DNA of 64,000 bases from the NCBI GenBank assembly GCA_047920955.1, contig JBLRXA010000001.1, positions 1,200 through 65,199 of the forward strand, given 5' to 3'. The first letter of the stretch is position 1; every line of letters starts with the position of its first letter. Below the pieces are notes generated by a model. The model saw nothing but the letters and a program-made list of their open reading frames with translations. It did no database searches and was not told the DNA's origin. The translations under genes and the position numbers were made by a program. The stretch is from Methylobacter sp. GTDB taxonomy: Bacteria > Pseudomonadota > Gammaproteobacteria > Methylococcales > Methylomonadaceae. Positions 1-64,000 of the stretch are shown here, one piece after another.

Positions 1-158
1 TTCTGGGCTCCGCTCGGAAATGCACTGGCCAACTCGCTCAGGTTGATGCTCCTCAGCTTGAGCAGGGCTATTAACATCCCAGCAAAGCAGTCCATTCTTG
101 CCTTATTCCAGTTGAACGTTTGGTTGAGTTCTGTCGAGAGCTGCCCTATTTGCTGCAT
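1..158 (-). CDS. IS4-family transposase, N-terminal part (truncated by window edge)
   Basis: Manual translation from ATG at 158: MQQIGQLSTELNQTFNWNKARMDCFAGMLIALLKLRSINLSELASAFPSGAQ, like ISAba1-type transposase N-termini; absent from ORF track. Confidence 0.75.
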   Translation of the reverse strand, partial: MQQIGQLSTELNQTFNWNKARMDCFAGMLIALLKLRSINLSELASAFPSGAQ

Positions 159-244
159 ATCCAGTGTCCACCTTGGCAAAAAAGGTGGATATATAGGGAT
201 TCTGCTTTCTATTTCAATGGGTTATTTTTTTGTCATGTACAGAG
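1..244 (-). mobile_element. Left end of an IS4-family (ISAba1/IS10-like) insertion sequence, running off the window start
   Basis: Minus strand 244..229 reads CTCTGTACATGACAAA, resembling the ISAba1-type terminal IR (CTCTGTACACGACAAA); a transposase-like ORF follows. Confidence 0.8.
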
Positions 245-317
245 ACGGTCTTTTTAGATTTAGGTGATTTCCGAAAAATAATATCCCCCTGATGATCTTG
301 GGCTGTAGAAAAACAGC

Positions 318-425
318 GTCCACGAACACGAAAGCCATGAAAAAAAGCAGCGAAAATAATAGCATTGCTTATTTTGTATCGCTTGGGAATGCCTACTTTT
401 TTGGTTTTTCGTGTTTTTCGTGGAC
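318..425. repeat. Imperfect inverted repeat of the CCACGAA..CACGAAA / TTTCGTG..TTCGTGG type
   Basis: GTCCACGAACACGAAA (318-333) pairs with TTTCGTGTTTTTCGTGGAC (407-425); related copy at 30937-31003. Confidence 0.65.
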
Positions 426-485
426 AATTATTTGGGTATGCTTTTTTTCAGGAAATGGCCTTAAGCGTTGGCGAAATAGCAGATG

Positions 486-890
486 CTATTCCTCTGCTAC
501 TTTAATCAGCCATCCGGTTTTATCAGAACAGCCTAACAGAGCGGTTGCTTTGACATTGATTCTGACAAAATTGCCGTTAAATTCGGTTGGTAACTTTGCC
601 TTAACACGATGAAAACTGCTGTTGCTTTCAATGGTATAGTCGAGTTTTTTGTTCTTAGCCGTTAATATAATGGTTTCTGGATCAGCCCAAGGCGAAATCA
701 TAAAAGAAAGCGTCGATTCAGGTGCAACTTCTGTTTTTTCCGGTTCTTGATAAACCGGAAGGCTAAATTCCCTAAATTGAGGTTTTTTGCAAATCTCGTC
801 GACCTTGCCGACATCATAGGCACTTGCTGTGCCGTTAAATAATACTGCTGTAATAAATAGTAGAGGGCTAATTGTTTTTGCTGCTTTCAT
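486..890 (-). CDS. Secreted hypothetical protein (CKKPxF...FVRINV...GWL family)
   Basis: 134 aa, signal peptide ending ASA, AGGAG RBS; paralog at 40954..41328. Confidence 0.8.
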   Translation of the reverse strand: MKAAKTISPLLFITAVLFNGTASAYDVGKVDEICKKPQFREFSLPVYQEPEKTEVAPESTLSFMISPWADPETIILTAKNKKLDYTIESNSSFHRVKAKLPTEFNGNFVRINVKATALLGCSDKTGWLIKVAEE

Positions 891-1064
891 TTATTTCACT
901 CCTTAAAAACTTTGTGTTGTCGTGGGTTATTTAGGTTCGTCTATTGCGTTAAATAAAATGCTGGATTGATTTTTTTCAACATCTTACACAACATATCCTT
1001 CAGACAAAATTGACGATGTCTTGTACAATATCGAAATTTTAAATTTTAGCAAGAGAACACCACA

Positions 1065-2123
1065 TTGAGCGAACAAAATGAACAAGGCCTGAATTATAAA
1101 GGCGCTGGCGTTGACATAGAAGCGGGTAATGCACTGGTCGAACGCATTAAGCCGATTGCTGCTAGGACAAGGACGGCGGGCGTTATGGCCGGTTTGGGCG
1201 GCTTCGGTTCTATGTTCGAGCTACCGCTGGATCGTTACCAGCAGCCGATTTTAGTGTCCGGTACCGATGGCGTGGGCACTAAACTGAAACTGGCCAATGA
1301 ATTGGCTATTCATGACACGATTGGCATTGATTTGGTGGCGATGTGTGTTAACGATATTATCGTTCAGGGCGCCGAGCCTTTATTTTTTCTCGATTATTTT
1401 GCGACCGGCAAACTTGATGTTGACACAGCGGCGGCCGTCGTCGAAGGCATAGGCAAGGGTTGTGAATTGGCCGGTGCTGCGCTGGTTGGTGGTGAAACTG
1501 CAGAGATGCCCGGCATGTATGCGGACGGCGAATATGATTTGGCCGGTTTTTGCGTCGGTATCGTCGAGAAAAGCAAAGTGCTTGACGGCAGCAAAGTCCA
1601 GGTCGGCGATAAGCTGATCGGTATTGCCTCCTCAGGCCCCCATTCCAATGGTTATTCACTCATCCGAAAAATTATTGCGCATAGCAATGCAGCACTGGCA
1701 GAGCCGTTCAATGGCAAAACTTTGGGCGAGGCTTTGCTGGAACCCACCCGAATTTATGTGAAGCCATTGTTGGCGCTGTTGGACAAAGTGCCGGTACATG
1801 CTCTGGCGCATATTACCGGCGGCGGCTTGACCGAAAATTTGCCGCGTGTACTGCCAACCGGTATTAACGCACAGATCAATCTTGCCAGCTGGGCGTTTCC
1901 TGCTATTTTTAAGTGGTTACAGGAAAAGGGTAATGTCTCGCAGCCGGATATGCTGACCACTTTTAATTGCGGCATCGGCATGATTGTTTGCGTTGCCGCC
2001 GAAGATGAACAAGCGACGCTTGAAACGCTAACCCAGCTGGGCGAAACGGCTTTTATCATTGGCGAACTGGTTGGGTCTGAAGGCAAACCGGAAGTCATTT
2101 ACCTGAAGTCCGTTACTTCCTGA
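1065..2123 (+). CDS. purM: Phosphoribosylformylglycinamidine cyclo-ligase (AIR synthetase)
   Basis: [31 protein letters not shown] and TFNCGIG motifs. Confidence 0.98.
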
Positions 2124-2130
2124 AAAATCG

Positions 2131-2264
2131 CCTTAGGTAACGAGCAAAAAATATTCCACGTTCTTCTCACGGTAGTTGGAGTCCAAAGCTGGCTTTGGCT
2201 GTTCAAAGCTAGCTTTGAACTCCGACAGAGGCGGCGGGTGTTATTTTTTGCGCGCTACCTTAGG
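2131..2264. repeat. MITE/REPIN-like element with 23-bp terminal inverted repeats and an internal long palindrome
   Basis: CCTTAGGTAACGAGCAAAAAATA versus reverse complement of 2242-2264 (20/23 match); nested palindrome at 2175-2226. Confidence 0.7.
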
Positions 2265-2278
2265 AACGCGCACAAAAC

Positions 2279-2346
2279 AACTTGGGCAAGTTCATCCCTC
2301 GACAGGCTCAGGACGAACGGTATCTGAATTTTAAGTTGCCTAAGTT
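2279..2346. repeat. Small TIR-bounded element carrying a REP-like hairpin
   Basis: AACTTGGGCAA...TTGCCTAAGTT ends enclosing GTTCATCCCTCGACAGGCTCAGGACGAACGG. Confidence 0.6.
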
Positions 2347-2362
2347 ATTTCATGCTCATTCT

Positions 2363-5077
2363 TTAGTGCGCTTCATCCCAATTATTGCCGACACCAATGT
2401 CAACTAGCAGCGGCACATTAAGCGTTGCTGCTGAACACATCAACGCTCTGATTGCCACTATACAGCTGTCCAGCTGCCCCTCGGCAATCTCAAACACCAG
2501 CTCGTCATGCACTTGCATGATCATTTTGGCATCCGGGTTTTCTTTATACAGCCACTGGTCGGCGGCAATCATCGCACGTTTGATGATGTCGGCGGCGGTG
2601 CCCTGCATCGGCGCATTAATCGCGGTGCGTTCGGCATATTGGCGCCGCGCCGCGTTGCGTGAATTGATTTCCGGCAAATACAAGCGCCGACCGAACAACG
2701 TTTCCACATAGCCTTGCGTGCGCGCCTGCTCCCTTGTGCTGTCCATATAATTTTTAACGCCCGGATAACGGGCAAAATACAAGTCGATATAGGCTTGCGC
2801 CTGCTTTCGCGCCAAGCCCAGTTGTTGCGCCAGCCCAAACGCCGACATGCCGTAAATCAGGCCAAAATTAATGGCTTTAGCAGAACGGCGCAAATCGGTC
2901 GTGACTTGTTCGGGCGCGACGCCAAACACCTCTGCCGCTGTCGCCCGGTGTACGTCCTGGCCTTCGCTAAAGGCTTTTAACAAGCCTGCATCCGCCGACA
3001 AATGCGCCATGATGCGCAATTCGATTTGCGAATAATCGGCGGCGACTATTTTTCTGCCGGGCGGGGCGATAAACGCCTGCCGGATTTTGCGGCCTTCTTC
3101 GCTACGTATCGGAATATTTTGCAAATTAGGGTCGGAAGACGACAGTCGGCCGGTAGCGGCAACGGCTTGATGGTAGGAGGTATGAACGCGGCCGCTTTGT
3201 CCGTCAACCTGTTGCGGCAACTTGTCGGTGTAGGTCGATTTCAGCTTGCTTAAACTGCGATGCTCCAGAATCAGCTTGGGCAGCGGATAATCCAGCGCCA
3301 ACTCCTGCAACACTGATTCTTCCGTTGACGGCTGGCCTTTGGGCGTTTTCTTTAAGATCGGCAGTTTTTGCTGATCGTAAAGAATATCTTGAATCTGTTT
3401 CGGCGAACCCAGGTTAAAAGTTTGCCCGGCCAAATCATGCGCACGTTGTTCCAGCGAAATAATCTGGCTGGACAGCTCCAAACTTTGCTGCGCCAGCATC
3501 GCAGTGTCGATTAACACGCCGTTGCTTTCAAGGCGCGCCAGCACGCTGATCAGCGGAATTTCCATATCGCTATATAAGGCCAGCAATTTAGGCTGTTGCG
3601 CCAGTTTTGCCGACAACACCTGATGCAAGCGCAAGGTAATGTCGGCATCTTCCGCCGCGTAAGGCGCCGCTTGTTCAATCGGCACCTCCTGAAAGCCGAT
3701 TTGCTTGGCGCCTTTACCCGCCACATCTTCATAATGAATGGTCTCGACGCCGAGATATACCTTGGCCAAATCATCCATATTGTGCTTGGTCGCAGTGCTG
3801 TTCAATACGTAGGATTCGAGCATGGTATCGTGCGTAATGCCGCGCAAGGTAATGCCGTGATTAGCCAGTACATGGCTGTCGTATTTCAGATTTTGACCGA
3901 GTTTAGCTTTATCCGGGTTTTCCAATAAAGGCCGCAATTTTTCCAATACCTCAGTACGATTTAACTGTGTCGGCGCACTCGGATAGTCATGGGCTAGCGG
4001 CAGGTAGGCGGCTTTGCCCGGCGTAACCGCAAACGATACGCCAACAATGTGCGCCTTGCTGTAATCCAGACTGGTGGTTTCGGTGTCGAAAGCAAACAAC
4101 TCGGCCTGTTCCAGCTGCGCCAGCCAATCATTAAAATGCTGTTCGGTTAAAATGGTTTCATAATGTGCATCAATGCTATCCGGCACCTGTTCGGCTTGAG
4201 CCGGTTCAGCGTCAACAAACGCAGGTGCTGCATCCAACATTTTAAGCCAAGACGAAAAGCCCAGTTCAGCCAACAAATATTTCAACTCGACTTTGTCCAT
4301 CGGCTGCTGTTTCAAATCTTCGATGCCGTAAGGCAAATTCAGATCGCATTTTATCGTCGTCAGTTGTTTCGACAAGGGCAATTGCGCCAAACTGGCGCGC
4401 AGGTAAGCGCCGATTTTGCCGGTGATGTCATCGGCGTGGGCGATTAAATTGTCCAATGATTGATACTGCGCCAGCCATTTCGCCGCCGTTTTCGGGCCGA
4501 CTTTAGGTACGCCGGGAATGTTATCGACGGTGTCGCCAATCAGCGCCAGATAATCGATAATTTGCTCCGGCCTGACGCCGAATTTGTCGATCACGCCCTG
4601 AATGTCCAGGCGCGTATTGGACATCGTGTTTTCCAGAATAATATGCTCAGTGACCAACTGCGCCATATCCTTGTCGCCGGTGGAAATAATCACCTGATAA
4701 CCTTGTTGCACGGCCTGTTGCGCCAGCGCGCCCAGCACATCGTCGGCCTCGACGCCGGACTCCATAATCAACGGCAAACCCATAGCGCGGATCAGCTTAT
4801 GCAAAGGCTCGATTTGAACGCGCAAATCATCCGGCATCGGCGGCCTGTGGGCTTTGTACTGATCGTAAAGCGCATTGCGAAACGTTTTGCCCGGCGCATC
4901 GAACACTACCGTGATGTAATCGCTGTGATAGTCGGCAATCAATTTACGCAGCATATTGCTGACGCCGTAAATCGCATTAGTCGGTTCGCCCTTGGCATTG
5001 GTTAGCGGCGGCACCGCATGGTAAGCACGGAATAAAAAAGAGGAGCCGTCAACTAGGATAAGGCGTTTTAGGTTCAA
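2363..5077 (-). CDS. polA: DNA polymerase I
   Basis: LVDGSS 5'-3' exonuclease, FDTETT 3'-5' exonuclease, DYSQIELR, AKAINFGLIYG, QVHDEL. Confidence 0.99.
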   Translation of the reverse strand: MNLKRLILVDGSSFLFRAYHAVPPLTNAKGEPTNAIYGVSNMLRKLIADYHSDYITVVFDAPGKTFRNALYDQYKAHRPPMPDDLRVQIEPLHKLIRAMGLPLIMESGVEADDVLGALAQQAVQQGYQVIISTGDKDMAQLVTEHIILENTMSNTRLDIQGVIDKFGVRPEQIIDYLALIGDTVDNIPGVPKVGPKTAAKWLAQYQSLDNLIAHADDITGKIGAYLRASLAQLPLSKQLTTIKCDLNLPYGIEDLKQQPMDKVELKYLLAELGFSSWLKMLDAAPAFVDAEPAQAEQVPDSIDAHYETILTEQHFNDWLAQLEQAELFAFDTETTSLDYSKAHIVGVSFAVTPGKAAYLPLAHDYPSAPTQLNRTEVLEKLRPLLENPDKAKLGQNLKYDSHVLANHGITLRGITHDTMLESYVLNSTATKHNMDDLAKVYLGVETIHYEDVAGKGAKQIGFQEVPIEQAAPYAAEDADITLRLHQVLSAKLAQQPKLLALYSDMEIPLISVLARLESNGVLIDTAMLAQQSLELSSQIISLEQRAHDLAGQTFNLGSPKQIQDILYDQQKLPILKKTPKGQPSTEESVLQELALDYPLPKLILEHRSLSKLKSTYTDKLPQQVDGQSGRVHTSYHQAVAATGRLSSSDPNLQNIPIRSEEGRKIRQAFIAPPGRKIVAADYSQIELRIMAHLSADAGLLKAFSEGQDVHRATAAEVFGVAPEQVTTDLRRSAKAINFGLIYGMSAFGLAQQLGLARKQAQAYIDLYFARYPGVKNYMDSTREQARTQGYVETLFGRRLYLPEINSRNAARRQYAERTAINAPMQGTAADIIKRAMIAADQWLYKENPDAKMIMQVHDELVFEIAEGQLDSCIVAIRALMCSAATLNVPLLVDIGVGNNWDEAH

Positions 5078-5133
5078 GGTCGTGTCCAGGGTTAGAGTGT
5101 TTATTTCCCATTCCTATGTGGCGCGTGGGAACG

Positions 5134-5224
5134 TTGCGCCCTTGAGGGCGTATTATCAGTACGGTGAAAGTCCATGCCAGAGTAAGCCAAAAACCCTGAA
5201 ATTGAAAGTAACGGCGTCGGGGAC
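5134..5224 (+). mobile_element. Probable 5' fragment (domain I start) of a group II intron
   Basis: TTGCGCCC-TTGA-GGGCG...GGTGAAAGTCC...GAAAGTAACGGCGTC resembles bacterial group II intron 5' ends, directly after a hairpin at 5105-5131; no RT ORF or 3' end seen. Confidence 0.5.
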
Positions 5225-5281
5225 TTAAAATCAGGAACTAAAATTTCGAATATTGGGAACCCGATAACTGCTTCGTTGTTT

Positions 5282-6121
5282 TCAAAGGCCTTTCAAGGCA
5301 TTCTTACGCATCCTGAGATAAAAATCTTCCATGACCTCAATAAATGAACTTTGTTTTTGCCAAAATGCGGGGAAATCACCGCCTTTTTTGATTAACATGG
5401 CTGGAATAGTCGCCGCTTGGCTGGGTTCTATGCTTTTTGGCAAGGGCTGCTGGCCGTGCCAAAAAGCTTTTAAGCTGATTTGCTGGGGCAGTTCTGTGAT
5501 GACGGGACGGGTGTAAAAGCTGTCCACCGGCATTAACTCAACAGGGGCGCTGCCTTTGGCATCGCTTAACACTTTGCCCAACGGTGAATTTGCCAATTCG
5601 TGCAGCAATTTGTCCGGTGCCAAGCCGCGCATTTCAAACAATAAAAACGGATCGTTGTCGAATTGCCCGGCCAGACGGTAACAAACACCGGCAATGTGTT
5701 TGCACGGCACGGCATAATCCGGGCAACTGCAGGATACCTTGAAATCTTTATAGTCATTGGGCAGCAGATGTACGCCAGCTTCAGCAAACACGGTTTCTAT
5801 GTTTTCCGGGATTTCATTGAGCAACAATCTGGCGATAAAACTGGCCCGCTGGCTGAGTTTTTTAATGACTTTTTGCCATTGCGCCTCGGATAAATGGGCC
5901 ATTTGCACACTGACTTTATAGGTTGGTTCTTTATACACGCCAAAATACGGATTGATGTTGCCGCGCAGTTTGGCGTCGACTTTGCCGTTCTGGAGTAGCC
6001 ATTGTTTGATGCGGTTGTCGGTGGAATAGGAGCGTCCACGGGTCAGACGGCCGCTGTCGGTAAAATCTTCCAGGGCGACCAGAAAGCGCTGTCCCCACCA
6101 GGTTTTTGCATAGTTGCTCAT
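5282..6121 (-). CDS. SWIM zinc-finger protein
   Basis: CSCPD-x4-CKH SWIM motif, TWWG N-terminus, DPFLLFEMRG; likely start MSNYAK at 6121. Confidence 0.92.
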   Translation of the reverse strand: MSNYAKTWWGQRFLVALEDFTDSGRLTRGRSYSTDNRIKQWLLQNGKVDAKLRGNINPYFGVYKEPTYKVSVQMAHLSEAQWQKVIKKLSQRASFIARLLLNEIPENIETVFAEAGVHLLPNDYKDFKVSCSCPDYAVPCKHIAGVCYRLAGQFDNDPFLLFEMRGLAPDKLLHELANSPLGKVLSDAKGSAPVELMPVDSFYTRPVITELPQQISLKAFWHGQQPLPKSIEPSQAATIPAMLIKKGGDFPAFWQKQSSFIEVMEDFYLRMRKNALKGL

Positions 6122-6122
6122 G

Positions 6123-9100
6123 TCAGTTTTCCATAATGCTGTGTTTATTGAGCGCAATCAGTTCTTTGAACGCCTGATTATCAAGTTTGGTCAGCCAGCT
6201 TTCGTCATTGCCGACGATGCTGTCGGCCATTTTTTGCTTGTCGCTGATCATTTGGTCGATGCGCTCTTCCAGGGTGCCCAGCGTGACAAATTTATGCACG
6301 AAGACATTTTTTTGCTGGCCGATACGAAATGCCCGGTCGGTGGCCTGATTTTCAACGGCAGGATTCCACCAGCGATCAAAATGAAACACATGGTTAGCCT
6401 GGGTTAAAGTGATACCGACACCACCGGCTTTGAGCGACAGGATAAAAACAGCCGGCCCGGTGTCCGGATCTTGAAAATCGCTGATCATCAGTTCGCGTTT
6501 GTTACGCGGCGTGCCGCCATGCAGATAGTAGGTTTTATAGTGTTTTTCCTTGGCCAGATAACGTTCCAGGTTTTCGCCAATTTCGGTAAATTGAGTAAAC
6601 ACCAGTACGCTGTCGCCTTGTTCCATGGCTTCTTCGAGCATTTCGCCGATGCGTTCCAGCTTGTGCGAGCGTTCCGGGGTAAAGGCGCTGCCATCTTGAA
6701 AAAACTGCATCGGATGATTGCACACCTGTTTCAATTTCATCAAGGTCGACAGCATCAGGCCTTGGCGCTGAATGCCTTCTGCCTCCTCCAATTGCGTTAG
6801 CACATCATTGACCACGACTTCATACAAGGCCGCTTGTTCTTTGCTCAAATTGCAATAAATCTTGTTGTCGATTTTATCGGGCAAATCTTTGATGATGGCT
6901 TTGTCGGTTTTCAAGCGCCGCAAAATAAACGGCTGGATCAGTTTTTTCAGGATAGCCGATTGTATCGGGTTATTATCGCGCTGCACCGGCAACTCGTAGG
7001 TTTTGCGAAATTGCGCTTGCTTGCCCAAATAGCCGGGGTTAAGGAAATTGAAAATCGACCATAAATCCATCAGGCGATTTTCTACCGGCGTACCGGTTAA
7101 GGCCAAACGGCAATCGGCTTCGAGTTTTAAAATGGCTTTGGTTTGCGCGGCGACTGGATTTTTAATGTTTTGTGCTTCATCCAGAACGATGCGGTGCCAG
7201 TGCAAGCTGCCCAGTAATTTGCTGTCTTTGCGGGCGAGGGTGTAAGAGGTAATCAGCAAATCATGCTGCAAGCACAGTTGTTTGAATGCTTCGGCATCTT
7301 GTTCGCGGTCACTGCCGTGATGAATTAAGGTGGTCAAATGCGGGGCAAACTTTTCGATTTCTTTTTGCCAGTTGCCGATGACCGATGTCGGTGCAATCAG
7401 CAGTGTAGGGCCGGGCTGCTGGCCTTGCCCGCGCTCCAACACTAACACGCTGATCACCTGCATGGTTTTACCCAAGCCCATGTCGTCGGCCAAACAGCCG
7501 TTTAAACCTAAATTCTCTAAATAGCGCAACCAAGCCACGCCGCGCTTTTGATAATCCCGCAGTTCAGCGTTCAGTTGTGCAGGATTGTCGATCAGTTCGA
7601 AGCGGCTGTTATCGGACAGTTTTGCCAGCATCTGCGCCAGACTGTCGTGAACATCCAGTTCAAAGTCATCGGCTTCTTCGGCCAGTTTTCGCAATAAGTC
7701 CTGCACCGACATGTCGGGGGCGGCGGTCTTTTGCTGCATAAAGGCCAGCATTTCCTGCATTTTATCGCGATCCAATTCCATCCACTGGCCGCGAAAATGA
7801 ATCAACGGCGCTTTGGCCTCGACCAGTTGCTGCCATTCTTCAGGGCTTAACGATTCGTCACCGATGGCCAGCTCATAGTGATAATCGGTCAACTTGTCCA
7901 TAGAAAAATAGGACTGACTGCTGGCTGCCGCCGATTTGGCTTTGCTGCCGGAGCGCAACCGGAGTTTGGCGCGGCGTCGGCCTTTTGGGGTTAGCCAAGC
8001 CGGAATAATGATTTTAAAACCGGCATCTTCCAAGATCCAGGCGCTTTCTTTCAAAAATTCAAAGGCCTCATCCAGCGTAAGCTGCACACTATCAGGCTCG
8101 CTGCCTTCCATGCCCAGCCACAATTTAGGGTAAATGCGCGCTGCTTGCGCCAAATTAATCAGTAGCTGCTGTTCAATCGTCTGCCCGAATTGTTGTTGCA
8201 ACAGCGTGTGAAAGTGATCTTTATGCGCCCAAAAATCGGCCAAATCCAATTTAAGCGAGGGGTCTTTGTGCGATGATAAAAAGAACTGCAAACGCCATTG
8301 GTCAACAGCCTCGGCATCGGCTTCAAGTAATTGCAAACCTAATTGCAGCGAACTTTGCGCCTCGGTACCCAACAGTTTTTGCTGCCAGTGCTGCCACTGT
8401 TTGAATTCATCGGGCAGCTGTTGGCAGGTTCTCAGCGGTTCAGCGCCTTGCTTGTCCAGCAGGATGGTTTCTAAAAAATCGTATTGGACTTTTTTAATAA
8501 AAATCTGCGGCATCTCAAGCGCGGCTGTGCTTAGCAGTTCATCAATGACCACTTCGGCAAAATGCCGTAACAACGATTCCGGCTGATAATGTTGGCTGCA
8601 GGCGATCGGCATCTGGGTAATAGCGGTTTGTATCAAGCCCTCATAAGCACTCGATACCGCTTGCCAGCGCCGGTACAGCCCGATTTTATTCCCCATTTTC
8701 CGGCTTAACAGCAACGGAAGATACTGATCCTTGACGATAATTTGTTTTAACGATTGGCTAAAGTAATACCAAAACAAAAAATCGCTACCGATACGATTAT
8801 TGCCCGCCTGTAAACAGCACAAAAAATGGATATTGTTAATCGTTTTTATCGGGCTTTGCAGTGGATAAGCGAATACCTGCCAGTTTTGCAGAGCCACCGT
8901 GGCATCCGTTTCAACATGCTGTCGTTCGGGCGATGGCAGTGGCGCGTCCTCAGTGCTAGGCAACAGCAGCGAAACCAATGTTCCCTGACTTGGACTGATG
9001 GGCGTAACCGCCAACTCGTTTTTTAAAAATTCTAAACAAGGCTTTTCCGGCAAATGCTGAGGATGGAGTGGTTTTTTTAATTTATTAGCCACCCCGTCGC

Positions 9101-9182
9101 TTTCCACCCACAAGTAAAAAGCACCTGTTTGAATAAAGTCTTGTGTGTCTGTTGGAAGCCAAGTCCCATGTATTACGTTCAT
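6123..9182 (-). CDS. SNF2-family DEAD/DEAH helicase-like ATPase (DUF3670-type N-terminus)
   Basis: LADDMGLGKT, LDEAQNIKN, LTGTPVEN, DRWWNPAVENQATDRAFRIGQ; likely start MNVIHGTW. Confidence 0.95.
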   Translation of the reverse strand: MNVIHGTWLPTDTQDFIQTGAFYLWVESDGVANKLKKPLHPQHLPEKPCLEFLKNELAVTPISPSQGTLVSLLLPSTEDAPLPSPERQHVETDATVALQNWQVFAYPLQSPIKTINNIHFLCCLQAGNNRIGSDFLFWYYFSQSLKQIIVKDQYLPLLLSRKMGNKIGLYRRWQAVSSAYEGLIQTAITQMPIACSQHYQPESLLRHFAEVVIDELLSTAALEMPQIFIKKVQYDFLETILLDKQGAEPLRTCQQLPDEFKQWQHWQQKLLGTEAQSSLQLGLQLLEADAEAVDQWRLQFFLSSHKDPSLKLDLADFWAHKDHFHTLLQQQFGQTIEQQLLINLAQAARIYPKLWLGMEGSEPDSVQLTLDEAFEFLKESAWILEDAGFKIIIPAWLTPKGRRRAKLRLRSGSKAKSAAASSQSYFSMDKLTDYHYELAIGDESLSPEEWQQLVEAKAPLIHFRGQWMELDRDKMQEMLAFMQQKTAAPDMSVQDLLRKLAEEADDFELDVHDSLAQMLAKLSDNSRFELIDNPAQLNAELRDYQKRGVAWLRYLENLGLNGCLADDMGLGKTMQVISVLVLERGQGQQPGPTLLIAPTSVIGNWQKEIEKFAPHLTTLIHHGSDREQDAEAFKQLCLQHDLLITSYTLARKDSKLLGSLHWHRIVLDEAQNIKNPVAAQTKAILKLEADCRLALTGTPVENRLMDLWSIFNFLNPGYLGKQAQFRKTYELPVQRDNNPIQSAILKKLIQPFILRRLKTDKAIIKDLPDKIDNKIYCNLSKEQAALYEVVVNDVLTQLEEAEGIQRQGLMLSTLMKLKQVCNHPMQFFQDGSAFTPERSHKLERIGEMLEEAMEQGDSVLVFTQFTEIGENLERYLAKEKHYKTYYLHGGTPRNKRELMISDFQDPDTGPAVFILSLKAGGVGITLTQANHVFHFDRWWNPAVENQATDRAFRIGQQKNVFVHKFVTLGTLEERIDQMISDKQKMADSIVGNDESWLTKLDNQAFKELIALNKHSIMEN

Positions 9183-9245
9183 AAAACTATCAGTTAAGGT
9201 TAATGGAAAACTATACAACTGGATTCATTTTTATAAAGCGTATAC

Positions 9246-9563
9246 TCACTCCCGCTTCATTATTTTGAGCTGCTCGCGCAAGGCATCAAGCTCTTCCATC
9301 AAGTCCAGGGCCAGCGCAATACCGGCCAGATTAACACCTAAATCGCGGTGCAGCCTGAGTGCTGAACGTACCCGCACCTGACTGACGCCGGAAAAGCGCC
9401 ACCTGTGCATTTCATTTCCCTGCGGTTCGATAATGCTTTCTTCCACCAGGCTGATGACCCAATCAGCATGAACGTCGCAAGCATGGCACAATTGCTCTAA
9501 AGTCAAGCTGTCATCTTCAATCACCGTGCCTGTGTGTATCGGTAATAAATCGTATGAACTCAT
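9246..9563 (-). CDS. cbpM: Chaperone modulator CbpM
   Basis: MerR-like; LHRDLGVNLAGIALALDL; directly downstream of cbpA. Confidence 0.93.
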   Translation of the reverse strand: MSSYDLLPIHTGTVIEDDSLTLEQLCHACDVHADWVISLVEESIIEPQGNEMHRWRFSGVSQVRVRSALRLHRDLGVNLAGIALALDLMEELDALREQLKIMKRE

Positions 9564-9568
9564 CGGCT

Positions 9569-10513
9569 TTATCCCCCTAGAGACAGGCGCGGATTAAAAT
9601 CCAGCTCTTGCTGCATTTTTTGGTAAATGGCTTTGGCACGTTCGCTGTGCGCAGGCGGCAGGGCGATTTGCAACACCACAAAAAAATCGCCCGGCGTTTT
9701 GCCGGGTAAGCCACGGCCTTTTAAGCGTAGTTTGCTGCCTTGGTGGGAATGGGGCGGTATTTTCAGATCAACCATGCCATCCGGCGTCGGCGCTTTGATT
9801 TTTGCGCCCAAGGCCGCTTCCCACGGCGTCACCGGCAAATCCAGATAAATGTCGCTATCGGCAATTCGATACAGCGGATGATTATTAAAGGCGATTTCCA
9901 ACAGCAAATCACCGGCTTTACCGCCACCAGAACCCGGATCGCCCTGGCCTGCCAAGCGGATGTGCTGTCCCGGCTTAATGCCTTTGGGGATTTTGATATT
10001 CAAACTTCGGCGCGTGACCTGCATATAACCTTGCGCATTGAGTGCCGGCGTACTCAGGGAAATATTGCGCGTGGCGCCTTGAATGCTGTCTTCCAGATCG
10101 ATATAAATTTTCGCATGACTGTCTTGGCCTTGGATTTTCCCGCCACGCGTTGCCCGCCCCGTTGTTTGCTGGAATCCAGAGCGGCCAAACAATTGCTCGA
10201 AGAAATCGCTAAACGCCCCGCCGCCGGTAAAATCGCTGCCTTCAAAGTCAACATTTTCATGCCAGTTTGGCGGCGGCCTGAACTCTTCCCCGGCTTTCCA
10301 GTTTGCGCCCAATTTGTCGTAAGCGGCCCTTTTTTGCGGGTCTTTGAGCACCTCGTAAGCCTCGCCCAACTCCTTGAATTTGGCTTCGGCATCGCGTTCC
10401 TTGCTGACATCGGGATGATACTTGCGCGCCAGTTTACGGTAGGCGCGTTTGACCTCGTCCTGACTGGCGCTACGGGATAAGCCCATGATTTTATAATAAT
10501 CTTTATATTCCAT
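9569..10513 (-). CDS. cbpA: Curved DNA-binding DnaJ-family co-chaperone
   Basis: J domain with HPD (KYHPDVSKE), no zinc finger, DnaJ C-terminal domain. Confidence 0.93.
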   Translation of the reverse strand: MEYKDYYKIMGLSRSASQDEVKRAYRKLARKYHPDVSKERDAEAKFKELGEAYEVLKDPQKRAAYDKLGANWKAGEEFRPPPNWHENVDFEGSDFTGGGAFSDFFEQLFGRSGFQQTTGRATRGGKIQGQDSHAKIYIDLEDSIQGATRNISLSTPALNAQGYMQVTRRSLNIKIPKGIKPGQHIRLAGQGDPGSGGGKAGDLLLEIAFNNHPLYRIADSDIYLDLPVTPWEAALGAKIKAPTPDGMVDLKIPPHSHQGSKLRLKGRGLPGKTPGDFFVVLQIALPPAHSERAKAIYQKMQQELDFNPRLSLGG

Positions 10514-10548
10514 GTTGAATCGCCCGGACGCTTTAGATTTGGTTTTGC

Positions 10549-10701
10549 TTAAAAATTTTCAAACCATTTCGGTTTGAAAAAAAGGATGTACAGTAAGAAA
10601 AACTCCGCCACCGGTATGAACACGACAAGATAATGAACCAACAGAACAACTATAAATAACAGCAGGCGTTTTAAGTATTTGGTTAAGGTGATTTTGGGCA
10701 T
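10549..10701 (-). CDS. Small (50 aa) putative membrane protein
   Basis: MPKITLTKYLKRLLLFIVVLLVHYLVVFIPVAEFFLLYILFFKPKWFENF*, GGAG RBS; below ORF-track cutoff. Confidence 0.65.
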   Translation of the reverse strand: MPKITLTKYLKRLLLFIVVLLVHYLVVFIPVAEFFLLYILFFKPKWFENF

Positions 10702-10736
10702 CGTATTCTCCATTCGGTCATAGATGCCTATTAATG

Positions 10737-10770
10737 GCAGATAACGTCGGTGAAAATGACGTTATCTGCC
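10737..10770. terminator. Strong hairpin downstream of hsp20 (terminator or mRNA stabiliser)
   Basis: GCAGATAACGTC-N9-GACGTTATCTGC stem; no clear U tract on the minus strand. Confidence 0.55.
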
Positions 10771-10788
10771 CAATGTTAGCGCCTAAAA

Positions 10789-11226
10789 CTATTCTTCCGA
10801 GCTGACATTGATGCGCTTGGGTTTAATCGCCTCCCGTTTGGGAATGATGATCTCCAAAACGCCGTGCTTGCACTTGGCGCTGATCGCCTCGCCATCGGCA
10901 GAATCGGGCAAACTAAAGCGGCGGTAAAAAGAGCCGCTAGTCCTTTCGACCCGTTTATAGCCTTCTTTTTCTGTTTTGACTTCGGTTTCCTTTTCGCCTT
11001 TTACCGTCAACACGCCCGCTTCCATGCTGACCTCGATAGCTTCCGGCTTAACCCCCGGAATATCGGCATGAATGACGAATTTATCGGCTTCTTCTTTGAT
11101 GTCAACTGCGGGCGCCCATTCGGCGGTTGCCACCGAACCTTCACCGGCTTTTTCGTCTTGTGAAAGGTTCAGTTCCCGTTGCAGTTGGTTTAATAACCCC
11201 CAGGGTTCGTAACGCATAATGGCCAT
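10789..11226 (-). CDS. Hsp20/alpha-crystallin small heat-shock protein
   Basis: WAPAVDIKE, DIPGV, ERTSGSFYRRFSLP, GVLEIIIPK. Confidence 0.96.
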   Translation of the reverse strand: MAIMRYEPWGLLNQLQRELNLSQDEKAGEGSVATAEWAPAVDIKEEADKFVIHADIPGVKPEAIEVSMEAGVLTVKGEKETEVKTEKEGYKRVERTSGSFYRRFSLPDSADGEAISAKCKHGVLEIIIPKREAIKPKRINVSSEE

Positions 11227-11299
11227 TTTATGTCTCCTTAAAGAAATAATGTTTTAATTCAATAAAAAACCTAAAAACGATCAGTCGTCTTCATTGGAA

Positions 11300-11327
11300 A
11301 AATGGGGGCAACGGTTTTTTTGTCAAG
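11300..11327 (-). promoter_or_regulatory. Sigma-32 (RpoH) promoter of hsp20-cbpA-cbpM
   Basis: CTTGACA-N13-CCCCATTT on the minus strand, matching CTTGAA-N13/14-CCCCAT, upstream of heat-shock genes. Confidence 0.85.
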
Positions 11328-11372
11328 TGGTGAGAAGAAATTTTGTGTTGAATAAGGCACTATTTTTTGGCA

Positions 11373-11978
11373 TCACCCCGTTAAATTGGTATCTCGGCTA
11401 GCCCGGTAAGCGCGCATCAAAGCGATAAAGGCCAAAAAATCGTACAAGCCGTGAATAATGATTGGCAGAAACAAATTCCTGTTTCCGTCATAATCCATTG
11501 ATAAACTTAAATAAATGCCCACTAAAGTCGCCAATATCGCATAAAGCGGCGTCACTGCATGAGCCAAGCCAAAAATAACATTGGTCGCGATTAACCCGGC
11601 AGCCATGCCCCACGACACTTCTATCCAGGGCTGCACCACGCCGCGAAACAAAATTTCTTCCGAAATGCCCGCAACCGCCGCCAGCACCAACAAATCAGCC
11701 CAGTGATAGCGTTGTAGCGCCGCGCCTAAGGTTTGAAATAAGATGTCCCTAATCTTGATGGCCGATTTAAGCGGCAGCTGTTGCAGCACCAGATACAGAA
11801 AAAACAACGGTGCAGTTCCAATCAGCCCATAAATGACAACGGATTCTGAAAAGTGGAGGTTGGCAAACGGATCGATATTCACCAGCCAGCCGAATACGAT
11901 GGCGACTAAAATCAGTGACAATTCGAAATAGCAGGCATTTTTAAAAAAATCATCGGCTGCGGGCGGGGATTTATCCAT
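11373..11978 (-). CDS. CPBP/Abi-family intramembrane glutamic endopeptidase
   Basis: EEILFRG, FGLAH and HGLYD motifs; several TM helices. Confidence 0.92.
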   Translation of the reverse strand: MDKSPPAADDFFKNACYFELSLILVAIVFGWLVNIDPFANLHFSESVVIYGLIGTAPLFFLYLVLQQLPLKSAIKIRDILFQTLGAALQRYHWADLLVLAAVAGISEEILFRGVVQPWIEVSWGMAAGLIATNVIFGLAHAVTPLYAILATLVGIYLSLSMDYDGNRNLFLPIIIHGLYDFLAFIALMRAYRASRDTNLTG

Positions 11979-12280
11979 TGCTGTGTGTTGAATAGTGAGG
12001 TGTGGGGGTATTCTAATCAAAACTGGTTAAAATAGCCCTTTTACATCAAGTGTGCGCGCCCGGTTAGCTTTCCGTTAAATGCCTGTAATCAAAAAGTCGA
12101 TCGCTGAAATAATGTCGCCCCTGATGCCTGCCAGGTCTGCCCCGTGTTAAATTGATAGCAGCAATCGGGTTAATTTAACGCTTTTCCAGTTTTTACATCA
12201 CGCATCCTAACGATTATGAACACACTGCGTCACCCCGGCACATGAAAGCCGTGTGGCCATGATTTTTACAACTATTACGA

Positions 12281-12299
12281 ATAAGATTGATTATCATTT
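12281..12299 (+). promoter_or_regulatory. Fur box
   Basis: ATAAGATTGATTATCATTT (reverse complement AAATGATAATCAATCTTAT) resembles GATAATGATAATCATTATC; about 100 bp upstream of a TonB receptor. Confidence 0.75.
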
Positions 12300-12402
12300 A
12301 GAATCGATATACTATATTCCCACACTCATTTAATTGCCATTTGAGTTTAGAGTTAAATTATTAATAACGCTGACCTGGCCAACTTTAAAAAGGAATATTG
12401 TT

Positions 12403-14682
12403 ATGTTGCACTCGAAACCCCTGCTTAGACTGTTATTGTTGCCTGCGCTTGCCGGCAGTTTTGCCTCCGCTGCCGAGAACGCGGACAAAGCGGATAAACC
12501 TATTATCCTTGATACCGTCAATATTCTTGGCGATGCTGAAGCGGTAAAAGACATGCCCGCGTCGGCACAACTGATCAATACCGAACAAATCCGCGACCAA
12601 AGTTACAGCGACATTAACCGCATTTTGCGCCGCGTCCCCGGCGTCAATATCCGTGAAGAAGACGGTTTCGGGCTGTTCCCCAATATCAGCTTTCGCGGCG
12701 TCGATACCACCCGCAGCGCCAAAATCACGGTCATGGAAGACGGCGTATTGACCGCCCCGGCCGCCTATTCCGCGCCGGCTGCTTACTTTAATCCGGCTGG
12801 CGGGCGCATGAGCGGCGTCGAAGTGTTGAAAGGTTCCAGCCAGATCAAGTACGGCCCGCATATCACCGGCGGCGTCATGAACTACCTGTCCACCGCCATT
12901 CCCGATGGCGGTAAGGCCTATCTTAAAACCATTTACGGCAGTTATAACGAAATCAGGACTCACGGCTATGTCGGCGATACCGTCGATACCGCCCATGGCC
13001 GCTTCGGCTACTTGGTGGAAGGCTTTTACCGGGGCTCGGACGGCTTTAAAAGCATCGACACCACGCCGGATTTTCATAACAGCGACCAAACCGGCTTCCA
13101 ACAAATTGAGCCCATGGTGCGCTTGTCTTGGGAACCTAACACTGACATCTATCAAAAACTTGAGGTCAAATACGGCTTTTCCAGCATGGATGCCGATGAA
13201 ACCTACCTAGGCACCAGCGAAGAAGACTTTAGGCATGATCCCTACCGACGTTATTCAGCCTCGCGTTTTGACAACATCAAATCAGACCGAAACGGCGGTT
13301 TTGCGCGTTATTTCATCTCGCCAACAGACAATCTCGATATCGTTACCACAGGCTATTACAGCGAGTTCGACCGCAATTGGAGCAAATTGAACGACATCCG
13401 CAACGTGCCTAACGCGTCAGGCACTGGCAGCCAAAATATGGATTTGGCCGCCGCTTTGGCGGGGACTAACGGCGGTAATGGTTTATCTTGTCTGAGGGGC
13501 GACCTGAACTGCCAATTACGCATGCGCGACAATAACCGCAGTTACTATGCCGGTGGCGTCGAAACCTCCGCCAATTACCGCTTCGATGTCGGCAAAACCC
13601 AGCACGAACTGAATGGCGGCTTCCGTTACCATGAAGACAAGGAAAGCCGGTTCCAGCACGACACCACGCACAGCCAAGCCGCTAACGGCACTATTTTAAA
13701 CACCGTTACCGGCGCGCCGGGTAGCCAGGACAACCGTTTCGGCCTGACCAATGCCTACGCGTTTTTCCTGAAAGACCGCATCGAACTGGGCAACTGGGGA
13801 TTTACACCCGGTATGCGTTATGAGCATTTGAACCAAGTGTACCAAAATAACAACAACCCCAGCACAAACGGCCGCAGCTCGCTGGATATGTACGCGGGCG
13901 GCGCCAGCCTGGATTACCGCTTTAATGACGATTTCATGATGTTCGGCAGCGCCCATCGCGGCTTTTCGCCGCCAAGCCCGCAAAATGCCGTGATCGACAA
14001 ACTGACCGAAGAATCCAGCAACGCCTACGAATTGGGCGGGCGTTATAGCCATGGCGCTTTTTCTGCCGAAATCACCGGGTTTTACACCCAATTCGAAAAC
14101 TTGCTGGTGGTCAATAACATCGGTGGCGCAGGCAGCGGAAAAAGTGAAAACTTCGGCGCTGTCGACAGCCGGGGCGTCGAAATGGCGATGAATTTCGATG
14201 CCGGTAAAGCCTTCGACTGGGGCTTCAGCAATCCTTATTTCCTGTCGTTTACTTATACCAACACCGAACAGTTGAATAATGCCACCTCGACCGATGCGGA
14301 ATCGATTTTCAGCTACGGTAAAAAAGGCAACAAAGTGCCGTACATACCTGAATATTCACTCAGCTTCGGTAGCGGCCTGCATTTCAACAAATGGGGCGTC
14401 GACGTTTCCGGCAACTATGTCGGCGAAACCTTCACCAGCGCCAATAATACCGGGGAACAATTCAACGGCGCAGGCTCGCCGGATGCGCGTTTCGGCAAAA
14501 CGGACGACTATGTCATCGCCGACGTCTCGGCCTATTATAAGGTCGCCAAAGGCATTAAAATTCTGGGCGGCGTGCAAAACCTGTCCGATGAGCAATATCT
14601 GGTGTCGCGGCAACCTTACGGCCCACGCCCCGGTATGCCGATTTTTGCCTATGGCGGCTTTGAGCTGGATTTTGATATTTGA
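12403..14682 (+). CDS. TonB-dependent receptor, FecA-like without N-terminal signalling domain
   Basis: Signal peptide, TonB box LDTVNI, plug (RRVPGV, ISFRG, VEVLKGSSQIKYG), NLSDEQY and terminal barrel strand; start MLHSK with AAGGA RBS. Confidence 0.95.
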   Translation: MLHSKPLLRLLLLPALAGSFASAAENADKADKPIILDTVNILGDAEAVKDMPASAQLINTEQIRDQSYSDINRILRRVPGVNIREEDGFGLFPNISFRGVDTTRSAKITVMEDGVLTAPAAYSAPAAYFNPAGGRMSGVEVLKGSSQIKYGPHITGGVMNYLSTAIPDGGKAYLKTIYGSYNEIRTHGYVGDTVDTAHGRFGYLVEGFYRGSDGFKSIDTTPDFHNSDQTGFQQIEPMVRLSWEPNTDIYQKLEVKYGFSSMDADETYLGTSEEDFRHDPYRRYSASRFDNIKSDRNGGFARYFISPTDNLDIVTTGYYSEFDRNWSKLNDIRNVPNASGTGSQNMDLAAALAGTNGGNGLSCLRGDLNCQLRMRDNNRSYYAGGVETSANYRFDVGKTQHELNGGFRYHEDKESRFQHDTTHSQAANGTILNTVTGAPGSQDNRFGLTNAYAFFLKDRIELGNWGFTPGMRYEHLNQVYQNNNNPSTNGRSSLDMYAGGASLDYRFNDDFMMFGSAHRGFSPPSPQNAVIDKLTEESSNAYELGGRYSHGAFSAEITGFYTQFENLLVVNNIGGAGSGKSENFGAVDSRGVEMAMNFDAGKAFDWGFSNPYFLSFTYTNTEQLNNATSTDAESIFSYGKKGNKVPYIPEYSLSFGSGLHFNKWGVDVSGNYVGETFTSANNTGEQFNGAGSPDARFGKTDDYVIADVSAYYKVAKGIKILGGVQNLSDEQYLVSRQPYGPRPGMPIFAYGGFELDFDI

Positions 14683-14749
14683 GTGCGGCGCTTGTTGCTT
14701 GCGCCAGTTAGCCGCAGCTAGATTTAGCCAACTAAAAGGCATTTTATGC

Positions 14750-14780
14750 GCCACGAAGGGCATGAAGTGCCCTTCGTGGC
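14750..14780. terminator. Perfect 13-bp hairpin between convergent genes
   Basis: GCCACGAAGGGCA-TGAAG-TGCCCTTCGTGGC followed by ATTTT. Confidence 0.7.
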
Positions 14781-14817
14781 ATTTTGCTACTTGACGTCCA
14801 CTTAAAAGAGCCACCGC

Positions 14818-15780
14818 TTATCGGCGGCTTCTCGAAAGCAAAAGGCTTTTATCCAATAGCCGCCATATTTTAAGGATAGAGGCCGTGCGCTGGGCTTGGA
14901 CAATTCGCCGTTTTCGCCACATATTAGGGAGGCCGTTTAATGCGTCTTTCTTTGCCTTAACGATGATATTGGCTTGCCCCTGCCGGGAGAAATATAGAAC
15001 AGACACGATATTTAAGGCGGCATGAAGCGGGAGCAAAAGCCAAAACAGGATGCCGGGCATGTTTTTGACGAATGCCCAGACCATGTTGCGGTGGCCGTGA
15101 TAGATTGAAAAGTCGCTACGCTGCCCACCGGTGCTGGCTGACCCTGCGTGATAGACAGTCGCCTCAGGCACATAACGGGCTGGATAATTGTTCAGTTGCA
15201 GGCGAAAACCTAAATCCACATCTTCAACATAACAAAAAAAATCTTCGTCGAATCCGCCTACCTGCTTTAAAACACTTAGCCGGTAAAAGGCCGCGCAAGC
15301 ACAGGGTGAGAATATGGCCTGGCCGACATCACCGCTGCCAGACTGGGTTTTGCCATAACCATCACGCCATAACAGGCCGGAGATATGATAAATGTCGCCT
15401 TTGCCGTCAATTTTGTCCGGTGTTTCGAGCTGCATTTGTTTTGAGCCGAACACCGAAATGGCGGGGTGTTGTTCGGTTGCTTTCATCAAATTCAATAGCC
15501 AGTCCTTATCGGGCAATGCGTCAGGATTGAGCAAGGCCACCCATTCCGTATCGCATTCATCCAGTGCGCGGTTATTGGCGGCGGCAAAACCCAAGTTGTC
15601 ATTCAAATAGCGGACAGTGACCCCTGGAGCCTGGGCTGCCAGTTGGGCTGACCCGTCGCTACTGCCGTTATCCATAAGCAAAATACGCCGAGGCGGGTAG
15701 CTTTGCATCTGGAGATGCGAAAGGCAGCGCCGCAATAGATCGCCGCCGTTCCAGTTGACGATAATGACAGTGATGGACAT
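14818..15780 (-). CDS. Glycosyltransferase family 2 (rhamnosyltransferase-like)
   Basis: IIVNWN, DNGSSDGS, NLGFAAANN, LLNPD, FDEDFFCYVEDVDLGFR. Confidence 0.93.
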   Translation of the reverse strand: MSITVIIVNWNGGDLLRRCLSHLQMQSYPPRRILLMDNGSSDGSAQLAAQAPGVTVRYLNDNLGFAAANNRALDECDTEWVALLNPDALPDKDWLLNLMKATEQHPAISVFGSKQMQLETPDKIDGKGDIYHISGLLWRDGYGKTQSGSGDVGQAIFSPCACAAFYRLSVLKQVGGFDEDFFCYVEDVDLGFRLQLNNYPARYVPEATVYHAGSASTGGQRSDFSIYHGHRNMVWAFVKNMPGILFWLLLPLHAALNIVSVLYFSRQGQANIIVKAKKDALNGLPNMWRKRRIVQAQRTASILKIWRLLDKSLLLSRSRR

Positions 15781-15836
15781 GCTGTTTGCTTAAAGTTGAG
15801 AAGCTGAATTCAAGGCCGCGATATTACGGAACCGGC

Positions 15837-16931
15837 CTATTTTGGCGAGCCAGGATTGAAGCGGGAGATGATTTTATGCCAGCCTGATCTTATCCATAAT
15901 GTTTTACTTTTTATTTCTTCAAAAGTTCTTGGGCGCAGAACATCAATGTCGCCCATTTGTTGCTGAAACCAGCGGTCATCAACCCCATAGGTACTGGCCA
16001 ATAGATTGTGATGTTTTGGGCTGTTTAGCAGGTTTTGCATAGCGAGCAGGCCGACAAGTTTATAAGGTTTACCCAACCATTTATTTTCGTTAAAAAACAG
16101 CAGTGTTTTTTCAATAGCCAGATGCTCTTCAGTAGGAATATCTTTAACGACCAATAAATCTGCAAACCCGTCAATAAGCTGGTCACGGCTGACATCGTCA
16201 AAAAAATTAGTGGCAATAAGATAATGCTCGTTAATCGTCCTTATCGCATTTTTAGGCACCTGACTACTCGCATTCTCGCCGGGTAGGATTCTGAAGCTAA
16301 TTAATTCACGATCTGATATATGAATGTCATATCGCTTGATCAAACGGATCCATGCCTCAAAGTCAGGGAGCTGCCGAAGCCGGTTGTTATACATTCCAAG
16401 CTCTCGATAGCAAGACTTGCGAATAAGCATTGTAGGGTGGCAAATACAATTGCCATGATCAAAAAATCGCCTTAACCATTGGCCTTGGGAACGGTTTTCT
16501 TGGTCGAAAACAGCCCCAAAAGTGAGTAATGACTTGTCAATTTCAGCCCCCTCTTTATCGACAAAACGGGCTCTGCCGAAACATGCGCCAATGCCTGGGT
16601 TTGCCCGCATAAGTTGAACCTGAAAAGACAATTTGTCGGCAGCAGTCCAGTAATCATCGGAGTTAATTAAGGCAATGAATTCGCCGGAAGCCCGTTCAAT
16701 AAGCTCGTTGGTAACGATGCAAGCGCCACGGTTAACCGTGTTTGGAAAGAACCGGACTCTCGGGTCTTCAATTGAGGCAACAACGTCCCTTGTCCGATCG
16801 GAAGAGCCGTCATCGGCAATTAAAAACTCAAAATCCACCCCCTGTTGGGCGAGCACGCTATCGACCGCCTGTTTGACAAAGTCGGCATGATTGTAAGTCG
16901 CCATGATGACGGAAACTATTGGTGATTTCAT
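15837..16931 (-). CDS. Glycosyltransferase family 2
   Basis: VSVIMATYN, DDGSSD, NSDD; ATGA overlap with upstream gene. Confidence 0.92.
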   Translation of the reverse strand: MKSPIVSVIMATYNHADFVKQAVDSVLAQQGVDFEFLIADDGSSDRTRDVVASIEDPRVRFFPNTVNRGACIVTNELIERASGEFIALINSDDYWTAADKLSFQVQLMRANPGIGACFGRARFVDKEGAEIDKSLLTFGAVFDQENRSQGQWLRRFFDHGNCICHPTMLIRKSCYRELGMYNNRLRQLPDFEAWIRLIKRYDIHISDRELISFRILPGENASSQVPKNAIRTINEHYLIATNFFDDVSRDQLIDGFADLLVVKDIPTEEHLAIEKTLLFFNENKWLGKPYKLVGLLAMQNLLNSPKHHNLLASTYGVDDRWFQQQMGDIDVLRPRTFEEIKSKTLWIRSGWHKIISRFNPGSPK

Positions 16932-17896
16932 AACGGGCCTGACTGCATGGTTTTGATAATAAAACGCTTGAGTTTTGGGGGGGTTAATGCCCGAATTGCC
17001 GCCAAGAATATCGGAGGTAAGCAATCAATAAGGCAGGCAAGCAAGCAAGCGGTGGGTTTTTTTGCGGTGGCAGCAAGATGGGTCAAATTGGATATGGAAA
17101 CCATCTGTTGAAGCCGATTTGATAATAATTCAAACTCGGCATGATAAACATGGTCGGTGAGTGTGTCGTACACCGGAATCAATGCCAGCTGCGCCTTAAG
17201 TTTTTCCGTTGGCGCCGTTTGCGTCCAAACACCGTTTGCATGCAAACGGTAAACCGACATAGTCTCTTCGATGAAGCCAATGAGGCTGCTGCGTGCCACA
17301 CAGATGTTCACAATCCAATCATAGGAGCAGATTTCAAAAAGCTCTTTAGGTAGCGCGGATAACGCGGATTTTCGGTACATGCAGGTTGAAAAGTTCCCCA
17401 CCAGGTTATCCGCAATCAAGTCCCTGGCGCTAAGCAAACGGTAGCCCGTGCCAGGGGCAGTCCTCGGGTAAAAATGAAAACGGGTTTCCTCAAAAACGAA
17501 ATAATTAGCCGAGCAAAGGCCGCATTCCCAATGAGCATCAAGAAACTCGATTTGACGTTGAAGCTTAAATGGGCTTATCCAGTAATCATCACCTTCCAAC
17601 ACCGCCACATAGTCGCCTGAGCAAGCCGCAAAACCACGCTGGTAATTTTTTGTAATGCCTAAGTTTATTTTATTATCCAGATACTTAAAGTGAAACTGGT
17701 GGTCTTTTTTATTTTCGTACTCTTTGATCAGGGAAACGGTATTGTCCGACGAACCATCGTCGGCAACAATTAGCTCAATAGGCTCCTTGGTTGCTTGGCC
17801 AAATAGCGCATCAAGTGCTTGGCGAATATAATTCTCATGGTTATAGGTTACCAAAAGAACGCTGATTCGGCAGGGGGCTGGTGGTGTAGCTGGCAT
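16928..17896 (-). CDS. Glycosyltransferase family 2
   Basis: LLVTYNHE, DDGSSD, LEGDDYW. Confidence 0.92.
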   Translation of the reverse strand: MPATPPAPCRISVLLVTYNHENYIRQALDALFGQATKEPIELIVADDGSSDNTVSLIKEYENKKDHQFHFKYLDNKINLGITKNYQRGFAACSGDYVAVLEGDDYWISPFKLQRQIEFLDAHWECGLCSANYFVFEETRFHFYPRTAPGTGYRLLSARDLIADNLVGNFSTCMYRKSALSALPKELFEICSYDWIVNICVARSSLIGFIEETMSVYRLHANGVWTQTAPTEKLKAQLALIPVYDTLTDHVYHAEFELLSNRLQQMVSISNLTHLAATAKKPTACLLACLIDCLPPIFLAAIRALTPPKLKRFIIKTMQSGPL

Positions 17897-18033
17897 TTTT
17901 TTTAACCTTAGGCAGGATATTTAATAGACGGTTTCAACGGCTGGTGCGGTCAGGAGGGCGGCTGCTTTTTAAAGGTAAAATTTTTCCAAAAACCACCTAA
18001 CAACGTGTCCCTGCCAAAACAGGAACAATGGGG

Positions 18034-18615
18034 TCAGTTTACTTCAATTGGGGGGTTACTGAAAAGGAAGGCCTGTTCCAATTCGAGCAAGTCACGTTTG
18101 CGCTCTTTTATGCGCCGTGCCGGGCTACCGGCATAGATGCCGAAAGCCCGGCAATTTTTTGTGATCAAACTAAGCGCGCCCACTGCGACACCTTCCTCGA
18201 GTATTATCCCAGGCAAAATTACACTGCCGCAGCCGACAATAACATGTTTGCCAAGAAGCACATCCGCGTGGGTAACCCCGGTAAACTGGCTGGGCAATGT
18301 CGGGTTGGTCATGGAAATGCCGGAATAATCGTCATTACTTGAATAGATGGAGACGCGTGAAGAAATGTTACAAAAATCAGACAGGGTTATTTTTCCGGCT
18401 CCAATCAAAGACGAAAATACCGCGATATGGACATTATTGCCGATACTTATACCGCCAGCACCGGCAGATAACACGCAAAAATCATCAATTCTGACATTAT
18501 TGCCCAATGATATTTTTGATGGATTATAAAATGAAGCGCGATCTGAGATATTTACATTATCACCCACTGAAGCGAAGCCCATTTCCCCAATTAGTTCGCG
18601 AGACAGCAGGCCCAT
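18034..18615 (-). CDS. Hexapeptide-repeat sugar N/O-acetyltransferase (VioB-like)
   Basis: Left-handed beta-helix repeats (VRIDDFCVLS, IGNNVHIA, YAGSPAR); follows the aminotransferase. Confidence 0.9.
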   Translation of the reverse strand: MGLLSRELIGEMGFASVGDNVNISDRASFYNPSKISLGNNVRIDDFCVLSAGAGGISIGNNVHIAVFSSLIGAGKITLSDFCNISSRVSIYSSNDDYSGISMTNPTLPSQFTGVTHADVLLGKHVIVGCGSVILPGIILEEGVAVGALSLITKNCRAFGIYAGSPARRIKERKRDLLELEQAFLFSNPPIEVN

Positions 18616-18649
18616 TAAGTTGTCCTTTGTGAATGAAGCAAATGGCTTA

Positions 18650-19768
18650 TCATGGCAATGCCTTTGAAATTATATTGACAATATGTTTCATATCCTGCAT
18701 GGCTAAGGCTGGATAGATCGGCAGGCATAGCACCTTGGAGGCGGCATCGGAGGCCACAGGCAAATTGCCGCGCTGGGCTGAAGGCAAGCCCCGGTACATG
18801 GAAAAATCGGAAATCAATGGATAAAAGTAGCGCCTGGCGTAAATGCCTTGCCCTTTGAGGTTCTCGTAGAGCTCATCCCGGCTCAACGGATATTCAGGCT
18901 CCACCAATATCGGGAAATAGGAGTAATTCGCGGTCATTGCGTCCACATAGTCTAAGCACCGTATGCCCTGTAGCCGGGCTAGATGCTCACGGTAAAAAAG
19001 ATCAATTTCTTTACGGCGAACAAGGGCCTTATCTATATGCTGAAGTTGCAGCAAACCAAAAGCGGCGTTGATTTCGCTCATTTTGCCATTAATGCCAGGT
19101 GCGACTACGGTCACTTCATCCACGATACCAAAATTTTTAAGGTGGTCGATGCGTTGTTTGGTTTTAGCATCAGAACAAACAATTGCCCCGCCTTCAAAGG
19201 TATTAAAGACCTTGGTGGCGTGGAAACTTAACACCGACAGGTCGCCATGGTTGAGTACGCTGCCGTGCAGGTCTTTTACACCGAAAGCATGGGCCGCATC
19301 ATAAATAACCTTAAGGTTGTAAGTGTCGGCAATTTTCTGGATTGCGCCAACATCGCAGGGATGTCCGTAGCAATGTACCGGCATTATGGCGGTCGTGTGT
19401 GGCGTTATGGCCGATTCTATCTTGGCTGGGTCAAGATTAAGCGTATTGGGGTCAATATCGGCGAACACAGGCTTAATGCCATTCCACAATAAAGAATGTG
19501 CCGTAGCCACAAAAGAATACGGCGTAGTGATGACCTCGCCGGTAATACGCAAAGCTTGCAAAGCGGTGACCAAGGCAATCGTCCCATTGGTAAATAGGGC
19601 AATATGGTCAACGCCTAAGTATTCGCATAACGCTGCCTCCAGTTGCTGATGAAAAGGGCCGCCATTGGTGAGGGTTTTATTGTCCCAAATTTTTTCCAGA
19701 TAAGGGATGAATTCTTCCAGCGGTGGCAACAGGGGCTGCGTGACGAAAATATTTTGTTTTCCGCTCAT
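18650..19768 (-). CDS. vioA: DegT/DnrJ-family dTDP-4-keto-6-deoxy-sugar aminotransferase (VioA-like)
   Basis: LTNGGP, YDAAHAFG, SFHATKVFNTFEGG (PLP Lys), RRYFYPL. Confidence 0.85.
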   Translation of the reverse strand: MSGKQNIFVTQPLLPPLEEFIPYLEKIWDNKTLTNGGPFHQQLEAALCEYLGVDHIALFTNGTIALVTALQALRITGEVITTPYSFVATAHSLLWNGIKPVFADIDPNTLNLDPAKIESAITPHTTAIMPVHCYGHPCDVGAIQKIADTYNLKVIYDAAHAFGVKDLHGSVLNHGDLSVLSFHATKVFNTFEGGAIVCSDAKTKQRIDHLKNFGIVDEVTVVAPGINGKMSEINAAFGLLQLQHIDKALVRRKEIDLFYREHLARLQGIRCLDYVDAMTANYSYFPILVEPEYPLSRDELYENLKGQGIYARRYFYPLISDFSMYRGLPSAQRGNLPVASDAASKVLCLPIYPALAMQDMKHIVNIISKALP

Positions 19769-20820
19769 GACACGTTGTGCTTATTGGTGAAAAATGAAAA
19801 AAACCGTGACAAGTAGGCAAGGCTCTTTGCGCAGAAAGAATTTTGCTGTTTCAGCATCAGTGCCACCGCCGCCTCAAGTTGAGTTATCTGATTTCCGCGT
19901 GATGCCCAATTAATTTCAATATCGGCAAGTGACTGCTCAAGTCGGGTGATATGTTCGCCGCGTGCCGCCCAATCAATTCCGATGTCGGCAAGCGACTGCT
20001 CAAGCTGGGTGATAACGTCGCCACGCGCAGCCGATTCTGTTTCAATACGTTGAATATAATTGTGTAGCCTGCTTAACTCGGAATTTACATTGCTTAACTC
20101 GGAATTTACATTCCTTAACTCAAAGTGCTCTAATTGGCGTGCACCTAATGCGGTAAAATAAGGTATTAAGCTTTGCTTTTGACCTGAATCCGGTTGAAGC
20201 CAATCCAGCTTTTTTCCATCTGGCGCGTCATTCAGCTGCAATACGCCCATTCCATTGGAGTGCATGAATTCTAAATTGTTCGGATAAGCCGCTTGCAACT
20301 CTTCCCACAGTCTCCACACGCCGAAATCGCGCTCACGGACATTGGTATCATGGAACAACACAATCGCACCGGGCGCTAATTTTGGCAACCACGTTTCAAA
20401 ATCATGGCGGACCGCTTCGTAGGTATGCAACCCATCAATATGCAGCAGATCTATTGATTTATCCGCGAAATAAGTGACCGCCTCATCGAATGTCATGCGC
20501 AACAATCGGGAAAAAGCCGCATAATGCTCCTGATGATAACGATTAACTTGGGCAAAAACCGCATCGTCATAGAGGCCCGCGTGCTCATCGCCTTGCCATG
20601 TATCAACGGCATAACATTTTGTTGGGATGCCATTTTCATCAGCAGCCTGGCAAAACGAAAAATAAGAATTTCCAGTGTGTGTGCCAAGTTCTACAAATAC
20701 GTTGGGTTTAACTTCCTTAATCACCCACGCAGCAAATGGCAAATGCCCTATCCAAGCATTGGGAAACTGTAACGATTTCGGAGAAAAAGTACTGATTTCT
20801 AGCAAATTATTTAGATTCAT
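19765..20820 (-). CDS. Class I SAM-dependent methyltransferase with C-terminal repeated coiled coil
   Basis: VELGTHTGNS, LLHIDGLHTYEAVRHD, VLFHD; 7-aa and 21-aa repeats in the tail. Confidence 0.9.
   Translation of the reverse strand: MNLNNLLEISTFSPKSLQFPNAWIGHLPFAAWVIKEVKPNVFVELGTHTGNSYFSFCQAADENGIPTKCYAVDTWQGDEHAGLYDDAVFAQVNRYHQEHYAAFSRLLRMTFDEAVTYFADKSIDLLHIDGLHTYEAVRHDFETWLPKLAPGAIVLFHDTNVRERDFGVWRLWEELQAAYPNNLEFMHSNGMGVLQLNDAPDGKKLDWLQPDSGQKQSLIPYFTALGARQLEHFELRNVNSELSNVNSELSRLHNYIQRIETESAARGDVITQLEQSLADIGIDWAARGEHITRLEQSLADIEINWASRGNQITQLEAAVALMLKQQNSFCAKSLAYLSRFFSFFTNKHNVS
20071..20121. repeat. 21-bp tandem repeat (about 2.4 copies) in the methyltransferase tail
   Basis: GCTTAACTCGGAATTTACATT x2 plus partial copy; encodes NVNSELS repeats. 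Confidence 0.9.
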
Positions 20821-20950
20821 GTCGCGCTATGCTTATGGGGTTATGTGGATGTGCTTAACTTATCGTAAATCCACGGATTTCTTAGTTTGATTGATTTTAT
20901 CAATCTATGAGGACATTTTCATTAGTCCATATGTAGCCGATATGCCATGT

Positions 20951-21901
20951 CTAAATGTTGGCGTTAAGGTCGGCCGTGTTTTCCATTCCTGATGATGTTT
21001 CCAGCATCATCAAAGGCAGTACATCGGCCGCCCACCATGCGCTAGGATGACGCCGTATTGCCTGGCCAATGAATGTATAGGGGTCTTCGCCGGGGGCGGA
21101 AAAACGCAGATGATGAATCCCCGCATGAAACTCACACACAAAACCCATAAGCGGGGCCTGCGCTATCTTGGCCAACTTAACCGCTCCGGGCGCAAAGCCG
21201 CAAGATACGCCTAAAAATGGCTTGACAAGCGCAGATTCGTTCGGGTCGGCGGGCAAATCACCGACAATGACCACGGCGCCGCCGCGCTGCAAGAAACGTA
21301 CGAATTTGCTGGCGTTGCCTTGCCGATCAAGAATTTGGCCGCCGTTAAGATAGCGTCCCATGGCCGCATATTTTTGCCGATAAAAACGGCCGATACGGGG
21401 ATGCACTCGCGGATCGTCGACTATATTTGAGCTCATCCCCAGCACTGGAAGGCCGAGGCGCTGCAGCAATACGGTGCCCAGAATGCTGCTGCCGAAATGC
21501 CCAGTAAGAAAAACCACCCGGGGATGCTCTTGCAGCAGCGCCAGCATACCATCAAGGCCTTCGTAACTGACCGGCCATTGCGAAATGTCACGCCCGATGA
21601 TCATGCAGGCGGCCTCCCACTCCTCGATACTCTGCATCTGGTAGCGTTGCGCCACGGCTTGGGTCAGCGCCAAAGCGCCAGCTTCCGGCAAAAGCCGGCC
21701 CAATGTTTGTTGCGTTCGCCGGTAAAGGCTTTGGTCTTGGAAGGAAAGTTGCCGCCAGTCGCGTTTCAGCCAGGCATATAGCAACCCTCGCCAAGCGGCT
21801 AAGCATCGCCCCCAGGATAAAGGCAACCGCGCCAGCAAGGGCAACAACACACCGTAATCCCACGCGATCCATTGGCGCTGAATCCAGCTTAGGTGGCTCA
21901 C
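20951..21901 (-). CDS. LpxL/LPLAT-like acyltransferase family protein
   Basis: N-terminal LARLPL helix, VSYEGLD, VVFLTGHFG, VVIVGD, PFLG, GAVKLA, HPSAWW; GTG overlaps wzt stop. Confidence 0.7.
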   Translation of the reverse strand: MSHLSWIQRQWIAWDYGVLLPLLARLPLSWGRCLAAWRGLLYAWLKRDWRQLSFQDQSLYRRTQQTLGRLLPEAGALALTQAVAQRYQMQSIEEWEAACMIIGRDISQWPVSYEGLDGMLALLQEHPRVVFLTGHFGSSILGTVLLQRLGLPVLGMSSNIVDDPRVHPRIGRFYRQKYAAMGRYLNGGQILDRQGNASKFVRFLQRGGAVVIVGDLPADPNESALVKPFLGVSCGFAPGAVKLAKIAQAPLMGFVCEFHAGIHHLRFSAPGEDPYTFIGQAIRRHPSAWWAADVLPLMMLETSSGMENTADLNANI

Positions 21902-23142
21902 AATTGCTCCCAAGTCCGTTGCAGCGCGACCACGCCTATTTCAAGGCCCGGTTGCGTCACTTCAAATTCAGAGCATCGGGCCGAATCGTAAATATGAATG
22001 GCCTGTTCACATAACAAAAAGACATTGACCATATAATGTCCGCGCAACAACTGAATGCTGGGAAACTTCACTTGAACGGTCGCGGCCCCCTGCGCATCGC
22101 GCACCAGACCGACCTTATCGTAATAATTGCAGCAACTGGTGATATTGTGCCCGCCCTTATCGGTAATGATTACCGCAACGCTAGGGCAAGGCAAATCGGG
22201 GCATGAGCTGAAGCTGACTTGCACGGCCAAAGTAGAGGCCATGCTGGCTAGCTTCAAAGTAGACGGTGCCTGGCCATCAGCCGTCACAACTACATGGTTG
22301 ATTTGGGCTGACCCTGACGCAGGCGGTGGCGTCGAGAGGGTAAAGTCTATTGAATCGGCAGGGGGGGCGGCAGATTTAGGTTTGTCAATCTGATCTAAGA
22401 ACTGGTTGTATCCCCGGCATACAATGGCCGCTTCGTCCAAGATCCTTATTTGACCGTTATCTAGCCATAATGCGCGCTGGCACAAAGCCTCAAGTTGGTA
22501 AATATTGTGCGAACAAAATAATATCGTGGTGCCGCGCGCTTTTAAATCAATAATGCGGTCAAACGATTTCCGCGCAAAAGCGCCATCCCCTACTGACAAG
22601 GCCTCATCAATCACCAAAATATCAGGCTCGACGCTGGTGGCGACGGCGAATGCCAAACGCACGTACATGCCGCTGGAATAAGTTTTGACCGGCTGGTCGA
22701 TAAACTCGCGGATGCCGGAAAAATCCACGATCTCTTCGAAGCGCGCATCAATCTCTTTCCGGCTTAGCCCCATAATGGCCGCGCTCATAAATACGTTTTC
22801 GCGGCCAGTGAACTCAGGGTTAAATCCGGCGCCAAGTTCCAGTAGCGCGGCAACGCGCCCTCGGACAACGACTTCGCCTGAGGTTGGCGTCAATGTGCCG
22901 CAAATCAGTTGCAACAAGGTCGATTTGCCCGCACCATTGCGCCCGACAATGCCCATGACTTCGCCTTTGCCGATTTCAAAGCTGACATCGCGCAAGGCCC
23001 AAAATTCGCGGAAATACTGCCGTTTGCCGCGCCATAAAAACTGTTTTAAACGGTCATGCGGCTGCCCGTAAAGCTGGTAACACTTGCTTAAATGGTTGAT
23101 GCTGATCGCGGCTGTGTTTTGTGCTAATTCAATTGGCTTCAT
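21898..23142 (-). CDS. wzt: ABC polysaccharide exporter ATPase with Wzt_C carbohydrate-binding domain
   Basis: GRNGAGKST, YSSGMYVRLAF, IDEALSVGD, extended C-terminus. Confidence 0.95.
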   Translation of the reverse strand: MKPIELAQNTAAISINHLSKCYQLYGQPHDRLKQFLWRGKRQYFREFWALRDVSFEIGKGEVMGIVGRNGAGKSTLLQLICGTLTPTSGEVVVRGRVAALLELGAGFNPEFTGRENVFMSAAIMGLSRKEIDARFEEIVDFSGIREFIDQPVKTYSSGMYVRLAFAVATSVEPDILVIDEALSVGDGAFARKSFDRIIDLKARGTTILFCSHNIYQLEALCQRALWLDNGQIRILDEAAIVCRGYNQFLDQIDKPKSAAPPADSIDFTLSTPPPASGSAQINHVVVTADGQAPSTLKLASMASTLAVQVSFSSCPDLPCPSVAVIITDKGGHNITSCCNYYDKVGLVRDAQGAATVQVKFPSIQLLRGHYMVNVFLLCEQAIHIYDSARCSEFEVTQPGLEIGVVALQRTWEQL

Positions 23143-23208
23143 CTTAGTTAATCGTTAAGCTGTCCCGGAAGCATTAATGCTTCCGGCAAGCTGTCCTGTT
23201 TATGTCCC

Positions 23209-23642
23209 ATTCGCGTTATTGCATCTTGGCGCAAGCGATTGAACGTGTCCATCAGCATTAAGCTGTATTCCTTTGCCAATTGGCGACGATTTCCAAGGTA
23301 TGCAGAAAGCGCACTGCTGGTAAGGCCAAGGTTGCATTCATAATCTTAATTCCTGTTATCGCCGCGTGTTCATGTATGGCTTGGCGTGGGGCTTGAAGGA
23401 TCAAGCACCAGCACATCAATAGGCTGGTCACCGATGCGTAATTGCAGTTTGGCAGTGAGCTGCAGGGTTTTACATGCAATCTCTGAGGTAACTGAGGGCA
23501 GTTAAATCAGCAGGTCAACAATATCGCCGCCTCGTGCGTCATCATTTATTCTCGAACCAAACACTTTTACCGTGGCTTCAGCGCCGAAAATTTCTTGGGC
23601 TGTTTCCCGGACTATAGTTTGGGTATGTGGCGAAAGTCCCAT
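23209..23642 (-). pseudogene. Decayed minimal nucleotidyltransferase gene plus remnant of a probable HEPN partner
   Basis: MGLSPHTQTIVRETAQEIFG...VFGSRINDDARGGDIVDLLI* then ...LQLRIGDQPIDVLVLD with stop and frameshift; short downstream fragments. Confidence 0.7.
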
Positions 23643-23670
23643 TTTAAGTGTCCTTTGCGGCCAACCAGGC

Positions 23671-24489
23671 TCACAGCACATCGGCAAACCCTTTTCTGGT
23701 TTTCTCAAACCAAAACAGCCCTAACCACGCAATAACAATGGACACGGCGCTATAAATGCCGAGTTGGCTCCAGTCCGGTTGTTTGCCCCAAAGTAAAATA
23801 TTGCGCACTTGCTCGACAACAAACGTGATGGGGTTCAAAAACAGGTAAGCGCCCACGCTTTCCGGCAAGGCGCTCAATGGGTAAAAAATGGGGCTCATGA
23901 ACATCAGCACGGTGATTACCATGCCGACCAGTTGCCCCATGTCGCGGATAAAAACGCCGAGCGATGCCAGCAGCCAGGACAAGCCCATAATCAGCAACAA
24001 AAACGGCAGCAACACAAGGGGCAACCACAGTATCGTCCAAAAAAAACCGTGGCCAACAAGGGCCAAAAACACCAGCAACACCGCCAAACTGATGCAGGTA
24101 TGGAACAAGGCGGAACCGAGCGCCACCCAAGGCAGTATTTCAAGCGGGAAGATAACCTTTTTGACATAATTGACATTGCCCAAAATCAGCCCCGGCGCCC
24201 GGCCAATACATTCGGCAAACAGGTTAAAGACAATCAACCCTGCAAACAATACCAGCGCAAACTCGTATTTATCGACATCACCTTGCCCCCAACGCGCCTT
24301 GAACACAAAACCAAAGACGAAGGTGTAAACCGCCAGCATCAGCACGGGATTGACGAACGACCATAACAGCCCCAGAAATGAACCCCGGTAGCGGCCGATC
24401 ACTTCACGTTTGACCATTTGCAGGATGAGGGGGTAATTGCTCAGTAGGCTGAGGAATACATTGAAAAAACGGAATGATGTCGAAGTCAA
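23671..24489 (-). CDS. wzm: ABC polysaccharide exporter permease
   Basis: REVIGRYRGSFLGLLWSFVNP, NYVKKVIFP, FEKTRKGFADVL. Confidence 0.96.
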   Translation of the reverse strand: MTSTSFRFFNVFLSLLSNYPLILQMVKREVIGRYRGSFLGLLWSFVNPVLMLAVYTFVFGFVFKARWGQGDVDKYEFALVLFAGLIVFNLFAECIGRAPGLILGNVNYVKKVIFPLEILPWVALGSALFHTCISLAVLLVFLALVGHGFFWTILWLPLVLLPFLLLIMGLSWLLASLGVFIRDMGQLVGMVITVLMFMSPIFYPLSALPESVGAYLFLNPITFVVEQVRNILLWGKQPDWSQLGIYSAVSIVIAWLGLFWFEKTRKGFADVL

Positions 24490-24600
24490 AATATCGGAAA
24501 GAATCTACGGGGGACTAAACTTCCATTATCGCAGATAAAAAAGCGGCACGACAATTGTTTTGTCGCAAAATCAGCCTGCGCCTATCGCTTGCAAGCCGCA

Positions 24601-25290
24601 TTATTCAGTTTGTTCGCCGCTCGCGACATGGCTTAAATAATGGATGTCCTTAATCTCCAGGTTATTGCCGTTGCGCGCAATCACGCCGTTAGTTTGTAAT
24701 TTTTGAAACACGCGGGTGACGGTTTCGCGGGTGACGTTAATCATAATGGCAATCTCCTGATGTGTCGGCGCCAGCACAATAACCTGCTCCCCAGAAGGCG
24801 TTTTTATCGTTAACCGGATCAATTGTGCGCAGACCCGTTGCAGCGGCGAAGGCATGGTCAATAATGTCCGTTGCGTGAGTGCTTCACGCAAACGCCGCGC
24901 CAGCCGGGCATTGATTAGCGCGGCCACTTGCGGCACTTCGTTGACCAGCTGCAAAATAATTTTGGCGGGCACGGTCACAAACCGCGACGGCACGAGGGAG
25001 ATGACCATCTCGTGCGTAGGCAGCTGGTCAACCACAGCAAGCTCGCCGAAAAAATCGTTCGGTTCGACAAAATAAAGCCCGGCTTCGCGCCCGTCCAGGG
25101 TAATGTCAACCCCTTGCAGCCTGCCATCGAGCAACAGGCCTAGTGAGTGGGCGAGTTGGTTTTTTTCCATGACCACTTTACGCCGGGGCACTTCGACCAG
25201 TTGTGCGTATTGGCTAAGTTGGCGAATAACCTCAGCTGGAAGCGGCTTGAACAGGTCAAACTGCTTGAGCAGCAGCGGGTCAATGGCCAT
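24601..25290 (-). CDS. Crp/Fnr-family transcriptional regulator
   Basis: cNMP-binding fold (FFGELAVVD) and HTH THQEIAIMINVTRETVTR. Confidence 0.95.
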   Translation of the reverse strand: MAIDPLLLKQFDLFKPLPAEVIRQLSQYAQLVEVPRRKVVMEKNQLAHSLGLLLDGRLQGVDITLDGREAGLYFVEPNDFFGELAVVDQLPTHEMVISLVPSRFVTVPAKIILQLVNEVPQVAALINARLARRLREALTQRTLLTMPSPLQRVCAQLIRLTIKTPSGEQVIVLAPTHQEIAIMINVTRETVTRVFQKLQTNGVIARNGNNLEIKDIHYLSHVASGEQTE

Positions 25291-25508
25291 AAGGAAACAA
25301 AAAATTTCTCAAAAACAAACGTGTCCTATCTGTAGCATTTAGAATTTTTTAGGGGATAAAGTCCGGCGCTGAACCTGAATGCTTGGTTCTGTTTTTATTA
25401 TAGGGTAGCCAGCGTTTGGCTGTCATCATTTTGCTGTTTTTGGGGGGCAGATAAAAAACCTTATCCAGGATATTGAAAAAAGGTTATATCTCGAAAATGG
25501 CTGATGTG

Positions 25509-25524
25509 TGTGATTCTAGGCACA
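25509..25524 (+). promoter_or_regulatory. CRP-type binding site at class II spacing upstream of the FecR-cyclase-OMP operon
   Basis: TGTGA-TTCTAG-GCACA (9/10 match to TGTGA-N6-TCACA); TAATAT -10-like hexamer at 25545-25550. Confidence 0.7.
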
Positions 25525-25590
25525 GCGTAAACGTATGGATAAGGTAATATGCAGCCACTTAAATGAAATTGCGCCCATACAGGAACAATA

Positions 25591-27018
25591 ATGAACACTT
25601 CAATAAAAGTAAGTTGCTTCAACGCGCTTGATGCCCCCAAGAGGCGGTGGCGCGACATAACGGTGGCCGTCTTGCTGGTATTGTTTGCCGCCCCGCAATT
25701 ACGTGCTAATGAACAAAATCAACCGGATAAGGCGGGGCACGTCACGCTGGTTATCGGCCAGGCGATAACGCACAACAAAAAAGGTGAACGGCATGCCCTG
25801 AAACGCGGCGACTCGGTTTATGTTGAGGACATTATCGAAACCGCCGCCGGCGGCCACCTGCATTTGCGCTTTATCGATGATGGCACGGTCAGCCTGCGGC
25901 CTAATAGCCGTTTAAGCATTGAGCTTTATCGTTACGACAGGGTGAACCCTAACAACAGCGCGATCCGTTTCAATCTGGAAACAGGTGTTATCCGCAGCAT
26001 TTCCGGAAAAGCCACCGAAGCCGCACATGACCGCTTCCGTCTGAACACCCCCATTACCGCGATTGGCGTTTTGGGCACTGATTTTGTCGTACGCGCTGAA
26101 CCGGAAAAAATGTGGGCCGGCGTCTATTCGGGCGCGATTGCCATCGCCCCGCTCAATGCGCAGTGTTCGGCTAATGGCCTTGGCGTCTGCGCCGGGGCGA
26201 CGCATTTGTCGGAAAATATGGGCAGTGTCATGCTTGAATTCAGCGGCGGCAGAATCAGGGAAAAAATTGTACCGCGTGACTCGACGATCCTGCCTGAGGC
26301 GAGCCCCGACCATACTGATAGCGAGAAACCGAATCAATCCGCAGCGCCAATGACAGCACCGACGCGCACAGCCGGACTTGAACGTGGCGGTAAAAGCGAC
26401 GGCGCTTCAAATGCCGCGTCAGGGCGCATGACCGTTGCAGAAATGAAAGCGATTGACGTTGCCACGCGCTTGGATATACCCGGCAAGCAGTTACCCCCCC
26501 CGATACCGCCCGCACCCTTTACATGGGCGCGCTGGGGCGGGCAATGGGCAGGCGATACTATGAGCCAACCTTACGGCGAGGCGCGGGAAGGCAAACAAGT
26601 GACGGTCGGCAACAGCCATTTTGCCTTATTTCGCACACCCACCGCATCGTCCGAATTGCAACCCCAGACTGGCGCTTACGACTTTAAATTAAGCCAAGGC
26701 CAGGTTCATTTTGTCAACAATGGCCCCGCGTGGCAGAAAGATAAAATTACCCCCGCCAACCTGGATGCGGGGGCGCTGCATGTCGATTTCGCCCAGCGGC
26801 AATTCAATACTCAGTTGGAAATGAGCAATCTCAATCAAGAATCCGCGATCCTTAATGTGTCCGGCCCCATTCGCGACAATGGCGTTTTCACTGCACAAAA
26901 TGCAGCCGGAAAAGTGGCGGGGGCGCTATCGGCAGAAGGCGGGTATGCCGGCATGTTTTTCGAGCGCGAGATTCAGTCGGGCACTTTCCACGGACTGACG
27001 GATTGGGTCAAACACTAA
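25591..27018 (+). CDS. Exported FecR-domain protein with low-complexity linker and C-terminal beta-rich (TbpB-like barrel) domain
   Basis: Signal/TM segment; FecR motifs (GDSVYVEDIIET, DGTVSLRPNSRL, TPITAIGVLGTDF); Pro/Ala linker; LHVDFAQRQFNTQL...VAGAL...AGMFFE. Confidence 0.85.
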   Translation: MNTSIKVSCFNALDAPKRRWRDITVAVLLVLFAAPQLRANEQNQPDKAGHVTLVIGQAITHNKKGERHALKRGDSVYVEDIIETAAGGHLHLRFIDDGTVSLRPNSRLSIELYRYDRVNPNNSAIRFNLETGVIRSISGKATEAAHDRFRLNTPITAIGVLGTDFVVRAEPEKMWAGVYSGAIAIAPLNAQCSANGLGVCAGATHLSENMGSVMLEFSGGRIREKIVPRDSTILPEASPDHTDSEKPNQSAAPMTAPTRTAGLERGGKSDGASNAASGRMTVAEMKAIDVATRLDIPGKQLPPPIPPAPFTWARWGGQWAGDTMSQPYGEAREGKQVTVGNSHFALFRTPTASSELQPQTGAYDFKLSQGQVHFVNNGPAWQKDKITPANLDAGALHVDFAQRQFNTQLEMSNLNQESAILNVSGPIRDNGVFTAQNAAGKVAGALSAEGGYAGMFFEREIQSGTFHGLTDWVKH

Positions 27019-28970
27019 TGCCATCGGAAACTTTACTCAAAAATCGCCTCACGCCGTTTGTACTGGCAGCAACACTGACATTAACCGTCAGTGTGTTTTG
27101 GGCGGAGCCTTTTTCCAATATTGAGGCTGTGGTCGGCGACCAACTCTGGCAACTGATCGATAGCGGCAGTCCGGTTAACCGGGAACGGCGTGTTGTTGTC
27201 ATCGATATTGATGAAGCCAGCATCGCCCAATACGGTGCATGGCCGTGGCCGCGTGAGCGTACCGCAACCCTGTTAAAAAACCTGGCCGACCACGGCGTGG
27301 CGCAACGCATTGTCGATATTACCTTCCCCGATGCCAAACCGGGCGACGACCAACTGGCGGCAGAATTGCTGAAAACGCCGACCATCCTGGCGCAAGTATT
27401 GGCCGTCAATGCCGACCATCCCGTAAACCGGGGCCAGCTGCAAGGCGCGTTGTCTAATGATGTATGCCCCGGACAATTTCCTGAAGCTAACGGTATCATC
27501 GCCAACGCGCCGCATCTTCGCGCCGCCAGCGCCGGGCACATTACCCCGCAAATTGCAGCAGATGGCGTTATCCGGCAGTTGTCGGCCATTATCTGTTACC
27601 AAAACAAAGCCTATGTCACCCTAGCCTTAGCCGCGATAGCCGAAGGTGCGGGTCTGGCGCCTGATTTTAGTATTACCCCCGGCAGCCGATGGCTGCAGCC
27701 AATGGCTGTACTACGTCACCCAGGACTGCCCGGATTTTCGGTGCCCATCAGCCAACAAGGCGACATCCTCTTGCCTTGGTGGATGTCACGCGCCGCCATT
27801 ATTTCCTTGTCCGCTAAAGACGTCATGGAAGGCAACGTACCGGCCGGATACCTGAAAGGCGCTTGGGCGTTAGTGGGCGCCACCGCGTTCAGCATAGGCG
27901 ACACCATTTCGACGCCGCAGGCGGGGACAGCCAGCGGCGTTGAAGTCCATGCGCAACTGTTGACCGCGCTGTTAGATGGTCGCATACCCTATCAGCCGCG
28001 TGGCACAATTTTTCTGCAAATCGGCTGGATGGCACTGTCGGCTCTGCTGTTGCTGGGTGCCAGCTATTTTCGCGGCGGCGTGTCGCACGTCTACGGCCCA
28101 CTATTAAGCGGCCTGCTGTTGCTGGCCGCAAGTGCTACGCTGCACGTCAGTCTGCTCTGGGCTTTTAGCCTCTGGCAGCCGTGGATGGCATCGGCATTTT
28201 TTATACTGTCCCTCGCCACCCTCATCACTACCCAAGGCTACCTGAGCAGCCGCGCCGAAGGCGACCTGCTGTACCGCAACCTGTCCAGCTATCTGCCCGC
28301 CCATGTCGCCAAGCAGATTGCCCAGCAAGAACCGGGCAGCACACTGAATGCGCACCATGAACAAGTCATTGTCCTGTATGCGGATTTAAGGAATTTCTCG
28401 GCTTGGTGCGACCAATTGCCGGCAGAACAGGCGGGCGCGTTACTGCATAACTTCTACACCTTCACCAGCAAAATTATCCACCAGCAAGGCGGCGTTGTTG
28501 AAGAATATGTCGGCGATGCGGTCATGGGGGTTTGGCGTGGTAGCAATAACGATTTACGGCCGCTCAATGCTGCCAAAAGCATGGTCTCGACTGGCGAGCA
28601 GCTGTTTGGTGCCGAAACCAACATCAATACTTTGCCGCCGTTAGCGGTCGGCATCGGTATTGAACAGGGCGAGGTGTTAGTCGGCGCATTTGGCCCTGCC
28701 CGGCGTCGGGTACACACCTTGTTAGGCAGAACAGTAACGACGGCAATCCGCCTGCAGGCTATGACCGGCGAACTGTCGCAACCCATCGTCTGCGGCGAAA
28801 ATGTCGCCCAATCCTGGAAAGGGCAGGTCAATATCATCTCGCTAGGCAACTTTCTGTTACAAGACCGGCGGCAGCCGACCGAGCTGTTCGTGCCGGCAAT
28901 CGAGCGCCGCCAAGTGAATTCGCCGTCTGTAAATCCCCTACAAACGGAGTTGACGGTAGATATCGGGTGA
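27018..28970 (+). CDS. CHASE2-domain class III nucleotide cyclase
   Basis: VVVIDIDEASIAQYGAWPWPR, DGVIRQ, GVEVHAQ (CHASE2); TM helices; YADLRNFS, YVGDAVM, GIGIEQG; TAATG overlap. Confidence 0.93.
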   Translation: MPSETLLKNRLTPFVLAATLTLTVSVFWAEPFSNIEAVVGDQLWQLIDSGSPVNRERRVVVIDIDEASIAQYGAWPWPRERTATLLKNLADHGVAQRIVDITFPDAKPGDDQLAAELLKTPTILAQVLAVNADHPVNRGQLQGALSNDVCPGQFPEANGIIANAPHLRAASAGHITPQIAADGVIRQLSAIICYQNKAYVTLALAAIAEGAGLAPDFSITPGSRWLQPMAVLRHPGLPGFSVPISQQGDILLPWWMSRAAIISLSAKDVMEGNVPAGYLKGAWALVGATAFSIGDTISTPQAGTASGVEVHAQLLTALLDGRIPYQPRGTIFLQIGWMALSALLLLGASYFRGGVSHVYGPLLSGLLLLAASATLHVSLLWAFSLWQPWMASAFFILSLATLITTQGYLSSRAEGDLLYRNLSSYLPAHVAKQIAQQEPGSTLNAHHEQVIVLYADLRNFSAWCDQLPAEQAGALLHNFYTFTSKIIHQQGGVVEEYVGDAVMGVWRGSNNDLRPLNAAKSMVSTGEQLFGAETNINTLPPLAVGIGIEQGEVLVGAFGPARRRVHTLLGRTVTTAIRLQAMTGELSQPIVCGENVAQSWKGQVNIISLGNFLLQDRRQPTELFVPAIERRQVNSPSVNPLQTELTVDIG

Positions 28971-30295
28971 ATTTCAATGTAGGCGTTTGCATTCCTTTTG
29001 GTAAATTGGGGGCTAATAAGGATTTATCTCGGCACATCTTCCCCGGCTTTTTTTTGCCCAAAAAAACGGGCGGGCGTTTATATTGCACATGGCAAATGGC
29101 CGTCCTGGCGCTCATCTTTGCTGCCGGCACACCGGCAAACGCCTGCGACCTAACCTGCCTTGAGCAAATTGACGCACAGGTGCGCCAGGCAGCCGCACTT
29201 AATGCGGACAAACGCTACACTGAAGCGGCGGATCTGCTGGAACGCCTGTTAATGCAATACCCGGATGCCGAAGACGCCGTGCAACAATACAGCCGTGCGC
29301 TGGCAGGGCTGGAAAGCCTGGCGGGCATCCAGCCCCCACAGCAAACAGGGCAAACCGAACAAATCAATACAAGCAGCCCACACGACTGGCAAATCAGCGG
29401 CGACCTGCAAATACGCGGCGGCTACAGCAGCAACTTAAACCAAGCGCCCACCCAGCCAAGCATCCAGCTGACCCTGCCCGACCAGACCGTCACCCTCGAA
29501 CTGCAGCAGCAATTCCAGAAACAAGCCGGATTTGGCATTGAAACACAGCTGAGTGCAAACGCAGGGCGTCTGCTTACAGACAAGCTGCAATGGCAAATAA
29601 GGGGCGAGCTTTTTAACCGGGAAACGGATTACAGCGGTTACGCAGACTATCAAGGCGCCAACCTGCTCAGCACACTGATGCGGCAATGGGACAACGGCGC
29701 CGAAACCGGCGCCGCACTAGGGTTTAACGCGCTGCATTATGGCGGCGACGTTTACCTGTACACGACCCAAATGATGCTGCGCCATGTCGGGAAAAAAGGC
29801 GCTTACTGCAAGCCCCAGACAGGGCTTGATTTGTTATGGCAAAGACAGCACCAAAACCCGCTGCTTGACAGCCGCTACACCGGGCTGATGGTCGGCGCCC
29901 TCTGCGATACCGGCCTCGGCTTTTATAGCGCCGCTGTCAACGCCGGATGGGATTGGGCCGACAGCCAACGGCCCGGCGGCGACCAGCAGCGTACCCGGCT
30001 GGAAATGCTCGGTATCTGGACGACCGACGCCCTCATCAAGAATAGCTTTGTCAAAGCCCATACCGATTTCCTGTACAGCAGCGACATGCAATCTTACAGC
30101 GCCTGGCTGGGTAACGGCGCCGCAAGATACATAAGCCGGGTCGGACTAGGCCTGGATTATGACTGGCCGTTGGCAGCAATAGCCGATAATTGGCGGGGAA
30201 CGGCCAGTGTAAGATGGCAAAATCAGAACAGCAACATCAGCCTGTTTGAAACCGACACGCTGGAAGGCTGGCTAGGCGTCAGGATAGTTTGGTAA
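28967..30295 (+). CDS. TPR + outer-membrane beta-barrel protein (Slam/DUF560-like)
   Basis: Hydrophobic signal segment, TPR-like EAADLLERLLMQYPD, GGYSSNLNQAP, amphipathic strands, WQNQNSNISLF, terminal W; true start may be downstream. Confidence 0.7.
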   Translation: MNFNVGVCIPFGKLGANKDLSRHIFPGFFLPKKTGGRLYCTWQMAVLALIFAAGTPANACDLTCLEQIDAQVRQAAALNADKRYTEAADLLERLLMQYPDAEDAVQQYSRALAGLESLAGIQPPQQTGQTEQINTSSPHDWQISGDLQIRGGYSSNLNQAPTQPSIQLTLPDQTVTLELQQQFQKQAGFGIETQLSANAGRLLTDKLQWQIRGELFNRETDYSGYADYQGANLLSTLMRQWDNGAETGAALGFNALHYGGDVYLYTTQMMLRHVGKKGAYCKPQTGLDLLWQRQHQNPLLDSRYTGLMVGALCDTGLGFYSAAVNAGWDWADSQRPGGDQQRTRLEMLGIWTTDALIKNSFVKAHTDFLYSSDMQSYSAWLGNGAARYISRVGLGLDYDWPLAAIADNWRGTASVRWQNQNSNISLFETDTLEGWLGVRIVW

Positions 30296-30342
30296 CGCCC
30301 GCAGTTTTCAGGCGGATTTCGGTAAAATTGCACACCCGGACA

Positions 30343-30906
30343 TCACTTCAGTAAAGCCTGTTTTTTCTGCCGCGCACGTTCGGTTTTTTCAGCCTCTTCT
30401 TGTTGTTTACGCAAACAACGGGCATCGTAACGGCGTTTGGCCTGTGCGGATTTTTGCCCCCGGCCTATGCCGACAATAGGGGGCGGTATCGGCTGCATGA
30501 CAATGCAATCGACTGGGCAAGGCGCAATGCACAATTCACAACCGGTACACTCCGAAGCGATAACTGTGTGCATGAATTTTGCCGCGCCCAATATCGCATC
30601 GACCGGACAAGCGGCAATACATTTAACGCAGCCGATACAGTCCTGTTCAATAATAAAGGCAACATGGACGGGTTTGTGGGTGCCGTATCCGGTATTCAGC
30701 GGCTTGAAAGGGATGCCCAATAAATCGGCCAGATCGCGTATGCCGTCATCGCCACCGGGCGGACACTGGTTGATGTCCGCCGCGCCCGAAGCGATAGCCT
30801 CGGCGTAAGGGCGGCAGCCCCGGAAGCTGCATTGGCCGCATTGGGTCTGCGGCAATAAGGCGTTGATTGCGTCGATTAATGGAGGGGGTGCAGGTGTGGC
30901 GGGCAT
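30343..30906 (-). CDS. rnfB: RnfB/RsxB-like Fe-S electron transport subunit
   Basis: [28 protein letters not shown], two CxxCxxCxxxCP motifs. Confidence 0.9.
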
Positions 30907-30936
30907 GTTTTGTGTAGTGGAAAAAATAGCGGGCTG

Positions 30937-31003
30937 TGTCCACAAGCCACAAAAGCCGCAAAAATGTACTGTTTTTTCGTGGCTTTTGTGTCTTTCGTGG
31001 GCA
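30937..31003. repeat. Second copy of the CCACGAA-type imperfect inverted repeat
   Basis: TGTCCACAAGCCACAAAAGCC...TTCGTGGCTTTTGTGTCTTTCGTGGGCA. Confidence 0.6.
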
Positions 31004-31031
31004 ATCAGGAAATCCGGTTAAGGCATTACTT

Positions 31032-31388
31032 TTATTCGGCAACCGGTTTGTCGGAATTGAGCGCATTCCAGCCGATGACAATCCGGTATATCAGCAACAT
31101 CAAGGTTGCGATCAGGATAAAAATACCGATGCCGAATTCAAAGGTCAAGCCGGACAATGCCGTTCCGGCCAGTGTTATCCATACCGTTTTAATCTGCCAG
31201 TCGAAGTGGGATTCGAGCCAGGTTCCCCTTACATCATTGCGTTTGACGAAGTTGATAATGACACCGATCAGCAACGGCAATCCGGCAAATGCAAAAGCCA
31301 AGACCTGGCATAAATATACGATTGCGGCCAATCTTTTCAATGGGCGCAATGTTTCATCATCAATTGTGTGGGTTGTAGCCTCATTCAT
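31032..31388 (-). CDS. DUF4870-like small membrane protein
   Basis: GTWLESHFDWQIKT, YRIVIGW; three TM segments. Confidence 0.85.
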   Translation of the reverse strand: MNEATTHTIDDETLRPLKRLAAIVYLCQVLAFAFAGLPLLIGVIINFVKRNDVRGTWLESHFDWQIKTVWITLAGTALSGLTFEFGIGIFILIATLMLLIYRIVIGWNALNSDKPVAE

Positions 31389-31502
31389 AATGCACCTGCC
31401 TTGTTGATTTGCTGTGATGGCAACCCGCGAAGCTGCGCGGCGTTTACGTTAAATATAATCCGAATCGCCGGCAAAGCAACTGCCGGCAAGCTCATTTTAT
31501 GC

Positions 31503-31982
31503 TTAAAATCCAAACGCGGACAAGCCGGGATGGTCATCGGGCCGTGGCCCTTGTGGCCAATGAAATTTCCGCTCCGTTTCGGCAATCGGCAAATCGTTGA
31601 TGCTGGCATGGCGCTGCTTCATCAAACCATTTTGGTCGAATTCCCAATTTTCATTGCCGTAGGAACGGAACCAGTTGCCGGAAGCATCATGCCATTCATA
31701 GGCAAAACGGACGGCAATACGTGCCTCGTGAAAAGCCCATAACTCTTTTATCAGGCGGTAGTCCAGTTCCTTGGCCCATTTTTGTTGCAAAAACTGCACA
31801 ATCCGCTCGCGGCCACTAAAAAATTCGGCGCGGTTACGCCATTGGCTGTCAACGCTGTAAGCCAGCGCTATTTTTTCCGGGTCATGGGTGTTCCAGGCAT
31901 TTTCAGCGGCGCGCACTTTTTGCGCCGCCGTTTCGGCAGTGAAGGGCGGCAACGGTGGGCGGCTATTTTCAGTCATGTTCAA
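31503..31982 (-). CDS. DUF1348 / NTF2-like family protein
   Basis: [38 protein letters not shown]. Confidence 0.93.
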
Positions 31983-32029
31983 TCCTCGTTTATTGTTATC
32001 GGCGGATGAAATGTAGTGCCTGGCCGCTG

Positions 32030-32839
32030 TTATTGCAACACAAATTTAAGCCCGATTAACATCAGGATAGCCGCCAAAATCGGCCTTAAAAACCGTTCAG
32101 GGATTTTGGCGCTCAGGTGGCTGCCCACCCATATACCCGGCAACGAGCCGAGCAACAGGCTGACCAATAACACCAAATCGACATTACCCAAACCGAGATG
32201 GCCAAGCCCTGCAACGGCAGTCAGCGGAATGGCGTGGGCCAAATCAGTGCCGACAATTTTCAGCGTGGTCATTCTCGGATAAAGGAACAACAGCGCAACC
32301 GTACCCAGTGCCCCTGCGCCCACCGACGACAGCGTCACCAATACGCCCAGCACCGCGCCAATCAGGACGGTGGCGGGAATTTGCAGATGCTTGAAACGCC
32401 CGGCGTTTTCGGGGTTGCTGTGTTCGTCATCAATCGGTTTAAGTTTTGCCGCACGGCTTAACAGGACGCTGCGCACGATCAGCGAAGATGCCGTCAGCAG
32501 CAAGGCAATACCGAGTGTAAAGGTAATGGCTCCGGAAGTTTCCTTGCCGATTGACGCCAAATGCCTCAGCGCAAACAACGTCCCCAGGGCAAAGGGAATG
32601 CTGCCCAGCGCCAGCCAGCCGACGATTTTCCAATCGACCGAACTATGTTTGTTGTGATGCACCCAGACGCCGCCGGTCTTGGTGATGGCGGCGAACAGCA
32701 GGTCAGTCCCTACCGCGACGGCAGGCTTGAAGCCGAACAGAAAAACCAGCAATGGCGTCATCAGTGAACCGCCGCCGACGCCGGTCAGTCCGACCAATAT
32801 GCCTACGAAAAAGCCGGAAACTGTAAATCCCCAATTCAT
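32030..32839 (-). CDS. TauE/SafE (DUF81) sulfite exporter family permease
   Basis: [33 protein letters not shown]. Confidence 0.93.
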
Positions 32840-33140
32840 AAAAAACTGCCCTTGTTATCATGCGTTTAAAAAGCCGTGCATTATAACAGGCGGACAGTGG
32901 CGAGTAAGGTATCAAAACTGTAGGCCGGCAATTTTCGCTGTCCGGTATGCAAGCAATATTATTGTGAAAGCAGCCATGGCCTCACGGCTTTCATGGCCGT
33001 TAGATGGGGGTGGCCAAAATGTACAAATAAATGCGCATGCTAAATGTGCATTTTTGTCATGGCCAACAGAAATGTTGATTTTAAATAAAATACACCTATA
33101 GTTGCCAAACAAAAAACCATCCACCTTTAGCGAGCTTACT

Positions 33141-34145
33141 ATGCAACATTTTCGTCTTTCTTTTATTGTCACTGCGGTCTGCTTAGTGGCTGCATTCTAT
33201 TGGGGCGGAATAATGGGCGTTTTTATCGCCTCTATTCTGGGTGTCCTCGAAGTCAGCCTGTCATTTGATAATGCCGTGGTCAACGCCTCCATACTCAAGC
33301 GCATGGATGAGCGTTGGCAGCAGTATTTTTTGACGTGGGGCATTTTGGTTGCCGTTTTCGGTATGCGCTTGCTGTTCCCTATTTTGATTGTGGCGGCGGC
33401 CACCGGTATCGGCTTTTTCGGCGTGACCGAAATGGCGTTAAACGATCCTGACACATACGCCAAACATTTAACCGAATCGCATGTACAAATCGCGGCTTTT
33501 GGCGGCATGTTTCTGTTGATGGTGTTTTATTCGTTCATCTTCGATGAAAACCGCGAATTGCATTGGCTCGGCTACATCGAAGAAAAAATGGCGTCGTTCG
33601 GCAAGCTAGAAGCGATTGAAATCATCATGGCTTTAGGGCCGCTGTTAATCATACAAAACTTCCTGCCTGAGGAAATTCGGCTGGACGCACTGGTTGCCGG
33701 TGTCTCTGGCGTCATATTATTTGTGATCGTCGATAGTTTGTCCGCCTTGTTTGAAGATGAAGAAGAGGGCGAACAGGTTGTTGCGGTGCTGAAAAAAAGC
33801 GGCATGATGAGCTTTGTTTATCTTGAAGTCTTGGACGCCTCGTTTTCATTCGACGGCGTGATCGGCGCGTTTGCGATTACTCAGGATGTGGTGATCATCA
33901 TGCTGGGTCTAGCTATCGGCGCGATGTTTGTGCGGAGCATGACAGTATTTTTGGTGCGTCGCGGCACCTTGGATGAATATGTATTCTTGGAGCATGGCGC
34001 GCATTATGCGATTGGCGTGTTGGCGGGCATTATGCTAATCAGCATGACCCATCATATCCCCGAGATTGTTACCGGCCTAGCGGGCGCAATCTTTATCGGG
34101 TTGTCGGTTTATTCATCGATACTTTATAAGCAACAGGGCGGTTGA
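33141..34145 (+). CDS. DUF475 (TerC-superfamily) membrane protein
   Basis: LEVSLSFDNAVVNA, YLEVLDASFSFDGVIGAFAI, LEHGAHYAI. Confidence 0.93.
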   Translation: MQHFRLSFIVTAVCLVAAFYWGGIMGVFIASILGVLEVSLSFDNAVVNASILKRMDERWQQYFLTWGILVAVFGMRLLFPILIVAAATGIGFFGVTEMALNDPDTYAKHLTESHVQIAAFGGMFLLMVFYSFIFDENRELHWLGYIEEKMASFGKLEAIEIIMALGPLLIIQNFLPEEIRLDALVAGVSGVILFVIVDSLSALFEDEEEGEQVVAVLKKSGMMSFVYLEVLDASFSFDGVIGAFAITQDVVIIMLGLAIGAMFVRSMTVFLVRRGTLDEYVFLEHGAHYAIGVLAGIMLISMTHHIPEIVTGLAGAIFIGLSVYSSILYKQQGG

Positions 34146-34161
34146 GGTCTTATTATCGCTC

Positions 34162-34188
34162 CCGTCGCGACGTCTACGTCGCGGCTGG
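34162..34188 (+). terminator. GC-rich hairpin after the DUF475 gene
   Basis: GTCGCGACGT-CT-ACGTCGCGGC stem, flanked by TTATTAT/AATAATAA. Confidence 0.5.
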
Positions 34189-34238
34189 AAATAATAAGCA
34201 GCTTGTTAATTGCTTTTTAATCGCATAGCATTCGCCCC

Positions 34239-34631
34239 ATGTTGACATCCCTCCGCAAATTCACCGTTATTTTTCTGGCTATCGTGCAATTGATTGCACC
34301 GCTAGTCCATGCGCATACCGGCGAGAAAAGTTCAGGCCTGGGGCTGCATGTGCCTGGCCTTGAAATGTATGGCGCGGAACATGATGTGTTGACGGTTCAG
34401 GTGCAAAGCCATGATTTTGGCATTGACGGTATGCTGATTGGTATTGATGCCGGCATCGAAGACACCTATGTGAATGCCGTTTCGGATAACAGCCTTTATT
34501 TGCATCAACAGGCACCGGTCGTCAACACCTTAATGTCCCCTTTTGACATTAACTTTTCACCGCAATCGCAGCAGTTTTTCGGTCGCTTGCTGATCCCCTC
34601 GCTTTCCCCTCGCGCACCCCCTGCCCGCTAA
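34239..34631 (+). CDS. Exported His-containing leader protein ending in RAPP (DUF2946/CzcI/CruR-like)
   Basis: Signal peptide, VHAH and LHVPGLE, C-terminal SPRAPPAR*; first gene before the RND operon. Confidence 0.75.
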   Translation: MLTSLRKFTVIFLAIVQLIAPLVHAHTGEKSSGLGLHVPGLEMYGAEHDVLTVQVQSHDFGIDGMLIGIDAGIEDTYVNAVSDNSLYLHQQAPVVNTLMSPFDINFSPQSQQFFGRLLIPSLSPRAPPAR

Positions 34632-34716
34632 TTTCAACGCCTATTCGGGTTCCACTCAGGAACTTTTTGTTGATTTTATTGATAGCGCGGCACTTACGCC
34701 GCATTGAGCTTGTCCT

Positions 34717-35970
34717 ATGTTTTCCCTGAATTTTTTCAGTGCCTCTAGCTTGGTTTATGTATTGGCCACGGCGCTGAGCGTTGCCGATTCGCACCCTATT
34801 GTCGAACATCACGACCCGATTACCCCCGATGCCAGCTTGAATCTAGCCAAGGTGGTTGAACTGACGCTGGAAAAATACCCTGACAGCCGTTGGCTGAATG
34901 CGCTGGAACAAGAAGCGGCGGCACTGGCGCAACGCGGCAATAGCTGGACAGCGGGCGCTGCGCAAGCGGGGCTTAGTTTTGAGGAAGCCACCAGCGGCAC
35001 GTTGCATTACCTGAATGCCTCGGTGCAAGTGCCGTTATGGAATATAGGCCAGCGCGGTGCCGAACAACAAACGGCACAACTGGCGGAAACCAGCGCGCAG
35101 TCGCAGGCGGCAGCGGTTAAATTACGGGTCGCCGGCTTGGTTAGGGCGGCGCTGTGGGATATGGCGCTGGCCAATATCAGTTACGATCAGGCCAAAATCG
35201 AGTTGGACATTACCGATCAGTTGCTGGCAAAAGTGCAGCGGCGGGTTGATCTGGGTGATTTGCCCCGGGCCGACTTTTTACTGGCGAAAACCGAGTCCTT
35301 GCAAAAACGCTCGGTGGTCACGCTGGCCGAAGCCGAATTAATGCACACGCGCAAACGCTATGCCAGCATCACCCAAATGACCAAAATCCCTGCCGATTTT
35401 CACGAGCCGTTGGCAGCACTCACCGAAATTGCGCAAAATCATCCGGCCTTGGTGGCGATTAACAGCCAAATTCAGCGCAAACAGGCGGAACTCAATGCCG
35501 TTAAATTGGTCGGTTCCGGCCAGACTAATATCGCTGTCGGCGTTAACAGCGACCGGGGCAATAACGATGAACGCAGTAACTACACCGAAAGTTTCAGTGT
35601 CGGCGTCACCGTCCCGTTTGGCGGTAGCGCGCATCTGGCGCCGCAAGTGGCCGCCGTCAATGTCGAATTAAACAGGCTGATAGCCGAACGCGAACACATG
35701 AACCGCGATTTGGAACAGGCGCACCACGAGGCCGAACACAGTTTGGAGGTCAATCGCGCCGAACTGGGCATTGCCAACGAGTTGCAACAGGTGGCACAGG
35801 CGCATTTGAAAATGACCGAGTTGAGTTTTTCGGTCGGTGAAATCAACCTGATGGATTTATTGAAAATCCAGTCCAGAACCCAGCAGGCGGTATTAAACGC
35901 CAAGCAGCGGGAGATCATGCTGCAGCGCGATATAGCGCTGTATAACCAAGCCGTAGGAGTTGCGCCATGA
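34717..35970 (+). CDS. TolC-family outer-membrane factor (CzcC-like)
   Basis: Helical repeats, VQVPLW, VTVPFG, GEINLMDLL; position in RND operon. Confidence 0.9.
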   Translation: MFSLNFFSASSLVYVLATALSVADSHPIVEHHDPITPDASLNLAKVVELTLEKYPDSRWLNALEQEAAALAQRGNSWTAGAAQAGLSFEEATSGTLHYLNASVQVPLWNIGQRGAEQQTAQLAETSAQSQAAAVKLRVAGLVRAALWDMALANISYDQAKIELDITDQLLAKVQRRVDLGDLPRADFLLAKTESLQKRSVVTLAEAELMHTRKRYASITQMTKIPADFHEPLAALTEIAQNHPALVAINSQIQRKQAELNAVKLVGSGQTNIAVGVNSDRGNNDERSNYTESFSVGVTVPFGGSAHLAPQVAAVNVELNRLIAEREHMNRDLEQAHHEAEHSLEVNRAELGIANELQQVAQAHLKMTELSFSVGEINLMDLLKIQSRTQQAVLNAKQREIMLQRDIALYNQAVGVAP

Positions 35971-37061
35971 GAGCCGTTATTATCCTTTTGTTGCTGTTGA
36001 GCCTAAACAGCTACGCCAGTGAAAGTACCATTCAAATTTCCCCAGAACACAGCGCCAATCTGGGCGTCAAACTCGGCAAACTGGAACCCGCCACGCAAAT
36101 TCCGCTGTTGTCGGCACCGGCCAAAGTCGTGGTGCCGCCGACACAGGAATATGTTGTCAGTGCCGCACAAACCGGCGTCATCGAACAATTGATCGTGGCC
36201 GTCGGCGATAAGGTCGCTAAAGGTCAGTTGTTGGCGCAACTGAACAGCCCGGAATTATTGACCCTACAGCGCGAGTATCTGAAAGCCGTCAGTACCTTGC
36301 AACTGGCCGAAGCGACTTTTCAACGCGATAAAAAACTGATTGAAGAAGGCGTTATTGCCGACCGCCGTTGGCAGGAAACGCGCGTCGAATACCAGTCTTT
36401 GGGCTCCGAAGCGAATGAACAAAAGCAGCTGCTGGAAATGGCCGGTATGAGCGCTAATGAAATCCGGCAACTGGCGAAAACCCATAAACTGACCCGTCAA
36501 CTTAATGTTTATGCGCCGATAACCGGCGTGGTGATGGAGCGTTTGGCCGTCGCCGGCACCCGTATCGACATGATGGCGCCGTTGTACCGCATCGCCAATC
36601 TGGATGAATTGTGGCTGGAAATCGCCATTCCGCAGGAACGCATGGACAGCGTGAAGCTGGGCAATCGGGTCGAAGTTGAAAATACAAAGGTCAGTGCAAG
36701 CATCACCTTACTGGGGCAAAGCGTCAATCCGGAAAACCAGACCGTGCTGGCCAGAGCCGTGGTCGCAAAACAACGCGGTAACACAGTGCTGCGCCCCGGA
36801 CAGCGGCTTAACACCCGCATTATCCAGTCCAGTCGGCAAGCGGCGTTTAAAATCCCCAATGCAGCCATCGCCCAAAATGAAGGCCGTGCGTTTATTTTTA
36901 TCCGCACTGAGCAAGGCTTTGTGGTGACGCCGATTACCGTGGTCGGCAAACAGGGTGACGAATCGATTATTAGCGGCGCATTAAGCGGCACTGAAGACAT
37001 CGCCGTTCAAGGCGCGGTGGCGCTCAAAGCCAACTGGTTAGGTTTGGGCGGTGACGAATGA
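35967..37061 (+). CDS. RND periplasmic adaptor (CzcB-like)
   Basis: VGDKVAKGQLL, APITGVV, IANLDELW. Confidence 0.93.
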   Translation: MRAVIILLLLLSLNSYASESTIQISPEHSANLGVKLGKLEPATQIPLLSAPAKVVVPPTQEYVVSAAQTGVIEQLIVAVGDKVAKGQLLAQLNSPELLTLQREYLKAVSTLQLAEATFQRDKKLIEEGVIADRRWQETRVEYQSLGSEANEQKQLLEMAGMSANEIRQLAKTHKLTRQLNVYAPITGVVMERLAVAGTRIDMMAPLYRIANLDELWLEIAIPQERMDSVKLGNRVEVENTKVSASITLLGQSVNPENQTVLARAVVAKQRGNTVLRPGQRLNTRIIQSSRQAAFKIPNAAIAQNEGRAFIFIRTEQGFVVTPITVVGKQGDESIISGALSGTEDIAVQGAVALKANWLGLGGDE

Positions 37062-40000
37062 TGTCCCGGCTGATTAGCTTTGCCTTAGGCCAGCGACTGC
37101 TGATGCTGTTGCTGGTCGCGCTGCTTGCGGGCGGCGGCTATTATGCGTTTAAACATATCCCGATTGACGCCTTTCCCGAAGTGTCGCCGACTCAGGTCAA
37201 GATTATCGTCAAGGCTCCCGGCATGACCCCGGAAGAAGTTGAAGCCCGTATCACCGCGCCGATTGAGGTCGAGCTGCTGGGCATTCCGCATCAAACCCTA
37301 TTGCGCTCCATCGCCAAATACGCGCTGACCGACATTACTGTCGATTTTGAAGAAGGCACCGATATTTACTGGGCGCGCCAGCAAATTGCCGAACGCCTGA
37401 ATACGCTGTGGGGCGATTTGCCGGGCGGCATTGAAGGCGGCATTGCGCCGATGACCACGCCGCTGGGCGAGATGTTCATGTTCACCGTCGAAGGCGGCGG
37501 TTTATCGTTAATGGAACGCCGAAGCCTGTTGGATTGGGTGATACGGCCTGCTTTGCGCACCGTGCCCGGCGTTGCCGATGTCAACTCATTGGGCGGCATG
37601 GTCAGAAGTTTTGAGGTCATTCCCGACAATACCCGCTTGTCAGCGCGTGGCATCAGCATCGCCCAATTAAGCGCCGCCTTGCAAAATAACAACCGCAACG
37701 ACGGCGCCGGACGCATCACTGACGGCGAAGAAGCGCTGATCGTCCGCGCTGAAGGCCGTATCCTTACCTTGGACGATGTTGGCCTTATCGTGGTCGATAA
37801 CAAAAACGGCACGCCCATTACGGTCAGTGATGTCGCCACCATCAAAATCGGCGCGTTGACCCGCTACGGCGCGGTCAGCAAGAATGGCGAAGGTGAAGCC
37901 GTGACCGGCTTGGTGCTGAGTTTGCGCGGCGCCAATGCCCGCCAGACCATTGCCGGTATCGAGAAAAAACTGGCCGAAATCAGCCCCGGTTTTCCCAAAG
38001 GTGTTGAAACCAAGGTTTTCTACAATCGCGGCAATCTGGTCGATAAAGCGGTCGATACCGTGTTACATGCCTTGCTCGAAGCCATTGCGCTGGTTGTGGT
38101 GCTGCTGCTGTTATTTCTGGGCAATTTGCGCGCCGCGTTGGTCGTGGCTTTGGCCTTGCCGCTGGCGGCCGCGTTTACTTTTATTTTGATGTACAACATG
38201 GGCATGTCGGCCAATTTGATGAGCTTAGGCGGCCTTGCCATTGCTATCGGCATGTTGGTCGATGCCGCCGTGGTGGTGGTGGAAAACATGATTACGCATC
38301 TGGCGCACGTCGAAAAAACCCAACGCCTGCCGCGCTTGCATGTACTTTATCGCGCCACCCGCGAAGTTGCGGTGCCGGTGGTGTCGGGCATTTTAATCAT
38401 CATCATCGTGTTTTTGCCGCTTTTAACCTTGCAGGGTTTGGAAGGCAAATTATTCACCCCGGTGGCGCTGACCATTGTCTTTGCGCTCAGCGGTTCGCTG
38501 GTGTTGTCGCTAACCGTGATTCCGGTGATCGCGTCGTATCTATTAAAAGACGTGTCGCACGAAGAACCCTGGCTGCCCCGGCAATTACAAAAATTGTATC
38601 AGCCCGCCTTGGTCTGGTGTCTGTTTAACAGCAAAAAAGTGTTTGTCGGCGCCGGCGCTTTATTGGCGGTCACCGCCTTGGTGTTTAGCCAAATCGGCAG
38701 TACCTTTATGCCAACCTTGGATGAAGGCGACATTATTGTGCAGCTGGAAAAACTGCCGTCGATTACGCTGGAACAGTCGGTTGCGCTGGATATTCAGGTG
38801 CAAAAAAACCTGCTGAAAAATATCCCCGAAATCGTCGACATCGTCGCCCGCGTCGGTTCCGATGAACTGGGGCTTGACCCGATGAGCCTGAACGACACCG
38901 ACACGTTTTTAATCCTGAAGCCTAAAAAAGAATGGCGCATGGACAGCAAAGAAAAACTGCTTGATGAAATCCGCACGGTGATGGCGCAAACGCCAGGCAT
39001 TGCTTTTCAGTTTACCCAGCCCATTGAAATGCGCGTGTCGGAAATGCTCACCGGTACCCGTGGCGATGTCGCGGTTAAATTATTCGGCAGCGATTTGGCC
39101 GTGCTCAACGACAAAGCCCAGCACATTGCCGAGGTGTTAAAAGCTATTAACGGCGCTAGCGATGTGTTCGTCAAGCAAAATGACGGTATGCAGTTTTTGC
39201 AGCTAACCATCGACAAATCCGCCGCCGGGCGCCTGGGTTTGGACAGCGACAGCATCGAAACCTTGCTGCGCGCGCAGATTGAAGGCCTAAAACTGGGCGT
39301 GGTGCAAGAAGGCATCAAACGCACCCCGTTGATTTTGCGCGGCGACAGCAATACCGCGACCTTTGACAGCCTGCAAATTACCCTGCCTAATGGCGGCCAT
39401 GTGCCTATCACCGCCATCGCCAAACTAGACAAAGTCGAAGGCGTGGTGTCGGTCGGCCGGGAACACGGCCAGCGTTTTGTCGTCATCACCAGCAACGTGC
39501 TAAACCGCGATTTGGTCAGTTTTGTCGATGAGGCGCGCGCCGCCGTTGCGGAAAAAATCGACTTGCCGATTGGCTATACCGTCGAATTCGGCGGCCAGTT
39601 TGAAAACCAGCAACGTGCGGCGGCGACCTTGTCGCTGGTGGTTCCGGTCTCGTTAGGCCTGATTTTTTTACTGTTGTTTTCAACCTTCGGCTCAGTGCGT
39701 CAGGCGGTGCTGGTGTTGTCCAACATCCCGCTGGCAATGGTCGGCGGCGTTTTCGCCCTAGGCTTATCCGGCGAGTATTTATCAGTACCGGCCTCGGTCG
39801 GCTTTATCGCCTTGCTGGGCATTGCCGTACTCAATGGCGTGGTCATGGTCAGTTATTTTAACCAACTGCTGGCCACCGGTATGGACGTGCTGAAAGTGGT
39901 GCAACTCGGCTCGTCGCGGCGTTTGCGCCCGGTGCTGATGACCGCCGGTATCGCCGCTTTCGGTTTAATCCCGCTATTATTCGCCACCGGGCCGGGTTCT

Positions 40001-40120
40001 GAAATTCAGCGTCCTTTGGCTATCGTGGTGATTGGCGGGCTGGTCTCATCGACTTTTTTAACCCTGTTTTTATTGCCGATTTTATTTAGATTGTTCGGAC
40101 TGCCACCGGAGGCAAAATAA
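37058..40120 (+). CDS. CzcA/CusA-family heavy-metal RND transporter
   Basis: IPIDAFPEVS, SANLMSLGGLAIAIGMLVDAAVVVVEN, RLRPVLMT, GSEIQRPLA. Confidence 0.96.
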   Translation: MMSRLISFALGQRLLMLLLVALLAGGGYYAFKHIPIDAFPEVSPTQVKIIVKAPGMTPEEVEARITAPIEVELLGIPHQTLLRSIAKYALTDITVDFEEGTDIYWARQQIAERLNTLWGDLPGGIEGGIAPMTTPLGEMFMFTVEGGGLSLMERRSLLDWVIRPALRTVPGVADVNSLGGMVRSFEVIPDNTRLSARGISIAQLSAALQNNNRNDGAGRITDGEEALIVRAEGRILTLDDVGLIVVDNKNGTPITVSDVATIKIGALTRYGAVSKNGEGEAVTGLVLSLRGANARQTIAGIEKKLAEISPGFPKGVETKVFYNRGNLVDKAVDTVLHALLEAIALVVVLLLLFLGNLRAALVVALALPLAAAFTFILMYNMGMSANLMSLGGLAIAIGMLVDAAVVVVENMITHLAHVEKTQRLPRLHVLYRATREVAVPVVSGILIIIIVFLPLLTLQGLEGKLFTPVALTIVFALSGSLVLSLTVIPVIASYLLKDVSHEEPWLPRQLQKLYQPALVWCLFNSKKVFVGAGALLAVTALVFSQIGSTFMPTLDEGDIIVQLEKLPSITLEQSVALDIQVQKNLLKNIPEIVDIVARVGSDELGLDPMSLNDTDTFLILKPKKEWRMDSKEKLLDEIRTVMAQTPGIAFQFTQPIEMRVSEMLTGTRGDVAVKLFGSDLAVLNDKAQHIAEVLKAINGASDVFVKQNDGMQFLQLTIDKSAAGRLGLDSDSIETLLRAQIEGLKLGVVQEGIKRTPLILRGDSNTATFDSLQITLPNGGHVPITAIAKLDKVEGVVSVGREHGQRFVVITSNVLNRDLVSFVDEARAAVAEKIDLPIGYTVEFGGQFENQQRAAATLSLVVPVSLGLIFLLLFSTFGSVRQAVLVLSNIPLAMVGGVFALGLSGEYLSVPASVGFIALLGIAVLNGVVMVSYFNQLLATGMDVLKVVQLGSSRRLRPVLMTAGIAAFGLIPLLFATGPGSEIQRPLAIVVIGGLVSSTFLTLFLLPILFRLFGLPPEAK

Positions 40121-40425
40121 TGCCCAACCAAGAATATTTAATCACCCTCAATGTACCGCTAAGCCTTGAAGAAGCACTGGTCGATTGTCTGTTGACGCTG
40201 GAATCGGAACACGGTTTTAGCAGTTTTCCGGTCAACGCCCACGATCACCGGAACGAAGGCTTGTCGCTGGCTGAGCAAGTGACCGGACGGCAGCAAAAAA
40301 TGCGTTTTCAAATGTACCTGCCGGAACCGGCATTGGAACCTTTGTTGACACAGCTGAGAGCCGATTTTTCCGGTTCGGGCATTAGGTATTGGGTGTTGCC
40401 GGTCATCGAAAATGGGGTTATTTAG
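40120..40425 (+). CDS. DUF3240 P-II-like small protein
   Basis: LEEALVDCLL, LSLAEQVTGR, IRYWVLPV; TAATG overlap with the RND gene. Confidence 0.85.
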   Translation: MPNQEYLITLNVPLSLEEALVDCLLTLESEHGFSSFPVNAHDHRNEGLSLAEQVTGRQQKMRFQMYLPEPALEPLLTQLRADFSGSGIRYWVLPVIENGVI

Positions 40426-40944
40426 CTAATGCCAGCCGCCATATTGCGTGGTCGGGTCGCCGCGCCAGCCTGTTGTCGTTTTGTTGGCGTCGGGCGTGTG
40501 TACTGTTTGTTCGGCAGCACGAACCATATTGGCATGGGTGTAACCGCCCATCGCCTTTGCGGCAGTGGCAATCGCGGTCGATAACGGATTAATCTCGTAT
40601 TGGGTGATGCTGCTATGCACAACAGCGGCAAACAACTTTTCGTCGCCCGCTGCAGAAGAAAACGTCAGCACAATGGGCAACACGGTATTGGCAGGAATTT
40701 CCACGCGGTAATGCCCGTTATCGACGGCAACCTGGGCAATTAGCTGGCCGTTTTCAGCATTTGCCGTCACGGTGCCGGCTTTAACCAAGCCTTTGTCATT
40801 GCTGACCGTGCCCTCCAAGACCGTTGCCTGGGTGTATTTTTTGACCACGGCGGGGGCGGATGCAGCAGGTTTAGGGTCTTGTCCGCAAGCGGAAACCGCC
40901 AACGCGCCCAACAGTAAAGTCTTAGATAAAACGCTGCGTTTCAT
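40426..40944 (-). CDS. Hypothetical lipoprotein
   Basis: Lipobox VSAC; C-terminal TTGWRGDPTTQYGGWH. Confidence 0.82.
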   Translation of the reverse strand: MKRSVLSKTLLLGALAVSACGQDPKPAASAPAVVKKYTQATVLEGTVSNDKGLVKAGTVTANAENGQLIAQVAVDNGHYRVEIPANTVLPIVLTFSSAAGDEKLFAAVVHSSITQYEINPLSTAIATAAKAMGGYTHANMVRAAEQTVHTPDANKTTTGWRGDPTTQYGGWH

Positions 40945-40953
40945 AAAAACCTC

Positions 40954-41328
40954 TCAATCAGTGATTTTGACCAGCCAGCCATCGTTGCCTTTGCATTTGC
41001 CTTCGGCGCTGACATTGATACGGACAAATTGGCCTTTTAAGGCGTCCGGCAGCAGGCCGCCCACGGAGTAACGCTGAGGGCTGAGTTCTGTCGCGCTAAC
41101 GTCCAGCAGTTGGTCTTTAATGCTGACCTTAATGCTGGCAGGACTGGAAATGCCTGCAACCACAAAAGAAAAAGCCGCGCCCGGCAGAGCCTCTGATTTA
41201 TCAGCCGGATTAAACTGGTTGAATTCCGGCTTTTTACAAGCCGATTGGCTGCTGCCGCTACCGTAAGCCCAACTTTGAGAGGACACGGCCATTAATATCA
41301 AGACGGGGAAAATGCGGGTTAATTTCAT
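40954..41328 (-). CDS. Secreted hypothetical protein, paralog of 486..890
   Basis: Signal peptide SWA; CKKPEF, GQFVRINV, GWLVK. Confidence 0.82.
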   Translation of the reverse strand: MKLTRIFPVLILMAVSSQSWAYGSGSSQSACKKPEFNQFNPADKSEALPGAAFSFVVAGISSPASIKVSIKDQLLDVSATELSPQRYSVGGLLPDALKGQFVRINVSAEGKCKGNDGWLVKITD

Positions 41329-41360
41329 GACGAACCTCTGTGTGATTTATGCGGCGAATA

Positions 41361-41388
41361 AAAAAGGCACCCTAAAGATGCCTTTTAA
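41361..41388 (-). terminator. Rho-independent terminator after the cupin gene
   Basis: Minus strand AAAAGGCATC-TTTAG-GGTGCCTTTTTT. Confidence 0.7.
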
Positions 41389-41394
41389 TGTCGG

Positions 41395-41670
41395 TTAATC
41401 GTAACTGTAATGTTTGCGCAAAGGCTTAACAACTTGCCAGTGGCTGTTTAGACCCTCAGGAAAAACCACCAAGTCGCCAGGAAGAATGCGTACCGGCTCA
41501 CCGCCTTCAGGCGTCACCAGAATTTCACCGTCTAAAACGTAAGCTGTTTCTGTTTCGTCAAAGTCGATGCTGAATTCGGAGACTTCTTTCTCCCAAATGT
41601 CCCAGTTTGCAACGCCCAGTTCTTTTAGGCGCTCTTCGCTAGGATTGTGTTCAATTGTAATTTGCGGCAT
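41395..41670 (-). CDS. Cupin (DUF861) protein
   Basis: LGVANWDIWEKE, ETAYVLDG, GDLVVFPEG, LRKHY. Confidence 0.9.
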   Translation of the reverse strand: MPQITIEHNPSEERLKELGVANWDIWEKEVSEFSIDFDETETAYVLDGEILVTPEGGEPVRILPGDLVVFPEGLNSHWQVVKPLRKHYSYD

Positions 41671-41780
41671 GAGTTTCCTACTTATCAAAATGATTAAAAA
41701 ATTACGCGAACCCAATATTTCAAGGCTGGGCAGCGGCTAAAATTGTAACGACTCGCCCGTTAAAAAGATAGGCGGCAAAA

Positions 41781-42626
41781 CTATCCCGCTACCGCCAGCA
41801 CCTGTTTATTGATTTTTTTCACTTCGGGGCAATCAATACTAAACCGCTGCACCTGTTCGCCCAATTTCAACGCGGTCAGTTGGCCGCCCCACAGGCAGCC
41901 GGTGTCTATGGCGTAACAGTTGGGGCCTTCGTGATAGCCCAGCGCCGACCAGTGGCCGAAAATAATCCGCATATCGGCGCTTTTGCGCTTGGGCACGTCA
42001 AACCACGGCAGCAGGCTTTTGGGTTGGGAGCCTAGTGGCCCGCTATGGATAAAATCCAGCCGACCCTCGGCATCGCAATAGCGCATCCGGGTAAAACAAT
42101 TGACGATAAAGCGTAAGCGTCCGAAGCCTTTCAAGTCGGACGACCAGATATTAGGTTTGTTGCCGTACATTTGCTTTAAAAAAGCCTGATAATCGGCGCT
42201 TCTTAACGCCTGTTCCGCCAATGCGGCCATTTTTTGGGTGCGTTTAAAATCCCATTGCGGCGGCAGGCCGGCATGAAGCAGGCAAAAATCATCGTTAAAA
42301 TGGAACAGCGGCCGATGCCTTAGCCAATGGATTAACTCGTCACTGTCCGGCGCTTCAAGTATGGGCAGCAATGAATCCTTTTTACGCGCTATTTTGGGCG
42401 CGCAGGACGCCGCCAATAAATGCAGGTCATGATTGCCCAACACGGTGACGGCGGCATCGCCCAGCGATTTGACAAAGCGCAGGGTTTCCAGCGATTTGGG
42501 GCCACGGTTGACCAGGTCACCGGCAAACCAAAGTTGGTCGGACTGTTCGTTAAAAGCGATGGTGTCGAGCAGCCTTAATAATTCATCAAAACAGCCCTGA
42601 ATATCGCCGATAGCATAAATAGACAT
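41781..42626 (-). CDS. apaH: Symmetrical bis(5'-nucleosyl)-tetraphosphatase
   Basis: GDIQGC, GDLVNRGP, LGNHDLH, FGHWSALG, DTGCLWG. Confidence 0.97.
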   Translation of the reverse strand: MSIYAIGDIQGCFDELLRLLDTIAFNEQSDQLWFAGDLVNRGPKSLETLRFVKSLGDAAVTVLGNHDLHLLAASCAPKIARKKDSLLPILEAPDSDELIHWLRHRPLFHFNDDFCLLHAGLPPQWDFKRTQKMAALAEQALRSADYQAFLKQMYGNKPNIWSSDLKGFGRLRFIVNCFTRMRYCDAEGRLDFIHSGPLGSQPKSLLPWFDVPKRKSADMRIIFGHWSALGYHEGPNCYAIDTGCLWGGQLTALKLGEQVQRFSIDCPEVKKINKQVLAVAG

Positions 42627-42629
42627 CGC

Positions 42630-43007
42630 TTAATGCAGGGTTCGAGGAATGGATAAGGTAAACCTTGGCACATCGGCCAGGAAGTTGTCGCCGTCATCCG
42701 AGTGCATGGTGTAATCGCCTTGCATGGTGCCGACCGGCGTGGTGATCATAGCGCCGCTGGTGTAACGGAAGGACTCGCCGGGTTTAAGATAAGGCTGCTC
42801 ACCGATAACGCCTTCGCCCCTGACTTCCTGGACTTGGCCATTGGAATCGGTGATGAGCCAATGCCGTTGTAGCAACTTTGCCGGCACTGCCCCGGCATTG
42901 GTAATCGTGACGGTATAGGCGAAGACATAACGATCATCGTCGGGGGACGATTGCGCCTCGATAAAAAGAGGGGTGGCTTCAACTATTATTTTGTTTTTTG
43001 GGTTCAT
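42630..43007 (-). CDS. apaG: ApaG protein
   Basis: YVFAYTVTI, RHWLITD, VRGEGVIGEQP. Confidence 0.97.
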   Translation of the reverse strand: MNPKNKIIVEATPLFIEAQSSPDDDRYVFAYTVTITNAGAVPAKLLQRHWLITDSNGQVQEVRGEGVIGEQPYLKPGESFRYTSGAMITTPVGTMQGDYTMHSDDGDNFLADVPRFTLSIPRTLH

Positions 43008-43080
43008 TATTGGATCATATAGGTTATGTGTTGATTATTTCATCGTAACTTTTCCTTAAACGCAAGTAACTATTATCAGT

Positions 43081-43587
43081 ATGAAATATAAAGTCTGTTT
43101 TTTAACCCTGCTGTTTGCCCTGTCCCACACCGCCTATGCGGAAGATGCCAACGCCTTGTTTGCTGCGGCAATGACCGGCAAGCTGGAACGGACCAGTGCC
43201 TTGCTGGCGCAAGGACTGGACGTGAACAGTAAAACTACCGGTGGCCGCACCGCACTGATGGCTGCAAGTTTTAACGGCAATATACGCATTGTCAGATTGC
43301 TGTTGGGCTATGGCGCCGATGTCAGTCTGGCTGATGATTTTGGCGTCACTGCGTTAATGGATGCCTTGGTTTTTGGCAAGGAAGACATTGTCAATTTGCT
43401 GATTGCCGCAGGCGCTGATGTCAATGCCGTGGACAAACAAAATGCGACCGTCATGGCGCGAGCGAAGAAAACCGGGCACGAGAAAATCGTTAAAATACTG
43501 GAAGCGGCCGGGGCAAAAGACGAGCAGGAAGTACCGATAGAAGAAGCGGGCAAAAAACCGGATGCCGCACCGGCTGGCAAAAAATAA
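43081..43587 (+). CDS. Exported ankyrin-repeat protein
   Basis: Signal peptide; GRTALMAAS, GVTALMDA, GADVNAVD repeats. Confidence 0.92.
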   Translation: MKYKVCFLTLLFALSHTAYAEDANALFAAAMTGKLERTSALLAQGLDVNSKTTGGRTALMAASFNGNIRIVRLLLGYGADVSLADDFGVTALMDALVFGKEDIVNLLIAAGADVNAVDKQNATVMARAKKTGHEKIVKILEAAGAKDEQEVPIEEAGKKPDAAPAGKK

Positions 43588-43606
43588 AGCGGGGGCTAAA
43601 TTTAAC

Positions 43607-43897
43607 ATGAAACCTTCCGAAGCATTTGACCGAAAACGGTTTGCTGTACGCCTTATCGCAAGCCATTTTAATGCCACTAACCTGCGTGTATTCGGTTCCG
43701 TATTGCACGGTAACGACCATGATGGCAGCGACCTGGATTTGCTGGTCGATACGTTGCCGGGTACGACGCTATTCGATCTGGGCGGCCTGCAAATTGAACT
43801 GGAAGATATGCTAGGTGTTCCAGTTGATCTATTAACGCCCGAGGATTTATCGCCAAAGTTCCGTGACCAAGTGCTTGCTGAAGCAAAGCCGGTATGA
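43607..43897 (+). CDS. Minimal nucleotidyltransferase antitoxin (MntA-like)
   Basis: GS-x10-DxD (GSVLHGNDHDGSDLD); ATGA overlap with toxin. Confidence 0.92.
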   Translation: MKPSEAFDRKRFAVRLIASHFNATNLRVFGSVLHGNDHDGSDLDLLVDTLPGTTLFDLGGLQIELEDMLGVPVDLLTPEDLSPKFRDQVLAEAKPV

Positions 43898-44256
43898 ATA
43901 ATAATCGCCTTGCCGATTATCTTGGTCACATGCTGGAAGCCGCCAAATTGGCGCATGGTTATATCGAAGGTATGGATAAAGACGATTTCCTTGCCGATAC
44001 GCGAACTCAGCAAGCGGTCATTTTAAACCTGGTCATTATTGGCGAATCGGCTACTCAGTTACTGCAGAACTACGGCGATTTTCTTGAGCATTATCCCGAT
44101 ATACCGTGGAGAAATATGAAAGGTATGCGTAATCGTATCGCGCACGGATATTTCGATATTAATATTCAAGTGGTATGGGAAACGGTACGGATAGCGTTAC
44201 CGCAATTACTAGACCGCTTACCTGACGTTATTGAAGATGCCCATGAAGCTGATTAA
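43894..44256 (+). CDS. HEPN/DUF86 RNase toxin (HepT-like)
   Basis: RNRIAHGY (R-x4-H-x-Y), IGES, PDIPW. Confidence 0.93.
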   Translation: MNNNRLADYLGHMLEAAKLAHGYIEGMDKDDFLADTRTQQAVILNLVIIGESATQLLQNYGDFLEHYPDIPWRNMKGMRNRIAHGYFDINIQVVWETVRIALPQLLDRLPDVIEDAHEAD

Positions 44257-44318
44257 TGTCCACTCCTACCGTTAAAAAAATAGCAGTCTAATTCACCGAA
44301 CCGATTAAGGACAACACA

Positions 44319-45674
44319 GTGCATATTCACATCTTAGGTATTTGCGGCACATTTATGGGCGGGCTTGCCGTGATTGCCCGGCAATTGGGGCATCAGGTCA
44401 GCGGTTCCGATCAAAATGTGTATCCGCCGATGAGTACGCAACTGGAACAGCAAGGCATCATGCTGATGGAAGGCTATCGGGCGGAAAACCTGGACGGCAA
44501 ACCGGATTTGGTGATTATTGGCAATGCGCTGTCGCGCGGCAATGCTGAAGTTGAGGCGGTGTTAAATCGGGGGTTGAACTATGTGTCCGGCCCGCAATGG
44601 CTGGCTGAGGCGGTGTTGCAAGGCAAATGGGTGCTGGGCGTTGCCGGGACACATGGCAAAACCACGACCACCAGTATGTTGAGCTGGATACTGGAGCATC
44701 AGGGTTTTAAGCCGGGCTTTTTGATTGGCGGCATCCCGCTTAATTTCGGCATTTCGGCGCGTTTGGGTGAATCCGATTTTTTTGTCATTGAAGCCGATGA
44801 GTACGATTCGGCGTTTTTCGACAAGCGCTCAAAGTTTGTCCATTACCGTCCTAGAACCGCCATTTTGAATAATCTGGAATACGACCATGCCGATATTTTT
44901 CCCGATCTGGATGCGATTAAAAAACAGTTCCATCACCTGGTCAGGACGGTGCCCGGCAAAGGCTTGATTATCAGTCCGGAACATGACGCCAATATCAATG
45001 ATGTGCTGGCGATGGGTTGCTGGACGCCGGTTGCCAAGACTGCGATCAACGCCGATGCGCAATGGAACGCGCAATTGATCAACAGCGACGGCAGCCGGTT
45101 TTCGGTCGTGTTTGAGCATAAAGAGCAAGGTTGTGTTGAGTGGCCGTTAACCGGCGAGCATAATGTTTATAACGCGCTGTCGGCGATAGTGGCGGCCAAA
45201 CACGTCGGCATTCTTCCCCAAGACGCGATAGCGGCGCTGGCTCAATTTAAGAACGTCAAACGCCGCATGGAAGTGATGGCCGAAATTAACGGCGTGACGC
45301 TTTATGACGATTTTGCCCATCACCCGACCGCGATACAAACGACACTGGACGGCTTGCGTAAACAGGTGGGACAAGAACGTATCATCGCCATTGTCGAACC
45401 ACGCTCGAACACCATGCGTTTGGGCGTACACACCCAGACGCTGGCAGAATCGTTAAACGATGCCGATTTGGCCATCATCTACCAACCTGAAGCGCTGGGC
45501 TGGGATTTAAGCGAACTGAAAAAATACGCCGGTAATATCGAAATCTGTTCATCGCTGGATGACATTATCGATAAACTCAAGTGTGAAGCGCGTTATGGCG
45601 GCCATTTTGTGCTGATGAGCAATGGCAGCTTCGGCGGTATTTATCAGCGCTTGCAGGATGCGTTGAACGGCTGA
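44319..45674 (+). CDS. mpl: Murein peptide ligase
   Basis: HIHILGICGTFMG, GTHGKTTT, EADEYD, DDFAHHPTAI, MSNGSFGG. Confidence 0.98.
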   Translation: MHIHILGICGTFMGGLAVIARQLGHQVSGSDQNVYPPMSTQLEQQGIMLMEGYRAENLDGKPDLVIIGNALSRGNAEVEAVLNRGLNYVSGPQWLAEAVLQGKWVLGVAGTHGKTTTTSMLSWILEHQGFKPGFLIGGIPLNFGISARLGESDFFVIEADEYDSAFFDKRSKFVHYRPRTAILNNLEYDHADIFPDLDAIKKQFHHLVRTVPGKGLIISPEHDANINDVLAMGCWTPVAKTAINADAQWNAQLINSDGSRFSVVFEHKEQGCVEWPLTGEHNVYNALSAIVAAKHVGILPQDAIAALAQFKNVKRRMEVMAEINGVTLYDDFAHHPTAIQTTLDGLRKQVGQERIIAIVEPRSNTMRLGVHTQTLAESLNDADLAIIYQPEALGWDLSELKKYAGNIEICSSLDDIIDKLKCEARYGGHFVLMSNGSFGGIYQRLQDALNG

Positions 45675-45722
45675 TTTTACAAAAATTATTTTTCAATTTT
45701 GCAACAAAAAACATAAATTCGA

Positions 45723-46739
45723 ATGCACATACAACAAGCCCTGCAAGCCCTGCTGAACAAACAAAACCTGAGTTCCGAACAGATGCGCGCCGTCATGCGG
45801 CAAATCATGAGCGGCAACGCCACCGATGCGCAAATCGGCGGTTTTTTGATTGCGTTGCGCTGTAAAGGCGAAAGCGTCGACGAAATCGCCGCCGCCGCCG
45901 AAGTGATGCGCGAACTGGCGGATAAAGTCGAAGTCAAAGGTGCGCATGTTATCGACACCTGCGGCACCGGCGGCGATGGCGCCAATACGTTTAATATCTC
46001 CACCACCTGCGCTTTTGTAGTCGCGGCCGCCGGTGGACAGGTTGCCAAACACGGCAACCGCTCTGTCTCCAGCAGTTGCGGCAGCGCCGATTTGCTCGAA
46101 GCCGCCGGGGTCAATCTGGATTTAAGCGCCGAACAAGTCGCCCAGTGCGTCAATGACATAGGCGTCGGCTTTTTGTTCGCGCCCAAGCATCACGGCGCGA
46201 TGAAATACACCCGCAATGCCCGCCGCGAAATGGGTGTGCGCACCCTGTTCAATCTATTAGGCCCCTTATCCAATCCGGCCGCCGCGCCTAACCAGTTAAT
46301 CGGCGTCTTTGCCAAGGAATGGCTGGAACCGCTGGCGCAGGTGCTGAAAAAACTCGGTAGCCAGCATGTCTTGGTGGTCAATGCCGACGACGGCCTTGAT
46401 GAAATCAGCATTGCTTCGCCGTCAAGCATTGCCGAGCTTAAAAATGGCGAAGTTACGACTTACCAAATTACCCCGGAGCAATTCGGTTTTCAACGCGCCA
46501 GTTTGGGCAAATTGGCCGTTGAGGGTGCGGCTTCCAGTCTGCTGATGGTAAAATCGGTGCTGGACAACCAAGCCGGTGCGGCTCGGGATATTGTCACGCT
46601 CAATGCCGGCGCGGCGATTTACGCCGCCAATATCACCGATTCGTTAAGCGCGGGTATAGAACAAGCCGGACAGCTGATCGCCAGCGGTGCGGCAAAGGCC
46701 AAATTCGACGCGTTGATTGCGTATTCAAAAAACTTATAA
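45723..46739 (+). CDS. trpD: Anthranilate phosphoribosyltransferase
   Basis: [30 protein letters not shown]. Confidence 0.98.
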
Positions 46740-46751
46740 AACACTAAAACC

Positions 46752-47552
46752 ATGACCGACACCCCAGACATCTTAAAAAAAATCCTCGATAAAAAAGCCG
46801 AAGAAGTAGCCAAGCGCAGAACAGGCATGACCATTGCCAATCTGGAAGACATTGCCCAAGGCGTAGAAAAACCGCGCGGATTTTATAACGCCCTGCAAGC
46901 CAAAGTCTTGGCCAAAAAACCGGCCATTATCGCGGAAATAAAAAAAGCCTCGCCCAGTAAAGGCGTGATCCGGGAAGATTTCCAGCCGATTGCCATCGGC
47001 CAGGATTACGCGATGAACGGTGCCGCCTGTTTGTCGGTATTGACTGACAAGGAATTTTTCCAAGGTTCGGAAGTGTATTTGCAAATGGTCAGGGAACGCT
47101 GCCCGCTGCCAGTGCTGAGAAAGGATTTTATGATCGACACTTATCAAATCTATGAAGCCCGCGCCTTGGGTGCCGACTGTATTTTGCTGATTGCCGCCGC
47201 GCTAGAAGACAGTCTTATGCACGAACTGTCGGATGCCGCGACCCGGCTGGGCATGGATGTTCTGGTGGAAGTGCATAATGCGGAAGAGTTGCAACGGGCG
47301 TTAACGCTGGATACCAAACTGATTGGCATCAACAACCGTAATCTGCGCACTTTTGAAACGGCATTGCAGACCACGCTGGCATTAAAAACCGATATTCCGG
47401 CAGACCGCTTGATTATCACCGAAAGCGGCATTCATACGCACGAAGATGTGCAGTTGATGCTGGATAACGGTGTTTATACGTTTTTGGTCGGTGAAGTCTT
47501 TATGCGGGCAGAAAGCCCGGGGCAGAAGATGAAGGAATTGTTTGGCTTGTAA
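46752..47552 (+). CDS. trpC: Indole-3-glycerol phosphate synthase
   Basis: [27 protein letters not shown]. Confidence 0.98.
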
Positions 47553-47644
47553 GACGGGGATAAGTTGTTGATTCCTAGTAGGGTGAATAAACCATAAAAG
47601 GAACCAACTTAAGCAGTGTTTTTCTAGTTGACTAGAAAAAATGC

Positions 47645-47767
47645 TTATTTTGCTGCTTCAACGCTGGCATTGGCAGCAGGTTTGCTTGGGCCTACGCCTG
47701 ATTCGCCACAAGCGGCAAGCGTTGATACGGCAACAATTAACAACAAAAACTGACTAATTTTTTTCAT
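47645..47767 (-). CDS. Small (40 aa) lipoprotein
   Basis: MKKISQFLLLIVAVSTLAACGESGVGPSKPAANASVEAAK*; LAAC lipobox; followed by TTTTCTAG-N4-CTAGAAAA hairpin. Confidence 0.75.
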   Translation of the reverse strand: MKKISQFLLLIVAVSTLAACGESGVGPSKPAANASVEAAK

Positions 47768-47967
47768 AGGATTGATCTCATTATGACAATTGAAGTACCC
47801 CGCTTTTTACAAAGCAAAGGCAGAAGGGCGGACACAAAGTCCTTGGTGGATCGGAATCAGTATGACAGCTAAACCCGCTAGATCAAAGATATTATGCTTC
47901 TACGTTTAATTTGAATGCCCTAATATCCTAATATTTTAGCCTCCACCTCGTCATAAAGGTTTCAAAA

Positions 47968-48765
47968 TTGAATGCAGTGAATCCCATTGGTATTTTCGAT
48001 TCCGGCGTAGGCGGATTATCGGTGTTACAGGAAATTCGCCGGACGCTGCCGGGCGAGCACCTGTTATATGTCGCCGACTCGGCCCATGCGCCTTATGGTG
48101 ATAAATCCCAGCAATTTATCGAAACGCGATCTATTGCACTCAGCGAATTTTTGCTGGGCCAAAACGTCAAGGCCATCGTCGTTGCCTGCAACACGGCGAC
48201 CGGTGCGGCAGTGACAACCTTGCGTTCACGTTTCGCTATGCCGATTATTGCAATGGAACCTGCGGTAAAACCTGCGGCAACACACACCCGGTCAGGCGTC
48301 ATCGGCGTTCTGGCGACCCGCCGCACGTTGGCCAGCGATAATTTTGTACGGCTATTTGCGCGCTACGGTAGTGATGTGCAAATATTAGGGCAAGCCTGTC
48401 CCGGACTGGTTGAGCAAGTGGAGGCGGGTGATTTGTCCGGCGCTAAAACCCGGCTGCTATTGGAGCGCTATCTACTGCCATTACTGGAACAAAAAGCCGA
48501 TATGATAGTGCTAGGCTGTACCCATTACCCGTTTTTGGCGCCCTTAATACAGGACATCGCGGGGACTAGCGTGACCGTGATTGATTCCGCCGCCGCTGTT
48601 GCCCGGCAACTGCAACGACGCCTGGAAGTGGCGGATTTGTTGGCGGACACGGCGAGGTCAGGTGCCGAATGCTTTTGGACGAGCGGCCTGCCCGATAAGG
48701 TACAGCCGCTCGTTAGCCAATTATGGCAGGCGAATGTGAAGGTAAGTGCCTTGCCCCCGGTCTAA
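47968..48765 (+). CDS. murI: Glutamate racemase
   Basis: FDSGVGGLSV, VACNTA, LGCTHYP. Confidence 0.97.
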   Translation: MNAVNPIGIFDSGVGGLSVLQEIRRTLPGEHLLYVADSAHAPYGDKSQQFIETRSIALSEFLLGQNVKAIVVACNTATGAAVTTLRSRFAMPIIAMEPAVKPAATHTRSGVIGVLATRRTLASDNFVRLFARYGSDVQILGQACPGLVEQVEAGDLSGAKTRLLLERYLLPLLEQKADMIVLGCTHYPFLAPLIQDIAGTSVTVIDSAAAVARQLQRRLEVADLLADTARSGAECFWTSGLPDKVQPLVSQLWQANVKVSALPPV

Positions 48766-48767
48766 AT

Positions 48768-50420
48768 TTAGCTGACGCTCAACATGGTATGGCCGAAATC
48801 AATGACGCCGTTAATCAGCTGGAAAACGCCTTTACCCCGGTCTTCCTCATTTTTCCAGACAGCATGGCCGATATGAATTTCGGTGCCGCAATAAACGGCG
48901 TTTTCGACAATCACCTGAACTTGGTCGACAACAGGCATTTCCGATAAAATCTGGATGCGCTTCTCATTAAGCTTGGCGTAATCGGCTTCAAGTTTTTCCC
49001 GGGTATGAAGGAGTTTTTTTAATAAACCGTTTTTGTTTTTTTCGGGGTTCGACATTACAAACATGCCAATTTTTTTAATGTCTTCCTGCTCCTTTTCATT
49101 CTCCTCAAGCTCAACTTTCAGCCTGTCCACTTGCCTTTGCAGATAAGGGTTAAGGCCGACTTTCACCTTGGTGAGCGACCCCGAAGTTGAGCCAATCATA
49201 CCCGCTTTCACTAACATTGAGGCGCAGGTTATGCCGCCGATAATATGGCTTTTTTTGCCGCCCGATTTGCCGACCAATATCCGGTTAAGCGCGGTCAAGT
49301 GATTATGCATGGAAAATTCTTCAATAATAATATCGGTACCCGCTTCCAGCAGGGCATTTTCGACAAAGCGCGCACTGATTGAGCCTTTGCTGATAATTTT
49401 CGCACCGAAGGTGGGTGCCTCATCGGTATCGCCTTTGCGCTCGCTACGGCCAAGCACCCCGCCTTTAATGACAATGTTCCCGCCCGCCTCAATCTCAGCC
49501 GCCTCTACAGTCCCGCCGACAAATACGTCCCCTGTCGCATAAATCTTCATGCCTTCCCGGACATCGCCTTTGATGTTGATAGTGCCTTCGAAATTCATAT
49601 TACCCGTGGACAAGTCCACCAGCGGCAGGTTGATGGTGGGCTCGACAATGGCGCCGTGTATCACTAACTTAGGTTGTCCGGTGATTGCCGCCAACAGCAG
49701 GTTATTATCATTCGGATCGATTTCCGCACCCTGCAAGCCCGCTGTAAATGGAAGGTCTTTTCCGGGCTGCGGCGCCAGTATTTGCCCGGTAACATCCTGG
49801 CCTCTCGTGCCTTCGGTAGCTGGGATGCGGCGCATTAGCGGTTCGCCTTGCCTGACTATATTGAGCTGGCCGAGATCGCGGTAATTGGCAAATCCCTTCT
49901 CGTCTATATGCGGCTTGCGTTCGCCCATTTCCGGTATCAGGCTTTGAAACTGCGTGTCAGTGCCCGGCACGGCACTCAGGCCATGGGCAATGATGCGTTC
50001 GGTGGCGTAGCCGTCCTTTAAGGCACTTTCGATTTCATGGTCCATAATGCCGTAAACCACACCCCTTTCCTGTAGGGCATGGAGAATTTGAACCAGCGAG
50101 ACCGGTGTGCCGCCGTAGGGTGGGGTTAAGGTCAGTTTGGCTGTCATTTTGGTGCTGTCGATGGTGATGGTATAAATGCCATTTCGGCGTTCGCCGATTT
50201 CCAGCACACAACTTTCATTGAGCTTGTATTTTTGCAGTAAATCGATGATGGCGCTTTCGTTCAGGAACAAATTGGGCAGGTTTTGCTCTTCCAGTATTTG
50301 TTTGATTGCTGCCGAATCTAGCGAGGGCCTGGATTCACAGGCTTCAAACATGGCCAGCAGCTTGTTACCGTCATCACTTAGCTTAAATGTCAGCGCATCT
50401 GTGGAAGGGGTGTCATTCAT
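48768..50420 (-). CDS. FapA / DUF342 family protein
   Basis: PPYGG, VDLSTGNMNFEG, beta-helix repeats and C-terminal coiled coil. Confidence 0.88.
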   Translation of the reverse strand: MNDTPSTDALTFKLSDDGNKLLAMFEACESRPSLDSAAIKQILEEQNLPNLFLNESAIIDLLQKYKLNESCVLEIGERRNGIYTITIDSTKMTAKLTLTPPYGGTPVSLVQILHALQERGVVYGIMDHEIESALKDGYATERIIAHGLSAVPGTDTQFQSLIPEMGERKPHIDEKGFANYRDLGQLNIVRQGEPLMRRIPATEGTRGQDVTGQILAPQPGKDLPFTAGLQGAEIDPNDNNLLLAAITGQPKLVIHGAIVEPTINLPLVDLSTGNMNFEGTINIKGDVREGMKIYATGDVFVGGTVEAAEIEAGGNIVIKGGVLGRSERKGDTDEAPTFGAKIISKGSISARFVENALLEAGTDIIIEEFSMHNHLTALNRILVGKSGGKKSHIIGGITCASMLVKAGMIGSTSGSLTKVKVGLNPYLQRQVDRLKVELEENEKEQEDIKKIGMFVMSNPEKNKNGLLKKLLHTREKLEADYAKLNEKRIQILSEMPVVDQVQVIVENAVYCGTEIHIGHAVWKNEEDRGKGVFQLINGVIDFGHTMLSVS

Positions 50421-50612
50421 GGATTATTCCTTAAAAAGTATTACGGCCTGTCAGCAATAGAAACGGTTGAAAATCAGCCCTGTTTATTGATCTGAACGCC
50501 ATCAATTTTAAGTGTGGTTAAAAATAGGCGGTCTGGCTTGAAAGAGTAGCATAATTGGCGGTTTTGTCACCGTTATCGGCAGCGGCATCGTGGCAAAATG
50601 CGGGGTTTTTGG

Positions 50613-51005
50613 CTATTTCATGATTAATTCGACGACTTTAACGAATGCCGGATTGAACAGCGTTAAGCCAAAGACAGCAATGCCGATCAATACCTTTAGC
50701 AGCAAGGTGACTTGTTTAATCTCGCCGCGCAGGACATTGATTTCTGCACGCACATCGCTGATTTCTGCGCGCACCCCGTTAATTTCCGCACGCACGAATT
50801 CTTTGGTTGCCAATTCCGTACGCAATTCGTTATACAGCCCGGCTTTAAGTGCCTCTTTTTTGTGGTTGATATGCCCATCGACCTGGTCTTCAATCGCCTG
50901 AATTGAGCCTTCTATTGCTTTGGCAAAAACCTCGGCCTTTTCCCTGTCCTGATTAAATGCTGTTTCCAGTAATAAAAACAGGTCGCGTGGTATTGAATAA
51001 GCCAT
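50613..51005 (-). CDS. Coiled-coil protein with C-terminal TM anchor (CCDC90/DUF1640-like)
   Basis: ELATKEFVRAEI neck, VRAEIxx heptad repeats, terminal TM. Confidence 0.8.
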   Translation of the reverse strand: MAYSIPRDLFLLLETAFNQDREKAEVFAKAIEGSIQAIEDQVDGHINHKKEALKAGLYNELRTELATKEFVRAEINGVRAEISDVRAEINVLRGEIKQVTLLLKVLIGIAVFGLTLFNPAFVKVVELIMK

Positions 51006-51181
51006 TGACTAGCTCCCTATTGAGTGTGCGGTTGAGCCGGATTATAGCATTGTTAAAATGTTGGTGATGCGGCTATAGCTGCAGAAAAATGCCCCGGCAA
51101 CATAACCCTGCATAACAAACACTGCAAAATCTTGCTTGTCATAGTAGAATGCCGCCAGTCTCAAATATCAGTCATACCATC

Positions 51182-51775
51182 ATGGATCAACGTACTGCGG
51201 AAGTAGAGCGCAACACGCTCGAAACTCAAATTAACATCAAAATTAACCTGGACGGATCGGGTCAATCCTCGTTTTCAACCGGTATCCCTTTTCTTGAACA
51301 CATGCTCGATCAGATTGCCCGGCACGGCCTGATTGATATGGCTATTGATGCTAAAGGCGATTTGGCGATTGATGACCATCACACGGTCGAAGATGTCGGC
51401 ATTACCTTGGGTCAGGCATTTGCCAAAGCCCTGCACGACAAAAAAGGCATCGTCCGCTACGGACATGCTTATGTGCCGTTGGATGAAGCCTTATCCCGCG
51501 TGGTGATTGATTTTTCCGGCCGCCCCGGCCTGTTTTATCAGGTCAACTACCCCAAAGCCATGATCGGCAGCTTTGACGTCGATCTGTTCCGCGAGTTTTT
51601 CCAGGGCTTTGCCAATCATGCCGGGGTGACCTTGCATATCGACAATTTAAAAGGCAGTAATGCCCATCATGTCGCCGAAACCATTTTTAAAGCCACCGGC
51701 CGCGCCATCCGCATGGCCATTAGCGCCGATCCGCGTATGGCGGGCATCATGCCGTCAACCAAAGGCAGCCTTTAA
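51182..51775 (+). CDS. hisB: Imidazoleglycerol-phosphate dehydratase
   Basis: [29 protein letters not shown]. Confidence 0.97.
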
Positions 51776-51794
51776 CTTTTAGCCTGTATTTCTT

Positions 51795-52439
51795 ATGTCT
51801 ACTGTCGCTGTAATCGATTACGGAATGGGTAATCTGCACTCTATCGTTAAGGCGCTGCAACATGCCGCGCCTGACGTTAATGTTATTTGCGTCTCCGATG
51901 CCGAGGCAATTCTCCAAGCCGACCGCGTGGTTTTTCCCGGTGTCGGCGCGATACGGGATTGTATGCAGGCGCTCAACCAATCCGGCCTAGGCGATGTGAT
52001 CCGGCAGGTGGCAACAAGCAAACCGTTATTGGGCATTTGTTTGGGGATGCAGGCTTTATTGACCGACAGCGCCGAAAATAACGGCACAGCTGGTCTAGGG
52101 ATTATTGACGGCCACGTTGTGCATTTTGCCGATGCCTTGGCTGATATGGATGGCAACGCGCTCAAAATTCCGCACATGGGCTGGAATCAAGTCCATCAAT
52201 TGCACCCGCATCCTCTTTGGGAAAATATCCCGCAGGACAGCCGTTTTTATTTCGTCCACAGTTATTATGCGCAGCCCAATGATGCCGCAGTTATGGCAGC
52301 AACTACGCAATACCCCAATGCATTTGCCTGCGCCTTGGCGCAAGCTAATGTTTTTGCCGTACAGTTTCACCCCGAAAAAAGCCAGGCAGTCGGATTACAG
52401 CTGCTGAAGAATTTTTTGCATTGGGATGGACACGTTTAG
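51795..52439 (+). CDS. hisH: IGP synthase glutaminase subunit
   Basis: DYGMGNL, GICLGMQ, QFHPEKS. Confidence 0.98.
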   Translation: MSTVAVIDYGMGNLHSIVKALQHAAPDVNVICVSDAEAILQADRVVFPGVGAIRDCMQALNQSGLGDVIRQVATSKPLLGICLGMQALLTDSAENNGTAGLGIIDGHVVHFADALADMDGNALKIPHMGWNQVHQLHPHPLWENIPQDSRFYFVHSYYAQPNDAAVMAATTQYPNAFACALAQANVFAVQFHPEKSQAVGLQLLKNFLHWDGHV

Positions 52440-52482
52440 TTACTATCGACTGATTACACGCCGTTAAGGATTTTATAATTTT

Positions 52483-53217
52483 ATGTTACTGATACCTGCA
52501 ATCGATTTAAAAGAGGGAAAATGTGTCCGTTTACGTCAGGGACGCATGGATGATAATACGATTTTTTCCGATGATCCTGTCGCCGTAGCCGGCAGGTGGG
52601 TGGCCGCCGGTGCGAGAAGGATACATTTGGTTGACCTTGATGGTGCCTTTGTCGGCAATCCCAGAAATGCCGATGTGATCCATGCCATCGTTGAAGCTTA
52701 TCCCGATGTGCCGGTGCAAATAGGCGGCGGTATTCGCGATGAGGACACCATTCAGGCTTATCTTAACGCCGGTGTCGAATACGTTATTATCGGCACCAAA
52801 GCCGTTAACGAACCGCATTTTGTCCGCGACATGGCGCTGGAATATCCGCGCCGCATCATCGTCGGCTTAGATGCCAAAGACGGCAAAGTGGCGATTGACG
52901 GTTGGTCTAAATTGTCCAAACATGACGTCATCGACATGGCGCAACATTTTGAAGAGGACGGCGTCGAGGCCATCATTTACACCGACATTTCCCGCGACGG
53001 CATGATGCAGGGCGTTAATGTCGAAGCCACCGCGAAATTGGCGCGCGCCATCCGCATTCCGGTGATTGCTTCCGGCGGCATCACCAACATGGACGACATC
53101 AGAGCCTTAGGTGCAGTCGCCCATGAAGGCATCATGGGCGCGATTACCGGTCGGGCGATTTATGAAGGCACGCTGGATTTTGCCGACGCCGAAAAACTGG
53201 CCGAATCATTCGAATAA
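52483..53217 (+). CDS. hisA: ProFAR isomerase
   Basis: [29 protein letters not shown]. Confidence 0.98.
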
Positions 53218-53219
53218 CC

Positions 53220-53993
53220 ATGAGCTTAGCCAAACGTATCATTCCCTGCCTTGATGTCGACAATGGCCGCGTCGTTAAAGGCGTCAAATTTGTCGATATT
53301 CGCGATGCCGGCGATCCGGTCGAAGTCGCCCGGCGTTACGACCGCGAAGGCGCTGATGAAATCACTTTTCTGGATATTACCGCCACCCATGACGACCGCG
53401 ACACTATCGTCCATGTGGTCGAACAGGTCGCCAGCGAAGTGTTTATCCCGCTGACCGTAGGCGGCGGCATCAGAACCTTGGACGACATTCGCCGCATGTT
53501 AAATGCCGGTGCCGATAAAGTCGGCATTAACAGCGCCGCAGTATTTAACCCGGATTTTGTCCGCGAAGCGGCAGAACGCTTCGGTTCCCAATGTATCGTG
53601 GTTGCCATCGACGCGAAAAAAGTTAGCCAAATGGGCGAACCTAACCGCTGGGAGATTTTCACCCACGGCGGCCGTAAACCAACCGGTATTGATGCGATTG
53701 AATGGGCCAGAAAAATGGTCGATTACGGTGCCGGGGAAATTTTGCTGACCAGCATGGACAGGGACGGCACCCGAGAAGGTTTCGATTTGCCGTTAACCCG
53801 CGCCATCAGCGAGGCGGTCACGGTGCCGGTGATTGCCTCCGGCGGCGTCGGCAATCTCGATCATCTGGCCGATGGCGTCATTGAAGGCAAAGCCGATGCG
53901 GTGCTGGCCGCGAGCATTTTTCATTTTGCCGAATACAGCATTGAACAGGCCAAGCAACACATGGCCTCACGCGGCATCGAGGTGCGTCTGTGA
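53220..53993 (+). CDS. hisF: IGP synthase cyclase subunit
   Basis: [23 protein letters not shown]. Confidence 0.98.
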
Positions 53994-54382
53994 GCCTGTC
54001 CTGGCTGGACGACATCCGCTGGACGGATGACGGTCTGGTGCCGGTGATCGCGCAACAGGCGGCCAGCGGAAAAGTGTTGATGTTCGCCTGGATGAACCGC
54101 GAATCGTTAGCGTTAACGGTCTCTGAAGGTTATGCCGTTTACTGGTCGCGGTCGCGCGGCAAATTATGGCGCAAAGGCGAAGAATCGGGACATAAACAGA
54201 AAGTCATCGACTTGCTGCTCGATTGCGACGAAGATGTCATTTTGCTTAAAATCGAACAAGAAGGCGGCATAGCCTGTCATACCGGCCGGGAAAGTTGTTT
54301 CTACCGCAGCTTGAGTGACGGGCAATGGCAAGCCATCGAACCGGCTTTAAAAGATCCCGAAACTATTTATAAAAAATCATGA
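53990..54382 (+). CDS. hisI: Phosphoribosyl-AMP cyclohydrolase
   Basis: [27 protein letters not shown]. Confidence 0.97.
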
Positions 54383-54696
54383 GCGACGTATTAAATCAGC
54401 TGGCGGACATCCTGGAACAGCGTAAATTGGAGTCGGCCGATAAATCTTATGTCGCCAGCTTGTATGCCAAAGGCCTGGACAGCATACTGAAAAAAATCGG
54501 CGAAGAAGCCACCGAAACCGTCATCGCTGCTAAAGGCGGCGACAAACAACAGATTATTTATGAAACCGCTGATTTGTGGTTTCATTGTATGGTGTTGCTG
54601 GCCGATCAGGGACTGGGCCCCGATGACGTATTGCAGGAACTGCAACGCCGTTTCGGTTTATCCGGCCTGGAAGAAAAGGCACAACGAAACAAATAA
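54379..54696 (+). CDS. hisE: Phosphoribosyl-ATP diphosphatase
   Basis: [17 protein letters not shown]. Confidence 0.97.
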
Positions 54697-54723
54697 ACGT
54701 AAGACCATCATTGGAGATAGAAA

Positions 54724-54933
54724 ATGGGCCCCAGCATTACTCAATTATTAGTCGTATTAGCTATCGTCATCATTATTTTCGGCACCAAGCGCCTGCGCAA
54801 TATAGGCAATGACCTAGGCGGCGCCATCAAAGGTTTTCGCACGGCGATGAAAGACGGCGAAGAAAAGCCGATCGATGAGAAAACCGATGTCATTGACAGC
54901 GAAATTACCACCGAAAAAAAGCATAAAGATTAA
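54724..54933 (+). CDS. tatA: Tat translocase subunit A
   Basis: [21 protein letters not shown]. Confidence 0.96.
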
Positions 54934-54938
54934 CCCCC

Positions 54939-55241
54939 ATGTTTGATGTCGGATTCTCGGAACTGTGCCTGATAGCCTTGGTCAGCTTGCTGGTGATAGG
55001 CCCGGAAAGATTGCCCAAAGTCGCTAGGCTTGCTGGCTTTTGGCTGGGTAAAACGCGCAGCATGGTGGCTTCGGTCAAAGAAGAAATCAAATTGGAGCTG
55101 CAAGCGGAAGAACTGCGCCAGCTGTTTAAAGAGGAAGCAGGACTGGAAGACGTCCGCCAGATGCTTGATGAAACGGCCGATACCGTCAAATCCTCGTTAG
55201 CGTCACCCGCTGAAGATACCAAGCCCCATGAGCCAAAATAG
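54939..55241 (+). CDS. tatB: Tat translocase subunit B
   Basis: [15 protein letters not shown]. Confidence 0.96.
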
Positions 55242-56028
55242 TTCCCATTCAGGCGGCGAGCAGCCGTTCATCAGCCATTTGATTGAATTGCGCAACCGCC
55301 TGTTGCGTATGGTCTTATGCGTATTAATCGTATTTGCGGCACTGGCGGCCTATGCCAATGAAATCTACAGCTTGTTGGCCGGCCCCTTGCTGAAACACAT
55401 GCCTGAAAATAGCACGATGATTGCTATTGACGTGGCCTCGCCGTTTTTGACGCCGTTCAAACTGGTGCTGGTGCTGTCGGCGTTCATTTCAGTGCCGTTT
55501 ATCCTTTACCAATTCTGGGCCTTTGTCGCGCCCGGCTTGTATAAGCGCGAGCGGCGCATGATTTTGCCCTTGCTGGTTGCCAGCACACTGCTGTTTTACC
55601 TGGGTGTGGCGTTTGCCTACTTCGTGGTTTTCCCATTAGTGTTCGGCTTCCTGACCGCCGCCGCCCCGCAAGGTGTCGCGGTCATGACCGACATCAGCAA
55701 ATATCTCGATTTTGTCCTGACGCTGTTTTTTGCTTTTGGCGTTTGTTTTGAAATCCCGATCTTCACTATCGTTTTGGTTTGGACAGGGCTGGTAACGCCC
55801 GCCGATCTTGCCGAAAAACGCCCTTATGTCATCGTCGGCGCGTTCATCGTCGGCGCTTTTTTGACCCCGCCCGATGCCATTTCGCAAACATTATTGGCTG
55901 TGCCCATGTGGATATTGTTTGAGCTGGGGCTGTTATTTTCTCGGCTTTTCGTGCCTAAGCCCGATGCTGATGCCGACCTTGACACACCGCTGGATAAGAT
56001 TGGGCATCAGGAAGACCCCGGCCATTAG
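55228..56028 (+). CDS. tatC: Tat translocase subunit C
   Basis: [24 protein letters not shown]. Confidence 0.98.
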
Positions 56029-56129
56029 GCTGCCCCCAAAAAAGCAGTAAAAATAAAGTAATCGCCCGGCGACTGCTAAAAATCTTGCGCAATTTGGCTA
56101 TATTTATCTCGGATATAGCCTAACTTGCA

Positions 56130-56238
56130 AACACTGGCCACTGACGGCCCTTTTCCGTGCGGTTTGCGCGCTGAGGTCATGGCTTAGGTTACGGCACACC
56201 ATGATGAATTGATTAAGGAAAGGAACACATGGCATTAA
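56130..56238 (+). pseudogene. C-terminal remnant of a DUF4160-like partner gene
   Basis: ...LATDGPFPCGLRAEVMA*VTAHHDELIKERNTWH* overlapping the DUF2442 start; internal TAG and no N-terminus. Confidence 0.5.
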
Positions 56239-56675
56239 TGAAGCGCCCCCGACTGTCGGCAATCGAACCTTTGCTGGGCTACCAGCTGAAAATGACTTTC
56301 ATCAACGGGACTGTGCTCACTGTCGATAAAGGGGAAACCATTTTTGCCCAACCGGAACTTGCCCCCTTGCGCGATCCGGCCGTTTTTGCTAAAGCCGAAC
56401 TCGCACACAACATGGGTTGGACAGTCGAATGGCCGGATTATGGCATTCAAATCGGCGCCGACACGCTATGGCTGGAAGCGATGTATCAAGCCGCCACCGA
56501 CGAAAACACCCGCACCTTCCTGGCCTGGCGCCTACATAATGGGCTGTCGTTGGCTGAAGCGGCGCAAGCGTTGGGCATGACCACGCGCACCATCAGCGCA
56601 TACGGCACCGGCGCCCGCCCGGTTCCGCACTATATCGCATTGGCCTGCAAAGGCTGGGAAGCAGAGAACCGTTAA
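56229..56675 (+). CDS. DUF2442 + HTH putative antitoxin
   Basis: LRDPAVF, TVEWPD, IGADTLW; HTH LSLAEAAQALGMTTRTISAY. Confidence 0.85.
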   Translation: MALMKRPRLSAIEPLLGYQLKMTFINGTVLTVDKGETIFAQPELAPLRDPAVFAKAELAHNMGWTVEWPDYGIQIGADTLWLEAMYQAATDENTRTFLAWRLHNGLSLAEAAQALGMTTRTISAYGTGARPVPHYIALACKGWEAENR

Positions 56676-57361
56676 CAGCTGTGTTGCCCTACGCTGATTT
56701 GCCCGAAACTGCCCACCTGCCGATGTTCGGCTTGCGGGTCGGGTATGCTGTCCCTGACCAGCCAGATGGTCTCAAAACCGGCGGCTTTGGCCGCATCCAG
56801 CTCTTCTTTAATATCCGACAAAAACAACAGCTGATATGCTGGTAGCGCCAGCCGGGCGGCGATATTGTCGTATGATTGCTGTTCTTTCTTGGCGCCGATA
56901 TGGGTGTCGAAATAACCGGAAAATAACGGCGTCAAATCGCCGTATTCGGTGTGCGCGAACAGCAGTTTTTGCGCGTAAACCGAGCCGGAAGAATAGATGT
57001 ATAAATCCAGTCCTTCAGCTTTCCATTGCTTCAGCTTTTCGGCGGCATCCGCATACAAATGGCCTTTGAAATCACCCTGCCGATAACCGGCCTCCCAGAT
57101 CAGGCCTTGCAGCGACTTTAACGGCGTGGCTTTTTTGTCTTCGTCTATCCACTGGTTCAGCTGGGCAATAATGTCTTCGGTAGACAGTTCCGTGCCGACG
57201 TCCTTACAAACATCGTCGAGCAGCGTTTTAACCTGCGGGTCGTCGGCATGGCGGCGCACATAATCGGCCAGATGGGCGCGGGCATAAGGGAACAGCACGT
57301 CCTTAACAAACAAAATCGACGAGGTGGTGCCTTCAATGTCGGTGATAATGGCTTTAATCAT
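56672..57361 (-). CDS. mtnC: Enolase-phosphatase E1 (acireductone synthase)
   Basis: DIEGTT, LFPYA, IYSSGS, FLSD; start MIKAII at 57361. Confidence 0.96.
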   Translation of the reverse strand: MIKAIITDIEGTTSSILFVKDVLFPYARAHLADYVRRHADDPQVKTLLDDVCKDVGTELSTEDIIAQLNQWIDEDKKATPLKSLQGLIWEAGYRQGDFKGHLYADAAEKLKQWKAEGLDLYIYSSGSVYAQKLLFAHTEYGDLTPLFSGYFDTHIGAKKEQQSYDNIAARLALPAYQLLFLSDIKEELDAAKAAGFETIWLVRDSIPDPQAEHRQVGSFGQISVGQHSC

Positions 57362-57918
57362 GATAACGCAGCCACATATTGGTCGAGGGTCGGGAAGGTT
57401 TGGGCAATGTCGCTGCCGGTAAAGTTGGCGACCCAGCCGTCTGGGGTGGTGAATAAACGGATACATTTTAACTGCGGATTTTCGCCCATATCGAACCAGT
57501 GCGTGGTGTTGGCGGGGACGCTGATCAGATCGCCTTGCTCGCACAGCACGGCGTAGACTTTATCTTCGACATGCAGATAAAACAGGCCGCGCCCTTCGAT
57601 AAAAAAGCGCACTTCAAAATCGGCATGGATGTGTTCGGACAGGAATTTTTGCCGGATCGCGGCCTTGTCGGGATGGTCGGCGCTTAGGCTGATGACGTCA
57701 ACCGACTGGAAACCGTATTGCTGCTGCAGGCGGGCTATGGAGTCGCTGTAAGCGGCCAGCACGGTATTTTGATCGGCATCGGCGGCCAGTTTGCAGCTGG
57801 CGGTCCAGCGTTCGAATTGGACGCCGATGGCGTTTAGGCGGTTTTGGATGGCGTCAAATTCGACCACAGTTTCGCCGTGATTGGCTTGGTGTTCAGGGTA
57901 AATGCTTAATGCGCTCAT
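57358..57918 (-). CDS. mtnD: Acireductone dioxygenase
   Basis: EHIHADFEVRFF, HWFDMG. Confidence 0.96.
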   Translation of the reverse strand: MSALSIYPEHQANHGETVVEFDAIQNRLNAIGVQFERWTASCKLAADADQNTVLAAYSDSIARLQQQYGFQSVDVISLSADHPDKAAIRQKFLSEHIHADFEVRFFIEGRGLFYLHVEDKVYAVLCEQGDLISVPANTTHWFDMGENPQLKCIRLFTTPDGWVANFTGSDIAQTFPTLDQYVAALS

Positions 57919-58535
57919 GATTTTCTAACTCCATACAGGCGTAATTCACAATCAAATAAAAATTCCAGCGCCTCAAGATGACGCAGGCTGTCTTCTACCG
58001 AAGCGCCCCAGGTGTAGAGCCCGTGTCCGGCAATAATATAGGCGTAAATCGCGCCGTGTGTGTCCATGTACTGCTCGACTTGCGCGGCCAAACGCGGGAT
58101 GTTTTGGTCGTTGGCAAAAATCGGTATCACCACCCGGCTTTCGTGGGTGTCAATGCCGGACAGGGCCTTTAACAGCTCATAATCTTCCAGCACGATGTCG
58201 GCTTTAAACAGCCGCGAAACCAAGGTGGCGTTAATGGAATGCGGGTGCAGCACCGACCGGACAGTGGGGAAACGCTGATACAGCGATGTATGCAGCAGCG
58301 TTTCCGCCGACGGTTTCTTGCCGTCCAGCGAGTTGGCATCGCTATCGATCAGCATGATGTCGGCCAGTTCTAAGCGGCCTTTGTGCTTGCCGGAAACGGT
58401 GATGGCGATGTTGCCGTCCGGCAGCCGTGCGGAAAAGTTGCCGCTGGTTGCCGGTACCCAGCCTTTGCTGTCGATAAAACGGCCTGCTTCGATTAACTGC
58501 CCGGCCAGTGTGAAAAAGTCTTGGTTATAGGTCAT
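57915..58535 (-). CDS. mtnB: Methylthioribulose-1-phosphate dehydratase
   Basis: ATSGNFS, PSAETLLH, HPHS, GHGLYTWG. Confidence 0.96.
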   Translation of the reverse strand: MTYNQDFFTLAGQLIEAGRFIDSKGWVPATSGNFSARLPDGNIAITVSGKHKGRLELADIMLIDSDANSLDGKKPSAETLLHTSLYQRFPTVRSVLHPHSINATLVSRLFKADIVLEDYELLKALSGIDTHESRVVIPIFANDQNIPRLAAQVEQYMDTHGAIYAYIIAGHGLYTWGASVEDSLRHLEALEFLFDCELRLYGVRKS

Positions 58536-58607
58536 GTCGGCTGATGATTGGGGAGGGAAATGGTGCGGATTGTAGCGTTTTTTATGCCGCTTGTGGGAGG
58601 GTGCCGC

Positions 58608-61600
58608 TCAATTGGGCCGGGTCCACTCTGCCGGCGCCCGCCACTGCGCGATCCAGGCGGCGAATTCAGAGGCCGGCATCGGTTTGGCAATGCCGTAGCC
58701 TTGCGCTTGGTGGCAGCCCATTTGCAACAGGGCACTGCCGTGTTCGATCGATTCGACGCCTTCGGCAATGACCTCGCGGCGGAAAGATTCGGCCAAACCG
58801 ATAACACCCTGCACGATCGCCAAATCATCCTCGTCGTCCAGCATATCGCGGACAAAAGTCCTGTCGATTTTTAACGTCTCCACCGGCAGATGTTTGAGGT
58901 AACTGAGCGAGGAATAACCGGTGCCGAAGTCATCAAGGGCAAATTTTACCCCTAAGGCTTGGCATTCTTTAATCACCTGCGAGGTCAGCGACAAATCGGA
59001 CAAGGCTTCGGTTTCCAGTATTTCCAGTTGGAAATAGGCCGGTTTGGCCGTTGGATAACGCTCGAAGGCGTAATACAGTTGCAGCACGAAATCTTCGGTT
59101 TGCAACGAGCGGGCCGAGACGTTGACGCTGGTCTGTATCTGCAGGCCCGACTGCTGCCACGTTTCAATGTGTTGCAATGCTTTGTCGATCACCCAGCTGT
59201 CGAGTTTGACGGCAAATTCATTGTTTTCAATCAGCGGCAAAAAATCGCCCGGCATGACCAATCCGCGATCAGGATGGCGCCAGCGTATCAAGGCTTCCGC
59301 GCCGAACACCGTGCCCTGCTGCATGTCGATTTTGGGTTGGAAAAACAGCTCGAATTCTTCGTTATTAAGCGCCAGTTCAATACGGTTGAGTGCCTCGCGG
59401 TGCGCATGGAGTTGGCGGTCCAATGCTGAATCATAGATTTGGAAACAGTTTTTGCCGGATTGTTTGGCCTGGTACATGGCCTGGTCGGCGTGGCGCAATA
59501 GGGTGTCAGGGTCGGTGTTGTCTTCAGGGAAAATGCTGATGCCGATGCTGGCGGAGACGGAGACGGTCTGGCCTTTCAAGGCAACGGGTTCGCTGATGAC
59601 TTCCAGCAGGCGATGTAAGGTGGCCTCGCAATCTTCAGCCCGTTCCAGCCCCAGCAACAAAAACACAAATTCATCGCCGCCTAAACGCGCCAGCGTGTCG
59701 GCTTCGCGTAGGGTGTGTTGGATACGGCGGGCAATTTCTATCAGCAGCCGGTCGCCCGCTTCATGCCCCAGTTTGTCGTTGACCGGTTTGAAACCGTCCA
59801 AGTCGAGATAGCCTACCGCCATTAAACAATGGTCGCGCCGGGTTTGGGCAAAAGCCAAGTGCATACGGTCGGCCAATAAAAGGCGGTTCGGCGCGCCAGT
59901 GAGCGGATCGTAGTGGGCAATACGTTCGAGCTTATGTTGATGTTCTTTCAGCTGGGTAATATCCGACGATGTGCAAATGTAATGGGTAATGTTGTCCAGC
60001 TTGTCGGCCACTGCGGAAATCGTCAGCCATTCGGCAAGCAGTTCACCGTTTTTTTTGCGGTTCCAAACTTCGCCGCTCCAGTGGCCTTGTTCGTCGATGG
60101 CCTGCCAGATGGTTTCGTAAAAAGCGGCGTCATGAAGGCCAGATTTAAGCAGGCTAGGTTGTTCGCCCAACACGTCGTCCCGCGAATAACCGGTGATGCG
60201 GTTGAATGCGGGGTTCATGTCAATGATGTTGCGCTGGGCATCGGTGATCAGGATGCCTTCTTGGGTGCTGGCAAAAACGCTGGCGGCCATGCGCTGGCCT
60301 TGTTCGATTTTTTTCCGGTAACTGATTTCCCGTCGCAAGCGCAGATTCCATGCGGCAATCAACGCCATTAGCAATAACGCGGCGACAGCGTAGAGCAGCA
60401 CGGTTTCGGATTTTATCCCAGCCGTATATTTTAAGCTCATCCAGCGGTTTTGTATGGCTTCCTTTTCGGCGGCGGGAATGGCATCCAATACCTTATCCAG
60501 CAGACTCACCAGTTCGGGATTGGCCATGGTCGCCGCCATACGGTGCTGGCTTTTGTAAGGCGTGTCCCCGGAAAAACCGAGGTTAAGCATACCTTCCCGT
60601 TTAATCGCATAATTTGCCGAAGCGGCATCGCCAATATAAGCATGAGCCTTGCCGCTACTGACTTTGGTCAAGGCTTCACGGACATTGTTGACCGGTATCA
60701 GTTGTATTTCAGGATAATCCTGCATCAGCAGTTCGCCAATGAAATAGCCTTTTTCCACGGCCACCCGTTGGCCGTTCAAGCGTTTTAGCGTACCGATAAA
60801 GCCGTTATTGCTGTCGCTGATAATGATGGCCGGGGTTTGCAGATAGGCTTTTGTAAACAGCAAATAGCGTTCACGTTCGGGCGTTTTATTGGCATTGACG
60901 AGCATATCCAGCTCGCCGTGCTGCGCCATTTCCAGCGTTTGCATCCAAGATGCGGTTTTGATGATGTCTAGCTTTACGCCCAACCGTTGCCCGACTTGAG
61001 CCAAATAATCCGCGCTCAGGCCGACGTAATGGCCTTTGCTGTCAATCCATTCGTAAGGCGCAAAATCAGGGTCTACGCCAACCCGAATGACGGGGTGTTT
61101 TTGTAGCCACGCTGTTTCAGCCGGTGTGAAATTAAGCATGTCCGCTGTTGTCTGTCCGTAAATAAAACCATCCAGGCGATTGATGGAATTGACCAAGCCC
61201 AGTTGCCGATAAATGTCGGCAATACGTTGAAAGCGTTTGATGTCGGAGTGGCCGATAGGGACGGCTTCCGGTACGATCATTTTGACCGTTTCTTGGGCTT
61301 CAAAGCGCAAATGCTCGGCGGAAAGGCGGTGGTTGGCGTTGTATTTGTCGAGGATAAGCCCGATTATTTCGGCCTGATGCTGGAGCGCATAATTCCAGCC
61401 TTTCAGCGAGGCGCGCAAAAAGCGCCGGACACGGTCGGGATGCCGGTTTATTTCCTGTTCTGTGGTGAACAGGTTATCGCTCAAAAAATCAACGCCATAA
61501 CTGCGCGGGTCGATAATGTTGATGTCGATGCCTTTGTTTTGGAAGTAATTAAGCTGATCGGTGAGATAGCCGATTTGGGCATCGGTTTTGCCGGTGATCA

Positions 61601-62111
61601 GGTCGTCAGGATTAAAGGAATTGTCCAGATGGATAAAGTCATCGGCTGTAATGCCGGTTTCATGGAGCATGGCGCGTAGCGGCGCATTGTCATAATTGTC
61701 CTCCATGACGCGCTTGCCTTTGAGTTCGTAAGGGCTGACGATGCCGGACCTTTTTAAGGTGAAGTAAACCAGTGGGCTATGCTGAAAAATCGATGCCAAC
61801 ACCACCACCGGTTTGCCGCTTAAACGGTGTTCCAGCAGGCTGGTATCGGCTACGCCGTATTCGGATTTGCCGCTGAGGACTTGTTCGATATTATCGATGC
61901 CGGGCGTACGTTCGAGGAGGGTCACATCGAGCTGTTCCGCCGCGTAAAAGCCTTTTTCCTTAGCCGCATAATAACCGGCAAACTGGAAAGCATGTAACCA
62001 TTTGAGTTGCAGGGAAACTGATTCGGTGGGCACTGAAGGTTCGGCCAGTAAGGGCGGTAAATGGAAGGTCAGGCACCCTAAAGCAATTAGCCGGAAGAGA
62101 AGCATAATCAT
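58608..62111 (-). CDS. Diguanylate cyclase/phosphodiesterase with NMT1/THI5-like and SBP periplasmic domains, PAS, GGDEF and EAL
   Basis: LKWLHAFQFAGYY, VGVDPDFAPYE, PAS, READ I-site, GGDEF, EAL, DDFGTGYSS. Confidence 0.95.
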   Translation of the reverse strand: MIMLLFRLIALGCLTFHLPPLLAEPSVPTESVSLQLKWLHAFQFAGYYAAKEKGFYAAEQLDVTLLERTPGIDNIEQVLSGKSEYGVADTSLLEHRLSGKPVVVLASIFQHSPLVYFTLKRSGIVSPYELKGKRVMEDNYDNAPLRAMLHETGITADDFIHLDNSFNPDDLITGKTDAQIGYLTDQLNYFQNKGIDINIIDPRSYGVDFLSDNLFTTEQEINRHPDRVRRFLRASLKGWNYALQHQAEIIGLILDKYNANHRLSAEHLRFEAQETVKMIVPEAVPIGHSDIKRFQRIADIYRQLGLVNSINRLDGFIYGQTTADMLNFTPAETAWLQKHPVIRVGVDPDFAPYEWIDSKGHYVGLSADYLAQVGQRLGVKLDIIKTASWMQTLEMAQHGELDMLVNANKTPERERYLLFTKAYLQTPAIIISDSNNGFIGTLKRLNGQRVAVEKGYFIGELLMQDYPEIQLIPVNNVREALTKVSSGKAHAYIGDAASANYAIKREGMLNLGFSGDTPYKSQHRMAATMANPELVSLLDKVLDAIPAAEKEAIQNRWMSLKYTAGIKSETVLLYAVAALLLMALIAAWNLRLRREISYRKKIEQGQRMAASVFASTQEGILITDAQRNIIDMNPAFNRITGYSRDDVLGEQPSLLKSGLHDAAFYETIWQAIDEQGHWSGEVWNRKKNGELLAEWLTISAVADKLDNITHYICTSSDITQLKEHQHKLERIAHYDPLTGAPNRLLLADRMHLAFAQTRRDHCLMAVGYLDLDGFKPVNDKLGHEAGDRLLIEIARRIQHTLREADTLARLGGDEFVFLLLGLERAEDCEATLHRLLEVISEPVALKGQTVSVSASIGISIFPEDNTDPDTLLRHADQAMYQAKQSGKNCFQIYDSALDRQLHAHREALNRIELALNNEEFELFFQPKIDMQQGTVFGAEALIRWRHPDRGLVMPGDFLPLIENNEFAVKLDSWVIDKALQHIETWQQSGLQIQTSVNVSARSLQTEDFVLQLYYAFERYPTAKPAYFQLEILETEALSDLSLTSQVIKECQALGVKFALDDFGTGYSSLSYLKHLPVETLKIDRTFVRDMLDDEDDLAIVQGVIGLAESFRREVIAEGVESIEHGSALLQMGCHQAQGYGIAKPMPASEFAAWIAQWRAPAEWTRPN

Positions 62112-62337
62112 CAGTTATTCAATGTTTTCGGTTTTGGTCTGTGAGAAGCGGCATAGTATGCCCGTAATTTAATACTTACAGCCTTTTCTTTTTGGGGCGG
62201 GGAAAACGGCTGCCCATTTAAAGCGGGACAAACATGTTGAAGCGGGCTTGGCAGGTCTGCCTCGTGTTAAGTTGATGGCCAAAATGGACATTTTTTCAAT
62301 CAGCACCCGTTTAAAATGCAGTCCACAGGCCACCTTA

Positions 62338-62376
62338 TGTAGCGGGTACGGGTGTCGCCGGGCAACCCGGCTTACA
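62338..62376. repeat. GTAG-type REP-like hairpin
   Basis: TGTAGCGGGT...ACCCGGCTTACA inverted ends. Confidence 0.45.
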
Positions 62377-62506
62377 GGTACAGCGAAGAAGGCGTCAGAT
62401 TTACTGGACAAATATGTCGTCCGGAGCGAAAAATAACACGCCAGAAGGCTCATTGCCCAATGATGATGCCGGGGCTTTGGCTTTGGCTTTGGCTGTGGTT
62501 GAGTGT

Positions 62507-63481
62507 TTACTTGCCCTGTAGCACATGAAAAGCATCGGCGTAAATGTCGTTCATTGACGCGCCTTTCATAAAAGCCATGCGTTTGGTCTGGTTGACCATG
62601 TCCGGATGCCCGCACAGAAACACCCGCCAGCCGCTTAAAGATTCGGTGGACGATAGCGCGATGTCGTGGGCGCGGCCACGGGCATGACCCGAATCGGCGT
62701 CGGCACCGGAAAGGCAGGGCGTGTAATGGACATTGGCGAATTTTGCCGAAATTTCGCGCATTTCATCGATGAAATACAGGCCGTTCAGGTCGCGGCTGCC
62801 ATGGAACACATGAATGGGGCCGGTGTGCCCTTGTGCCAGCGCGTCGGCCAGTATGCCGTACAACGGCGCCAGACCGCTGCCGGTTCCAACCAGCATCAGC
62901 GGTTGTTCAGCGCGTCCGGGCAAGTAATGGCAAGCGCCTTGCGCTTCCGACAGGATGACGCGCTCACCTAAGGCGGCCCCATCATGCACCCAGCCGCTGA
63001 ACTGGCCATTCGGCAGGCGGCGGATATGAAATTCGAGGATATTTTTAGGGTGCGGGATGTTCGCAATCGAATAGCTGCGGGTCAAGCCGTCAAGCCGTTT
63101 CAGGTTGACAAACTGACCGGCGAAAAAAGTGAACGGGGTTTGGCACTCCAGCACCAGACGCATGATGTCGGGTGTCAGCGTCTGTTTTTCGATGATGACG
63201 GCTTCAATAGCCGCACTTTGCTGATTAGGCAGTGCCACGGTCATAGCCTGTTCGGGATGGCAGATGCAGGCCAGAAAATAGTTCTGCTTTTGCAGGGTGT
63301 CTTTTAGCCCGGTTTGGGCTGAAACAGGTGGAGGGGTATCAAGACTGCGCATCATGCAGGCTTGGCAAAGGCCTTGGCGGCAACCGTTGGGGATTTTTAC
63401 GTTTTCCCTTAATAGGGTTTCCAGTACGGTTTCATCTTGTTGGCAGGAAAATGTCGATTCGCCAATAGTTATGCTTTGCAT
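62507..63481 (-). CDS. 2Fe-2S / FAD / NAD(P)H oxidoreductase
   Basis: CRQGLCQAC...LAC ferredoxin, AGQF, RSYSIAN, GTGSGLAP, LCGHP. Confidence 0.93.
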   Translation of the reverse strand: MQSITIGESTFSCQQDETVLETLLRENVKIPNGCRQGLCQACMMRSLDTPPPVSAQTGLKDTLQKQNYFLACICHPEQAMTVALPNQQSAAIEAVIIEKQTLTPDIMRLVLECQTPFTFFAGQFVNLKRLDGLTRSYSIANIPHPKNILEFHIRRLPNGQFSGWVHDGAALGERVILSEAQGACHYLPGRAEQPLMLVGTGSGLAPLYGILADALAQGHTGPIHVFHGSRDLNGLYFIDEMREISAKFANVHYTPCLSGADADSGHARGRAHDIALSSTESLSGWRVFLCGHPDMVNQTKRMAFMKGASMNDIYADAFHVLQGK

Positions 63482-63502
63482 GGTCTCCACCTGGTATTTC
63501 GC

Positions 63503-63889
63503 TTATTTGCCTAAAATGTCTTTACGGGTGCTTTCGGCAATGGCTGCCGCTTGGGCAATCAAGTCTGCCGGTACATTCAGCTCGGTCAGGGTGGCGCCAA
63601 GATGTTCCATAACAGCATCAAAATGGCTGTCATTCAAACCCATTTTGACCAGATGCGCATGGGCAGTACGCATATCTGCGCCGCTGTAATTATTGGGGCC
63701 GCCAAATGCCATGGTCAAAAAAGCCTTTTGTTTGGCGGCTTGTTTTTCCATGTCGGCATTGTCGAAAAAACGGTTAATGCGGTAGTCCGATAATACTTTG
63801 CGGTAAAAAATATCGACGGCGGCATTAACGGCCGCTTCGCCGCCGAGTTTTTCATACAGTGATTGGCTGTTTTCTTGTGCTTCGCTCAT
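63503..63889 (-). CDS. Group I truncated haemoglobin (GlbN-like)
   Basis: SLYEKLGG, FYRKV, AFGGPNNYSG, AHAHL proximal His. Confidence 0.95.
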   Translation of the reverse strand: MSEAQENSQSLYEKLGGEAAVNAAVDIFYRKVLSDYRINRFFDNADMEKQAAKQKAFLTMAFGGPNNYSGADMRTAHAHLVKMGLNDSHFDAVMEHLGATLTELNVPADLIAQAAAIAESTRKDILGK

Positions 63890-64000
63890 TATTGTCTCCA
63901 GTAGAGTAGTGGGTCGTTATTATTATTTAAGCAGCTTTGCTCAAGCCGAAGTTTATAACAACAGCGCAATTTATGCTATATAAAACTTTTACAAGTTATA

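What the first reader, a model, noticed from the sequence alone, without database searches (positions are those of the whole stretch)
24601..30295. Candidate self-contained trans-envelope cyclic-nucleotide signalling system (Crp / FecR-barrel protein / CHASE2 cyclase / Slam-like OMP)
Seen: three overlapping genes (TAATG and GTGA junctions) divergent from a Crp-family gene. They encode an exported FecR-domain protein with a flexible linker and beta-rich C-terminal domain, a CHASE2 membrane class III cyclase, and a TPR + beta-barrel protein. Known: Slam/DUF560 (type XI secretion) barrels surface-expose cargo with TbpB-like C-terminal barrels, and the Sinorhizobium NsrA-CyaK/CyaD-Clr cascade links an outer-membrane receptor, CHASE2 cyclases and a Crp. 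Inference: the OMP displays the cargo barrel at the surface while its FecR domain contacts CHASE2 in the periplasm, so an outside cue is turned into a cNMP read by the Crp. I know of no characterised version of this split, TonB-independent layout.
Basis: partly seen in the sequence, partly recalled or inferred. Interest (0 to 1): 0.85.

Follow-up and report, generated by a model that had tools for sequence, protein, structure and literature searches.

The report
S-layer switch without a second messenger
Four genes that stay together in many bacteria encode a Slam-like outer-membrane exporter, its predicted surface cargo, an inner-membrane sensor and a transcription factor that likely switches on the cell's protein coat (S-layer); in this branch the sensor and the factor have both lost key residues normally needed to make and bind cyclic AMP, so the signal likely passes by direct protein contact.

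Summary
The four genes are real and conserved as a unit: 63 of 80 related loci hold all four. The OMP is a divergent Slam (profile match P 99.9%; predicted TPR plus 14 strands; no direct Pfam hit). The FecR protein ends in a Slam-cargo-type 8-strand barrel.

In this clade the cyclase lacks the base-binding Lys and the catalytic Asn (0 of 70 each), and the Crp lacks the phosphate-binding Arg (1 of 74). Both stay under purifying selection. A parallel clade (Massilia and kin) with the same parts keeps all these residues (47 of 47 paired loci).

A Crp box precedes the operon in 72 of 72 loci, mostly at class II activator spacing. A second box precedes a large RsaA-like surface-protein gene in 41 of 57. 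One plasmid carries module, surface protein, type I exporter and glycan genes together.

Best reading: an envelope-spanning S-layer control circuit whose pseudo-cyclase regulates Crp by contact. That coupling is inferred, not shown. The scan noted this module twice before in other genomes; the S-layer lead came from those notes.

The parts
24601..25290 (-). Crp-family activator, 229 aa. The DNA-reading helix (R188, E189, R193) is intact. The cyclic-phosphate pocket is altered: Arg position is T92, followed by H93 and E94.
25397..25426 (-). Sigma-70-like promoter match (11 of 12) upstream of crp
   Evidence: consensus match only
25509..25524 (.). Crp box TGTGA-N6-GCACA; the only site with at most 1 mismatch in the window and the top genome-wide score
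25545..25550 (+). -10-like hexamer 20 nt after the box (21 nt in 40 of 72 relatives), class II Crp-activated geometry
   Evidence: class II spacing recalled
25591..27018 (+). Predicted exported protein, 475 aa: signal-peptide-like N-terminus without lipobox, FecR-fold domain, linker, handle plus 8-strand barrel of Slam-cargo type
25729..26274 (+). FecR-fold domain (residues 47-228); invariant G162-T163-D164; Cys192/Cys200 pair in 110 of 112
26275..26517 (+). Ser/Pro/Ala-rich disordered linker, about 81 aa here; 41-128 aa, median 66.5, in 112 homologues
26518..27012 (+). Handle plus 8-stranded barrel like NHBA, fHbp, TbpB and hemophilin C-domains
27018..28970 (+). Inner-membrane CHASE2 sensor with class III cyclase-fold domain, 650 aa. 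Keeps D456, D500, R578; has E496 for Lys, T574 for Asn, G545 for Arg. Likely a pseudo-cyclase.
28967..30295 (+). Divergent Slam/DUF560-type outer-membrane protein: short TPR plus predicted 14-strand barrel (alternative start TTG 29054)
21898..24489 (-). Context: wzm/wzt-type polysaccharide ABC exporter directly after crp; similar genes within 5 kb of crp in 21 of 60 and 30 of 41 related loci of the two clades

Best explanation
The four genes form one conserved unit whose Crp likely activates an S-layer-like surface-protein gene and its own sensor operon, and whose membrane sensor, having lost its cyclase Lys and Asn while the Crp lost its phosphate-binding Arg, likely controls the Crp by direct contact rather than through a cyclic nucleotide. 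Steps: (1) The Slam-like OMP would thread the C-terminal barrel of the FecR protein to the cell surface (inferred from fold and gene order). (2) The folded, probably disulphide-bonded FecR domain would stay in the periplasm at the end of a 41-128 residue linker and touch the CHASE2 domain (inferred, untested). (3) The state of the surface, most likely whether the S-layer and its glycan anchor are in place, would change that contact (inferred from the regulon). (4) The cyclase-fold domain would hold or release a ligand-independent Crp. I favour holding as an anti-activator, because Crp appears to induce the sensor's own operon and this would give negative feedback (inferred). (5) Free Crp would bind TGTGA-N6-(T/A/G)CACA boxes centred near -41.5 and activate the operon and the S-layer gene (boxes and spacing shown in sequence; binding inferred). 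A parallel clade in Massilia and kin has the same parts and likely runs them with ordinary cAMP.
For: Synteny: 63 of 80 loci. Slam homology: hhalign P 99.9%, E 2e-31, 390 columns; Atlas SlipAM clusters at 0.96; predicted 14 strands. Cargo barrel matches NHBA at Z 12.5 (rmsd 3.3, 133 aligned) and fHbp, TbpB and hemophilin; the FecR domain matches PupR at Z 14.9 and a 'cell surface anchoring domain' 5ix9 at Z 12.0 (rmsd 1.9, 75 of 76). Cyclase in this clade: Lys 0 of 70, Asn 0 of 70, Arg545 0 of 70, Asp456 lost in 4, Arg578 lost in 4; Crp Arg 1 of 74, Glu in place of the pocket Ala in 71 of 74, DNA-reading residues 74 of 74. Parallel clade: 47 of 47 paired loci canonical in both proteins. dN/dS 0.04-0.13 (cyclase, 6 of 7 pairs computable) and 0.03-0.05 (Crp, 6 of 7). 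Box 1 in 72 of 72 against 0.6% of shuffles; -10 element at 21 nt in 40 of 72. Box 2 in 41 of 57, before proteins that match C. crescentus RsaA (E 4e-13). In the genus, 8 of 10 genomes with this Crp have the S-layer-type N-domain, against 1 of 33 without. Plasmid AP023241.1 carries module, 1640-aa surface protein, type I exporter and wzm/wzt, with only two boxes in 42 kb. Precedent: S. meliloti CyaC binds Clr directly, and K/T or N/R double mutants lose cyclase activity (PMC10463352, passages).
Against: No physical contact is shown for any pair. The joint loss of residues is one evolutionary event (single clade), so 65 of 66 concordant pairs are not independent. Asp500 is invariant (70 of 70), and Asp456 and Arg578 are each kept in 66 of 70, so metal-nucleotide binding and weak catalysis remain possible; some mycobacterial cyclases work without the Asn (recalled). 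Glu496 in 45 of 70 resembles guanylate cyclases, and the top PDB matches include 2w01 with Glu there. One Crp (L025) keeps the Arg. In PMC10463352 the CyaC-Clr co-sedimentation needed ATP and was lost in the K/T mutant. Soluble Slam cargoes with cleaved signal peptides are released to the medium rather than retained (PMC8406197, passages). The RsaA match covers only 88 profile positions of a repeat-rich region. In this genome the boxed S-layer-like ORF is on another contig (G000:C169), is 346 aa and stops 32 nt from the contig end; the S-layer type found beside the module in other Methylobacter was not found here (genome 88% complete). 16 of 57 loci have no second box.
Confidence: 0.45

Rival explanations
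1. Same circuit and target, but the cyclase is still an enzyme and makes a small amount of cGMP or an unusual nucleotide that the re-shaped Crp pocket reads: a private messenger insulated from the cell's ordinary cAMP.
For: Both Asp and the Arg are mostly kept; clade-specific near-invariant residues lie near the active site (Arg564 70 of 70, His566 68 of 70, Asn459-Phe460 70 of 70). The Crp keeps Gly82-Glu83 and has Asp88 (74 of 74) and Glu94 (71 of 74). Glu at the base position in 45 of 70. This genome also has a canonical Crp and two canonical CHASE2 cyclases, so insulation would be useful.
Against: The base-reading positions are variable (496: E, N, H, A, R, Q, S; 567: T, A, V), as are Crp 137/138. 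The plasmid copy has Lys but lacks both Asn and Arg. Four members lack Asp456.
Confidence: 0.27
2. Secretion checkpoint: the FecR-barrel protein is not a tether. It binds CHASE2 in the periplasm and is removed by full export through Slam, so export rate (set by outer-membrane or S-layer state) is the signal. This concerns the upstream half and is compatible with either cytoplasmic coupling.
For: No lipobox in the window protein, and a lipobox-like string in only 5 of 112 homologues. Soluble single-barrel T11SS cargoes are secreted into the medium (PMC8406197, passages). An invariant Gly-Thr (112 of 112) recalls the self-cleavage site of FecR-type anti-sigma factors (recalled).
Against: A long disordered linker is always kept (minimum 41 aa), which a tether needs and a checkpoint does not. 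The N-domain matches a cell-surface anchoring domain (5ix9) and the LapA retention model below cut-off (E 7e-8).
Confidence: 0.15
3. One reading: an ordinary cAMP/cGMP relay from this cyclase (alone or paired with another cyclase of the cell) to this Crp, sensing an outside cue unrelated to the S-layer.
For: Domain annotation. It fits the parallel clade and S. meliloti CyaK, which keeps Lys, Asn and Arg. The retained Asp pair could complement a canonical partner.
Against: Crp phosphate-binding Arg in 1 of 74, with Glu in the pocket, aligned without gaps to M. tuberculosis Crp. Catalytic Lys and Asn absent in 70 of 70. The second box points to surface-protein genes.
Confidence: 0.1
4. The cyclase gene is a decaying remnant and the Crp acts alone.
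For: L075 has the FecR and OMP genes without cyclase or Crp.
Against: Intact frames across Beta- and Gammaproteobacteria at 32-48% identity; dN/dS at most 0.13; 17 invariant columns in 66 sequences.
Confidence: 0.03

Closest known systems
Sinorhizobium meliloti NsrA - CyaK/CyaD1/CyaD2 - Clr cascade, including the FecR-domain protein SMc02177
   Same: A FecR-domain envelope protein encoded beside a CHASE2 class III cyclase, with a Crp-family output. NsrA has FecR at 66-160 plus TPRs and lies directly before cyaK. SMc02177 has a FecR domain and lies by cyaD1 and clr (PMC5498481, passages).
   Different: NsrA is one 1200-aa chain whose barrel does not match the Slam profile (hhalign P 7%, TPR only) and lacks the cargo barrel. 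CyaK keeps the catalytic residues, and Clr needs cAMP or cGMP (PMC10127613, passages). The output is plant-infection control, not an S-layer gene.
Type XI secretion (Slam / DUF560) with TbpB-barrel cargo
   Same: TPR plus 14-strand barrel; an adjacent signal-peptide cargo with a C-terminal 8-strand barrel (features from PMC8406197, passages).
   Different: Scores below Pfam SlipAM detection (0 of 43 homologues). The cargo N-domain is a FecR fold on a long linker, tied to a signalling operon. FecR co-occurred with cluster-1 Slams 201 times in a supplement of PMC12282271 but failed its FDR filter (0.24) and is not in the main text.
CHASE2 cyclase + FecR-domain OMP + TPR + phosphodiesterase cluster of Campylobacterota
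   Same: Noted co-clustering of CHASE2 cyclase, FecR and TPR proteins (PMC9239204, passages).
   Different: Bioinformatic remark only. The passages seen mention no Slam, Crp box, S-layer target or loss of catalytic residues. I saw no phosphodiesterase gene among the window's flanking ORFs.
CyaC-Clr-CycR complex of S. meliloti
   Same: Direct class III cyclase - Crp contact (PMC10463352).
   Different: There the cyclase is active and ATP/cAMP are needed.
Cell-surface signalling (FecA-FecR-FecI, PupB-PupR-PupI)
   Same: FecR/PupR periplasmic fold (Z 14.9); likely trans-envelope relay.
   Different: No ECF sigma or TonB-dependent receptor beside the genes. The FecR fold sits on the outer-membrane cargo, not on an inner-membrane anti-sigma.
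Caulobacter crescentus RsaA S-layer system
   Same: Target genes match RsaA. wzm/wzt and, on the plasmid, a type I exporter are linked.
   Different: My searches found no paper joining an S-layer gene to Crp and CHASE2 or FecR.

Membership tests
Slam / DUF560 (type XI secretion) | Direct PF04575 (SlipAM) match above cut-off | tested here: not met
   0 of 43 homologues at E<=0.01, TPR_Slam weak in 1; no match in G000
Slam / DUF560 (type XI secretion) | Full-length homology to PF04575-positive proteins | tested here: met
   hhalign P 99.9%, E 2e-31 against 15 proteins over the cut-off; OMP profile hits the four strongest at E 2e-8 to 4e-18; Atlas 0.96 to SlipAM clusters. 11 of the 15 are weak family members.
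Slam / DUF560 (type XI secretion) | N-terminal TPR and 14-stranded barrel | tested here: met
   Predicted, pLDDT 90.5; best solved folds CymA Z 21.2 and OmpG Z 18.6
Slam / DUF560 (type XI secretion) | Adjacent cargo with signal peptide and C-terminal 8-strand barrel | tested here: met
   signal peptide judged by eye
Slam / DUF560 (type XI secretion) | OMP-dependent export of the cargo | not testable with these tools
   needs experiment
Active class III adenylate cyclase | Two metal-binding Asp | tested here: met
   D456 66 of 70, D500 70 of 70
Active class III adenylate cyclase | Adenine-specifying Lys and Thr/Asp | tested here: not met
   Lys 0 of 70; Thr 30 of 70; Lys present in the plasmid copy
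Active class III adenylate cyclase | Transition-state Asn and Arg | tested here: not met
   Asn 0 of 70, Arg 66 of 70
Class III guanylate cyclase | Glu at the base position with intact Asn/Arg | tested here: not met
   Glu 45 of 70 (window has it) but Asn 0 of 70
Active class III cyclase | Measured activity | not testable with these tools
   needs assay
cNMP-activated Crp (CAP, Clr) | Phosphate-binding cassette Gly-Glu ... Arg-Ser/Thr-Ala | tested here: not met
   Gly-Glu kept; Arg 1 of 74; Ala replaced by Glu in 71 of 74
cNMP-activated Crp (CAP, Clr) | RE...R recognition helix and TGTGA-N6-TCACA sites at activator spacing | tested here: met
   74 of 74; boxes 72 of 72; spacing
NsrA-CyaK-Clr | FecR-domain envelope protein next to a CHASE2 cyclase | tested here: met
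NsrA-CyaK-Clr | Fused FecR-TPR-large barrel receptor homologous to NsrA | tested here: not met
   (profile against a single NsrA sequence)
FecIRA cell-surface signalling | Adjacent ECF sigma and TonB-dependent transducer | tested here: not met
   flanking ORFs are wzm and rnfB
RsaA-type S-layer (target gene) | Homology to RsaA; large Ala/Thr/Gly-rich protein with RTX repeats; linked type I exporter | tested here: inconclusive
   RsaA E 4e-13 over 88 positions only; RTX Pfam hit in 5 of 15; four examined in full are 817-952 aa; exporter seen on the plasmid; lattice formation untestable

The most novel reading that the evidence does not exclude
A type XI secretion pore is used as the outer half of a tethered, TonB-free sensor that lets the cell feel its own S-layer, and in this lineage the cyclase-Crp pair has dropped the second messenger altogether: a pseudo-cyclase acts as a membrane anti-activator of a ligand-free Crp. 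The cAMP-using form survives in Massilia and kin as a natural control.
Probability: 0.3. Interest if true: 0.92.

Novelty: new variant of a known kind. Interest (0 to 1): 0.78.

Why it matters
My searches found no described regulator linking an S-layer gene to an envelope sensor of this kind, and Slam pores are described as exporters of nutrient-binding and adhesion proteins. This module offers a testable S-layer feedback circuit, a signalling role for Slam, and a paired natural experiment (cAMP-competent clade against a clade lacking the residues) on how a second-messenger relay can become private or messenger-free. Cultured hosts exist in both clades: Zoogloea sp. LCSB751, Inhella, Polaromonas OV174, Aquaspirillum serpens DSM 68 and Ca. 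Methylobacter oryzae; Massilia/Telluria and Pseudoduganella. FecR genes also flank many other Slam-like genes, so FecR-fold cargoes may be a large overlooked class.

Tried and rejected
Complex prediction of cyclase domain x2 with Crp x2 gave no answer (score 0.02 against a mark of 0.32); it is no evidence either way. The FecR-CHASE2 and cargo-Slam pairs were not modelled (one job only). No RNA holder was listed. No solved Slam appeared in the PDB lists. A class-wide search with the L086 Crp at E 1e-35 found 0 of 381 genomes and showed nothing. Genome-wide box-matrix hits on C54 and C105 lie inside coding regions and were rejected as chance; hits on C87, C39, C9 and C7 were not resolved. My first residue numbering was off (cyclase by 3, Crp Arg by 1; labels are shifted) and was corrected. 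The NsrA paper (PMC5952392) is not held; NsrA was analysed from its sequence instead. Literature searches with no hit: DUF560+FecR (22), S-layer+Crp+CHASE2 (79), S-layer+transcriptional regulation+Crp+rsaA (109), degenerate+adenylate cyclase+pseudoenzyme+Crp+bacteria (112), S-layer protein+FecR+guanylate cyclase (124). Searches gave listings only (not read). Subscription papers are not covered. Pseudogene decay was rejected. Residue-level inter-protein covariation was not attempted (66 pairs is too few).

Full report
OBSERVATION. The four ORFs, their strands and both overlaps are as described. The closest relatives are Methylobacter. The window is G000:C1.

CONSERVATION. A profile of the FecR protein found 457 relatives in species-representative genomes; the best 80 were fetched. 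63 of 80 hold all four genes, 8 lack the OMP, 4 lack the Crp, 3 have Crp and FecR only, 1 has cyclase and FecR, and 1 has FecR and OMP. Many gaps are contig ends; in two cases the Crp lies elsewhere in the genome. Hosts span Methylococcales, Burkholderiales, Rhodocyclales, Pseudohongiella and Marinomonas. The distribution is patchy: 10 of 301 genomes of the family have the full-length FecR protein.

THE OUTER HALF. The OMP model (150 sequences, pLDDT 90.5) has TPR helices and 14 strands. Pfam SlipAM does not hit it (0 of 43 homologues scanned, of 150 aligned). However, its profile aligns end to end with 15 proteins above the PF04575 cut-off (P 99.9%, E 2e-31), and the language-model search returns SlipAM clusters at 0.96. 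It is a divergent Slam by homology, not by Pfam membership. The FecR protein model (pLDDT 82.2) has a FecR-fold domain, a disordered linker and a handle plus 8-strand barrel. The barrel matches NHBA, fHbp, TbpB and hemophilin; the N-domain matches PupR and a cell-surface anchoring domain, 5ix9 (that 5ix9 is an adhesin retention module is recalled). The linker is 41-128 residues in 112 homologues. PMC8406197 (passages) gives the C-terminal 8-strand barrel as the shared trait of cargo. Export, retention and the FecR-CHASE2 contact are inferred, not shown.

THE INNER HALF IS NOT A NORMAL cAMP RELAY. In 70 cyclase domains of this clade (window included; truncated ones dropped), D500 is invariant and D456 and R578 are each present in 66. 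The base Lys (E496 here), the catalytic Asn (T574) and Arg545 are present in 0. In 74 Crps the DNA-reading R188, E189 and R193 are invariant, while the phosphate-binding Arg is present in 1 and the pocket Ala is Glu in 71; the register is gap-free against M. tuberculosis Crp. As a control, one locus (L086) had canonical versions. A metagenome scan with its Crp gave 80 more loci; 30 of these show FecR-barrel, cyclase, OMP and Crp together, 14 of them with the S-layer-like gene in view. All 47 loci of that clade with both proteins are canonical in both; in the window's clade 65 of 66 are altered in both and 1 keeps the Crp Arg. A tree of 56 cyclase domains (34 of the 66, 16 of the 47, 6 other cyclases) makes each group a single clade, with long branches meeting. 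So this is one joint change, long maintained, and the sister relation is not established. Purifying selection is strong. In S. meliloti CyaC, loss of the K/T or N/R pair silences activity, and CyaC binds Clr directly in an ATP-dependent way (PMC10463352; first fifth of the text and passages). Against a dead enzyme: the Asp pair and Arg persist, Glu496 is guanylate-cyclase-like in 45 of 70, and some Asn-less cyclases are active (recalled).

THE OUTPUT. A Crp box lies at 25509-25524. All 72 divergent Crp-FecR intergenic regions have a site with at most 1 mismatch, against 0.6% of base-shuffled copies. A -10-like hexamer starts 21 nt after the box in 40 of 72 (at most 7 at any other offset), which centres the box at -41.5, the class II activator position (position recalled). 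The window has it at 20 nt. Earlier scan notes pointed to an S-layer gene, which I then tested. Of 68 loci with the OMP, 11 had too little downstream DNA; 41 of the remaining 57 have a second box after the OMP, with a -10 at 21-22 nt in 22 of 41. 39 of the downstream ORFs match one profile (28 built it), which hits RsaA at E 4e-13 over 88 positions. In the genus (43 genomes), this Crp occurs in 10 and the S-layer-type N-domain in 9, overlapping in 8; 7 of those 8 have a box 176-232 bp before one such gene, and 7 other paralogues have none. Kin are not independent. In this genome the boxed gene is on C169 and is short or cut by the contig end. The plasmid AP023241.1 carries the whole set with a type I exporter and wzm/wzt and has two boxes, before the FecR gene and the surface-protein gene; its cyclase keeps Lys but lacks both Asn and Arg.

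MECHANISM. Shown in sequence: gene unit, folds (predicted), residue losses, boxes, spacing and target class. Inferred: export and tethering, the signal (S-layer or glycan state), and direct control of Crp by the cyclase fold. I put 0.45 on direct coupling, 0.27 on a private or weak nucleotide signal, 0.10 on an ordinary cNMP relay and 0.03 on decay. Full export in place of tethering (0.15) concerns the upstream half. That the Crp controls surface-layer genes is much firmer than the coupling.

COMPARISON. It works like S. meliloti NsrA-CyaK-Clr, where a FecR-domain protein also sits by a CHASE2 cyclase (PMC5498481, PMC7529298, PMC13001267, PMC10127613, passages). It is not a member in the strict sense: the receptor is split, uses a Slam barrel unrelated to NsrA's, and the nucleotide-handling residues differ. 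A CHASE2 cyclase-FecR-TPR cluster was remarked on in Campylobacterota (PMC9239204, passages). Two T11SS surveys do not discuss FecR cargo: for PMC12282271 the main-text search found none and a supplement lists it below the significance filter; for PMC8406197 the supplement search found none and the library search for DUF560 with FecR was empty. Five literature searches for the combination were empty; subscription papers were not covered.

VERDICT. Real, widespread and not found in print by my searches: a new variant of a known kind of cascade with three unusual traits (Slam-based sensor, S-layer regulon, joint loss of cNMP residues). The scan had noted it twice in other genomes. Added here, beyond what the visible lines of those notes say, are the Slam evidence, the canonical control clade, promoter geometry, the genus profile and the plasmid. 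Interest 0.78.

Noticed in passing
L248 (AP023241.1, Methyloprofundus plasmid, 42 kb): Whole kit on one plasmid: Crp, FecR-barrel, cyclase, Slam-like OMP (separated by a repA gene), 1640-aa RsaA-like protein, type I exporter, wzm/wzt and glycosyltransferases; two Crp boxes only. Suggests the S-layer system is mobile.
   Followed up: yes
L096-L132 (class-wide samples): Most Slam-like genes fetched from unrelated genomes have a FecR-domain gene next to them, some with a canonical CHASE2 cyclase (L124) and many without one in view. FecR-fold Slam cargoes look widespread.
   Followed up: partly
G000:C76, C38, C169: Three paralogues with a duplicated S-layer-type N-domain (1598, 1135 and 346 aa); only C169 has a Crp box, 214 bp upstream.
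   Followed up: yes
G000:C19, C65, C47, C15: Three more CHASE2 cyclases (C19 and C65 canonical; C47 with Ala at the Lys position) and a canonical Crp with its Arg.
   Followed up: partly
L093 (G000:C82) 4534-7650: A protein with two FecR-like domains between a large surface-protein ORF and a probable transporter ORF: another FecR-plus-outer-membrane layout; roles judged by eye.
   Followed up: no
L159, L160, L174, L209: A third perfect Crp box lies just beyond the S-layer gene in the canonical clade; the gene behind it was not identified.
   Followed up: no
L134:6198-9566 (G000:C54): Phosphoenolpyruvate synthase-like gene with an insertion that looks like an intein with an endonuclease domain (judged by eye).
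   Followed up: no
window 14818-24489: Surface-polysaccharide cluster read in the same direction as crp: glycosyltransferases, acetyltransferase, sugar aminotransferase, probable methyltransferase, acyltransferase-like gene, wzt, wzm.
   Followed up: partly
L073, L084: Records titled Klebsiella carry modules whose residue patterns match the Pseudohongiella group; the labels may be wrong.
   Followed up: no
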